Shown: positions 1-64,000, numbered from the stretch's first letter. The stretch: 64,000 nt of DNA from Nitrospinaceae bacterium (GCA_024644405.1 JAHELC010000001.1:8854-72853), one strand, 5' to 3'. The notes: generated by a model not told the origin, from the sequence alone. Translations and numbers: made by a program.

Positions 1-1
1 C

Positions 2-124
2 CGCGTCGACAACATGCCCTACGGCGGGGTGAAGGATTCCGGGTTCGGCCGGGAGGGTCTGAAATACAGTATCGAGGAAATGACGGAAATCAAACTTCTG
101 GTCATGAATCACTATCTGGATTAA
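2..124 (+). CDS. Aldehyde dehydrogenase family protein, C-terminal fragment (5' part outside window)
   Basis: Frame 2 reads [40 protein letters not shown], then TAA at 122-124. PYGGxKxSGxGRE is the conserved C-terminal ALDH-superfamily motif. It is absent from the ORF track because it has no start codon in the window. Confidence 0.75.
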
Positions 125-147
125 CTTCAAACGAGCGACTTTCTATC

Positions 148-567
148 ATGACCGACAATTCACGTTTTATCGACAACGGCAACGGAACCATTACCGATTC
201 CAAAACCAATTTGATATGGAAAAAAACCGACTCCTTCCAGGACACCAATAAGTGGAAGAACTGGTTCACCGGCCACGAGTACATGCAAATTGTGAATCTG
301 GAACGGTTCGGCGGGGCTGACGACTGGCGGTTTCCCCATGAGGAAGAGGCCTACAGCCTGTTCGAACTGGAAAAAACCAACCAGGACAAGTACGGGGACG
401 ACATCTACCTCGATCCCATTTTCGAGGCGGGAAGCGCCGGGGTCACCTGGACGGAAGACACCAAGGATTCCTCAGCCCTGATTATTCAATACGAAGACGG
501 GATGAAAGTCTGGCCCTCCCAATATGCCAACCTGAACATGGCAGTCCGCCTGGTGCGCAATCTCTAA
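148..567 (+). CDS. DUF1566 (Lcl C-terminal-like) domain protein
   Basis: 139-aa ORF. 'FIDNGNGTITDSKTNLIWKK' and 'DDWRFPHEEE' resemble the DNGDGTVTD-TGLMW and W-R-L-P signatures of DUF1566 proteins. Confidence 0.65.
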   Translation: MTDNSRFIDNGNGTITDSKTNLIWKKTDSFQDTNKWKNWFTGHEYMQIVNLERFGGADDWRFPHEEEAYSLFELEKTNQDKYGDDIYLDPIFEAGSAGVTWTEDTKDSSALIIQYEDGMKVWPSQYANLNMAVRLVRNL

Positions 568-574
568 ACCGGGT

Positions 575-2209
575 TCACGGGTTCGACAACCGGGAAGAAG
601 GATAGATGACCCGGAAGGAAGTCTCTGCTGGACCCAGATATTCGTAGCCGGGTTGTACGACAAACCGCATGGGGGTCCATGGAGATTCCAAAGGTTTTGA
701 CTTTTGTGGATGGGTCCTCAACACTCTCACCTCAAGAATCAGCTCTCTGTTTTCGGGTAAAACGTACCGGCCTTGCGCAGTTGTTTCGAGATCGATCTTG
801 AATGCTCCGTTGGGTTCCTTGGAGCCGATGGATTCCCCATGAGAGAAAACCTTCGCTCGGGGAGTGGTCACCGAAAGCTGCCATTGATAGCGTGTTTCAA
901 ATCCGCGGGCATAGGCGGTCAAGGCCACCGGATCCAGAAACTGAATCTTTGCTTTTCCTTCCTCCCGGTAAAACTGCAGATGAGTCAATGACCATTGTGC
1001 CTGGTCTCCTTCAAACACTTGCCCTCCCATGCGGCGGCAACGGGCCTCACGCAGGACCTTCGCCAGTTGGATGCGCCGGGTCACCAATAGGCTTTTTCTC
1101 AAGTCCAGAGCCCCCGGGTGGTTCAGATAGCAACTGGCGATGGCGAGTTGCAAATCGGCTTCAACGGAAATTTTTTGATCAACGGCATGGCGCAATGCCT
1201 CCACCATTTTTTTTTCAAGGGGGTTATCGAGAAAACGGCTTTGTTCCCGCACCAGCCGGATCACCTCCGGCCAATTCTGCCGGGCTAGCGCCCCTTCAAA
1301 ATCTTTCTCTATGAGTGAAGCATAGTCCCCTTCTCCCCGCTCGAAATAGTCCTTCGTCTTGAAAACATGGTCTTTTAAAAACTGATAGCGTTTTGGATGC
1401 GTGTATTGGAAATAGGGATAATGAATGTATGCGGCTACCGAATTGGCAAAATCCTCCTGCGGATTTTCCCTCGAATAGGTGGGGAGATGCCGCAAAGAAA
1501 CGGGTCCGTAATTGAGAACGCCGGGATCACTCATCAGGGTGTACAAAAAATCACTGTCCGCTTTCCCGTCGAGTGCCGGCAGATGGAGGATACGAAAGCC
1601 GGATAATTTCAACCATTCGTTCTGGAAGGTCAAAAATCCATGGCTCAGATCAAACACATGCCCCATTTCATGATGCACGATGTTGTCGAAATCCTCTTCA
1701 CTTTCATAAAACAGGGCGTTGTAAAACTCAATGCGGAGCGGTTCGTCCGTAAACACCACCTGGTAACTTTGGTGGGCCTGCCGGTAGACCGAGGTAAACC
1801 GGGGAAACGTGGCGGCGGGGATTCCCGATGCATCAGGGACATCCTGCGCACCCTGCTCATTGTTTTTGATTTGTAATCGGGAGGCGCGGTAAAATCCTTT
1901 CAAGCCCTCGATACGATAAAAATTTTCAGGCAGGCGGGAAAACGCGTTGTGCAACCGTTCAATCTCTTCAGGCCGCCACCTTTCGTCCAGATCCATCAAT
2001 TCATACCCGAAGTTCGACTTGAATTTTTCCTTGAGGCGGCTGACTTCTTCCCCATAATTCCCGGGGTAAACGAATAGAGGCCGTTTCCCTTTCTGATGCT
2101 CCTCCCCTACTGCTCCCAAATGGCTGGCACGAACCGCGCTTTCTCCAACTAGTGAAATGACCCCAACTGCCAGCAAAACCAAAACCATCCCAAAGTATTT
2201 ATGCTTCAT
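575..2209 (-). CDS. Secreted hypothetical protein with HExxH zinc-metallopeptidase motif
   Basis: 544-aa ORF with a signal-like N-terminus, MKHKYFGMVLVLLAVGVISLVG. 'IVHHEMGHVFD' is an HExxH motif. 'NPQEDFANSVAAY' about 70 aa downstream could supply a Glu ligand. I recognise no motif in the C-terminal ~250 aa. Confidence 0.6.
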   Translation of the reverse strand: MKHKYFGMVLVLLAVGVISLVGESAVRASHLGAVGEEHQKGKRPLFVYPGNYGEEVSRLKEKFKSNFGYELMDLDERWRPEEIERLHNAFSRLPENFYRIEGLKGFYRASRLQIKNNEQGAQDVPDASGIPAATFPRFTSVYRQAHQSYQVVFTDEPLRIEFYNALFYESEEDFDNIVHHEMGHVFDLSHGFLTFQNEWLKLSGFRILHLPALDGKADSDFLYTLMSDPGVLNYGPVSLRHLPTYSRENPQEDFANSVAAYIHYPYFQYTHPKRYQFLKDHVFKTKDYFERGEGDYASLIEKDFEGALARQNWPEVIRLVREQSRFLDNPLEKKMVEALRHAVDQKISVEADLQLAIASCYLNHPGALDLRKSLLVTRRIQLAKVLREARCRRMGGQVFEGDQAQWSLTHLQFYREEGKAKIQFLDPVALTAYARGFETRYQWQLSVTTPRAKVFSHGESIGSKEPNGAFKIDLETTAQGRYVLPENRELILEVRVLRTHPQKSKPLESPWTPMRFVVQPGYEYLGPAETSFRVIYPSSRLSNP

Positions 2210-2297
2210 TCAGGAACCTTTCCTTTCAATAAATAATGTCTCCCCTTCAAAGTAGCAAATTTGGGGGATGGACCACAAACAAAATAAATAACTTAAT

Positions 2298-4388
2298 TTA
2301 CTGGAAAGGAGGGCTCCAGCTTAAAGAGATCCCCGCAAACAGGTTGAACGGTGGCGCCGGCTCAAAATACCTCCCGCCGGCGGCATTGATACGGGTATTG
2401 GCATTGTAGCTTTCATCCAGCATATTATTGACTCCCATAAATACAGAACCCCGAATCGAGCCCCATCGTTTTTCCATTCCCAGATTCAGCCGTACGTTGG
2501 TGTAAGCGGAGTTATCAACCGTGTTTTCATTGTTCACATAAAACCGGCTGACATGTTCGGCCAGCACACTTCCAAACCATCCCTGGGGATGCCGGTATTC
2601 GATTTGGCCGACCGCCCGGTGGAGGGGTATTCCCGGCAGGCGGTTCCCATTGAAATCCATCCCGCTCACCACAAACTCCTGAAATTCAAAATCCGAGTAA
2701 GTGTAAGACACCGTTCCCTGCCAGTTTTTAAGGAGACGCCACCGGAGCCAGGCTTCCACCCCCTTGCGCTCGGAGGTCCCTGAATTGCGGAAAAACGTGC
2801 GTCCGGGAAAAGCCGCCAGTTCAAAGGGAGTGATCTCATCTTCGGTGCGAATATAAAACAAGGCCAACTCGTATTCGATGCCGGGGTTGCCTTTAAGTCC
2901 CAGCTCCATGCTGTAAGAGGTTTGGGGTTTGAGAATTGGATTGAATCCCCCGGTCCCAGAAGGATTGTTGATCAATTCGGTGGTGGTCGGAGTTTCAAAA
3001 ACCGTGGACCCGTTCAGATAAATCCTGTGCTCCGGGGTCAGATGATACAACGCACCCAAAGTGCCACTGCCCTGATTCAGGGTTTGAGCTCCCGACTGGT
3101 CTCCGTCGGCCACAAACGCATCATCCACCCGGTAATGAATCCGGTCATACCGCGCTCCGGCAGTGAGCTCCCAATCGTCCGAGAGCACCAGTTCATCCCG
3201 AAAATATATTCCCAGACTGTCGACAGTTTCCCGTTGATTCAGCGTCTCGGCTCCCTTTAGACCGGTGTTATTGTCGAACCGCTGCCGGTCGTCATTCTGG
3301 TAGAGAAAGTCCAGGCCTGCGATCCATCGGTTGGATTTGGAGAACAGGGAATGGTTATTGATATACTTCAAGGCAGCTCCGGGCGCCCAGCGTTCAAACT
3401 CCACCTGTCCGCCGGAAACGAACGGCAATCGATTGGAAAAATCCCGATGGATCAAATGAGCGGTAAACGTCAGGTCCTGCTTCGTCCCGAGAGGTTTCCG
3501 CCAACGCCAACCCAGCAATTCCTGGTCGACTTCCTCGCCCACATCAAACAGCACATTCTGGGGATGAGCCTGGCGCGGATTGATCGCGGCCTGGGACCCG
3601 GTCAACCCTCCAGGATCTTCGGCCCGGGGAGAATACAATTTCTGGAACGTCCATTGGGTGTCGGAGCCCGATTCTGCCTGCCAGTTGAACTTGGTTTGAA
3701 ACAACAGGTTTTCGGTCACGTTATGTTCCCGGTAACCATTCAATTCCAGACGCGACCCGAACACCCGATAATCGGAAGTCGGGGTACGCCCGCCCAGTTT
3801 GATCTGGGTCTTCAACAAACCGAATGAACCGGTCACTCCCTTCAATTCAAAGTCAAACGGACCGCTAGGGCCATCCTCTGTAAAGATGGAGATCACACCT
3901 CCAGAAGCGTTTCCGTAGAGCGAGGCTGAAGGACCACGAAGTACTTCGATATGGTCGATGATTCCGGGATCGACGGCATCCAATTGGCTGATCCCATCCG
4001 GCAGGGTCTGGGGAATGTCGTCCACCAGGATTTTGATCCCGCGAATGCCAAAGGGCGAGCGTGCCCCGAACCCGCGAATCGATATCCGCAGGTCTTGCGC
4101 GAAATTATAGGGGTTTTGGGTAAACAGGCCCGGTACGGTGGACAGGGATTCATCCAACGTGATTGCCGGCTGGCCGGGAGGGACATCTTCTTTGGTAATC
4201 AGGGAAACCGCATTGGGAATATTTTGAACGGGCCGGGCAGAGCGGGTTGCCGTCACCTCGATGGGCTCCAGAACTTCAACTTGACTGTTCTGCGAACCCT
4301 GGGATCCCACGCCAGGCACTACGGCACCCCATTCCAGGATCAGGATAATGGGCAGGCAACCCAAAACCCGGGGCAGGCAGGCCGTCAT
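2298..4388 (-). CDS. TonB-dependent outer-membrane receptor
   Basis: 696 aa with a signal peptide. Plug-domain motifs are 'VTATRSARPVQNIPNAVSLITKEDV' and 'IEVLRGPSASLYGNASGGVISIFT'. A long beta-barrel-like region rich in alternating aromatic/Gly residues follows. Confidence 0.9.
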   Translation of the reverse strand: MTACLPRVLGCLPIILILEWGAVVPGVGSQGSQNSQVEVLEPIEVTATRSARPVQNIPNAVSLITKEDVPPGQPAITLDESLSTVPGLFTQNPYNFAQDLRISIRGFGARSPFGIRGIKILVDDIPQTLPDGISQLDAVDPGIIDHIEVLRGPSASLYGNASGGVISIFTEDGPSGPFDFELKGVTGSFGLLKTQIKLGGRTPTSDYRVFGSRLELNGYREHNVTENLLFQTKFNWQAESGSDTQWTFQKLYSPRAEDPGGLTGSQAAINPRQAHPQNVLFDVGEEVDQELLGWRWRKPLGTKQDLTFTAHLIHRDFSNRLPFVSGGQVEFERWAPGAALKYINNHSLFSKSNRWIAGLDFLYQNDDRQRFDNNTGLKGAETLNQRETVDSLGIYFRDELVLSDDWELTAGARYDRIHYRVDDAFVADGDQSGAQTLNQGSGTLGALYHLTPEHRIYLNGSTVFETPTTTELINNPSGTGGFNPILKPQTSYSMELGLKGNPGIEYELALFYIRTEDEITPFELAAFPGRTFFRNSGTSERKGVEAWLRWRLLKNWQGTVSYTYSDFEFQEFVVSGMDFNGNRLPGIPLHRAVGQIEYRHPQGWFGSVLAEHVSRFYVNNENTVDNSAYTNVRLNLGMEKRWGSIRGSVFMGVNNMLDESYNANTRINAAGGRYFEPAPPFNLFAGISLSWSPPFQ

Positions 4389-4401
4389 TCTCTGAGGGAT
4401 G

Positions 4402-4776
4402 TTATTTTGAATTCTGGTCCAGGATATTCAAAATCGATTTCAGCTCCTGGGTGGCTTTCTTTTTCCAGTCCGCAAGCGCTTCCCGGTCGAAACCAAAATC
4501 CATCTGGGTACCGTCATTATTGGATTTTTTTTGCTTCAGCTTTTTTTTGGCGCCGGCGATGGTGAATTTATCCGCATACAGCAATTGCTTGATTTCCAGA
4601 ACCTGATCGATGTCTTTCTTCTGATACAATCGCTGGCCCGAACGGTTTTTATTGGGCTTGAGAACATCAAACTCATCCTCCCAATAACGGAGGACATGTT
4701 GTTCCACCTCCGCAATTTCGGCCACTTCACCTATTTTGAAAAACAGCTTATCCGGAATGGGTTGTTTCATAATCAT
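4402..4776 (-). CDS. MerR family transcriptional regulator
   Basis: The N-terminal HTH '[24 protein letters not shown]' is MerR-type. The gene lies directly downstream of the IHF/HU gene and overlaps its stop by about 23-29 nt. Confidence 0.85.
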
Positions 4777-5083
4777 TACTGTTGGTTGAGTCCAGTAAAT
4801 GTTTGCTGGGCTTGAATGTTAAAACCCGTCGGGGCTTGATGATAATCGGTTCACCCGTTCTGGGGTTCCTCGCATTCCGAGCTTTCTTATCTCTCAAATT
4901 AAAACTGGCAAAGCCGACGATACGGACGTTTTCACCCTTGCTCAATACCGCCTTGATTTCATCCAGAACAACATCCACCGCCGAAGCGGCTTCCTGCCGG
5001 GTAAAACCGACCCGTTCATAAACCCGGTCGACAATATCCGATTTCACTATAGTACCTAGTTCTGATCCTTTTGTCATAAGCAC
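4748..5083 (-). CDS. ihfA: Integration host factor alpha / HU-family DNA-binding protein
   Basis: '[40 protein letters not shown]' is the IHF/HU beta-arm signature. The IHF gene followed by merR is a common arrangement. Confidence 0.75.
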
Positions 5084-5097
5084 CTCGACAAAAAAAG

Positions 5098-7185
5098 TTA
5101 TTCTTCCTCTTTTGATCCCTTCTTAGCCTCTTCAACGATTTTCGAAGTCAGGTGTTCGGGTACGACGTCGTAATGATCAAACTCCATAACGAAAACTCCT
5201 CGACCGCTGGTCAATGCACGAAGTTCTTGAGCGTAATTCAAAATCGATGACATTGGAACATGAGCGCGAATATTCTGATTGTCATCGTTGGCATCGACAC
5301 CCAGGATTTTACCACGCTTGGCGTTCAGATCTCCAATCACATCCCCGACAAACTCACTGGGAACAATCACCTCCAGGGTTATGATCGGTTCCAGAAGAAT
5401 CGGTTTGCAATCCAGAACTCCCTTTTTGAATCCGATGGACCCGGCTATCTTGAAAGCCATTTCCGAAGAATCCACATCGTGAAAGGAGCCGTCGTACAAG
5501 GCCACTTTCACGTCGACCATGGGAAAATTGGCCAGAACACCATGGGCCATGGCCTCCTGCACGCCCTTTTCCACCGCCGGGATATATGTTTTGGGGATGG
5601 CGCCGCCCACAATCCGGTTTTCAAATTCAAAACCGCGTCCACGGGGCAACGGCGATATTTCCAGCCAGGTGTCACCAAATTGACCGCGACCGCCGGATTG
5701 TTTTTTGTGCTTGCCCTGCACTTTGGTTTTGCCGCGAATGGTTTCACGGTAAGGCACTTTGGGAGGTTTCACGTCAACCTCCACCCCGAACCGCCGCTTC
5801 AGGCGTTCGATAATCACATCGAGGTGCTCCGCGCCCATGCCGGAGACCAGGAGCTCGTGGGTCTGGGCATCCCTTTCTACTTTCAAGGTCGGATCCTCCT
5901 CGACCAGGCGGTTAAGAGAGTTGCTGATTTTTTCCTCATCCGTCCTGGTCTTGGGCACCATGGCACGCGCCAGCACCGGGTTGGGAAAAACGATGGGTTC
6001 GAATTGCACGCCTTTGCTCTTGGTGGTCAGCGTATCTCCGGTCGTGGTGACCTTGAGCTTGGCGACGGTTCCCATATCCCCGGCAATGATTTCAGGGAGC
6101 GGGACCTGCTTCTTCCCCTGCAGGGCAAACAACTGTCCTACCCGTTCGTCGGTTTCGTGATTGGCATTGAATACCGACGTATCCGGTTTCACCGAACCGG
6201 AATAAACGCGAAACAGAGTCAACTTGCCTGCATAGGGATCGGCGATGGTTTTAAAGACGAGACTGGCAAACATTCCGTTGCCCGGCTTCACTTCAATGGC
6301 GTCATCACCACCCAGGGCTTGTGCGAGTTGAGCCGGGCTTTGATCGGGCGAGGGCAAATAATCGATGATCGCCTTCGCCAACCGGTCGGTTCCAATGTTA
6401 TGAAGCGCGGAACCCAGGATTACCGGAACCAGCTGGCCGCTTTCCACACCCTTTTTGAGACCGGTGTCAAACTCCTCATCGGTCAATTCACCCTTATCCA
6501 GATAGGACTCAATCAACTCGTCATCCGCTTCGGCAACCGCCTCGACCAACTCGGCGCGACGGGTTTCCACTTCGTCTTTGACTGCGTCAGGGATGTCGGA
6601 AGCGGTGCCAGACCCCTTGCCATCTTTTTCATACGCAAAATATTTGTTTTCGACCAAGTCGACAATTCCCGAAAAATTTTCAGCACTGCCAACGGGAACA
6701 TGCATCAGAAAAGGCTGGGCATTGAATTTCTTTTTTAAGGAGGTCAGAATGGATTGAATGGAAGCCTGTTCGCTGTCCATTTTATTGATAAAAACAATTC
6801 GCTTGAGAGACCTTTCATCCGCCCATTGCCAAACTTTTTCAGTGTAAAACTGAATTCCTTCGTCTGCGGCGATAACCACCACCACACCGTCGGAAACACG
6901 GATACAACCCGGTGTGTCCGCAATGAAGTTCCCGTTGCCGGGGGTATCCAGAATATTGAGTTTGTGTTTTTGCCATTCGCTGACGGCGAATGAGGCGTTG
7001 ATGGAATGACCGCGCCGGACCTCATCTGGGTCGTAATCCATAATGGATGAATTGTCACCTACTTTTCCCAGACGGTCGGAAACTCCTGACAAATACAACA
7101 GACCTTCCACCACGGAAGTTTTTCCCGCACCGGCATGGCCGACGAATGCAACGTTCCTGATCTGCTCAACTTTGTACGATTTCAT
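5098..7185 (-). CDS. Elongation factor G-like GTPase (EF-G paralog, not the str-operon fusA)
   Basis: 695 aa. G1 is 'VGHAGAGKTS', G3 is 'DTPGNGNF' and G4 is 'NKMD'. EF-G domains II-V are recognisable ('YRETI', 'GQFG', 'GSFHDVDSSEMAFK'). There are no rpsL/rpsG/tuf neighbours. Confidence 0.85.
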   Translation of the reverse strand: MKSYKVEQIRNVAFVGHAGAGKTSVVEGLLYLSGVSDRLGKVGDNSSIMDYDPDEVRRGHSINASFAVSEWQKHKLNILDTPGNGNFIADTPGCIRVSDGVVVVIAADEGIQFYTEKVWQWADERSLKRIVFINKMDSEQASIQSILTSLKKKFNAQPFLMHVPVGSAENFSGIVDLVENKYFAYEKDGKGSGTASDIPDAVKDEVETRRAELVEAVAEADDELIESYLDKGELTDEEFDTGLKKGVESGQLVPVILGSALHNIGTDRLAKAIIDYLPSPDQSPAQLAQALGGDDAIEVKPGNGMFASLVFKTIADPYAGKLTLFRVYSGSVKPDTSVFNANHETDERVGQLFALQGKKQVPLPEIIAGDMGTVAKLKVTTTGDTLTTKSKGVQFEPIVFPNPVLARAMVPKTRTDEEKISNSLNRLVEEDPTLKVERDAQTHELLVSGMGAEHLDVIIERLKRRFGVEVDVKPPKVPYRETIRGKTKVQGKHKKQSGGRGQFGDTWLEISPLPRGRGFEFENRIVGGAIPKTYIPAVEKGVQEAMAHGVLANFPMVDVKVALYDGSFHDVDSSEMAFKIAGSIGFKKGVLDCKPILLEPIITLEVIVPSEFVGDVIGDLNAKRGKILGVDANDDNQNIRAHVPMSSILNYAQELRALTSGRGVFVMEFDHYDVVPEHLTSKIVEEAKKGSKEEE

Positions 7186-7338
7186 GCTTCTCCCCCTATC
7201 AGGCGGATTTTACAAAAAACCTGTGCATTCCAACAAGCGCAATAATACCAATTTAAAGAGCTGTATTTAACTTAAATCTTTAAACGTGTACATGTACAAA
7301 GAGATTTTAACTGGCGTTCCCCAAAATCCCAGCAGGAA

Positions 7339-9732
7339 TCAACATAAAATTGATTCCAAACGCTTCATTTTTTGGAAAACCGTACCATAAAAAGACGGAT
7401 AAAGTCGAAAAAGCTGGTTCAACTCCTGAATACTGATACCCACGGCCAATACCTGATCCGTATGAGCGATAGCCCGATCCGCTAATGGGACATGCTTCCA
7501 GTCTGGAATTTGCCCCATAATATCGCCACTTGACAGAAAAGCAATGTTTTTTGTGCCCTGCGGGCAGATTTTTACTTCCCCGGAAATGATGATGAAGACC
7601 TGCTCATCGTTCAAAACTTTGGCAAAAATAGGATCCTTTTTTTTCCAAAGACGCAGGTCCCCGAAACCCAGGGATGCGATCAGACCGGGACGTATTATGC
7701 TATTGAAATAATTGCCCAATTGATAAAATTCATCAATAATTCTCGGCAGGCTGGATTGGGTATAGAATTTTTTGGGAATTTTCAGAAGAGTCAGGTCCGA
7801 CAAGGCTTTGACGGTCGCCCGGCGGTGAGGGTTGGAGGTGGAAACAGCCAATTCCCCGAAAAACATCCCTTTCTCATAAACGACTGAATGGTTTTTATTA
7901 ATACCAATTTCCGCGAATCCGTCCAAAATCACGAAAAACTCATTTCCAATTTCATTTTTTGAAAAAACGACCGCTCCGGGTTTCAGTTTCTGGATTTTGG
8001 ATTGTTCCACAATTTTTGCCAGGTGGGATTTTTTAACGCCTTTGAACAAAACCACATCTTTGACCATATCCAGCTTGGTCCGAAGCTTGGGCTTCCTGCT
8101 TTTGATCAATACATCCGTTTTGCCTTCACGAGCAAACCGGAAATAAGGATGTTTGAACGGTTCCTTATGTTGGTGAACAAGCACTACTTTTTTGGCGAGA
8201 GAAGAATTAATGTGAGTCAGTGAAGCCAGTTCGGTGTGCAGGTTGCCTCCCCCCACTTCCTGAATAATCAAATCGGCATCCCAGACAAATCCTAAAATGC
8301 TGTCCCGCCGCTTTTGAGAAAAATTCCCCATTTCCCACCACCGATAGGTCAAATCCTCATCGTATTTGGTGTCTCCGGAATGACTGATTGCTATTTCGTT
8401 CCCTGCAGGCGGGCGATAAATCACCTTGAATCGCCCGGCGGGTATAGAATGCAGGGAGTAATCAAACAGCAGAAAAGTATTTTTGAAACCGGGCAGCTTG
8501 ATTTCACGGCCTGCCTCGACCTCCAGCAAATCGACAAATTCTTCGATCACTTCCTTGGGAAACCGGCTGATGCCTTGCACCTTCCTCAGAAAACTTTCAA
8601 AAATAATCCTCGTCGTGATTAATTTAATACGTTGACCCGAAAGAATTTTTTCGATCAAACCGGAGTCGTGATCGGAATGAACGTGCGATAGAATAATATA
8701 GTTGATATCCTTATCCGTAATCCCGTATTTCAAAGTGGACTCATTGTGCTCGTTGAAGGCATCCACCATAATGCCCTTGCCCTCCGACCAGACAATCAGG
8801 CAACTGTTTTTCCGTTTGTGCGAAAACCCTGAACCCACACCTAGATAGGTAACTCCCATGAAGGGTTTTTTCAACGGCGTCACGACTTCCGGCTTGGGAG
8901 GCAGGTCAGACTTCAACATATTGACAGAAAATTTGCGCCGGCCCGGGTGATGAATATCGAACTCTGCGGGTCGTACTTGGACAATCTTCAACGATTTCCC
9001 TTTATTGGCTGCATCTGTTATCGTGACCGCATTCTGTTTATTGAATATTTGAAAATCGATCAATGAGCCGATAAATTCATCATGGTTTTTTTCTTTGGCA
9101 ATGGAAAACAGTTCCATCTCTTTTTTTAACTGGGCGCAGGTAATATAGTTCCGGGCAAAGAGCGAAGCCGTTCGGGCATTGGTTTTATTCATCAACCATT
9201 GCTTGCCACGGATCAGGGTTTCAAAATATCCCCTGATCTCGGATTGAATCTGGCGGTCGGACGTGTTGTATTTGAGAAGGCGGTTGTACAGATCCAGCGG
9301 TTTTTTACTTTCCGCAACATGGTCCAAAAACAGTTCGTAACGCTTCGATTCCGTATTCGTAAACCCGCTTTCCCGGCCAAACCGGCGAAATTGAGCATGA
9401 ATCAGATTCCGGAAAACCGGGCCAAACAAGGTTTCCTGGAGAATGGATTTCAACCGGTCTCTCTGGTCGGCGGTACAGTAGACCTCGATCTTTTCGTGGG
9501 AGGGACGGGCAAAGAGAAACGTATAGACAATAAACTCGAAATCGAAGTTATTTTTTCCCTGAACAAAGGTTCTAATGGGCAGTACATATTTGGAGGGAAG
9601 CGCTTCGGACCGCCTGCTGAAATCCTTGACAATTCCCGGAGGGCATCCGAAGCAAATCGGATCGAATCCCTTGATCTCCAATACCCGAAAATTATACCCC
9701 CTGTATATGCTGTACCCTTTAGGATTTGCCAT
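7339..9732 (-). CDS. Large multidomain protein: unknown N-terminal domain + MBL-fold hydrolase + two cyclic-nucleotide-binding-like domains
   Basis: 797 aa. 'ILSHVHSDHDSG' is the HxHxDH metallo-beta-lactamase motif. 'FFGELAVSTSNPHRRATV' is a canonical cNMP phosphate-binding cassette. The second CAP-like domain has a degenerate cassette. I recognise no motif in the first ~290 aa. Confidence 0.7.
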   Translation of the reverse strand: MANPKGYSIYRGYNFRVLEIKGFDPICFGCPPGIVKDFSRRSEALPSKYVLPIRTFVQGKNNFDFEFIVYTFLFARPSHEKIEVYCTADQRDRLKSILQETLFGPVFRNLIHAQFRRFGRESGFTNTESKRYELFLDHVAESKKPLDLYNRLLKYNTSDRQIQSEIRGYFETLIRGKQWLMNKTNARTASLFARNYITCAQLKKEMELFSIAKEKNHDEFIGSLIDFQIFNKQNAVTITDAANKGKSLKIVQVRPAEFDIHHPGRRKFSVNMLKSDLPPKPEVVTPLKKPFMGVTYLGVGSGFSHKRKNSCLIVWSEGKGIMVDAFNEHNESTLKYGITDKDINYIILSHVHSDHDSGLIEKILSGQRIKLITTRIIFESFLRKVQGISRFPKEVIEEFVDLLEVEAGREIKLPGFKNTFLLFDYSLHSIPAGRFKVIYRPPAGNEIAISHSGDTKYDEDLTYRWWEMGNFSQKRRDSILGFVWDADLIIQEVGGGNLHTELASLTHINSSLAKKVVLVHQHKEPFKHPYFRFAREGKTDVLIKSRKPKLRTKLDMVKDVVLFKGVKKSHLAKIVEQSKIQKLKPGAVVFSKNEIGNEFFVILDGFAEIGINKNHSVVYEKGMFFGELAVSTSNPHRRATVKALSDLTLLKIPKKFYTQSSLPRIIDEFYQLGNYFNSIIRPGLIASLGFGDLRLWKKKDPIFAKVLNDEQVFIIISGEVKICPQGTKNIAFLSSGDIMGQIPDWKHVPLADRAIAHTDQVLAVGISIQELNQLFRLYPSFYGTVFQKMKRLESILC

Positions 9733-9735
9733 AAT

Positions 9736-11061
9736 CTAGTTGCCGGAACGCCGGGCCGTAAACTTCAGGCGCACCGGGGTTCCCGAAAAACCAAACGCCT
9801 GTCTCAGGCTGTTCGTCAGATATCTGCGGTATGAGAAATGAATCCCCTCCGGGTAGTTCACGAAACATTGAAACGTGGGAGGACAACTTTTCACCTGGGT
9901 GGAGTAAAACAACTTGATAAACTTTCCCCGAAAACTGCTGAAGGGGTTTTTTTCAATGGCCCTGGAAAAGCAATCGTTCAGCTTTCCAGTCGGGACCCTT
10001 TTTGAATATTCCGAATAGACTCTTTCCACTTCCGGGAAAAAATGTTTCAGCCCAAATCCGGATTTGGCGGAGATAAACAATACCGGCGCAAAATCCAGAA
10101 ATCTCAGCTTATCCTTTACCTTCTCTTCAATAGCCTCATGGACCCCTTTCACGCGTTCCAGAAGGTCACACTTGTTGACGGCCAGAATACATCCCCTGCC
10201 CCGCTCAAAGGCATATCCGGCAATGGTGGCATCCTGTTCGCTCACTCCGGTTTCCCCATCCAGAACCAGAACCGTGATATCACACCGCTCCAGGGCTTTC
10301 AAGGCCATGATCACGCTGTATTTCTCGAGCAGACGCGTCGTTTTCCCTTTGCGCCGGATACCCGCCGTATCCATCAAGACAAATTCCTTGCCATCGAACA
10401 CCACCGATGTGTCCACCGCATCGCGCGTGGTTCCCGGGATTTCGGAAACGATACAGCGATCTGATTTCAACAACTTGTTGATGAGTGACGACTTACCGGC
10501 ATTGGGTTTTCCGATCACCGCGATGCGGATGCTCCCCGGCCTCTCTGCCGGTTCCTTCTCCGCTTCGGCAAAATCCTTCACCAACTCTTCCAGCATGGCT
10601 TCAATTCCGATCCCATGCTCGGCAGAAAGGGCGAATGTATTTTTCACCCCCATTTTATAAAAATCGTGGGTCATGGTTTCGTGGCTGGGATCATCCACCT
10701 TGTTGACCAGGACAAACAGGGGTTTCCCGGAAGCGCGCACCTTGGCGATGACTTCCTGATCCTGCGGCGTCAGACCTTGCTGGCCGTCGCCCACAAACAG
10801 AATGAAGTCGGCTTCGGAGATCGCGATATCCGCCTGCACTTTGACCTGGAGTTCGATTTCATTGTCAGCGGCAAGATCGATGCCGCCGGTATCTATCACC
10901 ATGAACGGTTTCCCAAACCATTCGGCACGGCTGAACATCCGGTCGCGCGTCACTCCCGGCGTATCGTTTACAATCGCGGCGCGCTGCTTGATGATTTTAT
11001 TAAACAGGGTGGACTTGCCGACATTGGCTCTTCCGATGATGGCGACTTGGGGAATGGACAT
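9736..11061 (-). CDS. der: Ribosome-associated GTPase Der (EngA)
   Basis: There are two tandem GTPase domains, 'GRANVGKSTLFN' and 'GKPNAGKSSLIN', plus a KH-like C-terminus. I set the start at MSIPQVAII (ATG 11059-11061) because the longer ORF overlaps the upstream amidase gene. Confidence 0.92.
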   Translation of the reverse strand: MSIPQVAIIGRANVGKSTLFNKIIKQRAAIVNDTPGVTRDRMFSRAEWFGKPFMVIDTGGIDLAADNEIELQVKVQADIAISEADFILFVGDGQQGLTPQDQEVIAKVRASGKPLFVLVNKVDDPSHETMTHDFYKMGVKNTFALSAEHGIGIEAMLEELVKDFAEAEKEPAERPGSIRIAVIGKPNAGKSSLINKLLKSDRCIVSEIPGTTRDAVDTSVVFDGKEFVLMDTAGIRRKGKTTRLLEKYSVIMALKALERCDITVLVLDGETGVSEQDATIAGYAFERGRGCILAVNKCDLLERVKGVHEAIEEKVKDKLRFLDFAPVLFISAKSGFGLKHFFPEVERVYSEYSKRVPTGKLNDCFSRAIEKNPFSSFRGKFIKLFYSTQVKSCPPTFQCFVNYPEGIHFSYRRYLTNSLRQAFGFSGTPVRLKFTARRSGN

Positions 11062-11086
11062 GGCATCATCTCGGTTTCCGGCAGGG

Positions 11087-12790
11087 TTAGATGGAGGGAG
11101 CCATTTCTTCCAGGTAATCGTGAATACCCCGGGCAATGGATTCGGCCAGCCATTTCTGATAGATCTTGTTCTTCAAATGCTGGCCTTCCCGGCGATTGGT
11201 CACAAAACCCACCTCCACCAGAATGCTTGGCATATTGGTGTCGTGAAGCACGAAGAAGGGACCCTCTTTCACACCGAGGTTGTGTATACCGGAATACTTT
11301 TTGGACATGGTCTTATGCAACCGCTTTTGAACGATGGCGGCCAGGCGGGAAGAATCGTTGATTTTGGTGGTGGAGATGAGGCTGGCCAGAATTTCCTGCA
11401 CCGCGTTATCCGCGACGGAATGAACCAGGTCCCCGTTTTCACGTTCGGCAGTTTCCCGGGCCTCTTCGTTTGAACCCGAACCCAGATAATAGGTTTCGAT
11501 GCCTTTCGCGGATTTCCGCTTGGCGGCATTGGCGTGGATGGAGACAAACAAATCGGCATTGTGTGTGTTGGCGATTTTCCCCCGGTCCTTGAGCTCGATA
11601 AAGGTATCGTTTTTACGGGTCATAATGACCTTGTAGTGATACCGTTTCCGCAGAATCTTTTGGACCTGTTTGGAAATCTGAAGATTGAGATCCTTCTCGG
11701 ACACGCCGTGGGCGCCCTGGGCGCCAAAATCCTTGCCTCCGTGACCCGCATCCAGAACCACGACCGGAGTCCTCCGGTTGGCTTGCGCCTTGGATGCAGT
11801 ACCATTTTTTGCAACCCGGATAGTCGATTTCTTTTTCGGGGATTTGGCCTTGACCGCTACGAATTTTTCTTTGTGGTGAGGAACGACGATAATCAACTGG
11901 TTTTTGCTGACCCGGACCGCGACCTTCTGCTTTGCCTGGTCATCCAGGTCCAGCACCAGGCGGCTGGGAGATCCTTTCACATCCGTCATCCGCAACTGCT
12001 CAACCCGCCCGTCTTCTACAGATATATTATCGGGAATATGCTCATCCCACCGGGCATTTTGAAAATCAAAGTACACGCGGTCAGGATTTCCCAGTCTTTT
12101 TTTGGAGTATTTGATCGGCCCATCGACCCTCAACACAACACGGGTTTCCTTCACCCCGCTGACGAAGGTCAGGTCCTTCAAAATAACGGTGGGCGGGCGA
12201 ACCGAAATCTTTTTCTTTTCTTGAAGAACTTTGCTTTTTAACCGCTGTCGGGCGTTCGGAACAAAATCCCCCTTGGGGTAATGGGCCAGAATTTTCTGAA
12301 ACGCCGCCCGTGCCTCGGCATAACTCTTGCGGTTGACATACAGTTGACCGGCATAGTACAGGGCGTCATCGGTCAACCAACCCGCAGGGTATTCCTTATC
12401 GAGTTGATGGTAATAGGCCAGAGCCTTGTCGATATCCGACGAGCGGCCCGTCCGTTTTCCCAGCTTGTGATATAAACGCCCCAAAGTGAAGACCGACTTG
12501 TAACTCTCCCGTGTCTTTGGATATTTTTGCAATACCAACTGAAACCGGGCAATGGCGTACTCCCAGTTTTTTCGGTATTTCATTTTATTCCTGGAATACA
12601 GAAGGTTCTGATATTCCTTTTTCGCAAGGGTGTACAGCTTTTGAGAAGACGCCGAGGAATCCAGTTTCGCCCAGGCAGGTGCCCCGGTAAATGCTGCTGC
12701 AAGGCACAAAGCGAACGCCATGCACAGCCACCTGGGGCCCAATAGTGTTTTTTCGGTGCAGGCTTTTAGGTTGTCAGGCCCCATTAACAA
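11087..12790 (-). CDS. N-acetylmuramoyl-L-alanine amidase (AmiC-like) with N-terminal TPR/YbgF-like and AMIN domains
   Basis: 567 aa. Amidase_3 motifs are 'VVVLDAGHGGKDFGAQG' and 'LFVSIHANA'. The central AMIN-like segment is 'RVVLRVDGPIKYSKKRLGNPDRVYFDF...RLVLDLDD'. The N-terminal 'YEYAIARFQLVLQKYPKT...AFQKILAHYPKGDF' is TPR/YbgF-like. The start could also be the internal Met of MAFALCLAAAF. Confidence 0.88.
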   Translation of the reverse strand: MLMGPDNLKACTEKTLLGPRWLCMAFALCLAAAFTGAPAWAKLDSSASSQKLYTLAKKEYQNLLYSRNKMKYRKNWEYAIARFQLVLQKYPKTRESYKSVFTLGRLYHKLGKRTGRSSDIDKALAYYHQLDKEYPAGWLTDDALYYAGQLYVNRKSYAEARAAFQKILAHYPKGDFVPNARQRLKSKVLQEKKKISVRPPTVILKDLTFVSGVKETRVVLRVDGPIKYSKKRLGNPDRVYFDFQNARWDEHIPDNISVEDGRVEQLRMTDVKGSPSRLVLDLDDQAKQKVAVRVSKNQLIIVVPHHKEKFVAVKAKSPKKKSTIRVAKNGTASKAQANRRTPVVVLDAGHGGKDFGAQGAHGVSEKDLNLQISKQVQKILRKRYHYKVIMTRKNDTFIELKDRGKIANTHNADLFVSIHANAAKRKSAKGIETYYLGSGSNEEARETAERENGDLVHSVADNAVQEILASLISTTKINDSSRLAAIVQKRLHKTMSKKYSGIHNLGVKEGPFFVLHDTNMPSILVEVGFVTNRREGQHLKNKIYQKWLAESIARGIHDYLEEMAPSI

Positions 12791-12924
12791 TTCCTTTTAC
12801 AAGCGGTTTAGCTTTTTAGAATTCGAGAACAACACCAGAGGGATTTGCTTAACTTACTAATTTTATTAAGGTTTTGACTATATCACTTTTGAGAAGAGCC
12901 GTCAAGACGCTGAAAAACCGGCAG

Positions 12925-13668
12925 TTAAAATCCTGCGCTCAGGCGTTCGGCAAGAAACGGGGGAAGCTTGTTGGCTCTTATTTTTTCCTGGGTCCGTTCT
13001 ACATCGTATTCATAGCGCCGGAACTCAACCAACCGCGTGTCGGTATCGAATACCACAAAGCAGGGGGATGAAATACCGTCGCGGGGTTGTCCCAAACTGC
13101 CCACATTGATAATGTAACGGCAGTCCGGCTTCAGGGTGTATTCCCAATGATGCACCGCTCCACCATACACGGCCTCGACCTGACCTTTGGGAGGCTTTTC
13201 CAATATCACCGGCTTATGGGAATGGCCCAGAAAACACCACTGGGCCTCGAAATGGGGAAAGTTCTCTTCTCCATCATATTGATTGTTCACGTAATGCCAT
13301 TCCTTCGGTTCGAAGGGAGAAGAGTGCACCCATAAGATTCCATTTTGCTCCTTCTTGGTGGGCAGTGATCCCAGGTACTCCATGTTCTCGTCGGTCAATT
13401 GTTCTTGCGTCCACTCGCAGGCCTCCAGGGCGTAGGGATTGAAATAGGAGGTGTCCGTTTTCCCCACCACTGCGTAATCGTGATTGCCCGCAAGTACGAT
13501 ATCCACATGATCCCGGATCCAGTCCACACACGCGTTGGGGTCGGTATTGTACCCGACGATATCCCCCAGACACGCCTTCTGATCGTGCGGAATCGTTTCG
13601 CTGATCTCGATAAACTTTTCCAGCGATTCCAGGTTGCTGTGCAAATCGGAAAAAATGAGATAAACCAT
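12925..13668 (-). CDS. Metallophosphoesterase family protein (calcineurin-like)
   Basis: Motifs are 'IFSDLHSN', 'LGDIVGYN', 'LAGNHD' and 'LGHSH'. Confidence 0.8.
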   Translation of the reverse strand: MVYLIFSDLHSNLESLEKFIEISETIPHDQKACLGDIVGYNTDPNACVDWIRDHVDIVLAGNHDYAVVGKTDTSYFNPYALEACEWTQEQLTDENMEYLGSLPTKKEQNGILWVHSSPFEPKEWHYVNNQYDGEENFPHFEAQWCFLGHSHKPVILEKPPKGQVEAVYGGAVHHWEYTLKPDCRYIINVGSLGQPRDGISSPCFVVFDTDTRLVEFRRYEYDVERTQEKIRANKLPPFLAERLSAGF

Positions 13669-13687
13669 GATGGGCCATTTTTAGGAT

Positions 13688-14116
13688 TCAGGCGGGCTTG
13701 AGAGGAACATCCGGCTTCAATTCTTTCAGGATACGATCCAACACACCGTTGATGAAATTGGGAGAGTCTTCCGTGCCGAATTTCTTGGCGATTTCCACAG
13801 CTTCGTCGATGGCCACCTTGGGCGGGACGGTTTTACTGTACATCAGTTCGGAAGCTGCCATTCGTAGCAGGTTGCGGTCGATCACCGCCATTCTTGAGAG
13901 AGTCCAGTTGTCACTGTATTTTTCCAACCGGACATCAATCTCTTTTTTATGATCGAAAATATCCTTCAGAATATCTTCGGTGAACGATTGGACGTCTTCC
14001 GGGCATGGGTGACTTTCCCAGAACGATTTCAACTGATTCTCAATTTCTCCCTCGTTCATCTCGGTGAGATAAAGAAACTGGATCACCAATTCTCTTGAAA
14101 GACGTCTGTTGCCCAT
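13688..14116 (-). CDS. nusB: Transcription antitermination factor NusB
   Basis: 142 aa. '[12 protein letters not shown]' and '[12 protein letters not shown]' are NusB-like. The gene sits directly downstream of ribH, as in many bacteria. Confidence 0.9.
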
Positions 14117-14129
14117 AAAGTTGACCGTG

Positions 14130-14594
14130 CTAAAGTTGCTTGTACAAGTTAATCATTTCGATGGCCGCCAATGCCGTTTCCCAGCCCTTGTTGCCGGATT
14201 TAGCACCGGCGCGTTCGGTCGCTTGTTCCAGATTATCCGTAGTCAGGACCCCGAACAGAACCGGTATGGAGGCTTCCAGAGCCACCGCACCCACCCCTTT
14301 CGCCGCTTCTCCCGCGACATATTCGAAATGCGGCGTGCCCCCGCGAATCACCGCACCCAGGCAAAGGACAGCATCGTATTTCTTTTTATCCACCATCCGC
14401 CTGGCGGCCGGGGGAATTTCAAAGGCTCCCGGCACATGCACCACTTCGATATCTTCATCCTTCACACCCTGTCGCGCCAGGCAATCCACCGCACCTTCCA
14501 AAAGCCGGCCGGTGATGAAATCGTTGAACCGGCTCACCACGATTCCTATTTTGTGACCCGCCCCGCTTAAATCTCCTTGAAATGATTTCGGCAA
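14130..14594 (-). CDS. ribH: 6,7-dimethyl-8-ribityllumazine synthase
   Basis: 154 aa. '[13 protein letters not shown]', 'VPGAFEIP', '[15 protein letters not shown]' and 'GVLT' are lumazine synthase signatures. Confidence 0.93.
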
Positions 14595-14607
14595 TGCTTC
14601 GTCCCGC

Positions 14608-15831
14608 TCAGAAAACGTTTTTAATCAAGTGACCCATCTTGTCCTGCTTGGTTTTGAGGTATTTGATATTGTGTTTTTGGGGATGCACTTCGATGGGCAC
14701 TCGCTCGACCATCTCCAGACCATAGGCTTCAAGCCCGACGATTTTCCGGGGATTGTTGCTCATGATTCTGATTTTCCCCAACCCGAGGGCGCGCAGAATC
14801 TGCGCCCCGATCCCGTAGTCCCGAAGATCTGGCTTGAATCCCAATTCCGCGTTGGCTTGTACCGTATCGTGACCTTCGTCCTGCAATGCGTAGGCTTTCA
14901 GTTTGTTGAGGATGCCAATGCCGCGTCCTTCCTGATACAGATACAACAAAACGCCGTGCCCTTCCTTTTCGATCATATTCAGAGCCTGTGCCAACTGTTC
15001 GCCGCAGTCGCAGCGGTGGGACCCGAACACATCGCCGGTCAGACACTGCGAATGCACTCGCACCAGTGTCGGCTCCTCCGGTTTCACCTCTCCCTTGACC
15101 AGGGCAATGTGCACCTGATCGATCAACTTGTTGCGAAACGCAACCGCTTTAAACTCGCCGAAATCGGTGGGCATTTTCGTCGCCGCCACTTCTTCCACGA
15201 GGGCTTCGCTGTTCAGGCGGTACTCCATCAAATCCTTGATGGTGATCATTTTTATTTTGTGTTTCTTGACGAATTTAGAAAGCTCGGGAACCCGTGCCAT
15301 GGTGCCGTCGTCATTCATAATTTCGCAGATCACCCCCGCCGGTTTCAACCCGGCCAGACGTGCCACGTCAACCGAACCCTCGGTTTGACCCGCCCGCACC
15401 AATACACCGCCATCCCGTGCGCGCAGGGGGAAGATATGCCCCGGCATGACCAGATCGTATTGCGTGGCTTCGGGATCCATGGCCACTTCAATCGTTTTCG
15501 CCCGGTCGGCGGCTGAGATGCCGGTGGTGATGCCGTTTTTTGCGTCGATCGATACCGTAAAGGGCGTCCCGAACTGCGCCTGGTTCTCCTGCACCATCAT
15601 CGGCAAACCCAGCTGAGCGGTGCGTTGTTCGGTCAGCGTCAGGCAGATCAGTCCGCGTCCGTATTTCGCCATGAAGTTGACCGCCTCGGGGGTACACTGT
15701 TCGGCGGCGATCATCAGGTCGCCTTCGTTTTCTCGGTCCTCGTCGTCCACGATGACGATCATTTTCCCCTGCTTGACGTCTTCGATGGCCTCGTCGATGG
15801 AGTTGAATGAAGTCAGATTATTCTTTGTCAT
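14608..15831 (-). CDS. ribBA: Bifunctional 3,4-dihydroxy-2-butanone-4-phosphate synthase / GTP cyclohydrolase II
   Basis: 407 aa. '[11 protein letters not shown]' is the DHBP synthase motif. '[24 protein letters not shown]' is the GCH-II zinc site. Confidence 0.93.
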
Positions 15832-16481
15832 AAAAACCCATGTTCCTTTAAAAATTCCGGAGAAATTTCGGCGCCCTTGGCGGAGCCGCCGAATACGGTT
15901 TCACACGCTCGAATCACGTATTTACCAATCATATCACACTCAATGTTAACGACATCTCCCGTTTTCCGGTTCTTCAAATTGGTATGCTCCAGCGTAAATG
16001 GAATAATCGATACCGTGAAGCGGTTGTCCCGGCAATCGAACACCGTCAGGCTGATGCCGTCCACCGCCGCCGAACCTTTTTCAATCAAATACGGGGCCAA
16101 CTCCGGGGGATGTTCAAACCGAAACAGAACCTCGCCCGGCTTCTCGTCGATGCTGACCACTTTGGCGACATTATCAATGTGGCCGGTGACGAAATGCCCG
16201 CTCATTTTCTTGGAAGGAGTGAGGGCGCGTTCCAGGTTGACACGCGATCCTTCCTTCACCTGTTTGAAACTGGTGCGGTCCAGTGTTTCGGTGGTCATAT
16301 CGACGGCGAACCAGTGCTCGCCCATGTCCACCGCTGTCAGGCAGACGCCGTTGACCGCGATGCTCTCCCCCATTTCAAACCCGGAGAATTGCGGATTCGT
16401 GTCCACCCGCATGCGGGCTTTGTCGTCCTGAAAAGCAATCTTCGCAACCGTCCCGGCCGCTTCTATGATTCCGGTAAACAT
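15828..16481 (-). CDS. ribE: Riboflavin synthase (alpha chain)
   Basis: 217 aa. It has the 'MFTGIIE' start and duplicated '[12 protein letters not shown]' / '[11 protein letters not shown]' half-domains. It overlaps the ribBA start by 4 nt. Confidence 0.92.
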
Positions 16482-16484
16482 GAT

Positions 16485-17585
16485 CTACAGATACCCCTCT
16501 ACCATCCAATCGGCACCCACCGGGGTCACCGTGAGGTTTTTAATCTGAAGTGCCCGCTTCAGGCTTTTGATGCCCGGCCCTCCCACCACACCGGGGGCTG
16601 ACTCTCCCCCGATAATCTTGGGCGCTAAAAAAAGCACCAGTTTGTCCACCATTCCCGCTTTTAACATGCCGGCATTGAGCCCGCTTCCGCCCTCGACCAA
16701 CACCGAGCTAATCCCCGATTGCCCTAACAATTTAATCAATTTTTTCAATGAGATATGATTTTTTATCTCAGGTAAAACATAAATTAATACCCCGGCCTTA
16801 TGGAGCTGGTTGATCCTTATGGTGGAAGCCCTGCGGGTGGTAGCATAGATCACCCGATCCCGGTCGGCACGCTGAAACACCCTTGCTTTAAGCGGTATTT
16901 CCGCCCTGGCATCCAGAATAACACGGGCCGGGTTGCAGCCCTCGCCCTTTTTGAGGCGTGTAGTGAGCCGTGGATTGTCCTTGAGTACCGTCCCCGCTCC
17001 CACCAGGATGGCATCGACCCGGTCGCGCATCCGGTGCACCCGGTCACGCGCCTCGGGTCCGGTGATCCATTGGGATTCACCGGTTGAGGTAGCGATCTTG
17101 CCATCCAGCGACAAGGCCGACTTCAAGGTTACGAACGGCTTTCCTGTCTGTATATATTTGATGAACACCTCATTGAGGTGCCGACATTCCGGCTTCAGGA
17201 TGCCAGTGTGAACCGCGATTCCGGCCCGTTTCAGCTGTCGAACGCCCTTCCCTGCCACCAGCGGATTGGGGTCCCGCATCCCCACATATACCTCTTTGAG
17301 GCCGCTATTGATAATGGCATCGGTACAGGGCGGCGTGCGTCCCTGATGGCAACAGGGCTCCAGATTCACAAACATCTGAGCCCCTCTGGCCCGTTTCCCC
17401 GCTTTACGCAGGGCTACGATCTCGCCGTGGGGTCGGCCCGCTTTTTTATGGTAACCCTCGGAGATGACGCGGCCGTTTTTCACGATAACCGCCCCTACCA
17501 AGGGGTTGGGCGAGGTTCGTCCAGCGGCTTTTTCAGCCAGCTCCAAAGCCCGCCGCATCCACTGTTCCTGGTGTTCCCGTTTCAA
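16485..17585 (-). CDS. ribD: Bifunctional diaminohydroxyphosphoribosylaminopyrimidine deaminase / 5-amino-6-(5-phosphoribosylamino)uracil reductase
   Basis: 366 aa. The deaminase zinc site is 'HGE...LEPCCHQGRTPPC'. A reductase domain follows in the C-terminal half. Confidence 0.93.
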   Translation of the reverse strand: MKREHQEQWMRRALELAEKAAGRTSPNPLVGAVIVKNGRVISEGYHKKAGRPHGEIVALRKAGKRARGAQMFVNLEPCCHQGRTPPCTDAIINSGLKEVYVGMRDPNPLVAGKGVRQLKRAGIAVHTGILKPECRHLNEVFIKYIQTGKPFVTLKSALSLDGKIATSTGESQWITGPEARDRVHRMRDRVDAILVGAGTVLKDNPRLTTRLKKGEGCNPARVILDARAEIPLKARVFQRADRDRVIYATTRRASTIRINQLHKAGVLIYVLPEIKNHISLKKLIKLLGQSGISSVLVEGGSGLNAGMLKAGMVDKLVLFLAPKIIGGESAPGVVGGPGIKSLKRALQIKNLTVTPVGADWMVEGYL

Positions 17586-17739
17586 AATTTTACCATTATT
17601 GTGGGTAATCCGGCTGCCAGGGCCGATAATATCCTAAAATTAGAGGGGTTGGGTATAAATTAGCAGAGATGGGAAGGGTTGTCAAAACGTAAAATATTGA
17701 AATAAAAAAGCTTTTAGGAATGGTCGCCGCTGGAGAGGA

Positions 17740-18531
17740 TCATTTACGTTTCAAGATTTTAACCATGCGCTTGCGGATACTGCCGCGCTGGTAGACCACT
17801 TCGATGCGCCGATTGATCGCCCGGTTTTCCACGCTGTTGTTGGGGACTTTTGGCCGGAATTCGGCAAATCCTTCGACCGACAACCGTTCCGGCGGATATC
17901 CATCGTCGATCAACATATGGGCCACCTCGGCCGCCCGGAAGGCTGACAGCTCCCAGTTGGAGGGATACCGCAGGGTGTGGATGGGGGTGTTGTCCGTATG
18001 GCCCTCTACCTTGACGTTATAGTTGAACTGTTTCAGCAGATCGAACACCTGCCGCAGGGTGGTGCGCCCCTTCGGGGTCATATCCGCCGATCCGGCAGGA
18101 AACAGCACCACGTCGGAGATAGTGATCACCGCCCCGCGCTCGTCCGAAGAAACGCGGACTTCCCCCGAGAGTTTGTTCTTGAAAACGAATTCCTCAACCT
18201 CGGAGATGATATCTTCCATTTCCCGATTCACCATGGCGCCGACTTCATCCACGGCGTGCACCGTTTGATCATCCACCTGGGTTTGGATCACATCCAACCC
18301 TTGACGGGTTCCCAGTTCCTCGACGGAGTCCGCTCCCAGTGCTTCCCGCAGCGACTCCTTGATCTGCCGCCACTTTTCCTGTTCGACCGTACCGATGGCG
18401 AACAGGAGAATGAAAAACACCATGAGGAGCGTGACCATGTCGGCAAAGGTAATGACCCAGGGAGCAATGCTCCGGTTATCCTCGGTGACCAAATCTATTT
18501 CGTCGTCAAGGTTCTCTTCGGGTTCGGGCAT
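17740..18531 (-). CDS. motB: Flagellar motor stator protein MotB (OmpA-like)
   Basis: The 'WVITFADMVTLLMVFFILLF' TM/plug region carries the conserved Asp. The OmpA-like C-terminus has 'GHTDN' and 'NRRIEVV'. The gene overlaps the motA stop. Confidence 0.86.
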   Translation of the reverse strand: MPEPEENLDDEIDLVTEDNRSIAPWVITFADMVTLLMVFFILLFAIGTVEQEKWRQIKESLREALGADSVEELGTRQGLDVIQTQVDDQTVHAVDEVGAMVNREMEDIISEVEEFVFKNKLSGEVRVSSDERGAVITISDVVLFPAGSADMTPKGRTTLRQVFDLLKQFNYNVKVEGHTDNTPIHTLRYPSNWELSAFRAAEVAHMLIDDGYPPERLSVEGFAEFRPKVPNNSVENRAINRRIEVVYQRGSIRKRMVKILKRK

Positions 18532-19372
18532 GGGCGCCTTCTTTGGTCAGAGTTTTGGGAACCGGTTTGGGAGCCGGTTTGGCCACCGGTTTCTGGGCCA
18601 ACACGTCTTCTCTTCTTAATTTTTTACCGATCGCGTTCTCCAGAGTATTCTCAAGGGTTTCTTTCATGAACCGGGGATTCACACCTTTGCGGATGAAGGT
18701 GATGCCTTCCAGAACGAGATCCATTTCCAGAGTTTCCACCGCGCTGCGGCGTTTCAGTTTGACGGTCATGGGGATAAACACCAGATTGGCCAACAACGCG
18801 CCGTAAAACGTGGTGATCAGGGCCACGGCCATTTTCGGACCAACTGTTTTGACGTCGTCGAGGGCGGACAACATCTGGATCAATCCGATAAGGGTTCCGA
18901 CCATTCCGAAAGCCGGAGCAAACCTTCCCATTTCACTCATGATTTCCCATCCGTCGCGGTGCTTCTGCTGGATTTGACGAATCTCTTTTTTAAGGATCGT
19001 CACCACGGTTTTTTCGTCTTTACCGTCGACGGTGTACTGCAATCCCCTCTTGAGAAAACCATTGTCGATTTCATCCAAACGCGACTCGATCGCCAGCACC
19101 CCTCCCTTGCGGGCGATGCTGCAGGTCCTCACCATGGTGTCGATCAAATCGTAGAGATCGTGCTTTTTGGTCATGAACACCTTGACGAAGAGACCCAGGA
19201 CACCGAACAGTTCGTTGATGGGGTACGCCACAAGTGTCGCGGCAATGGTCCCGCCCAGCACGATCATTGCCGAAGGCGCGCTGACAAACAACTCCAGCCC
19301 GCTGTTCTGCATGATGGAGGCCAACAACAGGGCCATCCCCGAAAAAATTCCTAATAAGGTTGCTATATCCAT
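18506..19372 (-). CDS. motA: Flagellar motor stator protein MotA
   Basis: 288 aa. It has MotA/TolQ/ExbB-type TM helices ('FAPAFGMVGTLIGLIQML', 'ALITTFYGALLANLVFIP') and is followed by motB. Confidence 0.86.
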   Translation of the reverse strand: MDIATLLGIFSGMALLLASIMQNSGLELFVSAPSAMIVLGGTIAATLVAYPINELFGVLGLFVKVFMTKKHDLYDLIDTMVRTCSIARKGGVLAIESRLDEIDNGFLKRGLQYTVDGKDEKTVVTILKKEIRQIQQKHRDGWEIMSEMGRFAPAFGMVGTLIGLIQMLSALDDVKTVGPKMAVALITTFYGALLANLVFIPMTVKLKRRSAVETLEMDLVLEGITFIRKGVNPRFMKETLENTLENAIGKKLRREDVLAQKPVAKPAPKPVPKTLTKEGAHARTRREP

Positions 19373-19379
19373 AAGCGTA

Positions 19380-20726
19380 TTACGGTTTTACCTGAACTTG
19401 CCCCGCAACGGGGTCCACGTTGTTAAATTTGAGAATTTTGTTCACCATGTCCCGGTCCAGCACCGTGCCTTTGCGAAGCAGATTGATGCCGGATTCGGAG
19501 TAGATATCCGAAGCCAGAATCATCCCCTCTTTCAAAGCAAACACGGAACAACTGACGGTTTTCTCGTCATCGCTCTGATGTTGGGACAACGCATAATCGG
19601 AAAGAAACGAAACCACATTTTCGTCGAACCAGGTGCCGTTGGACTGTTCCACCTTTTTTAAAACTTCCAAAATGGAACTGTCCGGATGAGCCACCATGTA
19701 GTGGTCGTAAAAACTGGCAACGGAAAGAATCCGCGATCCCACAGGAATCCCCTCCCCCACCAGGCCGTCGGGTTTTCCGGAGCCGTCGACATTTTCATGC
19801 ATGTGCCGGATGAGCTCGGCTACCGGTTCAAATCCGGCGAATCCTTTCAGAAGCATCTCTGCAACCATCGGGTGGCTGGTCACTGTCCGGCTTTTTCCTT
19901 CGTCCAGCGCTTCCTCCACGGTTTCGTCGCGTGGCAGACTGACGATTCCCAACTCATGCAACCGTGCGGCTGTTCTGAGATTTTCAATTGCGTCCTTGGG
20001 CACCCTCATTTTTTTAGCGATGAAAACCGCGATTTCCGCTACCCGTTCCGAGTGTCCGCGATGCTGAGATTGATTGAGTTCAATGATATTCGTGAGCAGT
20101 CCCACCGTGGAGTCGAACCGTTCGGCCAACTCCCTGTTCATGGAAGAAATCTGGCTATTTTGGGATTCCAACTTCGAATTCATTCGCATGATATCTTTAA
20201 GATTGTCGTTCAAACGGCGTTGATCTTCCTGAAGCTCGTCGTTCATCCCCGACATTTTTTCGTGAGCCTGCTTCAACCGGGTCAGAGAATCCTCCAATTC
20301 CTGGTTTTTACCAAGAACGGTTTGATTGAGATGGTCGATTCGAAGAATATAGTTGACGACAAAAAGCAGTTCGCCTTTTTTGATCGGCTTGATCAGGAAA
20401 GCGTCGGCACCGGTTTCCTTGGCCTGGATCGCATAATCCTCATTCTCATCGTAAGCAGACATCAAAATAACGGTGGCCTGGAACCCCGATTGACGGATTT
20501 TTCGGCAAAACTCAAAGCCATTGATGCCGGGCAAATTGATGTCGCTGATTACAATATCCGGATGCAGTTCATCCGCTTTTTTGAGTCCCTTCTCTCCGGA
20601 AGCGGCGTCATGAAATTCAATCAACTCCGGCCCGAGGGCGCTGTCCAGGATTTTTCCGACCACTTTAACCATAGCGGGATCATCATCCACAAACAGTAAT
20701 TTTTTTTTCGTGTCGTTGACGGTCAC
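19380..20726 (-). CDS. Response regulator (REC) with HD-GYP-type domain, signature motifs degenerate
   Basis: The REC domain is 'KLLFVDDDPAMV...VISDINLPGINGFEF...MSAY'. A coiled-coil linker follows. The HD-GYP-like domain carries 'HSERVAEIAVF', 'AARLHELG' (HE in place of HD) and 'HENVDGSGKPDGL' (GKP in place of GYP). Confidence 0.8.
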   Translation of the reverse strand: MTVNDTKKKLLFVDDDPAMVKVVGKILDSALGPELIEFHDAASGEKGLKKADELHPDIVISDINLPGINGFEFCRKIRQSGFQATVILMSAYDENEDYAIQAKETGADAFLIKPIKKGELLFVVNYILRIDHLNQTVLGKNQELEDSLTRLKQAHEKMSGMNDELQEDQRRLNDNLKDIMRMNSKLESQNSQISSMNRELAERFDSTVGLLTNIIELNQSQHRGHSERVAEIAVFIAKKMRVPKDAIENLRTAARLHELGIVSLPRDETVEEALDEGKSRTVTSHPMVAEMLLKGFAGFEPVAELIRHMHENVDGSGKPDGLVGEGIPVGSRILSVASFYDHYMVAHPDSSILEVLKKVEQSNGTWFDENVVSFLSDYALSQHQSDDEKTVSCSVFALKEGMILASDIYSESGINLLRKGTVLDRDMVNKILKFNNVDPVAGQVQVKP

Positions 20727-20924
20727 GGATGTTCACCGGATCGGTTGAGAGGACGTTGGACTTATGCTCACAGATGGTTGACGTCACCAACGCCTGCGGG
20801 TGTCGGCTCCAAAGCTTTCCATGGAACCGGGGGTACTTCCCGAGAATAAGTTCTATTCATTCAGAATAGGAAGTGACCTAAAGCATTGTCAAGTAAAAGT
20901 TTATCTGGCTTCGGGAGTCACGGG

Positions 20925-23336
20925 TCAGAAATCGTCTTCATCCTCTTTTTCAACTTCGACCAGGGGTAGAGTGGTGCACCGGATACTCACTCCGGGGTGT
21001 CTTTCGGCGGGATCAAAGGCGTTACGGAAATGGCATTTGGCGTTTACCAGATAATTGAGCCAGGATCCTCCGCGAACGATTTTCTGGGTGGTGAATTGGG
21101 AGGAATACAGCTGAACACACCATTCCCAGGCATTGCCGGCCATATCAAAGCATCCGTAGGGTGAAATCCCTTCTTCGAAATCCGTCACCGGGTTGGTGTG
21201 GCCGACCACGAAGTCGGCGGTATTGCAGTAACCGGTCTGGTACCCCATGGCTTCTCCCCAGGGGTAGTCGCGGCCATCGGTTCCACGCGAAGTTTTTTCC
21301 CATTCCGTTTCAGTCGGGAGCCGTAATCCCAACCACAACGCAAACACCGTGGCCTCGTAATAGTTGATGCCGATGACCGGTTGATCCTTGTTCCAAGAGT
21401 ACTTGGGATAACGGAGCTGGAACCGGGGATCGTACTGCTGGTACAGCTCGTTGGTGGCGAGGTATTTCATGATCGAAAATTCTTTCATGTCGATCTGGTC
21501 TTCCTCATCCTCTTCATCCTGGTAGATAAACTTTCCGGCCGGCACCGTGACCATCTCCGTCCATTTTTTAATAACTGCGGTGTCGACCGTTTTCGAATCA
21601 TTATGCTCATTCAAAAATCCCTGAAGGTCGGGCAACGCCAGTACGGCTTCAAAATTCTGGCTGTCGATGACTTCTTTCCAGTCGATCTTGTGAAGGGACA
21701 GCAACAGCTCGAGGACACCATAAAGTATTCTCGAGTCGCGCTTGTCCCGGTTGAGGAGGTTGCGAGCCAAGGTCTCGAGGCTGTTGCGGTCGTTTTGATC
21801 CAGCACCGCTGCCAGCCGCACCAACCGGTTTTTGGTAAACTGCGGTTGCGCTTCGGGACACTGGTATTTCAACAACTGGCCGACGATCAAACGGCGGTTT
21901 TCGGACACCGTTTCCATTTCCGCCAACACATGGCCCGCCAGGAACACCGCCCCTTCCTCCAGCAGGATGTCGACAAGGGTGTCCGGAGAAATGGAAGTGG
22001 TGCCCGCGAAAAACTGGAACAGATTCTGCCAGGAATCGTCGCGCCCGTGTTCCCGCAAAACCGGTTCCCACTCCGAGTCCCGGGCCAACGCCCGCCCCGC
22101 AAAATATTCCTGAAAGGAAGGATGACGAAACTCCCAGCGCGTGGGAGTTGTTTGGATCAACCGGTCAAAGGGAGCGCACACTCGACCGTCGGCATACAGC
22201 TTTTTGAGATGGGCGCCGCGGTCTTCAAAGATCTTCAATTCAAACCCCGTTTCCGCATCCTGCTGGCGTTGCCGATGGCCCTCCCGATACAAATGCAGGG
22301 AGATGTCTTCCAGAGTCTTCAGGCATTCCTGAACCTCCGCATCCGGTTTTATGGACTCCTTGCCGGCAAACGTTTCATCGATCCAGGCTCGGTACAATTG
22401 TGTCCGTGAGGTGACGTCTTCAAGTTTTTCGCAGTCCACCAACGACAGGATCATTTTCAAGAGCAGGGGATTTTGAAACAATTCCGGATAGAATAATTGA
22501 AACTTTTCCGCCTGGGGCTTGATCGAAGACGCAGGCAAAAAGTTCTTCCGTTGCAGGTCGCTGACGGGTTGAATGGCGACACGGAACGTTGAGTCCTGCC
22601 CCCGCTTGACGATTGAAGTGGTGGCAAAGGGTCCGAATCCGACCGGCCGGGCAGCGATCATCACAAAGTTATCGCGCAGGGCGTCGCCATCAACCACCAC
22701 GTCAAAATAAACCTGAAATCGGTCTTCCGGTATGAGCCGGTCAAACCCGTCGAGTAAAAAGAGAATCTGCCCGGTCAACACCAGACGATTAACAGTTCGC
22801 TCCAAAAGCGACTCCTCGATTTCCAGGTCCGGTTGCTCCTCCCGTTCCAGGAGAACCACGGCCATAACCTGCCGGTACAGCTCCGGGTAAAATTCGCGAA
22901 ACCCGGTGCCCTCCGGCAATTGCGACAGGTCAAAATAGACCGGCATGGGATATTCCCGGGTGGCTTCCGCCTGCAGGAGCCGCTCCAGATAAACCTGGAG
23001 AAAGGTGGTTTTTCCCATGCCCGAATCCGCTTCCAGCATGACTTTGGAGGTTTTGACATCGAGCAGGTTTTCGGTGACTTCACGGGGATTGTGGAACACC
23101 TGTTCCTGGAGGCTCTGACGATGCGTCACGGGATTCATATCGAGCAGAACCGGTTCAATATAAACCTCTTCTCCCCGGCCTTTGCCGAGAACGGCATCCA
23201 ATTCCGCCGTGATTTGCACGAGACGGTGCTTGCGGTAGGTGGCAATGACCCATTCCGGCGACTCCTCCGGCCGAACCTGGACCTCCGGAAGCTCCGCCTC
23301 CGGCCTTAAAATCGGTATATCCTTGCTTTCACTCAT
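20925..23336 (-). CDS. NACHT-type STAND NTPase with HEAT-like repeats and C-terminal FGE-sulfatase (SUMF1-like) domain
   Basis: 803 aa. Walker A is '[11 protein letters not shown]' and Walker B is '[11 protein letters not shown]'. '[12 protein letters not shown]' is NACHT-typical. The C-terminus has '[33 protein letters not shown]', 'YPWGE', 'GNAWEW' and 'RGGSW', which are FGE-sulfatase signatures. Confidence 0.78.
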
Positions 23337-23413
23337 GCGGTTTTTTTCATATAATCGATTCAGGAATTACCTCAGAGTCTATCATATTCACCCTTGCAAC
23401 CCGATAAAAACAC

Positions 23414-24082
23414 GTGTTTTTCCCATTTCACGACGAAAACCCAACCCGGGATTTCCCCCTGTTCACGATTGTGCTGATCGGGGCGAATATCTTCGTATTT
23501 TTCTGGGGGTTTTCCTATCCCGGCCATATCGCCTCGCTGTTCACCAGCTACGGCCTGGTTCCCTATAATTTTGTCCAATCCCCGATTCAGACGTATCCCA
23601 ACGTTTTTTCCGCCATGTTCCTGCATGCCGGACTTTTTCACCTGGCGGGCAATATGCTCTTCCTGTGGATTTTCGGGAATAACATTGAGGACGTCCTGGG
23701 CAAAATCCGGTTCATCACCTTTTACCTGCTGTGCGGGGTGATTGCGGCCATGTGCCACGTCTTCATGGATACCGGATCGGTGATTCCCATGGTCGGCGCC
23801 AGCGGCGCCATTGCAGGAGTCCTCGGCGCCTACTTGGTGCTGTTTCCCAAGGCCAAGGTAAAAACGCTGGTGTTTCTCGGCATCCTGATCACTATCGTTC
23901 GCATACCGGCGGCGTTCCTGCTGGTCTTCTGGCTGGGGATACAAATCTACAGCAACCTTGCCATGAGCAATCAAGGCGGGGGAGTGGCGTGGATGGCCCA
24001 CATCGGGGGCTTCGTGGCGGGAATGATTCTGATCCTACCCTTCAAGGCCTCCCTCAAACCGCCGAGACCCAGAGTCGTCTAA
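23414..24082 (+). CDS. Rhomboid family intramembrane serine protease
   Basis: 222 aa with a GTG start. 'FLHAGLFHLAGNMLFLWIFG' is the HxxxN motif. 'GASGAIAGVLGAY' is the catalytic GxSG. 'MAHIGGFVAGM' holds the catalytic His. Confidence 0.86.
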   Translation: MFFPFHDENPTRDFPLFTIVLIGANIFVFFWGFSYPGHIASLFTSYGLVPYNFVQSPIQTYPNVFSAMFLHAGLFHLAGNMLFLWIFGNNIEDVLGKIRFITFYLLCGVIAAMCHVFMDTGSVIPMVGASGAIAGVLGAYLVLFPKAKVKTLVFLGILITIVRIPAAFLLVFWLGIQIYSNLAMSNQGGGVAWMAHIGGFVAGMILILPFKASLKPPRPRVV

Positions 24083-24264
24083 ACCGTGAACATGGAAACC
24101 AGGAGCACGATGATCAGGATCACAAAAAAGATCCACATCGCCATGAAAACGCCACCGCCAAAACGCGGGTAATTGGGAATTGGAACAGGGGTGCCGCAGT
24201 GCGGACACTGTTCCAATTGATGGTCAAACTCCCTTTGGCATTGGGTACACCGAATCGTTTCCAT
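24079..24264 (-). CDS. Small zinc-ribbon membrane protein (hypothetical)
   Basis: 61 aa. It has 'CTQC...CPHC' (two CxxC pairs) followed by one hydrophobic helix, 'VFMAMWIFFVILIIVLLVSMF'. It lies 48 nt downstream of cinA on the same strand. I see no strong SD sequence. Confidence 0.45.
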   Translation of the reverse strand: METIRCTQCQREFDHQLEQCPHCGTPVPIPNYPRFGGGVFMAMWIFFVILIIVLLVSMFTV

Positions 24265-24312
24265 AATTAAAAGGGTAACACGGTTATGCGCTGACCGACA
24301 GAGGGGTTGCCG

Positions 24313-25575
24313 TTACGATTCATCCAGTAGGTACAGGCGGAGGAGATTCAACGCCGCCTGGGCCGCGCGCTCCTTGTTGCGAACCCGGTCCTGATGAAAC
24401 CGGAATTTCTCGCAATAGGTTCCCCGCGTTCCGGTCACGGCAATATAAGTGAGCCCGACGGGCTTGCTGGGAGTGCCGCCGGTGGGGCCGGCAATACCCG
24501 TCACCGCCAACCCGAAATCACTCCCGGATTTTTGGCGGATTCCCTCGGCCATCACCGTGGCCACCTCCTCGCTGACCGCACCGTGAGCTTCGATCCACGC
24601 CGGGTCCACTCCGAGACGCATTTGCTTCGCTTCATTGCTATACGTCACCGCCCCTTCCAGAAAATATGCCGAACTGCCTGAGATGTTGGTTAACCGGTGT
24701 CCGATCAATCCGCCGGTGCAGGATTCCGCCACGGCGAGGGTCCAGTTATTTTTCACCAACAGTTTTCCGATATTGCCTTCCAGGGTTTCGTCGTCGATCG
24801 CGAAAATGTGGTGATCGATCTTCTGCCGCAACAGTTTTTCAGCGGCATCCAGTTTAGCAGTGGTTTCTTTCAGGTTTTTACCGGTTGCGGTAAAACGTAT
24901 TCGAACCCCCAGGAGTGATGGCAGGGAAGCGACCTTCACGTGTTCCTCAAAGGGAGCCACCGGACCGATTTCCTCCCACAGTGCGGATTCGGGAATGCCG
25001 GTGGTTTTTAAAATCCGGTGCTTTACTTTTACAGCTCCCAACGTCTCCAGGTGCGGGACAACGTAGGTTTCCAGCAGATGTTCGGCTTCCAGCGGAACAC
25101 CAGGCAGGGAATAGATGCGTTTACCATTTATCTCAAACAGGAGACCCGGCGCGGTCCCTTGGGTGTTGTAAAGAATCGCGGCCTTCTCTGGAACCTCCGC
25201 CTGGATGTAGGAGGCTTGAGGGGTTTCTCTTCCGCGCGACTGGAATATAATATCGATCCTGCTCTTGACCTCGTTATTTGTCACCAGTCCCGAATCGAAA
25301 AACCGGCACAGCACCTTTTTGGTGATGTCATCATGAGTGGGGCCCAGTCCACCGGTAAGGATCACGCAATCGACCCTCGCCAGCGCCTGCTTTAGGGCTT
25401 CGGTAATTGCCGCTTCATCATCGCCCACCGAGACATGCCGGGTCACGGGAATTCCCAAATTATCGAGACGCCGTGTGATAACGCCGGAATTGGTATCTGC
25501 GACCAAACCGGTAATAATCTCGTTACCGATGGTCAGAATTTCAACTTGATAGGGGGAAGGTTTCATTCCTGGCAA
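24313..25575 (-). CDS. cinA: CinA family protein (MoCF-binding domain + nicotinamide-nucleotide amidohydrolase PncC domain)
   Basis: 420 aa. 'VEILTIGNEIITGLVADTNS' and 'TGGLGPTHDDITK' mark the MoCF domain. 'AESCTGGLIG' and 'GIAGPTGG' mark the PncC/CinA C-terminal domain. Confidence 0.9.
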   Translation of the reverse strand: MPGMKPSPYQVEILTIGNEIITGLVADTNSGVITRRLDNLGIPVTRHVSVGDDEAAITEALKQALARVDCVILTGGLGPTHDDITKKVLCRFFDSGLVTNNEVKSRIDIIFQSRGRETPQASYIQAEVPEKAAILYNTQGTAPGLLFEINGKRIYSLPGVPLEAEHLLETYVVPHLETLGAVKVKHRILKTTGIPESALWEEIGPVAPFEEHVKVASLPSLLGVRIRFTATGKNLKETTAKLDAAEKLLRQKIDHHIFAIDDETLEGNIGKLLVKNNWTLAVAESCTGGLIGHRLTNISGSSAYFLEGAVTYSNEAKQMRLGVDPAWIEAHGAVSEEVATVMAEGIRQKSGSDFGLAVTGIAGPTGGTPSKPVGLTYIAVTGTRGTYCEKFRFHQDRVRNKERAAQAALNLLRLYLLDES

Positions 25576-25741
25576 TCCAAATGATCAATCCGTGCCACCG
25601 GCGTCTGCTTTTTCATAGACCCCTGCACTCCAATGTTATAACCTTGATCACAATTTAAAACAACACGCATCGGGATCCTGCAGGTTTTTGCAGCTGTCAT
25701 GACCTTTGCCAACCGTGCCGAATTTCCTAATTCACCCTGCT

Positions 25742-26989
25742 ATGGATGACTACACAAAATTAACCCCCGAGGACCTGACCCAAAAAACATTCCGGTGGGA
25801 TCTGGTGCGCGGCCTGTTCCGTGGCGTCCTGGTTTCAGGCACGCAGACCTTTGCGCTGTTCATTGCCATCCGTTATTTTCACGCCGAACTGTTCTCCAAG
25901 TCTCTGATTGGTTCCGCTCCTTATATTGGAATGATTTTTTCACTAATACTGTTTCATTACGCGGCGACGACGGAATTGAAAAAATCCGTATGCGCAAGTC
26001 TGCCCGTTATCATATGCGGATTTCTCCTGGTCCTTTCCACCGCATCCGACTCCATTTGGCCTTACACCCTGTTTGTCGTATCCGCATTAATACTGTTGAA
26101 TGCCATCGATCCCTTCCTGACCTCCATGTACAATGACAACTATCCAACAAACCGGCGTGGCGTGCTTTACTCCAAGGTGGTCGTGGCAATGGTTCTGACT
26201 TCCGCTTTATCCGGATACTTCGGCTCTTCATTGATGGACGAGGACCCTGAGTTTTATCGGTGGGTTCTACTCATTATGGGCCTGGCCGGCTTTGGATGTG
26301 CCTTTGCTCTCTGGCACTTTCCGTCACATCAAATTGAGGTCCACAACCACACCAATCCATTCACTCATTTGAAAGTGGTATTGGAGGACCGCTCCTTCGG
26401 TTATGTTTTACTGACGTGGTTTATCATGGGGTTCGCCAGCCTGTGGGTACTCCCCCTGAGAGTCGATTATCTCACCTCGAGCATCTACGGCATCGAAGGG
26501 TCTGCAGTACTCGTCGCTACCCTCGTCACCATTATTCCGGAACTCATGAAAGCCTTTTCAGCGCCGCTGTTGGCGCAGTTGTTCGACCGCCTGAACTTCA
26601 TTCACCTCCGGATGATCATCAATATTGTTTTCGGCTGCGGCATTGCAATTTTCTTTCTGACCAGGGACCCTTTTGTCATCGCAATCGGATCGGTCCTGAT
26701 CGGTATCGCCTTTGGCGGCGGTTCGGTGGCGTGGGGCTTATGGGTCACCAAGTACGCGCCACCGGGAAAAGTCGGAGCTTACATGTCGGTCCACGTCTTC
26801 TTGACAGGAGTGCGCGGCACTCTGGGTCCGCTGATCGGATTCTGGACGGTGCGGCATATCGGGCCGACCGCCATCGGTATGGTTTCATTGAGCCTGATGA
26901 TTTTGGCGACGCTGATGCTCATTCCCGAAATCAAGCACGGCCGTGGGAAAACTATCCCCGTCTCCCAGGTGCCTGTGCCTCCAAGATGA
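25742..26989 (+). CDS. MFS-like multi-pass membrane transporter, tandem paralog A
   Basis: About 415 aa with roughly 12 hydrophobic segments. I set the start at ATG 25742 (MDDYTKL) rather than the TTG at 25706. It is about 70% identical by eye, without gaps, to the next gene. Confidence 0.7.
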   Translation: MDDYTKLTPEDLTQKTFRWDLVRGLFRGVLVSGTQTFALFIAIRYFHAELFSKSLIGSAPYIGMIFSLILFHYAATTELKKSVCASLPVIICGFLLVLSTASDSIWPYTLFVVSALILLNAIDPFLTSMYNDNYPTNRRGVLYSKVVVAMVLTSALSGYFGSSLMDEDPEFYRWVLLIMGLAGFGCAFALWHFPSHQIEVHNHTNPFTHLKVVLEDRSFGYVLLTWFIMGFASLWVLPLRVDYLTSSIYGIEGSAVLVATLVTIIPELMKAFSAPLLAQLFDRLNFIHLRMIINIVFGCGIAIFFLTRDPFVIAIGSVLIGIAFGGGSVAWGLWVTKYAPPGKVGAYMSVHVFLTGVRGTLGPLIGFWTVRHIGPTAIGMVSLSLMILATLMLIPEIKHGRGKTIPVSQVPVPPR

Positions 26990-28224
26990 CTGATTCCTCA
27001 CACTTGACGCCAGAAGTCCTGGCCCAAAAAACATTTCGATGGGACCTGCTCCGTGGATTTTTCCGAGGTATGATCACGTCCGGCACCCAAACCTTTGGTT
27101 TGTTCATCGCCATCCGCTATTTTAACGCCGACCTGTTATCCAAATCACTGATCGGCTCGGCGCCTTTTATGGGAATGCTCTTTTCGTTGTTCCTGTTTCA
27201 TTATGCGGCCCTGACGGATTTAAGAAAGTCGATTTGCGGCAGTCTCCCGATGATCTTGTCCGGGTCTCTCCTGATCCTGGCGGCAAGCACCCACTCCCTG
27301 TGGTCTTACACCTTGTGCGTTGTCCTGGGGTTCATGATGCTGACAGCAATCATTCCTTTTCTGACGTCGATTTATCATGACAATTACCCGGCCCATCGGC
27401 GCGGAGCTTTTTACTCCAAAGCGGTGCTTGTCACTGTATTGGTATCCATCCTCTCAGGATACGTCGGTTCCTCGCTGATGGATCAAGACCCGGAGTTTTA
27501 CCGGTGGGTTTTGATCGCCCTGGGCGTGGCGGGTCTCGGAAAAGCTTACGCCATCTGGCACATGCCCTCGGATAAAATCGAAGACCACAACCACACCAAT
27601 CCGTTCAATCACATGAGACTGGTGTGGGAGGACCGCTCCTTCGGCTATGTCCTGCTGACCTGGTTCATCATGGGATTTGCCAACCTGTGGGTGTTGCCCC
27701 TGCGCGTCGATTACCTCACTTCGAGCACCTATGGTATCGAAGGGTCTGCATTATTCGTCGCCACCATTATCACCATCGTTCCCGATCTCATGCGGGCTTT
27801 TTCAGCACCGTTGCTGGCAAAGCTGTTCGACCGCATAAACTTTGTCGTCCTGCGCATGATCATCAACATCATCTTTGCGCTCGGGGTCGGTCTGTTCTTT
27901 CTAACCAGGGACCCCTGGGTGATCGGCCTCGCTTCGGCCTTGATCGGCATTGCCTTCGGCGGCGGCACGGTGGCGTGGAGCCTGTGGGTCACCAAGTACG
28001 CACCCCCCGGAAAAGTGGGGGCCTATATGTCGGTCCACGTCTTCCTGACCGGAGTGCGCGGCACCCTGGGTCCACTGATCGGGTTCTGGACCGTGCAACA
28101 CATCGGGCCGTCGGCTATCGGGATGGTTTCGTTTGCCATGATGATAGTGGCAACATTGATGCTTATTCCCGAAATCAAGCACGGGCGGGGGAAGCATATC
28201 CCGTCCTCCCAGGTGATTCCCTAA
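26986..28224 (+). CDS. MFS-like multi-pass membrane transporter, tandem paralog B
   Basis: The start ATG at 26986 overlaps the stop of paralog A (ATGA). The protein begins MTDSSHLTPEVLAQKTFRWDLLRGFF, parallel to paralog A's LTPEDLTQKTFRWDLVRGLF. The track ORF from 26416 is an out-of-frame read-through extension. Confidence 0.7.
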   Translation: MTDSSHLTPEVLAQKTFRWDLLRGFFRGMITSGTQTFGLFIAIRYFNADLLSKSLIGSAPFMGMLFSLFLFHYAALTDLRKSICGSLPMILSGSLLILAASTHSLWSYTLCVVLGFMMLTAIIPFLTSIYHDNYPAHRRGAFYSKAVLVTVLVSILSGYVGSSLMDQDPEFYRWVLIALGVAGLGKAYAIWHMPSDKIEDHNHTNPFNHMRLVWEDRSFGYVLLTWFIMGFANLWVLPLRVDYLTSSTYGIEGSALFVATIITIVPDLMRAFSAPLLAKLFDRINFVVLRMIINIIFALGVGLFFLTRDPWVIGLASALIGIAFGGGTVAWSLWVTKYAPPGKVGAYMSVHVFLTGVRGTLGPLIGFWTVQHIGPSAIGMVSFAMMIVATLMLIPEIKHGRGKHIPSSQVIP

Positions 28225-28326
28225 CATGAGGGTGAAACCGAATCAGACATTGCTTGATATCATCCTGTAAAATTGCTATAAATCAAAATTCCTAAAAATG
28301 GTATCTCGATCATAAAGGAGAGCGTT

Positions 28327-28851
28327 TTGGCCACTTCCAAAAAGAAAACTGTAAAGCCTCTGGTTGGAATCGTGATGGGCAGCGATTCGGATTATGCCAT
28401 CATGAGTGAGGCGTCAAAAATTCTGGATCAATTCGGAGTTGAAAATGAGGTTCTGGTAACCTCCGCGCACCGCACCCCGGCTCGAACCAGAAAATATGTC
28501 GATCAGGCCCGCAAACGAGGCATCAAGGTATTGATCGCCGGCGCGGGCGCCGCCGCCCACCTGGCCGGCGTCATCGCCGCGGAAACGATTTTGCCGGTCA
28601 TCGGCGTGCCCATCGGTTCCAGTCCTTTGCAGGGATTCGATTCTCTTTTATCCACGGCACAAATGCCGGGAGGCGTTTCCGTCGCCACCATGGCCATCGG
28701 CAAAGCCGGAGCGAAAAACGCGGGAATCCTGGCCGTTCAAATGCTGGCCTTGAGCGATGCCCGGCTGAGCAAAAAACTGGACCAGTACAAAGAGGATATG
28801 GCCAAACAGGTGGAAGCGAAAAGCCGGAAGCTCGAAGCTGAACATGGCTAA
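28327..28851 (+). CDS. purE: 5-(carboxyamino)imidazole ribonucleotide mutase
   Basis: 174 aa with a TTG start preceded by AAGGAG. 'VGIVMGSDSDYAIM', 'SAHRTP' and 'AGAGAAAHLAG' are PurE signatures. Confidence 0.92.
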   Translation: MATSKKKTVKPLVGIVMGSDSDYAIMSEASKILDQFGVENEVLVTSAHRTPARTRKYVDQARKRGIKVLIAGAGAAAHLAGVIAAETILPVIGVPIGSSPLQGFDSLLSTAQMPGGVSVATMAIGKAGAKNAGILAVQMLALSDARLSKKLDQYKEDMAKQVEAKSRKLEAEHG

Positions 28852-29488
28852 CTTCCTGCAAGTCGATTTTGAAAAACCGGACACTTCCAGCAAGGCCATC
28901 AAAAAGATCCAATCCGTTTTGAATTCCGGCGGGGTGATCGCGTTTCCCACGGATACGTTTTACGGTCTGGGGGCCGACCCCTTCAATCCCGAAGCCCTCT
29001 CCAAAATCTTTCGAATCAAGCAACGTCCGCCGGACAAACCGCTGTTGTTGCTGATTCACTCCCCCGACCAATTAAAAGACCTGGCCCGGGAGGTGACAGA
29101 TAACGCCCGCACGCTGATGGACCGTTTCTGGCCCGGACCCTTGACTCTCATATACAAAGCGACACCCGGACTGCCGGATGCGTTGACCGCTGGTACAAAC
29201 ACAATTGGAATGCGTCTGCCGGATCATCAGTTCACCCGCCGGTTGCTTGAAGAATTAGACCAGCCGTTGACCGCACCCAGCGCCAATATCAGCGGAGCCG
29301 GGGAACTCAGAACGGCGCAGGAAGTCGAACAGGTTTTGGGAGCGGAATTAGACTTGATCGTCGATGGCGGCCCGGCGCCGGGAGGAAAAGTGTCCACCGT
29401 CCTCGATACCACCACGAACCCGCCCACTCTTATCCGGGAGGGAGCCGTGTCCCGCAGTGATTTGGAATCGGTTCTCCCGGTGCATTAG
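28844..29488 (+). CDS. tsaC: L-threonylcarbamoyladenylate synthase (Sua5/YciO/YrdC/YwlC family)
   Basis: 214 aa. It has 'GGVIAFPTDTFYGLGADPFN', 'RIKQRPPDKPL' and 'APSANISG'. Confidence 0.86.
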   Translation: MANFLQVDFEKPDTSSKAIKKIQSVLNSGGVIAFPTDTFYGLGADPFNPEALSKIFRIKQRPPDKPLLLLIHSPDQLKDLAREVTDNARTLMDRFWPGPLTLIYKATPGLPDALTAGTNTIGMRLPDHQFTRRLLEELDQPLTAPSANISGAGELRTAQEVEQVLGAELDLIVDGGPAPGGKVSTVLDTTTNPPTLIREGAVSRSDLESVLPVH

Positions 29489-29592
29489 AGATCACTTTTA
29501 GGCGAACTCCAAAATTGAGGCTTACGAATTCTCCCGTCATGCCCTATAATAATTGCATTCGAAACGAATCAATTCACACGCAGGGAGACAGC

Positions 29593-29973
29593 ATGATTCA
29601 TGGAACGGGAGTGGACCTCATCGAAATTTCCCGGATCAAAAATTCGATTCAGAAGTATTCCGGGAAATTCGAAGAACGGGTGTTCACTTCGAAAGAAATC
29701 GATTACTGTCGCTCCAAAGCCGATCCGTTCAAACATTTTGCCGCCCGATTCGCCGCCAAGGAAGCGGTGCTTAAATCGCTGGGTACGGGTATGGCGGAGG
29801 GCATCGCCTGGAAAGATATGGAAATTCTGAACCAGGAATCGGGTCAGCCGATACTGAGCCTGAGTGGCAAAGGCCGGGACATCTTCAATTCACTGAACTT
29901 GAGGGATATCCATATTTCCATCACCCATGACAAACAATACGCTGTCGCCCAGGCCATTGCGGAAATGAATTGA
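29593..29973 (+). CDS. acpS: Holo-[acyl-carrier-protein] synthase
   Basis: 126 aa from ATG 29593, with a GGGAGA SD upstream. 'GTGVDLIEISRI', 'FAAKEAVLKSLG' and 'ISITHD' are AcpS signatures. The longer track ORF start at 29515 is unlikely. Confidence 0.9.
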   Translation: MIHGTGVDLIEISRIKNSIQKYSGKFEERVFTSKEIDYCRSKADPFKHFAARFAAKEAVLKSLGTGMAEGIAWKDMEILNQESGQPILSLSGKGRDIFNSLNLRDIHISITHDKQYAVAQAIAEMN

Positions 29974-30046
29974 CCTGCCGGACGTCCGCCACACGTTCCG
30001 GTGCTTGCTGTTGAACACAAACCTTCCTTAATACTTAGAGTTTCCA

Positions 30047-30988
30047 TTGGACCGCCGCCAGACAATCCCTAAAAAAATCCGTTATTTCCTCGAATACGTG
30101 TTCTTTCGTATCATCCTGTTCGCCATTCAGAATCTTACCGAAGGCATGATTTTCAGATTGGGACAATTTTCGGGAACGGTGGTTTATTATTGTTCTCCCA
30201 AGCGCCGCAAAATCGCGCGGATCAATCTCGACATCGCCTTCGGCGATTCAAAAACTCCGGAGGAAAAAAACCGCATCACCCGGCAATCAATGATTTATAT
30301 GGTCGTCCATGCCCTGCAGTGTTTGTGGATTACCCGCAATACTGAAGAGCGGGTCCACCGGTTGTTCCCCACCGAACCCGAAAAACTGGAATATTTACTC
30401 GATATTCTCAAACGGGGTAAAGGAGTGTTCTTCCTGATGGCTCATTACGGTAACTGGGAGGCTCTTGGGATCTTTTTCGGTTACTCAAAATATTGCAAAC
30501 TCTGCTCGATTGCGCGCAAGTTTGACAACCCATATCTCGAGAATTTTATTATGCGATTAAGGACCCTGTCGGGAAGCCGGATTTTCCACAAAGAGGAATC
30601 TCCCCTTAAAATGGTTCGCGCTCTGAAACAAAATTCCTGCGTGGCGGTAATGATGGATCAAAATGGAGGGATTGGGGGATTATTTGTGGATTTTTTTGGG
30701 AAAAAAGCCGCAACACCGCGTTCTTTAGCCATGCTGAGCCGCTCGACCCACGCCGCCGTGATCCCGCTCATTCCCTACCCGCTTGAAAACGGAAGGTACA
30801 AAGCCATTTTTCTTCCCGAGCTTAAGCTGGAAGAAACCGGCGACAAAAAAAAGGATATTTTCCGATGGACGGAAGAATACCAGAAGACGCTGGAGAAAGT
30901 CATTCGGGAGCACCCGGAGCCGTGGATGTGGTTTCACCGGCGATGGAAGTCGCGTCCTCCGGAAGAGGGACACAATACCATTTATTGA
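30047..30988 (+). CDS. Lipid A biosynthesis (Kdo)2-lipid IVA acyltransferase family protein (LpxL/HtrB-like)
   Basis: 313 aa with a TTG start and an N-terminal TM segment. 'ARINLDIAF' and 'MAHYGNWE' (the H-x4-E acyltransferase motif) are typical of the LpxL/LpxM/LpxP family. Confidence 0.75.
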   Translation: MDRRQTIPKKIRYFLEYVFFRIILFAIQNLTEGMIFRLGQFSGTVVYYCSPKRRKIARINLDIAFGDSKTPEEKNRITRQSMIYMVVHALQCLWITRNTEERVHRLFPTEPEKLEYLLDILKRGKGVFFLMAHYGNWEALGIFFGYSKYCKLCSIARKFDNPYLENFIMRLRTLSGSRIFHKEESPLKMVRALKQNSCVAVMMDQNGGIGGLFVDFFGKKAATPRSLAMLSRSTHAAVIPLIPYPLENGRYKAIFLPELKLEETGDKKKDIFRWTEEYQKTLEKVIREHPEPWMWFHRRWKSRPPEEGHNTIY

Positions 30989-31031
30989 AACGCAAACAAC
31001 TGGAATGTCTCCTCAATTTTTCAGATCCGAT

Positions 31032-31793
31032 TCAAGACTCTTCGGCAATCAGGGATTTTAATTTGGTGCGCAGGCGGTACACGGCTTTGGAGTGGATCTG
31101 GGAGATACGCGATTCGGTGATCCCCAACACCTCCCCGATCTCTTTCATTGTCAATTCTTCATAATAATAAAGAGACACCATCAACCGTTCTTTTTCGGGC
31201 AGCGAGTCGATCGCAGATGCGATCAGGGTTTTCAGTTCGTTCAATCGGAGCTGGGTTTGCGGGTCCACATCCCCTTTTCCCGCCAGAGTATCGAGCAGGT
31301 TCTGCTTGTCTCCGGAATCGCTGGCGATTCCCAAATCATCCAGGCTCAGCAGAGGCATGTTGCGCGTTTCATTGATAGTATCGAATAGTTCTTCCAAAGT
31401 AATTTCCATTTCTACCGCCATCTCCTCGTCTTCAGGGGGCCGACCGAGTTTCGATTGTAGTTTGCTGGCGACCGCATCCAGATGGGACGCCTTTTGTCGG
31501 ACCGACCGCGGCACCCAATCCAGTGACCGCAGTTCGTCCAGAATAGAACCCCTTACGCGAAATTCGGCATAAGTCTTGAACTTCGCCCCCCGGGTCGGGT
31601 CGTATTTTTCGATGGCATCCATCAACCCGATGGCTCCCACGCTGATCAGGTCATCCACTTCAATATGCGGCGGCAGTCGCAGAGCAATCCGGTTCGCCAC
31701 ATATTTAATCATGGGAGAATACTCTTGAACGATCTGATCCGTATTCTCCGGACAAATCTCTATCTCTTCTTTTGCTTGGGGTTTTCCAGCCAT
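31032..31793 (-). CDS. fliA: Flagellar RNA polymerase sigma factor FliA (sigma-28)
   Basis: 253 aa. Sigma-70 region 2 is 'DDLISVGAIGLMDAIEKYDPTRGAKFKTYAEFRVRGSILDELR'. The region 4 HTH is 'LTMKEIGEVLGITESRISQIHSKAV'. The gene lies downstream of flhF-flhG. Confidence 0.9.
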   Translation of the reverse strand: MAGKPQAKEEIEICPENTDQIVQEYSPMIKYVANRIALRLPPHIEVDDLISVGAIGLMDAIEKYDPTRGAKFKTYAEFRVRGSILDELRSLDWVPRSVRQKASHLDAVASKLQSKLGRPPEDEEMAVEMEITLEELFDTINETRNMPLLSLDDLGIASDSGDKQNLLDTLAGKGDVDPQTQLRLNELKTLIASAIDSLPEKERLMVSLYYYEELTMKEIGEVLGITESRISQIHSKAVYRLRTKLKSLIAEES

Positions 31794-31807
31794 TCAGGGC
31801 CTCTCCA

Positions 31808-32050
31808 TCAGGCGGTTTGATCCAGGTTGATACCTTTATCTTTGCCTCCCCCCAGGCGTTCTTCTGATTTCATGGCGGTCCATCCCCGCAAAATCAACCA
31901 AGTCAACAAACCAAAAACTGCAAATCCTTCCAATCCTCTAATAAAAGAGGAAAACAATCGGGCTCCATAAACCCAGCTTCCGAAAAAAATCAACGTGAAC
32001 GCAAACAGGCCTGCCACCACAGAAATTTTCTTTATCGACGTACGACTCAT
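31808..32050 (-). CDS. Small two-TM membrane protein (hypothetical), translationally coupled to flhG
   Basis: 80 aa with two hydrophobic helices. Its ATG overlaps the flhG stop (ATGA at 32047-32050). It sits between flhG and fliA. Confidence 0.45.
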   Translation of the reverse strand: MSRTSIKKISVVAGLFAFTLIFFGSWVYGARLFSSFIRGLEGFAVFGLLTWLILRGWTAMKSEERLGGGKDKGINLDQTA

Positions 32051-32934
32051 CTCACCTCAAAAACGTTTTTCCAGTAAAAAGGGCGGTCCCCTTCTTCCGG
32101 AATGCGGTTACGGGTTTCAATCACCTTTTCACTGAGACGAAGGATGCACTGGCTGACTTGGGAATGCGGATACAATTCCACCACCGGCTTCTGCTGGCGG
32201 ACGGAACGGGTGACATTCTCATCGTAGAGAATATATCCGAAGTACTCGAGCGAAACGTGAGAAAGAAAACGGTCCACCACATCGGTCAACCGCCGGTAAA
32301 TTTCCAGCGCTTCTCTTTCCGATTTTACGGAATTGATAATGAGCTGAAACTTTTTCTGATTGTGTTTCTGGAACAGCACTTTGATCAAGGCATAGACATC
32401 GGTATGCGAAGTCGGCTCCGGCGTTGCTACCAGCAGGGTTTCATGCGCCGCACTGCAAAAGTAAGTAACGTTGGAGGAAATGCCCGCTCCGGTATCGAAG
32501 ATGAGGTAATCGTAATCCCCCATCAAGCGGTCCAGCTCTTCCAGCAGCACCATCTTTTTCTCGTTATCGAGGGTGGTCAATTCCTGCCAGCCATTGCTGG
32601 CGGGGAGCACTTTAAGTCCCCGAGGCCCTTCGACCAGAACTTCCTCCAGGGTTTTCTCGCCGTTAAACACGTGACCGATGTGATAGCGGGGCGCCAGGCC
32701 CAAAAGAATATCGATATTGTTCAACCCGATATCCGCATCGAAAATGAGCACCCGGTTGCCTTTCCGGGTTAAGGCCATGGCAAGGTTGGCTACCACGTTG
32801 GTTTTGCCTACGCCCCCCTTGCCGCTGCTGACAGCCAGAACTTTCGACGGCATTTCACTCTGCCTCTTACCCATCACTCTCCTCAAGGTGTCGGCCTGCC
32901 GGCCTGCTTTTCCAATTACTCCTGTAAAAACCAT
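32047..32934 (-). CDS. flhG: Flagellar number regulator FlhG (MinD/ParA-type ATPase)
   Basis: It has the deviant Walker A 'SSGKGGVGKTNVVANLA' and lies downstream of flhF. The start may instead be the internal MGKRQ. Confidence 0.88.
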   Translation of the reverse strand: MVFTGVIGKAGRQADTLRRVMGKRQSEMPSKVLAVSSGKGGVGKTNVVANLAMALTRKGNRVLIFDADIGLNNIDILLGLAPRYHIGHVFNGEKTLEEVLVEGPRGLKVLPASNGWQELTTLDNEKKMVLLEELDRLMGDYDYLIFDTGAGISSNVTYFCSAAHETLLVATPEPTSHTDVYALIKVLFQKHNQKKFQLIINSVKSEREALEIYRRLTDVVDRFLSHVSLEYFGYILYDENVTRSVRQQKPVVELYPHSQVSQCILRLSEKVIETRNRIPEEGDRPFYWKNVFEVR

Positions 32935-32962
32935 AACTTAGCCTTTTCACTTTAAGCCCAAA

Positions 32963-34060
32963 TCAATTAAAAATCAAACGAATAACCTTATCCTGCGCCG
33001 CCACTTCAATATCTTCGGGCACGCTCTGTCCGGTGGTGAAATACGAAAACGGAATTTGGTACCGGACCGAGCAGTTGAACAACAAGCCGAAATGCACCGC
33101 TTCATCCAGTTTGGTGAATAGCATCCGGTCGATTCCCAAAGGTGCAAACTGCTTGAAGCATTCAATGACCACCGACTCTTGCGCCGTGGCGCTTTGCACC
33201 AGGTGGACTTCGACCTGGGGCGCAGCTTCCAACACCTGCTTCAAACGCTTGCAGTAATCCAAATCGCGATGCGACTTGCCCATGGTATCGACCAGGATGA
33301 CATCCTTATCTTCGTGCTCCCGCATGATTCGCTCAAATTCATTGCGATCGGCCGCCAGGGATACCGGAACCTGCATCAGTTCGCCATACGACTCCAGCTG
33401 TTCCCACGCGCCCATGCGATAGGTGTCCAGAGAAACCATGGCCACCTTTTTTTTCTGCTGAAGCGCGAACCGGGCCGCCAGTTTGGCAATGGTGGTGGTC
33501 TTGCCGGCCCCGGTGGGACCTACCAGCGCCACTACCTTGGGCCGGGCCGATTCCAGCCGAATCGGCCCCTCACACTTCACAGCCTCCTTCATGAGTGCGG
33601 CAAGATCGCTCTCGCCCATAAAAGAGTCCCCCTCCTCCCTTTGTTTTCGTTCGTGAATCGTTTCAAAAATCCGGGTGGCCACCCGATCGTTTACCCCGCG
33701 GCCGATCAGCTTTTCGTAGACCGGCAACAAAGTTTCATTCAGACCCAGGGATTTGGCTTTATCCGTCTGGGTCAGCAAGGATGCAATCAGGACGCGGAGT
33801 TCGCGGATCTCTCCACCGTTGTCGCCTGGCATCCATTCTTTTTCACTCGAGATTTTTTCGACAACGGCAACAGTTTCCCGGTGGGCATCGTTATCCAGCG
33901 CGGCGGTAATTTCCACCAGGGAAGAACATTGCCCGGCATCCGGGTCTTTATTGAATTTGATGGACCGGGTCGAAAGCACCATGGCGTTCTCTCCCAGTTC
34001 ACTTTTCACCCGGCCCAGGGCCTCGCCGTAACTGTTGGCAATTACTTTTTTAATTCGCAT
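32963..34060 (-). CDS. flhF: Flagellar biosynthesis GTPase FlhF (SRP-type)
   Basis: 365 aa. 'VALVGPTGAGKTTTIAKLA', 'DTMGKS' and 'TKLDE' are SRP-GTPase motifs. It lies between flhA and flhG. Confidence 0.88.
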   Translation of the reverse strand: MRIKKVIANSYGEALGRVKSELGENAMVLSTRSIKFNKDPDAGQCSSLVEITAALDNDAHRETVAVVEKISSEKEWMPGDNGGEIRELRVLIASLLTQTDKAKSLGLNETLLPVYEKLIGRGVNDRVATRIFETIHERKQREEGDSFMGESDLAALMKEAVKCEGPIRLESARPKVVALVGPTGAGKTTTIAKLAARFALQQKKKVAMVSLDTYRMGAWEQLESYGELMQVPVSLAADRNEFERIMREHEDKDVILVDTMGKSHRDLDYCKRLKQVLEAAPQVEVHLVQSATAQESVVIECFKQFAPLGIDRMLFTKLDEAVHFGLLFNCSVRYQIPFSYFTTGQSVPEDIEVAAQDKVIRLIFN

Positions 34061-36134
34061 TCAGCGTCACCACTCGTAAAGTTCGAATTTGAACGGTTGG
34101 CACTACTTCACTGTGGGAAAGCACCACCAGGTCCGGCAAAAACCGTTCGGTGAGTTTCCGCAAATACATCCGGACCAAAGGCGAGGCCAGCAGAACCGGT
34201 GCCGTCTCCAGCATCGGGGTGATGGCTTCCACCGCTTCCCGGATTTTGCCCAGTATTTTTTCTGCGACAGTCGGCTCCAGCGCCAGATAAGAACTCAGTT
34301 CCGTCTTCTGGATCGATTGCTGGATCAGTTGCTCCACATTCTGGTCCAGAGTCATCACCGAAAGCGACCCATCCTTCGCCAGATATTTATTGGTGATCGG
34401 CCGCGCCAGCGCCTGCCGAACGTACTCCGTCAACACATCCGTATCCTCCACCTTGGCCGCATAATCCGCCAGAGATTCCAATATGGTTCTCAAGTCCCGG
34501 ATGGAAATCTGTTCCCGCAAAAGATTCTGAAGCACCTTCTGCACTTTACCGAGCGTCATCAGGTTGGGCACCAGTTCTTCCACTACCTTCGGATTGGTTT
34601 CCTTGAATTTATCGAGCAGGGTCTGCACTTCCTGACGGCCCAGCAATTCCTGCGCATTGCGCTTGATGGTTTCCTTGATGTGAGTGGTGATGACTGTCGC
34701 CGGGTCGACCACGGTATACCCCGCCATTTGCGCTTCCTGTTTGGCCGAGGCGTTGATCCAGATCGAAGGCAGACCGAACGTCGGTTCCTGCGTTTTGACA
34801 CCGGGGATTTCCTTCTCGGTTTTTCCGGGACTCATTGCCAACAACCGGCCCGTCATGACAGACCCACGGGCCACTTCCACGCCCTTGATCACAATCGCGT
34901 AGTCGCTGGCCTTTAATTGCAGGTTATCCCGGATATGCAGGGGCGGCACAATGAAACCCAACTCCAACGCGAACTGCCTGCGCACGGACTTGATACGCTC
35001 CAGCAGTTCTCCGTTGCGGTCGGCATCGACCAGGGGAATCAACTCGTAACCCACTTCCAGTTCCATGACGTCCAAAGGCAAAATGGATTCCACCTTCTCT
35101 GGCAGCGGAGTTTTCTTTTCGTCATCAATTTTTTTCTGTTGGATACGTTCTTTTTTCTGCTGGCCCTGATACAACCGGTAGCTGATCCATCCCACCAGAG
35201 CGGACAACACAAAAAACGGAATGTGTGGCAGACCGGGAATGGTGCCGAAAAAGAATAATGCAGCCGCGGCAATGGAAAATGCCGCCGGGTTATTGGACAT
35301 TTGTCCGATCAATTCGTTGGGGAGGTTTTTATCCGTAGTGGCGCGGGTCACGATAATACCGGCGGCGGTGGAAACGACCAGTGCCGGGAGTTGAGTGACC
35401 AGGCCGTCACCGATGGTGAGCAGGGTATACACTTTTGCGGCTTCGGCCACCACCATGTCCTGTTGGAACACACCGATGGCAAAACCTCCAATCACATTGA
35501 TCAGTGTGATGAGGATACCGGCAATGGCGTCCCCCCGGACAAACCGGATGGAACCGTCCATCGCCCCGTAAAAATCCGCTTCCCGTTCCAACATCCGTCT
35601 CCGTATCCGCGCATCTTCTTCGGTGATGATCCCCGCGTTGAGATCGGCGTCGATACTCATCTGTTTGCCGGGAATGGCGTCCAGGGTAAACCGCGCGGCG
35701 ACTTCGGAGGTGCGGACCGAACCTTTGGTGATAACGATGAAGTTGATCAGCACCAGGATGATGAAAATCACCGCGCCGACGACATAATTGCCGCCCACCA
35801 CAAACGATCCAAAGGATTTGATCACCTGCCCTGCCGCCGCGGGCCCCTCGTTGCCATGCAAAAGAATGATGCGGGTGGACGCAACATTCAGCGACAGTCG
35901 GACCAGCGTCACCACCAGAAGCATCGACGGGAACACCGAAAACTCCAAAGGCGCCAGCATGAATATGGAGACGAGCAGGATGATCAGCGAAAAAGTGATG
36001 CTGAACGACAACAACAGGTCCAGCATGAAGGTCGGAATCGGGATCACCATCACCACCAGAATGCTGATGATACCGACGGCGACTGCCAGCTCTTGCGGAC
36101 GGGCGGACATGTAATTTTCTATACGACTGGCCAT
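34050..36134 (-). CDS. flhA: Flagellar type III export gate protein FlhA
   Basis: 694 aa. 'FPSMLLVVTLVRLSLNVASTRIIL', 'VVGGNYVVG' and 'RFTLDAIPGKQMSIDADL' are FHIPEP signatures. A large cytoplasmic C-domain follows. Confidence 0.95.
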   Translation of the reverse strand: MASRIENYMSARPQELAVAVGIISILVVMVIPIPTFMLDLLLSFSITFSLIILLVSIFMLAPLEFSVFPSMLLVVTLVRLSLNVASTRIILLHGNEGPAAAGQVIKSFGSFVVGGNYVVGAVIFIILVLINFIVITKGSVRTSEVAARFTLDAIPGKQMSIDADLNAGIITEEDARIRRRMLEREADFYGAMDGSIRFVRGDAIAGILITLINVIGGFAIGVFQQDMVVAEAAKVYTLLTIGDGLVTQLPALVVSTAAGIIVTRATTDKNLPNELIGQMSNNPAAFSIAAAALFFFGTIPGLPHIPFFVLSALVGWISYRLYQGQQKKERIQQKKIDDEKKTPLPEKVESILPLDVMELEVGYELIPLVDADRNGELLERIKSVRRQFALELGFIVPPLHIRDNLQLKASDYAIVIKGVEVARGSVMTGRLLAMSPGKTEKEIPGVKTQEPTFGLPSIWINASAKQEAQMAGYTVVDPATVITTHIKETIKRNAQELLGRQEVQTLLDKFKETNPKVVEELVPNLMTLGKVQKVLQNLLREQISIRDLRTILESLADYAAKVEDTDVLTEYVRQALARPITNKYLAKDGSLSVMTLDQNVEQLIQQSIQKTELSSYLALEPTVAEKILGKIREAVEAITPMLETAPVLLASPLVRMYLRKLTERFLPDLVVLSHSEVVPTVQIRTLRVVTLNAN

Positions 36135-36296
36135 ACTACCTATTTTTCACCCAAAAAATTGACGCACCCCGGATGCAGGCGCATGCTACTAAGTTATTAT
36201 ATTTAAAAGAGTTCCGCAAATACCGGTGACTCTGAAACCACTGCAAGCGCCAATAATTCAGGCAAATGGCGCCTTGAATAGGATCAAGTGCAATCT

Positions 36297-37373
36297 TTAT
36301 ACCAAGGTCTTTCCTTTCAACCGATAAACGTAAGCCAGGATTTCCGCCACCGCTTTATAGAGCTGGGCCGGGATCATCTGGCCGATATCCACCGTTTTGA
36401 ATAGCAGGCGGGCCAGCGGTTTGTCCTCGATCACGGGGATGTCATGCTCCCTGGCGAGTTCCCGTATTTTTTCCGCGACGACGCCTTTGCCCTTGGCCAC
36501 CACCATGGGCGCATCGGAATTCTCCTGATCGTATTGGATCGCCACCGAAATATGCGTCGGGTTGGTGATCACCACATCCGCTTCCGGCACGGCAGTCATC
36601 ATCCGGCGTTTCATCATTTCCATTTGCACATTGCGCACGCGTTGCTTGATTTGCGGATTCCCCTCCGTATCCTTCCGCTCGTCCTTTACTTCCTGTTTGG
36701 TCATGCGCAGGTTTTTCAGGTAGGTGAACCGTTGAAACAGATAATCGAGGAAGGCCAGAAAAATCATCGCCACCAAAACCTTAATCATGATTTCGAGCAT
36801 CACCTCCCCCATGAAGATCAGAATCTGGCCGACGCTCTTTCCCATCATGGGTGGAATTTCATCAAAGCGTCCCTGGATGGTGAAATAGGCAATTAACGAA
36901 ATGAGGGTTACCTTAAAAAGGGATTTAAACAACTCCATCAGTGAATTGCGGCTGAACAAACGCTTGAATCCGTTCAAGGGATTCATTTTATGAAACCGTG
37001 GCAGGAGTGGATGCATGGAAAACCGGACGCCTCCGGTCTGCACCAGGTTGGCAATCACCCCCCCCAACAGGATGGCAAACAAAATGGGACTGAGAATGGT
37101 AAAGGAGTGGTCCATCACCCACGCCAGCAACCCCCTCATGTCCACCAGGTTGGGCTGGATGGTATGAATCTGTGTGAATAAGTTGGTCCAGGTCGCCATC
37201 AGATGCCGGGTGCTGAACGCTCCCCCAATAGCGAACGCTAATATGGCGAACAGGAGTACGAATGCGGAAGTCAGTTCCCGGCTATGAGCAAAATTACCTT
37301 TTCCTTCGGCATCCTGGATCCGCTTTGCTGTCGGCTCTTCTGTTTTCTGATCGATATTGGTTTCTTCTGCCAT
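36297..37373 (-). CDS. flhB: Flagellar export switch protein FlhB
   Basis: 358 aa. 'EEPTAKRIQDAEGKGNFAHSRE' matches the FlhB N-terminus. The autocleavage site is 'VITNPTHISVAIQYD'. Confidence 0.93.
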   Translation of the reverse strand: MAEETNIDQKTEEPTAKRIQDAEGKGNFAHSRELTSAFVLLFAILAFAIGGAFSTRHLMATWTNLFTQIHTIQPNLVDMRGLLAWVMDHSFTILSPILFAILLGGVIANLVQTGGVRFSMHPLLPRFHKMNPLNGFKRLFSRNSLMELFKSLFKVTLISLIAYFTIQGRFDEIPPMMGKSVGQILIFMGEVMLEIMIKVLVAMIFLAFLDYLFQRFTYLKNLRMTKQEVKDERKDTEGNPQIKQRVRNVQMEMMKRRMMTAVPEADVVITNPTHISVAIQYDQENSDAPMVVAKGKGVVAEKIRELAREHDIPVIEDKPLARLLFKTVDIGQMIPAQLYKAVAEILAYVYRLKGKTLV

Positions 37374-37405
37374 AACCGGAATCCTTTAATATCTGCGATC
37401 GGAGA

Positions 37406-38191
37406 TCATTGGCTCATAGCGTGCATCAAGCCCATCAGCCAACTGGGTAATTGCGATATGTGCTGCGTCATCACCATGCTGAAAAAACTCATGGTGAGCC
37501 CCACCATTAAAAGTCCCACCCCGATCTGCAATGGAAACCCGACGATAAAAACGTTCATCTGCGGAACGGTGCGGGCCACCAGCCCCAGTCCCACGCTGAT
37601 AAAAAACAGAATTGCCATGATAGGTGCGGCGATTTTAACAGCCACCACAAACGTGGTCGCGAACAGTTTCAGGATCAGCGCCATGGTCCCGGAGGAAAAT
37701 CCGAATTGCTGGGGGTTGATCAGCTGAAAGCTCTCGACCAGTGCGTGAATGGTCAGGTGGTGTGCGTTCAGCGCCAGGTACAGTAGGATGGTGAAAATAT
37801 TCTGGAACTGGGCGGTGATGGAAACCTGGGTCTGGGTTTGCGGGTCGATCACGTTGACCACGCCGAATCCCATTTGAAAGTCCACCACCGTTCCGGCAAC
37901 CTGAACCGCCGTGAAAATCAACCGCGTGGCATAAGCAAGCACCAGACCCACGGTCGCCTCGGAAAATAAATAAATGGTAAAGTCGAGCAAACCTCTGGGT
38001 TCGACCATGGGCAAATGGCGGACCAGGGGAAAAACGCTCAGACTGAGAAGGAGAATGAAACCGAGTTTGATCCGGGCGGGAAACTGCTGGCTTCCCAAAA
38101 TGGGAACAAACACAATAAAAGCCGCGACCCGGACCAGAACGAAGATGAAGTGTTCAAAGTCGCCGTACGATAGGTTGAAGAGTTCCATCAC
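37406..38191 (-). CDS. fliR: Flagellar export gate protein FliR
   Basis: A 261-aa polytopic protein between fliQ and flhB. Its start overlaps the fliQ stop by 4 nt. Confidence 0.88.
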   Translation of the reverse strand: MMELFNLSYGDFEHFIFVLVRVAAFIVFVPILGSQQFPARIKLGFILLLSLSVFPLVRHLPMVEPRGLLDFTIYLFSEATVGLVLAYATRLIFTAVQVAGTVVDFQMGFGVVNVIDPQTQTQVSITAQFQNIFTILLYLALNAHHLTIHALVESFQLINPQQFGFSSGTMALILKLFATTFVVAVKIAAPIMAILFFISVGLGLVARTVPQMNVFIVGFPLQIGVGLLMVGLTMSFFSMVMTQHISQLPSWLMGLMHAMSQ

Positions 38192-38460
38192 CCAATATAA
38201 CTGGGGAAGTTCATCAGAACCTGTTCCGTAAAGCTCAGAATGATCCGCATGATCCAGGGGAAAAACAGGAACAGAGCCAGGAACACCGCCAGGATTTTGG
38301 GAATGAACGTCAGCGTCAACTCCTGGATGGAAGTGACCGCCTGAAAAATCGATATCACAAGCCCTGTGATCAGCCCGAAGCCCAGCATGGGAGCGGAAAT
38401 CAGGAGCGTCGTTTTGATGGAACTCATGGCAAAGTCCACGATGAATTGTTCAGTCATCAC
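38188..38460 (-). CDS. fliQ: Flagellar export gate protein FliQ
   Basis: 90 aa and two TM helices. 'LGFGLITGLVISIFQAVTSIQELTLTFIPKI' is FliQ-typical. Confidence 0.9.
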   Translation of the reverse strand: MMTEQFIVDFAMSSIKTTLLISAPMLGFGLITGLVISIFQAVTSIQELTLTFIPKILAVFLALFLFFPWIMRIILSFTEQVLMNFPSYIG

Positions 38461-38466
38461 GCCATC

Positions 38467-39228
38467 CTATGCAAAGCTTTTAACAAGGGAACCGACGGTC
38501 AAGTGCCAGCCGTCGACCATCACGAACAACATCAATTTAAACGGCAGGGAAATAAGCACAGGCGGCAGCATCATCATTCCCATGGAAAGCAGAATACTGG
38601 CCACGACCATATCAAGTATCAAAAACGGGATGTAAATCAGAAAACCGATTTGAAACGCCGTTTTCAGTTCGCTGATAACGAACGCGGGCACCACCGACTG
38701 GATTTTGACATCGTCCAGCGTCTCCGGCCGTTCTCCCTGATCCATATTGATGAACAGGGCCAGGTCCTTTTCGCGGGTCTGCTTCAACATAAAAGTTTTA
38801 ATGGGAGTTTGCGCCACTTCCAGCGCTTTGCCCTGTGTGATTTCTTCATTCAGATAAGGCTGCAGGGCCTTGTCGTTGATTTCTGACAGGACCGGGCTCA
38901 TCACAAAAAAGGTCAGGAACAGAGCCAGCCCGATCAACACCTGCGTTGGCGGCGTCTGCTGGGTCCCCATGGCCTGCCTGAGAAAAGACAGGACAATGAC
39001 AAAACGGGAAAACGAGGTCATCAGAATCAGGATCGATGGCGCCAGCGTCAATACCGTCAGCAGAAACATGACCTGCAAAGCGGTTGACAGGGTGCTGGGT
39101 TCCCCGGCATCCTCCACCCCGAACTGAACCGTGGGAACAGGTATGGCGAAGACTTCCTGAGGAACCGCCAGGTGAGCAAACACCCCTAGAACGGACACTG
39201 AAATTAAAATGAGCGCCGATCGTTTCAT
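38467..39228 (-). CDS. fliP: Flagellar export gate protein FliP
   Basis: 253 aa with a signal peptide. 'LTLAPSILILMTSFSRFVIVLSFLRQAMGTQQTPP' and 'GFLIYIPFLILDMVVASILLSMGMMMLPP' are FliP signatures. Confidence 0.93.
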   Translation of the reverse strand: MKRSALILISVSVLGVFAHLAVPQEVFAIPVPTVQFGVEDAGEPSTLSTALQVMFLLTVLTLAPSILILMTSFSRFVIVLSFLRQAMGTQQTPPTQVLIGLALFLTFFVMSPVLSEINDKALQPYLNEEITQGKALEVAQTPIKTFMLKQTREKDLALFINMDQGERPETLDDVKIQSVVPAFVISELKTAFQIGFLIYIPFLILDMVVASILLSMGMMMLPPVLISLPFKLMLFVMVDGWHLTVGSLVKSFA

Positions 39229-40562
39229 TTGAAAATCGGGACCTCCTCCAGCTTTTTTTTGACACGCGCGGCCACAACCTTCATCTCAGGGGCTTCGACT
39301 TCGGAAGAGTTTGAAAATTGTTTCACGTATTCCCCAAACGGATTGGTCGAACCCGACTTGACCAGACGTTTTTTATAAACGTCGACTCCCTGTTTATCAG
39401 CCTGAGGTTTTTTTTCTACCTTCGCGGCCCGCGGCGCTGAGACCTCATTTTCAGACTGGGGTTGGGGAAACCCGGTCACCGGTTTCCGTTCGTGCCCTTT
39501 TTTATGCAGAGTGCCTTTAATCTGCTCAATCCTTTCCGGATCCTGAATGTTCCCCAACAATGAAATCTGATCATTGGAAATTCCTATCACCAGAACATCC
39601 CCAGCCACCTCCACCAAGGCGATGCTTTTCCGGGGAGCCAGAAAACCGGTTGACAGAACCTTGATGGGTTTCCCTTCCCCCCCGAAGACGCTGTTCTTCA
39701 ATCCAAATTTTTTGAACAGGTGAAATATGACAAACATCAACCCCAAAACCAGCCCCAGGGTATAAACCATCTTGAGACTGGCCGAGAATAAATCGGGTTT
39801 CCCACCGGTCAAATCATTCTCAAAATCCAGCATTCCCGCCTTTTTGGTTTTCAAGGGCAAAGGTTCGGAGGAAGCCGCTTTTTTCGGTTGTTCACTTTTC
39901 AAGGCCTGCCCCAGCACCTGAGACAGCGGCGTCGCAGTCTTGTCATGTTTTTTCGTTGAAGAGTCGGGTTTCACCCCCAGGGTCGGCGGGGATGCTTGTG
40001 GCCGTATTTTGGGTGCGTCGGGGCTTGGCAGTTGTCCCGAAGTGGTTTTGGTTTGAACCTTTTGCGATTGCTGGATGCGCGAAGCCCGGGCCAACAAACT
40101 TTCCAGTGAATCGGAAACTTCATTCTTGACGGGAGCCGGCTCCGGGAGGTGCTGGTTGATTCGAATACGAAGCACGCGTCCCACCTGCTCCACCACGGTT
40201 TCATCGCTGAGAATCGACGCCCCGGGAGCCAATATCAAACGCAGGCGCAGCCGTTTGGGATCGAACTGCGAAACGTAAACCTGCCGGATCCGGTCATCCC
40301 CTGTATCAAAATAACGCTTGGACGGATTCACATAGGCCAAGGGAAAATCCATTTGAATGGATTTTTTAAAAAATTTCGGGCTCTGGAAATGAACGGGCGG
40401 ATTTTTGAATTTCAGCTGTATCCACAGTTCCCCATCCTTTCGATCGACAGTCACGTCCTTCAAAAGGTTGTAACTCGAAAGCGATGGTGAAGCACCCGCG
40501 AGATGCGTCCAAAGCAAGACAAAACCAAGGGTTCCTGCCACAACACGGCCAACAATTTTCAT
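39225..40562 (-). CDS. fliO: FliO-like flagellar protein with N-terminal AMIN-like domain and long linkers
   Basis: 445 aa. The region at about residues 250-345, 'LGLVLGLMFVIFHLFKKFG...KPIKVLSTGFLAPRKSIALVEVAGDVLVIGISNDQISLL', matches the FliO TM + core pattern. The gene sits between fliN and fliP. The N-terminal 'LKDVTVDRKDGELWIQLKF...QMDFP...RLRLIL' resembles an AMIN domain. Confidence 0.6.
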   Translation of the reverse strand: MKIVGRVVAGTLGFVLLWTHLAGASPSLSSYNLLKDVTVDRKDGELWIQLKFKNPPVHFQSPKFFKKSIQMDFPLAYVNPSKRYFDTGDDRIRQVYVSQFDPKRLRLRLILAPGASILSDETVVEQVGRVLRIRINQHLPEPAPVKNEVSDSLESLLARASRIQQSQKVQTKTTSGQLPSPDAPKIRPQASPPTLGVKPDSSTKKHDKTATPLSQVLGQALKSEQPKKAASSEPLPLKTKKAGMLDFENDLTGGKPDLFSASLKMVYTLGLVLGLMFVIFHLFKKFGLKNSVFGGEGKPIKVLSTGFLAPRKSIALVEVAGDVLVIGISNDQISLLGNIQDPERIEQIKGTLHKKGHERKPVTGFPQPQSENEVSAPRAAKVEKKPQADKQGVDVYKKRLVKSGSTNPFGEYVKQFSNSSEVEAPEMKVVAARVKKKLEEVPIFK

Positions 40563-40631
40563 GATTCGTCCTCTCCGTTAGGCGTACGAATAGCGTCAAA
40601 AACACCGACACCAGAGATCTAGATGGATAAA

Positions 40632-40647
40632 TGCAAAGGCCGTACCG
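40632..40647 (-). promoter_or_regulatory. Candidate sigma-54 (-24/-12) promoter upstream of fliO-fliP-fliQ-fliR-flhB
   Basis: The minus strand reads cGGtACG-GCCT-TTGCA, against the consensus TGGCACG-N4-TTGCW. The GG-N10-GC spacing is canonical. It lies in the 220-nt fliN-fliO gap, about 70 nt upstream of the fliO ATG. Confidence 0.4.
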
Positions 40648-40782
40648 AAATTGTCTGATCAATGGGGTTTTAAATTGGGGAACAGACGGTTTGACGGATA
40701 GGAAATCTGGAGTTGCGTGCGGGAAATATATGCCGAGAGTAGACGGGTGGCATCTGAAGGGAAAAACGGAGAAGCGGGCTTG

Positions 40783-41151
40783 TCAGGTCAAAGACTGGAC
40801 CCGCTCCATGGGAGACACGATATCGGTCAAACGGACCCCGAACTTATCGTTCACAACGACCACTTCGCCGCGAGCCACTAATTTATCATTGACCAGAACC
40901 TCCAGCGGTTCGCCCACCAACTTGGTCAATTCAATCACCGAGCCCTGGCCCAGCTGCAGCAAATCGTTGATCAGCATTTTGGACCGACCCAATTCCACGG
41001 TAACGGTCAAAGGAATATCCAGGATCAAGTCCAGGTTTTGGGTTTCCCCTCCGGACAAAGCCCCGGAACCGGGCACATCCGGATCCTGACTGAATTGGTC
41101 CAGGTTATCGATATCATCCAATGCTTCATAATCGTCTTGATGTTCAGCCAT
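40783..41151 (-). CDS. fliN: Flagellar motor switch protein FliN
   Basis: 122 aa. The SpoA domain is 'LILDIPLTVTVELGRSKMLINDLLQLGQGSVIELTKLVGEPLEVLVNDKLVARGEVVVVNDKFGVRL'. Confidence 0.9.
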   Translation of the reverse strand: MAEHQDDYEALDDIDNLDQFSQDPDVPGSGALSGGETQNLDLILDIPLTVTVELGRSKMLINDLLQLGQGSVIELTKLVGEPLEVLVNDKLVARGEVVVVNDKFGVRLTDIVSPMERVQSLT

Positions 41152-41162
41152 AATAATTCATC

Positions 41163-42152
41163 CTATTGAAGAACTTCTGTAATTTGAATTGCTTTCATTC
41201 CCCGCGAGACACCGGAGTAGCCTCTGAATTTAGCCGTTCCTTCAGTTTTGATATAAAGCGGATCGGAAACATCCTTGTTCAGCATCACCACATCGCCCTC
41301 TTGCAGTCGAAGCAGTTCCCTGGGAGTCATTTGAGTTTGACCCAATTCCGCCACCATCTCCACCTGGGTGTGCATCAATTCTCCCCGCAGGCGGTTGATC
41401 CATACCTGGTCCACTTCCATTTGTTCGCTTTGGAAGTTGGCTTTGAGTTTGTTGATGATCGGTTCGATCATGGAATAAGGAATACAAATGGTCGCGGTTC
41501 CGGAGGAATTTTCCATTTCGATATCGAACACAATCACCAAAACCACATCCGTTGGAGGAACTATGGCCGCAAACTGAGGGTTCACTTCCGAGCGGACATA
41601 CGTGCACGCCACGGGGTGAACGGATTTCCAGGCGCGTTCCCAATCTTCCAAAGCGTTCAGAACCACTTTCTTGGTCATTCGGACTTCGATGGCGCTGAAA
41701 TCCCGGCCCAGAATATTGATGTCCGAGGTGCCCGTTCCTCCAAAAAAATTATCCACAAATGAAAATACCAGACGGCTTTCAATCACGATCAAGCCGAATC
41801 CCCGCAGTGGCTCCATGCGAAACACATGCAAACTGGAAGGCACCGACAGAGACCGCAAAAATTCGCCGAATTTAAGCGAGTCGGTGGAGACCGTGCTGAT
41901 ATCGGCTGATTTGCGCATCAAACTGGAGAAAGAGTTTCGAAACAACCTCGAAAACATCTGATTGATAATATCCAGAGTCGGGAGGCGGCCACGGACAATT
42001 TTCTCCTGGCTGGTCAGGTCGTAGGGAACGACGCCCCTGACTTCCTCGGGAGCATCGGTTTCCGTTTCAATTTGACCCTCGCTGACACCTCTCAGCAGGG
42101 CATCCACTTCTCCCTGGGATAAAACCTGTTCCATATCGACATACCTCGCCAA
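41163..42152 (-). CDS. fliM: Flagellar motor switch protein FliM
   Basis: 329 aa. The N-terminal CheY-P-binding motif is 'LSQGEVDALL'. FliM middle and C-terminal SpoA-like domains follow. Confidence 0.92.
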   Translation of the reverse strand: MARYVDMEQVLSQGEVDALLRGVSEGQIETETDAPEEVRGVVPYDLTSQEKIVRGRLPTLDIINQMFSRLFRNSFSSLMRKSADISTVSTDSLKFGEFLRSLSVPSSLHVFRMEPLRGFGLIVIESRLVFSFVDNFFGGTGTSDINILGRDFSAIEVRMTKKVVLNALEDWERAWKSVHPVACTYVRSEVNPQFAAIVPPTDVVLVIVFDIEMENSSGTATICIPYSMIEPIINKLKANFQSEQMEVDQVWINRLRGELMHTQVEMVAELGQTQMTPRELLRLQEGDVVMLNKDVSDPLYIKTEGTAKFRGYSGVSRGMKAIQITEVLQ

Positions 42153-42180
42153 ACCCCTGCCGAAAAAAATCGTTAAGGGT

Positions 42181-42699
42181 TTATTGAATTAAAAATTCAG
42201 AAAAATACACTTCCCGGACATGCCCCATTGCCAGAAACCGGTTGACTCGCGTCGTGATTTCATCTTTCAGTTTGAATTTCCCTTGAATCGAATACACATC
42301 TTCGAACGTTTTACTGCTCAGCAATACCAGAATGGAATCCATGATCTTCTGCCGGTTATCTTCAACTTCCGGCTGGACTGCCGGATTGTTCAATTCCAGG
42401 GTGACGGTCACCTTTAAAATCCGGCTCCCCTTGGTCCTTGCCAGGTTCACCATAAAAGGCTCCAGCGGAACCATGACTCCCACCGCCGGGGCAACCGGCC
42501 GCGCCGGTGTTACTGATTGAGACTGCATGGCGGTCGATGGGGCTTGAGACTCGGAGTTTCCGGATATAAAGTCCTGGGCGTAATACCCCCCCACTCCGGC
42601 GATCAGGATGAGCATCACCACCAAAAGGATATTTGTAAAAGAGTTTCGAGCGGCAGGTCCTGCCTGAACATTGTCTGCAATGGGTTGCTCTTCAGCCAT
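42181..42699 (-). CDS. fliL: Flagellar basal body-associated protein FliL
   Basis: 172 aa with a single N-terminal TM. 'PLEPFMVNL...LKVTVTLEL' and 'EVYFSEFLIQ' are FliL-like. It lies upstream of fliM. Confidence 0.8.
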   Translation of the reverse strand: MAEEQPIADNVQAGPAARNSFTNILLVVMLILIAGVGGYYAQDFISGNSESQAPSTAMQSQSVTPARPVAPAVGVMVPLEPFMVNLARTKGSRILKVTVTLELNNPAVQPEVEDNRQKIMDSILVLLSSKTFEDVYSIQGKFKLKDEITTRVNRFLAMGHVREVYFSEFLIQ

Positions 42700-43245
42700 G
42701 AACCCGGGTCTCCGTGTTTAGAGGATCAAGAATCATAATTACAGTATAAATCCATATAAGCCATATCCCAAACTTGACGGGAAGGTAAAACTCCGGCAGC
42801 CCTTGGTGGGCCCTCCCCTCCCTCAGTCTTCTGTGCCCCGGTCCGGACTCAGGAAGGCGGAATCAATACGAATTTCAACAAGTTACAACATTATATATGT
42901 TTCACGGTAAAACCCCGTTAATACTTGAGCATCTGTTCTTTTTTATTGCATAAAACCGGCTAGTGCGCTTTTTTCATGCAAAATGAATTCATCCCCCAGT
43001 ACCTCTCCGGGTACTCAATGGCCGCCCTCAAATATTTTAAATCTTTGAAAATTAAATGGTTACTTGATTTTCAAGCTTTGGAACGCGTCCTTGCAACAAC
43101 TTGGTACAGGAATTGAATTACATTTACCAAATCTCGGAATCGGGATCTTAAGAGCAGTGATTTTAAATTTTACTTTGGTTTGGAGGAATCAAGACTGTCC
43201 ATCCCATCAACGGTTCGATCGGCCAATTATCAGGAGTCACCTTGA

Positions 43246-43584
<339 letters not shown>

Positions 43585-43643
43585 CTGAAGGATGAAAAAA
43601 GTTTCAGCGGGCCTCACTTAACTTTTGGAAGGAGAATAACTAA

Positions 43644-44954
43644 ATGCAAATGAGATCTCGGTCGCAATCGTTGATCGTTTTAATAATTTTTCTGGTGGTT
43701 TGTTTCCCGGGCCAGGCATTGGCCGAGGAAGTCCCGGTACTTAATTCCGGCGATACCGCCTGGATGTTGACGGCGACCGCTTTGGTGCTTTTTATGACCA
43801 TCCCCGGACTATCGCTGTTTTACGCCGGCATGGTGCGCAGCAAAAATGTCCTGTCGGTATTGATGCAATGTTTTGCGATCACATCCCTCATGACCGTTTT
43901 GTGGGTCGTTTACGGCTACAGCATGGCTTTCGGCGGACCCGGAGAATATTGGGGAGGCCTGTCCAAAGTTTTCCTGAAAGGGGTGACCGTTGACTCGCTC
44001 AGTGGCAGCATTCCTGAAAGCGTTTTCATGACCTTCCAGATGACGTTTGCCATTATCACCCCCGCCCTGATCGTCGGGGCGTTTGCGGAGCGCATGAAAT
44101 TCTCCGCCATACTGCTTTTCATGGCGCTCTGGTTCACCATCGTATACGCCCCCGTGTGCCACTGGGTCTGGGGAGAAGAGGGATGGCTGGGTGGCCTCGG
44201 CATTCTCGATTTTGCCGGGGGTACGGTCGTACACATCAATGCCGGAATCGCCGGCCTGGTCGCTGCGATCGTTCTCGGCAAACGCAAGGGATATCCCGAA
44301 AAACACATGCCGCCTCATAACCTGGGTTACACCCTGATGGGCGCGTCCATGCTGTGGGTCGGCTGGTTCGGTTTCAACGCCGGCAGTGAACTGGCCGCCG
44401 ATGGTACGGCCGGCATGGCCATGGCCGTAACGCAAATCGCCACCGCCGCCGCGGCATTGGGCTGGATGTTCAGTGAATGGGTGGACCATGGAAAACCAAG
44501 CGTGCTGGGTATCGCTTCGGGAGCGGTTGCCGGACTGGTTGCCATCACACCGGCCTCCGGAGCCGTGGGCCCGATGGGGGCACTGGCCATCGGTGCCGCC
44601 GCCGGGGTGGGTTGTTTCCTCGCTTCCACCAAGATCAAACGCCTTTTGGGATACGACGATTCCCTGGACGTTTTCGGCGTGCATGCCGTCGGCGGGATCA
44701 TCGGAGCCATTCTGACCGGGATTTTTTGCGCCCAGGGACTGGGCGGAGTCGGTTTTGGAGGCAACAACACGGGTATCGGCGGTCAAGTCTGGGTTCAGCT
44801 CATCGGAGTCATCGCCACGGTGGTTTATTCCGGGATCGTCAGCTTTGTGATCCTGAAAGGAGTGGACAGCCTGGTGGGCCTGCGCGTTGGCGACGACGAA
44901 GAAACGGAAGGGCTGGACCTTTCCCAGCATGACGAACGTGGATATAACCTGTAG
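43644..44954 (+). CDS. amtB: Ammonium transporter
   Basis: 436 aa. 'GDTAWMLTATALVLFMTIPGLSLFYAGMVR', 'DFAGGTVVHINAG' and 'LDVFGVHAVGGIIG' are Amt family signatures. Confidence 0.94.
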   Translation: MQMRSRSQSLIVLIIFLVVCFPGQALAEEVPVLNSGDTAWMLTATALVLFMTIPGLSLFYAGMVRSKNVLSVLMQCFAITSLMTVLWVVYGYSMAFGGPGEYWGGLSKVFLKGVTVDSLSGSIPESVFMTFQMTFAIITPALIVGAFAERMKFSAILLFMALWFTIVYAPVCHWVWGEEGWLGGLGILDFAGGTVVHINAGIAGLVAAIVLGKRKGYPEKHMPPHNLGYTLMGASMLWVGWFGFNAGSELAADGTAGMAMAVTQIATAAAALGWMFSEWVDHGKPSVLGIASGAVAGLVAITPASGAVGPMGALAIGAAAGVGCFLASTKIKRLLGYDDSLDVFGVHAVGGIIGAILTGIFCAQGLGGVGFGGNNTGIGGQVWVQLIGVIATVVYSGIVSFVILKGVDSLVGLRVGDDEETEGLDLSQHDERGYNL

Positions 44955-44996
44955 CTAACTGTTTTTTTTGCAATGTCTTTACAAGGAGGAGGTTCA

Positions 44997-46208
44997 ATGA
45001 AAAAGTTTTTAAACTTCTATGGTTCTTGGCTCGGGTCGGCCGCTCTGATGGGCTTGATCCTGCTGTTACCCGGCCAGGCTTCGGCGGGGAAAAACGTCTT
45101 TAAATTTTTCGAGGATATGGAAATACACGGGTTCGTTTCCTCCTCTTACAGCTACAACTTCAATAAACCGGCCACCCAAACCAACTGTGGTATTGCACCC
45201 CTGACCGGGTGCGCCCGTATTTTCGATCAGGACGACAACAGTTTCAAACTGGACAACACCGAGCTGGTGTTCCTCAAGGAAACTCCCGATACCGGGGATA
45301 TCGGGTTCCGGTTCGACCTGACCTTCGGCTTCAGCCTGCCGGAAGGTGCGCAACGGCTACGGAGCTCGCCATCCGCACCCGGGGGATTATCTCCAATAGC
45401 CACAGCGGACGACGACTTCGACCTCCAGCAGGGTTATGTTTCCTGGAACGCGCCCATCGGCAGAGGTCTCCAGTTGGATTTTGGTAAATTCGTTACTCAC
45501 GTCGGCGCCGAAGTATTCGACGGTTATGACGGCTGGAACATGAACTTTTCCCGCACCTTTGTCTTCGGCTGGGGGATTCCTTTCAATCATACCGGCCTTC
45601 GCGCCACCTATGAATTTACCGACAAGCTGACCGTAATGGCCATGCTCGCCAACAACTGGGGAGAAGCCGGGGTCAGCGACAATAATACCGATAAAGTGGT
45701 GGGCACACAGATTGCTTACAGTCCCTCGGACACGATCGGCATTCTATTCAACTGGGTCGGTGGCAACCAGGGAACCGTCACGCCCCCGGTAAGCAACAAT
45801 AACAATTGGAGAAATATCTTCGACATCGTGGTGGATATTGCACTGACCAATCGGCTGGCCCTGCAGTTGAACGTCGATTACGGGGCGGAGGAAAATGCAC
45901 ACCCCGTCAATGGCGGGACGGCGAAATGGGGAGGATTTGCCGGCATCGTCCGCTACGATTTTAACAAATGGTTTTCCATGAACGTGCGCGGCGCTCATTT
46001 CATCGATGCGGATGGCTTTCGCATGGGCGCCGTGGGCAACCGATTGTGGGAAGTCACCTTCACTCCCGAATTCCGTGTCGCGGATAACATGGTGATCCGT
46101 TTTGAGTACCGCCACGACGAATCCAATCTGAGCATCTTTGAGGAAGATGACGGATCCGGAACCAGTCACCAGGACACGGTTGCCATGAACGCCCTGATCC
46201 ACTTTTAA
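44997..46208 (+). CDS. Putative outer-membrane beta-barrel porin (amt-associated)
   Basis: I set the start at ATG 44997 after AGGAGG. It has a signal peptide ending 'GQASA', alternating beta-strand-like composition rich in G/Y/F/N/D, and a C-terminal 'ALIHF'. It follows amtB by 42 nt. Confidence 0.6.
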   Translation: MKKFLNFYGSWLGSAALMGLILLLPGQASAGKNVFKFFEDMEIHGFVSSSYSYNFNKPATQTNCGIAPLTGCARIFDQDDNSFKLDNTELVFLKETPDTGDIGFRFDLTFGFSLPEGAQRLRSSPSAPGGLSPIATADDDFDLQQGYVSWNAPIGRGLQLDFGKFVTHVGAEVFDGYDGWNMNFSRTFVFGWGIPFNHTGLRATYEFTDKLTVMAMLANNWGEAGVSDNNTDKVVGTQIAYSPSDTIGILFNWVGGNQGTVTPPVSNNNNWRNIFDIVVDIALTNRLALQLNVDYGAEENAHPVNGGTAKWGGFAGIVRYDFNKWFSMNVRGAHFIDADGFRMGAVGNRLWEVTFTPEFRVADNMVIRFEYRHDESNLSIFEEDDGSGTSHQDTVAMNALIHF

Positions 46209-46233
46209 CAACAGGAGGCTTCTCGGGTAAAAG

Positions 46234-46277
46234 GTCCGGGGGATCTCCGCTTCGCGGCGGGGTTTCTCCGGACTTTT
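46234..46277 (+). terminator. Candidate intrinsic terminator after the glnK-amtB-porin unit
   Basis: GTCCGG (46234-46239) pairs with CCGGAC (46268-46273). An inner CCGC-TTC-GCGG hairpin lies between them. TTTT follows. Confidence 0.45.
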
Positions 46278-46375
46278 CCTATTCGCTTTATTTCCACGCT
46301 CCTTCCCCAATCTTCTTTATTCCCGCACCCGGAATCGTTACAATAACCGCATCATTATCCGATCAGGAAATCGCA

Positions 46376-46723
46376 TTGCTGAATCCGGCTCAAAACCAGA
46401 TCGTCTATCTCATGTTTTTGAACGGCCTGCTGTTTCTGGGACTGAACTTTATCGCCTGCGCCATCGTGTTTCCCGGAGGACCGGGATCCAAAAAACTGGG
46501 GTATGTGTTGATAACCGCCGTCGCCCTGGTGCTGTGCATCACCCAGGAGCTGGATATTCTAGTCGCCCTGGAGTTCCCGGTAGCCGCCGCCCGCGCCGTT
46601 CTTCTGATCGGGTTCGCCGCTCCGGTGTTTTTGATTTCCCTCGTGTATTACCGGATCAAAAGATCGCGGTTGGAACGTGCCAAACCGCCGCCCCCCAACG
46701 GAGAAACCCATGCAGATCGTTGA
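46376..46723 (+). CDS. Small hypothetical membrane protein (3 predicted TM)
   Basis: 115-aa ORF with a TTG start, possibly starting instead at the internal Met. It has three hydrophobic stretches and overlaps the ltaE start by 14 nt. I recognise no motif. Confidence 0.4.
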   Translation: MLNPAQNQIVYLMFLNGLLFLGLNFIACAIVFPGGPGSKKLGYVLITAVALVLCITQELDILVALEFPVAAARAVLLIGFAAPVFLISLVYYRIKRSRLERAKPPPPNGETHADR

Positions 46724-47747
46724 TTTGAGAAGCGACACCATGACCCAGCCTACCGAGGTCATGCGGGAAGCCATGGCCCGGGCGGAGGTGGGGGATGACG
46801 TATTTGACGAAGACCCGACCATCCACCGGCTCCAGGATATGGCAGCCGAAAAACTGGGCAAGGAGGCCGCTCTCTTTCTTGCCAGCGGCACCATGGGCAA
46901 TCTGGTGAGCCTGTTGACCCACTGCGGCCGGGGGGATGAGATCCTTCTGGGGGACCGGAGCCATATTTTTCTCAATGAAGTGGGAGGATTGTCCGCCTTG
47001 GGGGGGATCCACCCCCACACCGTCGCCAACCAGGATGACGGCACCCTGGCCCTGGAGGCGCTGGAAAACGCCATCCGGCACAGCGACCTGCATTATCCCC
47101 CGACCCGACTGATCTGCCTGGAAAATACCCAGAATTATTGCTTTGGATCGCCCCTGACTCCCCAATACATGGATTCAGTGGCCGAATTAGCTCGCAAATA
47201 CGGGTTAATGGTCCATCTGGATGGAGCGCGGATTTTCAACGCTTCTACCGCCTTGTCCATCGATGTCCGGGAGTTGACCCGCCAGGCGGACTCGGTGATG
47301 TTCAGCCTGTCCAAAGGCCTCTCCGCCCCCGTGGGTTCGGTCCTGTGCGCCACCCGGGATTGGGTGGCAAAAGCCCGCAAATGGCGGAAAATGCTGGGTG
47401 GCGGCATGCGGCAGGCCGGCCACCTCGCCGCCGCCGGGATCGTGGCTCTGGAAACCGGGGTGGACCGCCTGGCTGAGGACCACCAAAATGCCCGAACTCT
47501 GGCGCAGGGTCTGAAGCGGCTGCCCGGGATCGAGATCGAACCCGAAAAAAACCCGACCAATATCCTCTTCTTCAAACTGGACCACCCGCAAGTGACCCCC
47601 CGGGAGTTTCTGGAACAAATGGATGCGCAGGGTGTCAAACTGCTGTTGATGGAAGGCGGGGTGTTCCGGGCGGTCCTGAACCGGATGGTCACCCGCGAGC
47701 ACACGGCATCGGCGCTTGAAATCGCGAAATCGATCCTGACTCGATAA
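46710..47747 (+). CDS. ltaE: Low-specificity L-threonine aldolase
   Basis: It starts at MQIVDLRSDTMTQPT (ATG 46710, with SD GGAGAA upstream). 'VGDDVFDEDPT', 'LFLASGTMGN' and 'FSLSKGLSAPVGS' (PLP lysine) are threonine aldolase signatures. Confidence 0.88.
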   Translation: MQIVDLRSDTMTQPTEVMREAMARAEVGDDVFDEDPTIHRLQDMAAEKLGKEAALFLASGTMGNLVSLLTHCGRGDEILLGDRSHIFLNEVGGLSALGGIHPHTVANQDDGTLALEALENAIRHSDLHYPPTRLICLENTQNYCFGSPLTPQYMDSVAELARKYGLMVHLDGARIFNASTALSIDVRELTRQADSVMFSLSKGLSAPVGSVLCATRDWVAKARKWRKMLGGGMRQAGHLAAAGIVALETGVDRLAEDHQNARTLAQGLKRLPGIEIEPEKNPTNILFFKLDHPQVTPREFLEQMDAQGVKLLLMEGGVFRAVLNRMVTREHTASALEIAKSILTR

Positions 47748-47831
47748 TCGGGGTGACGGAGGGTTTGACAGACCCCTCCGCAAAGATTAGAATGCACAGG
47801 TAGAACAATCCACTTATTGTAAGGAGCATCA

Positions 47832-48053
47832 ATGCAGGAATTACTGGAACTGGAAAAACTGGCCCTGGATGTGATCAAAAGCCGCTATCTATTGTGTATC
47901 CTGGTATCCCAACGGATCCATCAGCTGGAAAAAGGCGCACAGCCCTGCATCGAGGTGGGCGAAAACGAATATGAAAATCCCAAAACCTATTACGAACTCG
48001 CTCTCCGGGAAATCATCGAAGGCAATATGGATTTAGAACAAATCGCCAGCTGA
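47832..48053 (+). CDS. rpoZ: DNA-directed RNA polymerase subunit omega
   Basis: 73 aa. 'IKSRYLLCILVSQRIHQLEKGAQP' and 'ALREIIEG' match the RpoZ pattern (NRY-L-V-A-RAR-L ... AL-EI--G). Confidence 0.75.
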   Translation: MQELLELEKLALDVIKSRYLLCILVSQRIHQLEKGAQPCIEVGENEYENPKTYYELALREIIEGNMDLEQIAS

Positions 48054-48116
48054 ATCAAAAACCAGCTCTCCCATCATTCGATTTCTTCAAATACAGTTAG
48101 CCGTTAAATTAAAAAA

Positions 48117-48148
48117 GGCCCGTCCAAATCGGACGGGCCTTTTATTTT
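48117..48148. terminator. Bidirectional intrinsic terminator between convergent rpoZ and the cytochrome operon
   Basis: A perfect 9-bp GC-rich stem, GGCCCGTCC (48117-48125) / GGACGGGCC (48131-48139), has a 5-nt loop. It is flanked by AAAAAA (48111-48116) and TTTTATTTT (48140-48148). Confidence 0.85.
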
Positions 48149-48173
48149 GACTTCTTAACAGATGGTGAGAGGA

Positions 48174-49943
48174 CTACTTGACTTTACCCTCTGCGGCCAT
48201 TCTGCGCGTGCGTTTGGTCATCCACACCAACCACATCTGGAACCCGAAGAACGCCACCCCTAAGATGGGAGGCATGTAAAGCATGGAAGCAGGATCGGGC
48301 GGAACCAGAATGGTGTAATACCATGTGGAAATAGCCATATGTTCATCATGCTCCTTATCCCAACCGGACCATTGCAGAAAAGATACAGGCACAAAGGTCT
48401 GAACCGGAATCTGGACATCCGTCTTGTCCGGGTTCTCGGTTTTGAGAGAACGTTTGAACATGATTTTCACACGCCCCTGATGGTATTTGGAATTTACAAC
48501 CTGGACACCACCGGCGGTTTCTTTTTCAGTGATAGCATCAAAGCCCCTGCCCACCTGTTCCTGAACGGATACATCGAGATCGTATCCATTGGGTTCGGGT
48601 GCGTTGGTGTCGTTGTAATTCTTGACCATGAAGTTGGCCTTCCAGACATCGACAGGCTTCTTGGAATCGCCGTATATGAAATACGGTTTTTCCGCACCGA
48701 ACAGATCTTCCAGTTGACCCGGCCATTGCATGGCGACGCCATCGGGATAAGCCGGATCGATGGAAAGAAACCGGTTGTGGAATTCCACCAGGTAGTACAC
48801 CGCCTGCTCTTCTTCAGACCAGTTGGACATAACCCACAGGTTGTCAACTTTGGGCTTGAAGTTACGATCACCCCGGGTAATCTGACCGGCCATGGCCACA
48901 TAATGCCATTTCTGGTCTTCTTTACCGGTGTAGCCATCCGGACGCGATTTGATACCGGGATCGTCATCCGGGGCCTGCCACATGGGATCGCTCAAATCCG
49001 TCGAAACCGGACCCTCGGTAAACCTGGACTGAATCAGAAAATCCGGCACCGGTTTGTTGGTCAGCTTATCGATTTTCTTTCGAGGACACAGGGCATTGAC
49101 GAAAGCCGCCAGCTTCCAACGGTCTTCAATCGTAATCTTATCCTTGAAGTTCGGCATCGGCGTGCCGTTCAAACCGGTCGAAATGGTTCGAACAACGTTA
49201 AAAGGATCGTAGTGGTTTCGCCGGCTACCGCGGAAATTCCAGCATTGCTGCCAGTCCGCCGCGAATATCGGGAAACCCCAATCGTCTTTCATCGTCGGGT
49301 TACCGTCGCCGCGGCCTTCACCGCCGTGACATTCGAAACATTTGTTTTGCAGGAAAACTTCTTTCCCGGCATCGATGTCTTCCTGTGGAACTCCCAGGTG
49401 ATACGGACCCGTCGTTCCCCAGGGATTTTTACCAAAATCCTGAACGTAAACTTCTTCATCCTCGTCCGCAAAATCCCGGTCCTGAACCAGGGTTTTAACA
49501 AACTGAATAACGGAAACGATTTCCTCATTACTCAGCACTTCACCCCAGGGCGGCATCGCCGAACCCGGCAAACCATTTTTGACCGTATCGATCAGGTTTC
49601 GGTCCAAAGGCAGTTCACCCGAATCGGTCCAGCGGATTTTGAAAGTCCCCTGAATAAAGTTTCTGGGACGGGTGAACAAACGATCGGCCGATGGTCCATC
49701 GCCGCCACCTTCAACTCCATGACACCAGACGCAACGTTTGAAATAAACCCTTTTCCCGAGTTCCAGTTTGTCCTCCAGAACCGGATCCGGTGGTTGCGCT
49801 TCCTGCGCCAGAAGAGTCGACGGCAGACCCACTATCAACATTACCGCCAGTGCGACCAAGAAGTGCCTTACTGTTTTTCTAGGCTCCGTTAGCATAGCTC
49901 CCTCTTTATTTAAATATTTCAAAAATGAAATGATTGGATTCAT
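48174..49943 (-). CDS. Membrane-anchored dihaem cytochrome c fused to an EB_dh/NxrC-like (cytochrome c-552/DMSO-reductase-like haem-binding) domain
   Basis: 589 aa with an N-terminal TM/signal anchor. It has two CxxCH motifs (CVWCH, CFECH), each followed by an 'MP(P/N)' Met-ligand region. 'PDGVAMQWPG...PVDVWKANF' and 'PVSFLQWSGWDKEHDEHMAISTWY' resemble the EB_dh domain. A C-terminal TM helix follows. The start may be the internal MLTEPRK. Confidence 0.72.
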   Translation of the reverse strand: MNPIISFLKYLNKEGAMLTEPRKTVRHFLVALAVMLIVGLPSTLLAQEAQPPDPVLEDKLELGKRVYFKRCVWCHGVEGGGDGPSADRLFTRPRNFIQGTFKIRWTDSGELPLDRNLIDTVKNGLPGSAMPPWGEVLSNEEIVSVIQFVKTLVQDRDFADEDEEVYVQDFGKNPWGTTGPYHLGVPQEDIDAGKEVFLQNKCFECHGGEGRGDGNPTMKDDWGFPIFAADWQQCWNFRGSRRNHYDPFNVVRTISTGLNGTPMPNFKDKITIEDRWKLAAFVNALCPRKKIDKLTNKPVPDFLIQSRFTEGPVSTDLSDPMWQAPDDDPGIKSRPDGYTGKEDQKWHYVAMAGQITRGDRNFKPKVDNLWVMSNWSEEEQAVYYLVEFHNRFLSIDPAYPDGVAMQWPGQLEDLFGAEKPYFIYGDSKKPVDVWKANFMVKNYNDTNAPEPNGYDLDVSVQEQVGRGFDAITEKETAGGVQVVNSKYHQGRVKIMFKRSLKTENPDKTDVQIPVQTFVPVSFLQWSGWDKEHDEHMAISTWYYTILVPPDPASMLYMPPILGVAFFGFQMWLVWMTKRTRRMAAEGKVK

Positions 49944-49946
49944 GGA

Positions 49947-50957
49947 TTATTCCCCACCACCTGAAGAGGACTCTTCATCGAAGGTTCGCGGATGCCATCC
50001 GGTGTACCAGTACTCAAACAGGATGACCTTCCAGATTTCCTCCGTCTTCAAATGCTCTTCCCAAGGCGGCATCGCCGAGGACCACGGAGTCGATTCATTT
50101 GGCAATCCGGGACCGCCCTTGGAAACCCGCCAGAACAGGAAGGATTCACGCAACATGGCGATCGTTCCAGGATCGATGAAGTTTGCAGGGGTCGGGTTGA
50201 ACACATGGGAGAACATTCCCAGGCCGTTCAACTGGTCGCCGTGACAGTAATGACAGTTCTCAAAGAAAATGGTCCCGCCTTCCGTTACCGCTTTCATGTA
50301 CTCATGCTTGTCAGCATCCAGGAAGGGAAACTTGCCTTCAATTGGAAGGGCACTGCCACCGGGGCCGCCATCCACATAGTTGTCCTGCTCATCCGTTCGG
50401 AAGGGGTTCTGCAACCCTTCCAACGTATAGCTTTTACCATGCACCTTGGTGGTTGCCGGTGGCGCCGGATGGACTGTACGCAACTCAACCGGTTCTTCAA
50501 AGCGGGGTTGGAGAGACTTGTAGGTCGCCCCCATCACCAGAACGGGCAACGCAATAAACGTAATAATGCGCGCTATCTTGTAATCCCCAATGACGGTCTT
50601 GACGATGGGCTTTCTGAATTCCGCGAAGGTCACCGGATCCTGTGAAATATACAGGAAGGTACCGATGGTCCACAACATCATGTAAGTGATGAGCAGGGTC
50701 CACGGAATCGGCGGATACAACACCGCTTTATAGAAATACAAACCCATCAGCCAGACGGCCAGACCGTTCAGCGCGATGGGGGGTTTCAATTTTAAAACGA
50801 GGTTGAAACCGATACAGTAAGCCACAAATAACAGAAAGTAGACGTAGCGGTTGGCTACCCAGGAAAATTCCTTTGGCTGCATTTGTGGAAACAAACCATA
50901 GTGGAAAGCGGCCCAACCGACCACATATAAAATTATTCCTTTCACTACATTGTTCAT
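49947..50957 (-). CDS. Membrane protein (about 5 TM) with C-terminal monohaem cytochrome c domain
   Basis: 336 aa with five hydrophobic helices followed by 'FFENCHYCHGDQLNG' (CxxCH) and 'SAMPPWEEHL'. It lies 3 nt upstream of the next gene. Confidence 0.72.
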   Translation of the reverse strand: MNNVVKGIILYVVGWAAFHYGLFPQMQPKEFSWVANRYVYFLLFVAYCIGFNLVLKLKPPIALNGLAVWLMGLYFYKAVLYPPIPWTLLITYMMLWTIGTFLYISQDPVTFAEFRKPIVKTVIGDYKIARIITFIALPVLVMGATYKSLQPRFEEPVELRTVHPAPPATTKVHGKSYTLEGLQNPFRTDEQDNYVDGGPGGSALPIEGKFPFLDADKHEYMKAVTEGGTIFFENCHYCHGDQLNGLGMFSHVFNPTPANFIDPGTIAMLRESFLFWRVSKGGPGLPNESTPWSSAMPPWEEHLKTEEIWKVILFEYWYTGWHPRTFDEESSSGGGE

Positions 50958-50976
50958 CCCTTAAATCCCTCCTGGG

Positions 50977-52329
50977 TTAGCCTTCCGGCTGGGTGTTACT
51001 AATAAAATCCACCAACTTATCAAGCGCATTGACGGATAATTTGTTGGCGAAGTCCTGAGGCATCACGCCTTCCGGAAACGGCTCCCCGGCTTCTTCGTTG
51101 AACACGATATAAGCGTTGGGGTTCAGGATAGACTCCTTGACATAATCGCGCCCCGTCCTGGCTTTGCCTTTGTAATTCGGATCCTTGATCCGGTTGGGGG
51201 CGTTGATCTTTTCATGCAGTTTGGGTCCCAGCTCGCCCACCGCCCCTTCGATACCGGGAATGGTGTGACACAGCGGACAACCCAAGGTGTTGATCATGAC
51301 ATCGATCGGCTCCGTACCAGTTACAAAGGTTGGGGGCTCTACTTCTTCTCCACCGGCATCGGCTACAGGGGCATTATCCTCAGCCGTGGGAAGAGGAATC
51401 GTAACGGAGGCAAATTCACCCGGCGTGTCTTTCGACTGCAGCCAGGCGATAACCGCATTCAATTCAAATTTACCCAGACTGATCGGTGGTTTGCTGATCA
51501 CCGGCATCGGGCTCTTGGTATCGCCCGCCTTGCCATATCCCTTCACCACATAACAGGAAGGGCACATCAGCGACTCGCGCAGATAGTCTTCCCCGGTCAG
51601 CTCACTGGCATCCGCACGACGGTACTCTTCGGGAATCTGATCGGGTACGCCTTTCACGATACCCGTCGCCCCGTCCGCTTCACCGATCTTGATCGGCTCG
51701 TTCAGATAACGGTCTTCCTTGATCCGGGTGTGACTGCGTTCCTCGACACCGAACAGGTTGGGACAACGCCCGATATTGTCGCCGGGATCGAATGTATGGC
51801 AGAGAGGACACTGGCCTTTGCCGATCGATTTCTGACCGGCTACGGGTGGCGCGGAACCGAATACGATCACGCGTCCCATTTCCGTGTAGGACTCCATGGT
51901 CAAATCATCGACATTCACCGCGACAGCTTTGGGTGGAGGATCACTTCTTTGCTGCGGGAGCCAGTTGGTGTAACCGGCGAGAAGGATGGAAATGGTGCTG
52001 TAGAAAAATGCCGCCCGGATCAACGGGGGCGACTGATTTTCGATATTCTCACTCTTGAAGAATACCCCCCACGTGAGCAGGGTTAAAAACACCGCCAACA
52101 CCTGCCAGGAAATAAATCCCAGCTGCTGTTGCTGAGTCAGTTCGAACATGTGGTTGGTCAACAACAGATTGATGATGAATCCTGTGCCGAAAACCGTCCC
52201 CCAAACTACCGTGTTGGTTCCCTCGCGCTCCCGGCAATGCTGGATCACATTGATGAACGCAAACAGCGAGAATAACGTGAAGATAATGGTGACGAACGTC
52301 CACAGGATGTCTTGTTGTTCAGGAAGCAT
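50977..52329 (-). CDS. Membrane protein (about 4 TM) with two c-type haem-binding motifs
   Basis: 450 aa with four N-terminal hydrophobic helices followed by 'GQCPLCHTF' and 'LGCPLCHTIPG' (two CxxCH motifs). Confidence 0.72.
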   Translation of the reverse strand: MLPEQQDILWTFVTIIFTLFSLFAFINVIQHCREREGTNTVVWGTVFGTGFIINLLLTNHMFELTQQQQLGFISWQVLAVFLTLLTWGVFFKSENIENQSPPLIRAAFFYSTISILLAGYTNWLPQQRSDPPPKAVAVNVDDLTMESYTEMGRVIVFGSAPPVAGQKSIGKGQCPLCHTFDPGDNIGRCPNLFGVEERSHTRIKEDRYLNEPIKIGEADGATGIVKGVPDQIPEEYRRADASELTGEDYLRESLMCPSCYVVKGYGKAGDTKSPMPVISKPPISLGKFELNAVIAWLQSKDTPGEFASVTIPLPTAEDNAPVADAGGEEVEPPTFVTGTEPIDVMINTLGCPLCHTIPGIEGAVGELGPKLHEKINAPNRIKDPNYKGKARTGRDYVKESILNPNAYIVFNEEAGEPFPEGVMPQDFANKLSVNALDKLVDFISNTQPEG

Positions 52330-52386
52330 CCTTCTCTCCTATTCTTGGTATATTTAAAAAGTTAAACTCTTAACTCCAATAACCGA

Positions 52387-54360
52387 TTACTGCTGTTGCT
52401 GCGCCGGCACGGGAACGCCTTCCGGTACTTTTGCCGGAGTTTTCTTGCCGGTCAGACTACCGACCCAGAACACGATGACGAACTGCACCCATACAAACAG
52501 GGCGTTGAACGTCAGCATTTTACCCGCTTCACCAATGGTCAGCGTGTAAGCGTCCGGAGAGTTGTCACGCACCACTTCCGTGACATGCCAGAACAAGCGG
52601 ACGGCGGACCTGATATAGCCCATCAGGCCCATCAGCCACGTAAAGGAAATCGCCAGCAGGAAAATCGCGTAGGTGGCCACGCGCGACTGGGTTCCCCATT
52701 CAATATCGCCGTACGAATCGGCGTCCTTGAACATGGAGATATTGATCGCCGTGCCGGCGAACAGTGTCGTCAGCGTACTGGTCACCTGCGGTACCGAAAG
52801 TCCGACCCGCTGGTTCGCAGGCAGGAAGTATCCGTACACGCCGAGGAAAACAATGTTGGCCGCCGCGAAAACAAAGATGGCGGTGATCCAGGAATTTCCC
52901 TGCGTCGCCCAACTGACGTTGATCTTCTTGTTCGAGCGCTGGTACAGCAGAAAACAAAGAATGGTGGTGGTGATCATCAAATTCACCGCGGTGTTCTTGG
53001 CGGACATAACTCCAAAGTGGCCGACCACGGGATGCTGCGCTCCACCCATATCCTTCAACTCCGCCGGAGTCATAACGATGGTGTGCGGGGTCATCCACAT
53101 GGTGAAACAGACGATCAACAACAGAACCATGTATTTCGCGTATTTCATGTACCGGTGTGAACCCTTAACCCGGGACATGGAGTTGTGTAAGTAAGAGTTG
53201 GCTCCGAAGAACAGGAGACCGATCATGACCGCCTGAATGATAAACAGCCAGGCCATGATGCCGCCCATGAGGGTGATTCCCATCTGCTGACGGAAAGCGT
53301 AAACCTCTTTCATCAGCCAGTAGCCGGCGAACGGCAGGGGAATCAGACCGAAGATCGCGATGAACATCGCGATATAACACACCCAGTCATAGTGGGCTTT
53401 TTCTTCAGCCGTTTTGGCGGTGAGATAATGATAAGCCGCATACGCGCCAACGATACCACCGCCGAACACGATGTTGCCTAAAATACGATGGACCCCAACC
53501 GGGTTCCACAAGGTGGAATGAATGACGTGCCAGATATTACCCAGGAACCGGCCCTGCTCATCGATTCCGCCGGGCGCCTGCATAAAGGTCGCCCAGGAGT
53601 TGGCCAGATACATCAGAACCGTACCGACCAGGTTCAGGAGAACAGAAAGACTGCAGTGAATCCATTTCAGGAACGGATCGGCTTTCATTCTCTCCCAGCC
53701 ATAGTAATAAACGTACAAAATGCCGCTCTCCGCCAGGAACATCAGAGCGTACACATGCATGACCGGGCGGAATATACCGGCCATGTATTTGAAGAATCCC
53801 GGAAACAGCGTGATGAACGTAAACAGCAGAACACCACCGAGAATCGCCGTCCAGGAATAGGCGGTCAGGCTGACCTTCATCAGGTCCTGCGCCAGCTTGT
53901 CGTATTTCTCCGACAGAACCGGATCGCTTTCCTTTGTGCGGATCCCGACAAATTCGATGAGCATACAGAAAATCGGAACCGCCAGCACGAAACTCCCGAA
54001 ATAGAGATGCTGTTGGTTCGCCATCCAAAGCAGCATGCGGCTAGGCGCGAACTCATAGTTGTTGTAATCCGACTCTCCTAATTCCGGAGCGGGAAAACCG
54101 CTGACCGGACCTTTCAAAGGATTACCTTCCCAATCCTTATAGAAAACGTCCTGACTCCATTCGATAGCAGGCTCGCCACCTTCCTCCGCGCCTTCCTCAG
54201 CGAGGACTTCTTTCGCGAAAGCCTCTTCCGCGAAAGCCTGTTCCGCAAATACCTCTTTGGCGAAAGCTTGACCGCTCAGGCCCGGAACAATAAACAGAGT
54301 CACTGCCAGAACAAGCGCCAAGGGGAGCCACTTGATGTTTCTAGCTTCAGAATTAAACAT
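52387..54360 (-). CDS. Cytochrome bd-like oxidase (CydA-family subunit I homolog, extended, no CydB partner)
   Basis: 657 aa. CydA-like motifs are 'MANQQHLYFGSFVLAVPIF' (His in TM1), 'ANSWATFMQAPGG' and 'LWNPVGVHRILGNIVFGG'. It has about 13 hydrophobic segments plus a signal peptide. The N-terminal acidic pentapeptide repeats are (Q/E)(A/V)FA(K/E). Confidence 0.8.
   Translation of the reverse strand: MFNSEARNIKWLPLALVLAVTLFIVPGLSGQAFAKEVFAEQAFAEEAFAKEVLAEEGAEEGGEPAIEWSQDVFYKDWEGNPLKGPVSGFPAPELGESDYNNYEFAPSRMLLWMANQQHLYFGSFVLAVPIFCMLIEFVGIRTKESDPVLSEKYDKLAQDLMKVSLTAYSWTAILGGVLLFTFITLFPGFFKYMAGIFRPVMHVYALMFLAESGILYVYYYGWERMKADPFLKWIHCSLSVLLNLVGTVLMYLANSWATFMQAPGGIDEQGRFLGNIWHVIHSTLWNPVGVHRILGNIVFGGGIVGAYAAYHYLTAKTAEEKAHYDWVCYIAMFIAIFGLIPLPFAGYWLMKEVYAFRQQMGITLMGGIMAWLFIIQAVMIGLLFFGANSYLHNSMSRVKGSHRYMKYAKYMVLLLIVCFTMWMTPHTIVMTPAELKDMGGAQHPVVGHFGVMSAKNTAVNLMITTTILCFLLYQRSNKKINVSWATQGNSWITAIFVFAAANIVFLGVYGYFLPANQRVGLSVPQVTSTLTTLFAGTAINISMFKDADSYGDIEWGTQSRVATYAIFLLAISFTWLMGLMGYIRSAVRLFWHVTEVVRDNSPDAYTLTIGEAGKMLTFNALFVWVQFVIVFWVGSLTGKKTPAKVPEGVPVPAQQQQ
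54196..54270 (-). repeat. Five tandem 15-nt units inside the 5' end of the bd-like oxidase gene
   Basis: The plus-strand units are ctcagcgaggacttc / tttcgcgaaagcctc / ttccgcgaaagcctg / ttccgcaaatacctc / tttggcgaaagcttg. They encode QAFAK-EVFAE-QAFAE-EAFAK-EVLAE just after the signal peptide. Confidence 0.85.
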
Positions 54361-54731
54361 TGCCTAACCTCCTTAAGGGGATCTCTGGGTATCCTGGGAT
54401 TTTCAATTCAAACCGGTATATTTTCAAACTTGTATTTCCAAATTGTTTCAGCGTTTTCAAGTCAAGTCCTCAGAACCTTGCTCGCCTCATTATTTTCTCT
54501 CAAAAGGCAACCCGGGGGGACAATTTTTTCCCCTGATTGCGTCTACGGCTTGAGAGCGCAACGACCGTAATACTCTAACTCACTGGCCTTAAAGGACTTG
54601 CGGCGACGGTGAGATTGGCGCACTTCCTCTCCATCTAAACAAAAAGTCGCAGATATTTACCATAAAGGACTGAAAGCTGTCAAGAGAATTTCTATAGATT
54701 CAAAACTCAGGTTTTTTCAACGAGAAACACC

Positions 54732-56015
54732 TCAAGACAACCTGACTTGAACGGCCTTCGAATGGGCGTCCAGGTTCTCCATTTCCGCCAGAATCCGGCA
54801 GGTTTTTCCGTTTTTTGCCAGGGCCTGCCGGCTGTAACTGATCAAACTGGTCCGCTTGATAAAATCATAAACACCCAGCGGGGATGAAAACCGGGCCGTG
54901 CCGCTGGTGGGCAGCACATGGTTGGGTCCCGCGAGGTAATCGCCGATGGCTTCCGGAGTGTAATGTCCCAGAAAAATAGCTCCGGCGTTTTTGATTTGTC
55001 TCGCGCATTCCTGGGGATTCGCCACTGCCAGTTCCAAATGCTCCGGTGCAATCCGGTTCGCCACATCCAGGGCTTCATCCAGCGAAGCCGTCACGATCAA
55101 CCGGCATTTGGCGCTCAACGATTTTTCAATAATCGCGGTACGCTTCAACTGCTTTTTCTGCTTCTCCAATTCCTCGAGCGTGGCCTGGGCCAGGGACTCT
55201 GAAGGGGTCACCAGAATCGGTACCGCCTCCTCATCATGTTCTGCCTGCGACAGCAAATCCGCGGCGATAAAATCGGGACGCGCCGAATCATCGGCCACCA
55301 CCAGGATTTCGCTGGGGCCGGCGATCATGTCGATATCCACCAGACCGAACACCATGCGTTTCGCCAGCGCCACGTAAATATTGCCGGGACCGACAATCTT
55401 GTCGACACGGGGTATGATGTCGGTTCCCAAAGCCATGGCGGCCACCGCCTGCGCACCCCCCACCTTGAAGATCCGGTTCACCCCGGCAATATCCGCCGCC
55501 ACCAGCGCATGCGGGCTGACTTCCCCTTTGGGCGTGGGCGAACACATGATCACCTGCTCGACCCCCGCCACCCGCGCGGGAACGGCGTTCATCAATACCG
55601 AGGAAGGATACGACGCTTTGCCGCCCGGCACATATATGCCCACGATGGCCAACGGACGCACCGCCTGTCCAAGGGTGACCTCCGCTTCTTGATACTCCCA
55701 GGATTCCTGGACCTGCCGCGCGTGGAACCGTTCGATGTTGTCCGCCGCCAGCTTCATGGCGTCCAGCTCCGCCAGGTCCACCTGGTTGTAAGCCTCCTGT
55801 ATTTCTTCCGGCTGGACTTCAAGATCGCTCAACTGGTAATCGGTGTGGTCAAACTGGTTGGTGAACTTGAGCAGGGCGGCATCGCGGTCTGTCTTGATCG
55901 CCTCCAGAATCGCCCGGACGGTCTGGTCCTGCGATTGAAAATCCACATCGCAGCGATCCACCAGCGCATCGATTTCCTGCGCATAAGTATCGTCACTGTA
56001 TTTGATAATGTTCAT
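54732..56015 (-). CDS. hisD: Histidinol dehydrogenase
   Basis: It starts at MNIIKY (ATG 56013-56015), overlapping the upstream stop (ATGA). 'GIYVPGGKASYPSSVLMNAVPARVAGV', 'GPGNIYVALAK' and 'SQAEHDEEA' are HisD signatures. Confidence 0.93.
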   Translation of the reverse strand: MNIIKYSDDTYAQEIDALVDRCDVDFQSQDQTVRAILEAIKTDRDAALLKFTNQFDHTDYQLSDLEVQPEEIQEAYNQVDLAELDAMKLAADNIERFHARQVQESWEYQEAEVTLGQAVRPLAIVGIYVPGGKASYPSSVLMNAVPARVAGVEQVIMCSPTPKGEVSPHALVAADIAGVNRIFKVGGAQAVAAMALGTDIIPRVDKIVGPGNIYVALAKRMVFGLVDIDMIAGPSEILVVADDSARPDFIAADLLSQAEHDEEAVPILVTPSESLAQATLEELEKQKKQLKRTAIIEKSLSAKCRLIVTASLDEALDVANRIAPEHLELAVANPQECARQIKNAGAIFLGHYTPEAIGDYLAGPNHVLPTSGTARFSSPLGVYDFIKRTSLISYSRQALAKNGKTCRILAEMENLDAHSKAVQVRLS

Positions 56016-56707
56016 ATCTTTGATTCGAGGTGTAACTGATTTAAAAATTCCAGGGTCGTTCGCCCCTCTTTCAGGAGACCGGAATGGGCCATCCATTCCA
56101 AATGGGTTTTCAGGAAGCGAAGGTCTTCCGGAAGATCGACATCATACCACACGGGCAACAGCTCGGCTTCTGTCCGTTGATCCTTCAACGCCTGCAAAGT
56201 TTCCGACAGGACACGGTCGGTTCCCCAGGCCACGCCATCAAAAATATCGGTCACTTTTGCCCGCATGCCAATCAGGTAATACCCGCCGTCGGTGCTGGGC
56301 CCGATCACGACCTCCTTCTCCGATAGCAGAGCCTGCTCAATGTAGGTCGCGGGCAACGTCGGGCTGTCGGAACCGATGATCACCACGCGCTCGTATCCTT
56401 CCTTGAAACGATCCTCAAACGCCTGCCGCATCCGCTCCCCCAGGTCCCTCCCCTTCTGCACAAAAAGACGGACCGGATGGCTCCGGGCCACTTCATCGAA
56501 ATAGCCGGTTTCCGGATCGGAAGCCATCCCGATAAAACGGTCCGCTTCTGCGACGGAACAAATCTTATCTATGCTGTCCCTCAGGAAATGACGGTACAGG
56601 CTTAAAACGGTGGGATCATCCAGAAGCGAGCTCAATCGGGTTTTCACCTGACCCGCCACCGGGTCCTTCGCAAACAGGATCAAAGCCCGGGCGGAGTCTT
56701 GCGTCAT
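56012..56707 (-). CDS. DUF2064 / TIGR04282-family glycosyltransferase-like protein
   Basis: 231 aa. 'ALILFAKDPVAGQVKTRL', 'VIIGSDSPTL' and 'GPSTDGGYYLIGM' are typical of DUF2064 proteins. Confidence 0.75.
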   Translation of the reverse strand: MTQDSARALILFAKDPVAGQVKTRLSSLLDDPTVLSLYRHFLRDSIDKICSVAEADRFIGMASDPETGYFDEVARSHPVRLFVQKGRDLGERMRQAFEDRFKEGYERVVIIGSDSPTLPATYIEQALLSEKEVVIGPSTDGGYYLIGMRAKVTDIFDGVAWGTDRVLSETLQALKDQRTEAELLPVWYDVDLPEDLRFLKTHLEWMAHSGLLKEGRTTLEFLNQLHLESKI

Positions 56708-56823
56708 TGCAGGATACTCTCCATATAATAAATGAATTGACTCATACCTTTAATCTCCCTAGACTTGATCCGATTTTGAACCAAACCGAAACACCTGCCT
56801 TTTACTTCCCGTACCGGAGCTTT

Positions 56824-58437
56824 ATGGATTTCGACACCGCGGTATTCTACTGGATCAAGGAACATTTGCAATCCCAGTCCCTGGACATCTGGGTAGCAAT
56901 ATTCACCGACAAAAACAATTACCTGATCCCTATCTTCGCCACCATTGCCGCCTTTCTGATATTGAGGAAAAAGCAAGGCTTGTGGTTCGTCATCGTTGTC
57001 CTTTTGGCAATTTTCACCAACGATTTTCTCATTCACCAGATTCTGAAACCCCTGTTCGCCCGGACCCGCCCCTGCCATGTTCTGGAAATCCTGAATGGTG
57101 TTTCCTGCACCCACTCTTTTTCGTTTCCCTCCGTGCAGGCGGGCAACCTGTTTGCTTTCGCCACGGTCTTCGCTCTTTTTTTCAGAGGCTCCGCCTGGGT
57201 GGTGTTCCCCCTGGCATTTCTGGGTAGTTTCACCCGTGTCTACCTCGGCGTCCATTACCCCACGGATATACTGGCAGGGGGCCTGTGTGGTGTTATAATG
57301 GGGATTCTGTTTTGCCGGCTGTACCGGTTATTGTTTCCTTCGTATGAATTTCACCGACCGACCCCGGTTATGAAGCAATCCCCCAAAAACATCCTGATCA
57401 TCAAACTCAGTTCACTGGGTGATGTGATCCACGCTCTGCCGTCGCTCCGCACCCTGCGTCAATTTTATCCTCAGGCCCACATCGCCTGGATCGTCGAAGA
57501 AAAGTGCAAAGACCTGCTCTACAACAATCCCGATCTGGACGAGTTGATCGTGGTGCGCATCCGTCACTGGCGCCGTCACTGGAACCGGCAAAGCTGGCGG
57601 GAATTCAAGAACAGCCTGAAACGGATCCGCGGCCGCTTCGATCTGGTCATCGACATGCAGGGACTGATCAAAACCGGCGTCATCGCCTTCCTCACCCAGG
57701 CGCCGCGCGTGATCGGCTTTGACAAACGCGACTGCCGGGAGCGCCCCAGCGCCTGGTTCACTCACGAAAAAATTCCCTTTATGGGAAAGAAAGTTCATGT
57801 GGTCGACCGGTATCTGGCGATGATCCAGGCGCTGGGCGCCGCAACGGTTTCCAGGGAGTTTCCGCTGGTGGTTCCGGAAGCCGCCGAGGCACATATCGAG
57901 GCCTACTGGAAAGCCAACCCGGAACTGCCGGCGAAGCCCATCGTTGCCATTCATCATGGCGTCGGGTTCCCCACCAAGCGCTGGCCGATGGAACGGTTCG
58001 CCCAACTGGGAGACCACATCGTGAAGGAACTGGGGTTCAATGTTCTGCTCACCTGGGGACCCGGCGAGGAAGAATCGGTGAAAAAACTTTCCGATATAAT
58101 GAAGGAGAAGCATTGGGTGTCTCCCAAAAATACACTGCACGAATCGATCGCCATGCTCAAACGGATGAGCATGTGCATCGGGTGCGATACCGGGCCGATG
58201 CACCTGTCGGCGGCGCAGGGGGTGCCGACGGTGTCGCTGTTCGGGCCGACAAATCCGGTCTACAGCCGCCCGCACGGCAGCAATCATGAAGTGGTCGTCA
58301 AACTCCAGCCCTGCAGTTTCTGCCACAAGCACCGTTGTCCGACGCAGATCGAATGCATGACCGCCATCACGGTGGAAGACGTTTTTTCCGCCGTGCAAAA
58401 AAGCGCGCAGGATCACGTAAACGCGCGCACCTCCTGA
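56824..58437 (+). CDS. Fusion protein: PAP2-family phosphatase-like membrane domain + family-9 glycosyltransferase (heptosyltransferase I, WaaC-like)
   Basis: A single ORF with no stop between the two halves. PAP2 motifs are 'KPLFARTRP' (Kx6RP), 'SFPSVQAG' (the PSGH position, His replaced) and 'TRVYLGVHYPTD' (Rx5Hx3D). GT9 motifs are 'ILIIKLSSLGDVIHALPSLRTL...HIAWIVEE' and 'GCDTGPMHLSAA'. I set the start at ATG 56824. The track uses the TTG at 56707. An in-frame internal ATG lies at 57370. Confidence 0.75.
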   Translation: MDFDTAVFYWIKEHLQSQSLDIWVAIFTDKNNYLIPIFATIAAFLILRKKQGLWFVIVVLLAIFTNDFLIHQILKPLFARTRPCHVLEILNGVSCTHSFSFPSVQAGNLFAFATVFALFFRGSAWVVFPLAFLGSFTRVYLGVHYPTDILAGGLCGVIMGILFCRLYRLLFPSYEFHRPTPVMKQSPKNILIIKLSSLGDVIHALPSLRTLRQFYPQAHIAWIVEEKCKDLLYNNPDLDELIVVRIRHWRRHWNRQSWREFKNSLKRIRGRFDLVIDMQGLIKTGVIAFLTQAPRVIGFDKRDCRERPSAWFTHEKIPFMGKKVHVVDRYLAMIQALGAATVSREFPLVVPEAAEAHIEAYWKANPELPAKPIVAIHHGVGFPTKRWPMERFAQLGDHIVKELGFNVLLTWGPGEEESVKKLSDIMKEKHWVSPKNTLHESIAMLKRMSMCIGCDTGPMHLSAAQGVPTVSLFGPTNPVYSRPHGSNHEVVVKLQPCSFCHKHRCPTQIECMTAITVEDVFSAVQKSAQDHVNARTS

Positions 58438-58449
58438 TAAGGATTCTAT

Positions 58450-58620
58450 ATGAGCTTTGACAAAGAACTGCTGGCAATCCTGGCCTGTCCCCAGTGCAAG
58501 GGGGAGCTCTCCCTCACGCCGGACGAGGACGGACTGATCTGTCCGGCCTGCAAGTTGAAATACCCGGTGCGCGACGACGTCCCGGTGATGCTGGTCGATG
58601 AGGCCGAACCCAGCGAATAA
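58450..58620 (+). CDS. Trm112/YcaR (UPF0434) family small zinc-ribbon protein
   Basis: 56 aa, below the ORF-track threshold: MSFDKELLAILACPQCKGELSLTPDEDGLICPACKLKYPVRDDVPVMLVDEAEPSE. 'LLxILxCPxCKGxL...LxCxxCxxxYPIxDGIPVML' is the family signature. Confidence 0.78.
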   Translation: MSFDKELLAILACPQCKGELSLTPDEDGLICPACKLKYPVRDDVPVMLVDEAEPSE

Positions 58621-58671
58621 AAGTTTTACCTGATTGCGAATTGTTACAAATATATATAAAGGCGACTTTCC

Positions 58672-60174
58672 ATGTCCGAAAACACCGTTCACCGACCCGG
58701 CATTAAAGGTCTGATTTTCGACGAACCGGCCCTGTTCGACCTCGGTTCTCCCGGCCGCAAGGCCTATTCCCTGCCGTCCAGCGCGATCCCCGACCCCGAC
58801 CTCGCAACCCTGCTGCCGACAGATGAAATCCGTGGCCCCGTCGACCACCTGCCGGAGTTGACCGAACTCGACGTGGTGCGCCATTTCACGCGCCTCTCGC
58901 AGTGGAATTTCAGCATCGACGGCAACTTCTATCCGCTCGGCTCCTGCACCATGAAATACAACCCGCGGCTCAACGAAGACATGGCGCGCGTGCCGGGGTT
59001 TGCCGGGCACCACCCCTACGCCCCGGAAGCGTTGTCGCAGGGCAGTCTGCAGTTGATGTTCGAGCTTCAGGATTACTTAAAAGAAATCAGCGGCATGGAT
59101 GCGGTCAGCCTGCAACCCGCCGCCGGCGCGCACGGCGAGATGACCGGCATGCTGGTCATCAAGGCCTGCCTGGAATCGCGCGGCGAACAAAGACACAAGG
59201 TGTTGATGCCCGACTCCGCCCACGGCACCAACCCGGCGAGTTCGGCTTTGTGCGGATACGACGTGGTGCAGATTCCATCGGACGCCGAAGGCCAGATCGA
59301 CATGGCCAAGCTGAAGGCGTTGATGGACGAGGACACCGCCGCCATCATGCTGACCAATCCCAACACGCTCGGCATGTTCGAAACCAATATCCTGGAGATC
59401 ACCGAGATCGTGCACTCCAAAGGCGGCCTGGTGTATTGCGACGGTGCAAACCTCAATGCACTCACTGGCGTGTGCAAGGTGGGCGATACCGGAGTCGACG
59501 TCCTGCACTTCAACCTGCACAAAACCTTTTCGACGCCGCACGGCGGCGGCGGACCGGGGGCGGGTCCGGTCGGCGTCAAGGATTTCCTGCAACCGTTTCT
59601 GCCGGTACCGCACATCGAGCAATCGGAAGGCAAATACATTTGCAACTATGACAAGCCTGAAAGTATCGGCAAGGTGCGGACCTTTTACGGCAACTTCGGT
59701 GTGCTGGTGCGTGCCTATACCTATATCCGGACACTGGGACCCGACGGTATCCGCGAAGCCTGCGAGTCGGCGGTGCTGAACGCCAACTACATCAAGGCGA
59801 AGCTGAAAGACGATTACCACCTGCCCTACCCCGGAGCCAGCCTGCACGAGTGCGTGTTCAACGATAAAGAACAACTCAAGCACGGCGTCAAAACTTTAGA
59901 CATCGCCAAGATGCTGATCGATCACGGGTTTCATCCGCCGACCGTTTACTTTCCTTTAATCGTGAAAGGCGCGTTGATGATCGAACCGACCGAATCGGAA
60001 TCGAAGGAAACCCTCGACCAGTTCATCGCGGCCATGCAGTCCATTGCCAAAGAAGCCGAGCAGAATCCAAAAAGTTTTCACGACGCACCCTACCTGCCCA
60101 AAGTCTCCCGCCCCGACGAAGCCCGCGCCGCAAGGAAGCCGGTTTTGAGATGGCCGGGCAAGGCCCGGAGCTAA
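58672..60174 (+). CDS. gcvPB: Glycine dehydrogenase (aminomethyl-transferring) subunit 2
   Basis: 500 aa. 'YPLGSCTMKYNP', 'SLQPAAGAHGE' and 'NLHKTFSTPHGGGGPGAGP' (PLP lysine) are GcvPB signatures. Confidence 0.93.
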   Translation: MSENTVHRPGIKGLIFDEPALFDLGSPGRKAYSLPSSAIPDPDLATLLPTDEIRGPVDHLPELTELDVVRHFTRLSQWNFSIDGNFYPLGSCTMKYNPRLNEDMARVPGFAGHHPYAPEALSQGSLQLMFELQDYLKEISGMDAVSLQPAAGAHGEMTGMLVIKACLESRGEQRHKVLMPDSAHGTNPASSALCGYDVVQIPSDAEGQIDMAKLKALMDEDTAAIMLTNPNTLGMFETNILEITEIVHSKGGLVYCDGANLNALTGVCKVGDTGVDVLHFNLHKTFSTPHGGGGPGAGPVGVKDFLQPFLPVPHIEQSEGKYICNYDKPESIGKVRTFYGNFGVLVRAYTYIRTLGPDGIREACESAVLNANYIKAKLKDDYHLPYPGASLHECVFNDKEQLKHGVKTLDIAKMLIDHGFHPPTVYFPLIVKGALMIEPTESESKETLDQFIAAMQSIAKEAEQNPKSFHDAPYLPKVSRPDEARAARKPVLRWPGKARS

Positions 60175-60207
60175 TATTTCTCTATGTCCTCTGCGGTGAA
60201 ATTCTCT

Positions 60208-61764
60208 TCAGGATATGAGAAGAGGAACCAACAGGAGGATGGCTCCGGTGATGAGGGCGGCGCCGAGGAAGTTGAGGATGAAACCGGCGCGGGACATCTG
60301 CGGCACCGTCACCCAGCCACTGCCGAACACGATGGCGTTGGGCGGCGTCGCCACCGGCATCATGAACGCGAACGATGCGGAGAGGGTGACCGGTACCATT
60401 AATAAAAGTGGATGTGTGTCCATCATCACGGCGGCCCCGGCGATGACCGGCAGGATCATGGTCGCCGTTGCGGTGTTGGACGTGAACTCGGTCAGGAACG
60501 TGATGCCCAGGCACAGCGTCAGGATGATCATCCAGATCGGCAGTGCCTGAATGCCGGTCAGCTGCTGGCCGATCCACACATCCAACCCGGTACTTTTGAA
60601 TCCGGCCGCCAGCGCGAATCCGCCACCGAACAACAACAGAATTCCCCACGGCAGTTTTTCGGCGACGGTTTTCCAGTCAAGCGCGAAGTATTCCAGTTTG
60701 CCTTCGCGTTCCATGCCGCGCGGAAAACCCAGCGGCACCAGCATCAGCACCAGGCCCATGAACATGGCGACGGTGGAGTCATGGATATAATCCCCCCAGG
60801 AAAAGAGCGACGACCAGCCGGGCAGAGTGACCGAGCCCAGGACAATCGGCTTGCGAAAAATCCACAACAGCGCCGTCATCAGAAAAATGACCGCAACAAA
60901 TTTCTCGGCGCGATGCATCGGACCCAGCGCATCCAATTCTTCATTAATGACATCTTTTGTTCCGTCGTGCACTTCGATATCGCGGATCGGTACACGGGTC
61001 ACCCAGCGGCACAGATACACCCAGACCAGCGGCAGGAAGATGATAACGATCGGCAGGGCCACTGCCATCCATTGCAGGAAGGTGATTTCCGGGTGATCGG
61101 GAAAAAGATTTTTGTAGAATCCCGCAAAGACAATATTGGGCGGCGTACCGATCAACGTGCCCACCCCGCCGATGCTCGCCGAATAGGCCAGACCCAGCAT
61201 GAGCGCCACTCCGAAGTAATGCTCCACCTTGTGGCGGGTCGATGCATTGCGTTCACCCTTGATACTGGCCTGCGACGCGATCTGTTTGACCACGGCCATC
61301 GCCACCGGAAGCATCATCATGGTGGTGGCGGTGTTGGAGATCCACATCGACAAAAACGCGGTGGCCACCATGAATCCCAAAATGATGCGTGAAGGACTGT
61401 TGCCTATAAAGCGGATGATCACCAGCGCGATCCGTTTATGGAAATCCCATTTCTCCATGGCGAGGGCGATCATGAAGCCCCCCATGAACAGGAACACGAG
61501 GTGATTGGTGTAATTGGGTGCGACTTCTTTGCTGGGAAGGATGCCGAGGAGCGGGTACAGGATGAGCGGCATCAGGGAGGTCACTGCCAGCGGCACCGCC
61601 TCGCCGATCCACCACAGGGCCATCAACATGGCGACGGCGGCCATTTTCTGGCCTTCGGGTGTAACGCCCTCCGGGGTCGGCATGACCAGCATCAGTGTGA
61701 ACAGGCCCAGGCCGCCCACAAGCAGAATGATCTTCTTTTTCAGAACAAATTGCAGCTCGTTCAT
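60208..61764 (-). CDS. DASS/SLC13-family anion:sodium symporter
   Basis: A 518-aa polytopic protein. The duplicated hairpin-type motifs 'SNTATTMMMLPV' and 'SNTATATMILPV' plus 'GTPPN' / 'ATPPN' are typical of DASS/SLC13 permeases. Confidence 0.85.
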   Translation of the reverse strand: MNELQFVLKKKIILLVGGLGLFTLMLVMPTPEGVTPEGQKMAAVAMLMALWWIGEAVPLAVTSLMPLILYPLLGILPSKEVAPNYTNHLVFLFMGGFMIALAMEKWDFHKRIALVIIRFIGNSPSRIILGFMVATAFLSMWISNTATTMMMLPVAMAVVKQIASQASIKGERNASTRHKVEHYFGVALMLGLAYSASIGGVGTLIGTPPNIVFAGFYKNLFPDHPEITFLQWMAVALPIVIIFLPLVWVYLCRWVTRVPIRDIEVHDGTKDVINEELDALGPMHRAEKFVAVIFLMTALLWIFRKPIVLGSVTLPGWSSLFSWGDYIHDSTVAMFMGLVLMLVPLGFPRGMEREGKLEYFALDWKTVAEKLPWGILLLFGGGFALAAGFKSTGLDVWIGQQLTGIQALPIWMIILTLCLGITFLTEFTSNTATATMILPVIAGAAVMMDTHPLLLMVPVTLSASFAFMMPVATPPNAIVFGSGWVTVPQMSRAGFILNFLGAALITGAILLLVPLLIS

Positions 61765-62090
61765 CGCTGGAAGTGTATCAGGGAACTCTTATAAGAACAA
61801 TAAGATTGAAAAATCCATTTCGTAAAACTCGAATACAGGTGACCTGCCCCCTAAAAGGGGCCCAGAGATTATGTTAGGATTCGGATCTAAAACCTAAGAT
61901 CTTTAAAGAGGGAGATCAAGAGGTCGGGACTGTAGCCAGATTGTAACCAAAGGGGGACGACCCCTTTTTTGGTAAATTGTATCGTGATTATCTGGCGGGG
62001 GATGGGTACGGGGAAAATGAAGTTGCTCAACAATAAATAATGATTACAGATTAAGAGACCAGTTCATTTTGGCTGAAGGGCGTAAGTATT

Positions 62091-62756
62091 TTGAATAATA
62101 TTTGCAGGTTTTTTTTGCTGGGGTTTTTTCTGGCAGATATCCTTGTTCTGGGGATAGCGGACCGTGGGAAGGCTCTGGAAACGGATACGGCGTATTGGAA
62201 TATGTTTGTTTTAAAGCATAAATTGAATGAAAAGCTGGGCATTCATTTAAAATCCGAACAATGGTTTCTGGATGATGTGAGCCGACTTGGATTATATAAT
62301 TTTACTCCGGGAGCAAAATATAGCTGGTCTGAGCATGTGGATTTTGAACTGAATTATAGATTTCAAAGGTTAAAGTTGTTGGACGAATTGACGACCGAAC
62401 ATCGGGTGGAAATAATTCCCTCTTTAAAAGGAGAATGGGCCGGGTTTAAATTTGAACTTAGAAACAGACTCGAGCTTAGAAACATTGATGGCGAGAATAG
62501 TTTGCGACTGCGAGAGCGAATTCAAATAAAAAGAAATTTTAAACATAAGAATTGGGATTTTGATTATTATATTTCAAACGAAATTTTTTTCGATTCCGAT
62601 CCGAATGATTTTAATCAAAACCGGGCAAAAGCGGGGATATCGAAGGAGGTCGCTCCAGGCTTGAATATGGGTTTGTATTACATGTATTGGACGATCGAAG
62701 GAAAAGAATTGTTTAAAGCAAATGTCATAGGAACGGTATTCTTATTTTTGTTTTAA
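62091..62756 (+). CDS. DUF2490-like putative outer-membrane protein, in a low-GC islet
   Basis: 221 aa with a TTG start and a hydrophobic N-terminus. It has alternating beta-strand-like repeats, 'FELNYRFQR', 'FKFELRNRLELRN' and 'LRLRERIQIKRNF'. The family assignment is from memory only. Confidence 0.45.
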   Translation: MNNICRFFLLGFFLADILVLGIADRGKALETDTAYWNMFVLKHKLNEKLGIHLKSEQWFLDDVSRLGLYNFTPGAKYSWSEHVDFELNYRFQRLKLLDELTTEHRVEIIPSLKGEWAGFKFELRNRLELRNIDGENSLRLRERIQIKRNFKHKNWDFDYYISNEIFFDSDPNDFNQNRAKAGISKEVAPGLNMGLYYMYWTIEGKELFKANVIGTVFLFLF

Positions 62757-63005
62757 TCCTCTGGATCCCTGACCTGAACCTAGATAGTCGCACCACAAGT
62801 TAAGTTAGAGTTCTACCATACGCTGCGGCTGTATTAGCATCACGCTCTCAAAGCATTGCAGGCATCTGTGTGTGTGGGGGGAGTATCTCCGCTGACCGGG
62901 CAAAGTCCGGACTTGATTTTTCTGTGCCGTCTCTACACCCTCTGTAATGACCGGTCAGGCTGGATCCATCGCCAGGGCTTATCTCTGTGGACTGTGAGTT
63001 GTTCT

Positions 63006-63890
63006 TCAGACATGCTGGGCGAGAATCTTGTCGAGGCCGACCGTGGACACGATATGTTTGTCCATGCCGATTTCTTCCGGGCTGAATCCCAGTGCGAGTG
63101 CCACCAGTTGCGGCAGGTGCAGGATGGGGATGGAGTAGTGCTTTTTTTGCATGCTTTCGATTTCGGGCTGATAGGAGTCGAGGCTGAGATGGCACAGGGG
63201 ACAGCCGGTGACCACGCAGTCCGCTCCGCCTTCCACCGCCTCGATCAGGGCGTTGCCCGCCATGGCGTGCGAGGCTTCCTTGTTCATCATGATGATGGGA
63301 AAGCCGCAGCACTTGATCCGGCTGGGATAATAAATCGGCGTGGCGCCGAGAATTTCAAACAGCTCCTCCAGCTCTTTGGGATTGTCGGGATCTTCGTACT
63401 CCGACAATTCCGAAGGACGCAATACATAACATCCGTAAAAGCCCGCCGTCTTGAGACCCGTCAACGGGCGCTTGATTTTTGCCTTGAGCAGCGCCTTGCC
63501 CTCCGGCGTCGCCAGGATATTGGAGAAATGTTTGATCTTGATCTTGCCGCCCTCGTACTGATGGCCACCGTCCTTGAGCACGTGGTTGATTTTCGACTTG
63601 TATTCCACATCTTCGTCGAGGTGGCATTCGGATTTTTTGAGATTGCCCTGGCAGGTCGAGCAGATGGTGACGAGATCCAGACCCTGTTCCTCCGCCAGTG
63701 CAAACGTGCGCGCGTTAAGGGCATCGGTCAGCACCGGATTTTTCTCGGACACCACCCCCGCACCGCAACAGGTGGCACTTTTCATCTCGACGAAGTCGAT
63801 GCCGAGCGCCTCGGCGGACTTGATCGTCGCCAGCATCAACTCACGCGTTGCCCCGCGGGCCACGCATCCGGTAAACAACGCAAACTTCAT
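63006..63890 (-). CDS. Heterodisulfide reductase subunit B-like protein (two CCG domains)
   Basis: 294 aa. 'FTGCVA...ATCCGAG...CSTCQ' and 'GCYV...IKCCGFP...GCPLCH' are two Cx(n)CCGx(m)CxxC (CCG) motifs, as in HdrB/SdhE/GlcF-type proteins. Confidence 0.8.
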
Positions 63891-64000
63891 TCGCCAAACT
63901 CCTCAAAAATTCGTTGCACATCCTTCACATCGTCCACCGGTTTGTGAATGATGGGCGGTATTTTCATCTTCAACAACATCCGCAGGCCGACAGGAACCAG
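63887..64000 (-). CDS. 3' end of an upstream gene translationally coupled to the HdrB-like gene (identity unknown; 5' part outside window)
   Basis: The minus-strand frame reads ...[37 protein letters not shown], then TGA overlapping the hdrB-like ATG (ATGA at 63887-63890). Confidence 0.4.

What the first reader, a model, noticed from the sequence alone, without database searches (positions are those of the whole stretch)
48174..54360. Four-gene operon: CydA-like 'bd-like' oxidase without CydB, plus three membrane-anchored c-type cytochromes, one fused to an EB_dh/NxrC-like haem-b domain
Seen in sequence:
- Four co-directional minus-strand genes (54360 down to 48174) are separated by only 57, 19 and 3 nt.
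- A 371-nt upstream intergenic region and a perfect 9-bp-stem bidirectional terminator (48117-48148) bound the unit.
- Gene 1 (657 aa) has CydA-type motifs: His in TM1 ('QQHLYFG'), 'NSWATFMQAPGG' and 'WNPVGVHRILGN'. It has about 13 hydrophobic segments rather than the 9 of CydA.
- No cydB/cydX-like gene follows gene 1.
- Genes 2-4 carry 2 + 1 + 2 CxxCH motifs. Each has its own TM helices (about 4, about 5, and one at each end).
- Gene 4 ends in a domain resembling the EB_dh (ethylbenzene dehydrogenase gamma / NxrC-like) haem-b domain.

Established knowledge: CydB-less 'cytochrome bd-like oxidases' and NxrC-like EB_dh proteins have been pointed out in nitrite-oxidiser and anammox genomes. To my knowledge their biochemical function is unresolved.

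Inference: this looks like a self-contained membrane respiratory module with 5 c-haems, b-haems and roughly 24 TM helices. Its donor and acceptor cannot be read from the sequence. Candidates include an oxidase, a quinol:cytochrome c module, or nitrite/N-oxide-linked electron transfer.
Basis: partly seen in the sequence, partly recalled or inferred. Interest (0 to 1): 0.72.

Follow-up and report, generated by a model that had tools for sequence, protein, structure and literature searches.

The report
Known bd-like oxidase/cytochrome c operon
This is a real four-gene membrane electron-transport operon of a marine nitrite-oxidising bacterium (family Nitrospinaceae), but the same gene cluster was already described in Nitrospina, Nitrospira, anammox and manganese-oxidising bacteria, and its biochemical job (probably passing nitrite-derived electrons to oxygen) is still unproven.

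Summary
Four co-directional minus-strand genes (54360 to 48174) lie between a conserved promoter-like site and a bidirectional terminator.
- g1 is a CydA-derived protein with about 13 TM helices and no Q-loop and no CydB partner.
- g2 is a membrane-anchored dihaem cytochrome c, homologous to Kuenenia Kustd1711.
- g3 is a membrane-anchored monohaem cytochrome c.
- g4 is a dihaem cytochrome c fused to an NxrC/EbdC-fold domain with a C-terminal TM anchor.

The order g1-g2-g3-g4 is kept in every one of 83 related Nitrospinota/Nitrospirota loci that has enough sequence, bar one apparent paralogue. Fusions of g1-like and g2-like proteins exist.

It is not new. It is the 'OR-N2' operon of Murali 2021. 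It is also the 'bd-like + alt_NxrC' cluster of Lücker 2013, Mundinger 2019 and Mueller 2021, kustd1712-1709 of Kuenenia, and 'TO_1' of Manganitrophus. No biochemical characterisation of the complex was found.

My best reading (about 0.45) is a cytochrome-c/NXR-fed terminal oxygen reductase. The main rival is a reverse-electron-transport quinone reductase.

One small addition: the canonical Met/Lys haem-b ligands of NxrC are not conserved in g4, so its b-haem is unproven.

Interest is low to moderate: an important open question, but a known object.

The parts
54654..54684 (-). Promoter-like site. The -35 is CTTGACA (54678-54684). A TGnTAAATA-type -10 lies about 18 nt downstream. This implies a 5' UTR of about 290 nt.
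   Evidence: CTTGACA is kept in all 10 aligned Nitrospinaceae upstream regions that reach this position, N. gracilis included. The simple consensus scan did not flag it, so the -10 assignment is inference.
52387..54360 (-). g1: OR-N2-type 'cytochrome bd-like oxidase' (CydA-derived, 657 aa). It has a signal peptide, a periplasmic N-terminal stretch of about 70 aa, and about 13 TM helices. There is no Q-loop.
   Evidence: PF01654 at 4.7e-20 over the N-terminal half only. The only PDB relative is a CydA, 9r2g_A. 86-98% identical to Nitrospina proteins and about 61% to Nitrospira proteins. The signature residues match the published OR-N2 row. Helices are read from the AF2 secondary structure at pLDDT 52.8.
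50977..52329 (-). g2: dihaem cytochrome c (CPLCH at residues 174 and 351) behind an N-terminal domain of about four hydrophobic segments. It is a homologue of Kuenenia Kustd1711.
   Evidence: CxxCH motifs and hydropathy (the strict window found 2 segments, the other two are read by eye). PDB 7zs0_A 'Hypothetical (Diheme) protein' at 8e-8, which I take to be Kustd1711 (PMC11791136). g1-g2 fusion proteins P0241, P0253 and P0244 exist.
49947..50957 (-). g3: monohaem cytochrome c (CHYCH at residue 235) behind about five N-terminal hydrophobic segments.
   Evidence: PF13442 at 2.5e-6. CxxCH motif and hydropathy. 46% identical to the syntenic Nitrospira gene.
48174..49943 (-). g4: 'alternative NxrC'. 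From the N terminus it has a signal/anchor helix, a dihaem cytochrome c module (CVWCH 71, CFECH 202), an EB_dh/NxrC-fold beta-sandwich (about residues 300-550) and a C-terminal TM helix (553-584). The likely true start is Met17 at 49895.
   Evidence: Pfam and NCBIfam. 6h5l_B at 4.6e-40 for residues 59-290. Profile hit to 7b04_C at 4.5e-5. Foldseek hits to 6h5l_B, 7b04_C and 2ivf_C. Start codon.
48113..48143 (.). Bidirectional intrinsic terminator that closes the operon.
   Evidence: Stem of 13-14 pairs (8 G-C) with T-runs on both strands. Sequence read directly.

Best explanation
WHAT IT IS (near certain). This is the Nitrospinaceae copy of a conserved four-subunit membrane complex. The literature names it the OR-N2 operon, the bd-like_3/alt_NxrC_2 cluster, kustd1712-1709, or TO_1.

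HOW IT MOST LIKELY WORKS (inferred; the steps below are not shown experimentally).
1. Electrons from periplasmic nitrite oxidation by NXR, at about +0.4 V, enter through g4. They enter either by direct docking of g4's NxrC-like domain onto NXR or via soluble cytochrome c.
2. They run along five periplasmic c-haems held at the membrane surface by the TM anchors of g4, g3 and g2.
3. They reach a b558-like haem in g1 (His291, probably Met452).
4. They then reach the haem on the His19 equivalent (His118), inside the retained CydA four-helix bundle.
5. There O2 is reduced, using protons drawn from the cytoplasm through the partly retained channel (Glu211, His235). Charge separation across the membrane would then generate proton-motive force.

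In short, it would be a cytochrome-c/NXR-fed bd-type terminal oxygen reductase that has lost its quinol site.
For: Identity:
- Gene order and content are kept in 71 of 83 loci. Eleven of the other twelve are cut short by the end of the fetched sequence and one looks like a paralogue.
- The same unit is present in Ca. N. bockiana and N. gracilis.
- g1 matches the OR-N2 reference residues. [quoted passage not shown]
- g2 resembles Kustd1711.

Physical association:
- Natural g1-g2 fusion proteins exist.
- Gaps between the genes are short, there is one conserved promoter-like element and one terminator.

Oxidase reading:
- The equivalents of His19, Glu107, His126 and His186 are conserved family-wide, and that of Met393 in most members.
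- The Q-loop is absent, so quinol is not the donor (Lücker 2013).
- Kustd1711 haems sit at +350 mV, which suits a nitrite-to-O2 chain.
- Ca. [quoted passage not shown] Other Nitrospinae, including those of oxygen-minimum zones and sediments, lack the cbb3-type oxidase and also the terminal oxidase proposed for Nitrospira.
- The cluster is among the 40 most transcribed genes of N. moscoviensis.
- TO_1 is the highest-expressed oxidase candidate (98th percentile) in the aerobic Mn(II) oxidiser Manganitrophus, where it is discussed without any link to nitrite oxidation.
Against: - No enzymology exists for any member.
- The cluster is conserved inside the nxr gene cluster of strictly anaerobic anammox bacteria. 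An O2 reductase is hard to rationalise there.
- The Glu445 (haem b595) ligand and Glu99 are replaced. There is no CydB/CydA' partner next to g1 to form the canonical haem d/b595 interface.
- Mueller 2021 notes that two of the proposed Cu/haem ligands are replaced in this paralogue.
- Mundinger 2019 favours reverse electron flow for this paralogue and assigns oxidase function to another one.
- No NXR genes lie in this window.
- The g1 structure model is too poor to inspect sites.
Confidence: 0.45

Rival explanations
1. Reverse-electron-transport module. The complex would take nitrite-derived electrons from NXR or cytochrome c and push them uphill into the quinone pool at the expense of proton-motive force. 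It would be functionally like an alternative complex III or bc1 complex run backwards, supplying reductant for CO2 fixation.
For: - It is the function shared by all nitrite-oxidising owners, including anaerobic anammox bacteria, where the cluster sits in the nxr locus.
- It was proposed by Lücker 2013 and by Mundinger 2019, who cites Kartal 2013.
- g1 has extra TM helices with family-wide conserved charged residues (Glu434, Lys455, Arg518, Arg584, Arg588) that could form an ion path.
Against: - No quinone site can be recognised: the Q-loop and its quinol-binding residues are gone.
- There are no NrfD-like, Rieske or cytochrome b subunits in the operon.
- With a periplasmic NXR and haems at about +350 mV, a simple redox loop cannot drive quinone reduction. 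A true reverse pump would be needed (inference).
- These organisms already encode bc-type complexes proposed for that job.
- The module is also highly expressed in Manganitrophus as TO_1, where other complexes carry the quinone-interacting parts.
Confidence: 0.25
2. Non-catalytic membrane anchor and electron hub for NXR. g4 would tether soluble NxrABC to the membrane. The c-haems and g1 b-haems would merely distribute electrons to separate partners (a distinct oxidase, the bc complex), with no substrate chemistry in g1.
For: - NxrC of Nitrospina is predicted to be soluble, although NXR is membrane-associated, so an extra anchor is needed.
- g4 has the NxrC fold plus a TM helix.
- Transcript levels are lower than for nxrAB, which fits a sub-stoichiometric docking site.
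Against: - g1 is the most conserved subunit: 61% identical across phyla, against 33-46% for g2-g4. It keeps the oxygen-site and proton-channel residues. That is unexpected for a passive scaffold.
- The module also occurs and is highly expressed in a Mn(II) oxidiser, where it is described as an oxidase candidate and not linked to NXR.
- The canonical haem-b ligands through which an NxrC-type subunit relays electrons from NxrB are not conserved in g4.
Confidence: 0.15
3. Reductase or detoxifier for a nitrogen oxide (NO or nitrite) rather than O2, using the bd-type haem site.
For: - Canonical bd oxidases interact with NO (cited).
- The module is kept in anammox bacteria, whose metabolism runs through NO.
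- The dihaem module of g4 is closest to Kustc0457, the partner of an HAO-like reductase.
Against: - There is no direct evidence.
- High constitutive expression in aerobic lithotrophs fits core respiration better.
Confidence: 0.07

Closest known systems
OR-N2 subfamily operon of the cytochrome bd superfamily (Murali, Gennis & Hemp 2021)
   Same: - 14-helix CydA-like protein without a quinol site.
- The signature residues are the same.
- The operon carries multiple cytochromes c and an EbdC homologue.
   Different: Nothing substantive. This is a Nitrospinaceae orthologue, 61% identical to a Nitrospira protein that matches the published OR-N2 reference row. The family itself has never been characterised biochemically.
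Nitrospina gracilis / Nitrospira 'cytochrome bd-like oxidase + two cytochromes c + alternative NxrC' cluster (Lücker 2010/2013; Mundinger 2019 bd-like_3/alt_NxrC_2; Mueller 2021)
   Same: - The four genes and their order are the same.
- In N. gracilis even the flanking genes are the same: hisD, DUF2064 and PAP2-GT9 on one side, threonine aldolase, porin and amt on the other.
   Different: - 70-84% identical to the N. gracilis proteins in tblastn; the N. gracilis g4 orthologue is 75% identical by BLASTP.
- Nitrospira carries a second bd-like paralogue a few genes away. This window has none.
Kuenenia stuttgartiensis nxr-cluster genes kustd1712 (cydA-like), 1711 (dihaem, PDB 7ZS0, +350 mV), 1710 (monohaem), 1709 (dihaem)
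   Same: - The sequence of gene types is the same.
- g2 is a detectable homologue of Kustd1711.
- The g4 domains find Kuenenia structures as their best matches.
   Different: - In Kuenenia the genes lie inside the nxr cluster. Here no nxr gene is in the window.
- Kustd1711 is described as a soluble protein with a signal peptide. g2 has an N-terminal domain of about four TM helices.
- The host is a strict anaerobe.
Ca. Manganitrophus 'TO_1' terminal-oxidase complex (Yu & Leadbetter)
   Same: A bd-like oxidase, two cytochromes c and a periplasmic (CISM-type) cytochrome b, highly expressed.
   Different: - The host oxidises Mn(II), not nitrite.
- Orthology to this window rests on the paper's description. 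I did not retrieve that locus.
Canonical cytochrome bd quinol oxidase CydABX
   Same: N-terminal four-helix bundle and TM5, with the equivalents of His19, Glu107, His126 and His186.
   Different: No Q-loop, no CydB or CydX, about 13 TM helices instead of 9, Glu445 and Glu99 replaced, and cytochrome c partners instead of quinol.
NxrC / EbdC (type II DMSO-reductase gamma subunits, haem b)
   Same: Same beta-sandwich fold: Foldseek 7b04_C at 8e-10 and 2ivf_C at 1.4e-9 with target TM-score 0.71.
   Different: - It is fused to a dihaem cytochrome c module and a TM anchor.
- Ligand Met155 aligns to Tyr/Met/Phe/Trp and ligand Lys305 aligns to Met.
- It is not adjacent to catalytic subunits.

Membership tests
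Canonical cytochrome bd quinol oxidase (CydAB) | CydA fold (PF01654) over its full length, 9 TM helices | tested here: not met
   Only profile positions 2-239 of 418 match. PDB and hhalign matches stop after TM5. About 13 TM helices.
Canonical cytochrome bd quinol oxidase (CydAB) | Haem ligands His19, His186, Met393 and Glu445 | tested here: inconclusive
   His118 and His291 are secure. Met452 is supported only by MAFFT and the published table. Glu445 aligns to Gln525 or Ser585, never to Glu.
Canonical cytochrome bd quinol oxidase (CydAB) | Periplasmic Q-loop with the quinol-binding residues (Lys252, Glu257) | tested here: not met
   The region is replaced by hydrophobic helices and has no alignable Q-loop. 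The same is stated by Lücker 2013.
Canonical cytochrome bd quinol oxidase (CydAB) | CydB (and CydX) subunit encoded with CydA | tested here: not met
   tblastn of E. coli CydB and CydX against the window gives nothing below E = 0.25. The gene after g1 is a cytochrome c.
OR-N2 subfamily (Murali et al. 2021) | Signature residues of the reference row: H186, M393/N, S for E445, H19, Y for E99, E107, L for S140, H126, W441 and others | tested here: met
   P0104 matches all 15 reference positions. Mapped onto g1, 13 are identical and 2 are conservative changes (I to L, I to A).
OR-N2 subfamily (Murali et al. 2021) | About 14 TM helices and no quinol site | tested here: met
   N-terminal helix plus about 13 TM helices. 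There is no Q-loop.
OR-N2 subfamily (Murali et al. 2021) | Operon with multiple cytochromes c and an EbdC homologue, and no second cydA-like gene required | tested here: met
.
OR-N2 subfamily (Murali et al. 2021) | Oxygen reductase activity (implied by the family name) | not testable with these tools
   No biochemical data were found in the library.
NxrC / EB_dh haem-b subunit | EB_dh beta-sandwich fold | tested here: met
   Foldseek hits to 7b04_C/O and 2ivf_C at about 1e-9. Profile hit to 7b04_C at 4.5e-5. Orthologues carry PF09459. The protein's own Pfam score is below the cut-off.
NxrC / EB_dh haem-b subunit | Met/Lys axial ligands of haem b (KsNxrC Met155 and Lys305) | tested here: not met
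   The HMM alignment puts Met155 opposite Tyr424, which is Tyr/Met/Phe in Nitrospinota and Trp in Nitrospira. It puts Lys305 opposite Met536. The alignment is weak but is anchored by the invariant G-D motif.
NxrC / EB_dh haem-b subunit | Encoded with, and bound to, the molybdoenzyme alpha/beta subunits | tested here: not met
   No nxrA/B-like gene was found among the ORFs scanned in the window. Physical binding is not testable here.
Alternative complex III | NrfD-like quinol-interacting subunits (ActC/F) and an FeS subunit (ActB) | tested here: not met
   None of the four proteins hits such families. Only the cytochrome c domains weakly resemble ActE.
Haem-copper oxidase | COX1-type subunit I with the full set of CuB and haem ligands | tested here: not met
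   There is no COX1 Pfam hit. Mueller 2021 reports that a CuB His is replaced by Gln and the high-spin haem His by Phe in this paralogue. g1 has Gln442-His443.

The most novel reading that the evidence does not exclude
The complex would be the long-sought energy-conserving terminal oxidase of most marine Nitrospinae, working as a direct nitrite:oxygen oxidoreductase supercomplex. The g4 NxrC-like domain has swapped the canonical Met/Lys haem-b ligands, so it carries a differently ligated haem or none. It would dock onto NxrAB in place of, or beside, NxrC, so that nitrite electrons never leave a protein-bound wire before reaching a copper-free, CydB-free bd-type O2 site.
Probability: 0.15. Interest if true: 0.8.

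Novelty: already known. Interest (0 to 1): 0.3.

Why it matters
How nitrite oxidisers with a periplasmic NXR conserve energy is unresolved. So is the enzyme that lets marine Nitrospinae lacking any haem-copper oxidase respire oxygen at nanomolar levels. This operon is one of the very few candidates, so its biochemistry matters for the marine nitrogen cycle.

The present finding only re-identifies the known candidate in one more Nitrospinaceae genome. It does not by itself make the question more testable. The fusion proteins and the ligand analysis give small new handles.

Tried and rejected
- An AF2 model of g1 from a 40-sequence alignment came out at pLDDT 52.8 and pTM 0.47. That is too poor for a fold search or site inspection, so I used it only for helix counting.
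- An alignment with distant representatives (A2) was too divergent for the genome scan. The closer alignment (A1) returned only Nitrospinota and Nitrospirota among the best 80 of at least 596 loci. I therefore could not retrieve anammox or Manganitrophus loci, and I rely on papers for those.
- The metagenome scan with P0391 (whose source names include Manganitrophaceae) returned paralogues that are not followed by g2-g4. One contig (L086) carries both the paralogue and a full four-gene unit.
- hhalign and PDB profile searches could not extend the CydA alignment past TM5. The Met393 and Glu445 equivalences therefore stay tentative. I first mis-assigned Glu445 to Arg518 and corrected this after checking E. 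coli numbering.
- Rfam found nothing in the 5' UTR or the operon except terminator look-alikes.
- Glycosyltransferase-9 and nucleotidyltransferase-like genes lie next to the module in both phyla. The similarity is only family-level (26% identity), so I do not count them as part of the module.
- A search for any biochemical or cryo-EM characterisation of the complex found none.

Full report
OBSERVATION. The four minus-strand ORFs exist exactly where stated: g1 52387-54360 (657 aa), g2 50977-52329 (450 aa), g3 49947-50957 (336 aa) and g4 48174-49943 (589 aa). The gaps are 57, 19 and 3 nt. CxxCH motifs number 0, 2, 1 and 2. The upstream spacer to hisD is 371 nt. A hairpin at 48113-48143 scores as an intrinsic terminator on both strands. 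Each gene has a Shine-Dalgarno sequence. For g4 the better site precedes Met17 (49895). That start gives a database protein that is 100% identical over the whole of its 573 aa, so the g3-g4 gap is probably 51 nt. The rest of the window encodes housekeeping, flagellar and transport genes. It holds no NXR, no second bd-like gene, and no cydB or cydX.

THE PROTEINS: g1. g1 passes the Pfam CydA model (72 bits against a cut-off of 26.2), but only over its N-terminal half. Its only relative with a solved structure is a CydA, again over TM1-5 only. Alignment to E. coli CydA gives these equivalences:
- His19 to His118
- Glu107 to Glu211
- His126 to His235
- His186 to His291
- Glu99 to Tyr204
- Met393 to Met452 (tentative)
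- Glu445 to a non-acidic residue

These rest. There is no Q-loop. Helix prediction from a low-confidence AF2 model gives an N-terminal signal peptide (AFA|KE) and about 13 TM helices. Across distant paralogues the conserved set is His118, His235, His291, His426, His443, Met452, His592, Glu434, Lys455, Arg518, Arg584 and Arg588.

THE PROTEINS: g2, g3 and g4. g2 is a dihaem cytochrome c behind about four TM helices. It is a detectable homologue of PDB 7ZS0 (8e-8). I take 7ZS0 to be Kuenenia Kustd1711, whose haems sit at about +350 mV. g3 is a monohaem cytochrome c behind about five TM helices. g4 has four parts: a signal/anchor helix; a dihaem module closest to Kuenenia Kustc0457 (6h5l_B, 4.6e-40); a beta-sandwich; and a C-terminal TM helix. 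The beta-sandwich's family profile finds only Kuenenia NxrC in the PDB (4.5e-5). Its AF2 model (C-terminal domain pLDDT about 80-90) matches NxrC and EbdC at about 1e-9. The EB_dh assignment is therefore sound, although this protein's own Pfam score is sub-threshold.

CONSERVATION. g1 has close relatives (86-98% identity) in Nitrospina/Nitrospinaceae and relatives at about 61% in Nitrospira, so the window comes from a member of the Nitrospinaceae. A scan of species-representative genomes found at least 596 g1-like loci. The best 80 were all Nitrospinota or Nitrospirota. In 71 of the 83 loci examined, homologues of g2, g3 and g4 follow g1 in the same order. Eleven of the other twelve are cut short by the end of the fetched sequence, and one (L073) looks like a paralogue. 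Identity across the two phyla is 61% for g1 but only 33-46% for g2-g4. N. gracilis has the same flanking genes as this window. Some database proteins fuse a g1-like body to a g2-like cytochrome c domain (P0241, P0253, P0244). These fusions are independent evidence that g1 and g2 work in one complex.

WHAT IS ALREADY KNOWN. This exact unit is in the literature.
- Lücker et al. 2013 describe, for N. gracilis, Nitrospira and Kuenenia, a conserved set. It includes an alternative NxrC, a mono- and a dihaem cytochrome c and a 'conspicuous cytochrome bd-like oxidase' with 14 helices. The haem-b ligands are kept and the Q-loop is replaced. They suggest an ACIII-like role in reverse electron transport.
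- Mundinger et al. 2019 show that the Nitrospira cluster (bd-like_3, alt_NxrC_2 and two cytochromes c) is among the 40 most transcribed genes.
- Mueller et al. 2021 describe the cluster in the Nitrospinae. They stress that Ca. [quoted passage not shown] Bayer et al. 2021 likewise report that other Nitrospinae, including those of oxygen-minimum zones and sediments, lack the cbb3-type oxidase.
- Murali et al. 2021 classify the CydA-like protein as OR-N2 and state the operon content. g1 matches their signature row.
- In Kuenenia the genes are kustd1712-1709.
- In the Mn(II) oxidiser Manganitrophus the equivalent 'TO_1' is the most highly expressed oxidase candidate.

I found no biochemical or structural study of the complex itself.

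MECHANISM. Shown here: the domain composition, the periplasmic placement of all five c-haem sites implied by the TM and signal topology, the retention of the N-terminal CydA bundle residues, the loss of the quinol loop, and tight conservation as a unit.

Inferred: electrons at about +0.4 V enter via g4 and pass along the c-haems to g1. I favour O2 reduction at the His118 haem, with cytoplasmic proton uptake (0.45). Three points support this. The oxygen-site and channel residues are what selection has kept. Several aerobic owners have no other oxidase. The module is highly expressed in aerobic lithotrophs that use very high-potential donors, and one of them is a Mn(II) oxidiser.

The main rival (0.25) is pmf-driven quinone reduction. 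It explains the anammox copies, but it lacks any recognisable quinone site or pump module. A passive NXR anchor or hub (0.15) and an N-oxide reductase (0.07) remain possible.

A SMALL NEW POINT. KsNxrC binds haem b through Met155 and Lys305. In the profile alignment Met155 falls on g4 Tyr424. That position is Tyr, Met or Phe in Nitrospinota and Trp in Nitrospira. Lys305 falls on a nearly invariant Met536. The canonical ligand pair is thus not conserved. The 'b-haem' of alt_NxrC is an assumption, and the domain may bind haem differently or serve as a docking module. The alignment is weak, so a structure is needed.

VERDICT. The finding is real and correctly interpreted, but it is already known as a genomic entity. 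It bears on an important open question without advancing it much. Novelty: already known. Interest: 0.3.

Noticed in passing
window 54654-54684 (minus strand) and 54361-54650: A CTTGACA -35-like element about 320 nt upstream of the g1 start is kept in all 10 aligned Nitrospinaceae upstream regions that reach it. The roughly 290 nt between it and the invariant AAGGAGGT Shine-Dalgarno are not conserved between subclades. This suggests a long 5' UTR of unknown role. It has no Rfam match.
   Followed up: partly
window 54181-54270 (g1 residues about 31-60): After a Sec-type signal peptide, g1 carries acidic AFAxE-type repeats (AFAKEVFAEQAFAEEAFAKEVLAEE). They are present in Nitrospinaceae orthologues but absent from Nitrospira ones.
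   Followed up: no
proteins P0241, P0253 and P0244 (representative library): These are natural fusions of a g1-like bd-like protein with a C-terminal CxxCH-containing extension. In P0241 and P0253 the extension is g2-like. In P0241 (889 aa) the CxxCH motifs are at 677 and 814, and the extension matches g2 at E = 4e-19.
   Followed up: partly
window 49895-49943: g4 has two candidate starts. Met17 (49895) has the stronger Shine-Dalgarno sequence and is the start used in a database protein 100% identical over the whole of its 573 aa. About half of the homologues are annotated from the longer start.
   Followed up: yes
L001 4453-6339; L086 9049-10689: Nitrospira-type loci carry a second bd-like paralogue (about 43-47% identical to g1) a few genes from the four-gene unit. 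It has no cytochrome c partners of its own. No such paralogue is in this window.
   Followed up: partly
window 20925-23336 (minus strand); L001 7392-9290: An 803-aa NACHT plus FGE-sulfatase-domain protein lies in the window. In Ca. N. bockiana, two FGE-sulfatase-domain genes sit between the two bd-like genes. This may be coincidence.
   Followed up: no
window 56012-58437; L001 16233-17850: A DUF2064/nucleotidyltransferase-like gene and a glycosyltransferase-9 gene (here fused to PAP2) lie next to the module in both Nitrospinaceae and Nitrospira. The similarity is only family-level (26% identity for GT9; E = 0.012 for the other).
   Followed up: partly
window 7339-9732 (minus strand) and 575-2209 (minus strand): The first is a 797-aa protein that combines a metallo-beta-lactamase domain with a cyclic-nucleotide-binding domain. 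The second is a 544-aa ORF with no Pfam match at E <= 1e-5.
   Followed up: no
g1 compared with g2-g4 across loci L005-L084: g1 is 59-64% identical between Nitrospinota and Nitrospirota, while its three partners are only 30-49% identical. This fits the horizontal transfer proposed in the literature, with much stronger constraint on g1.
   Followed up: partly
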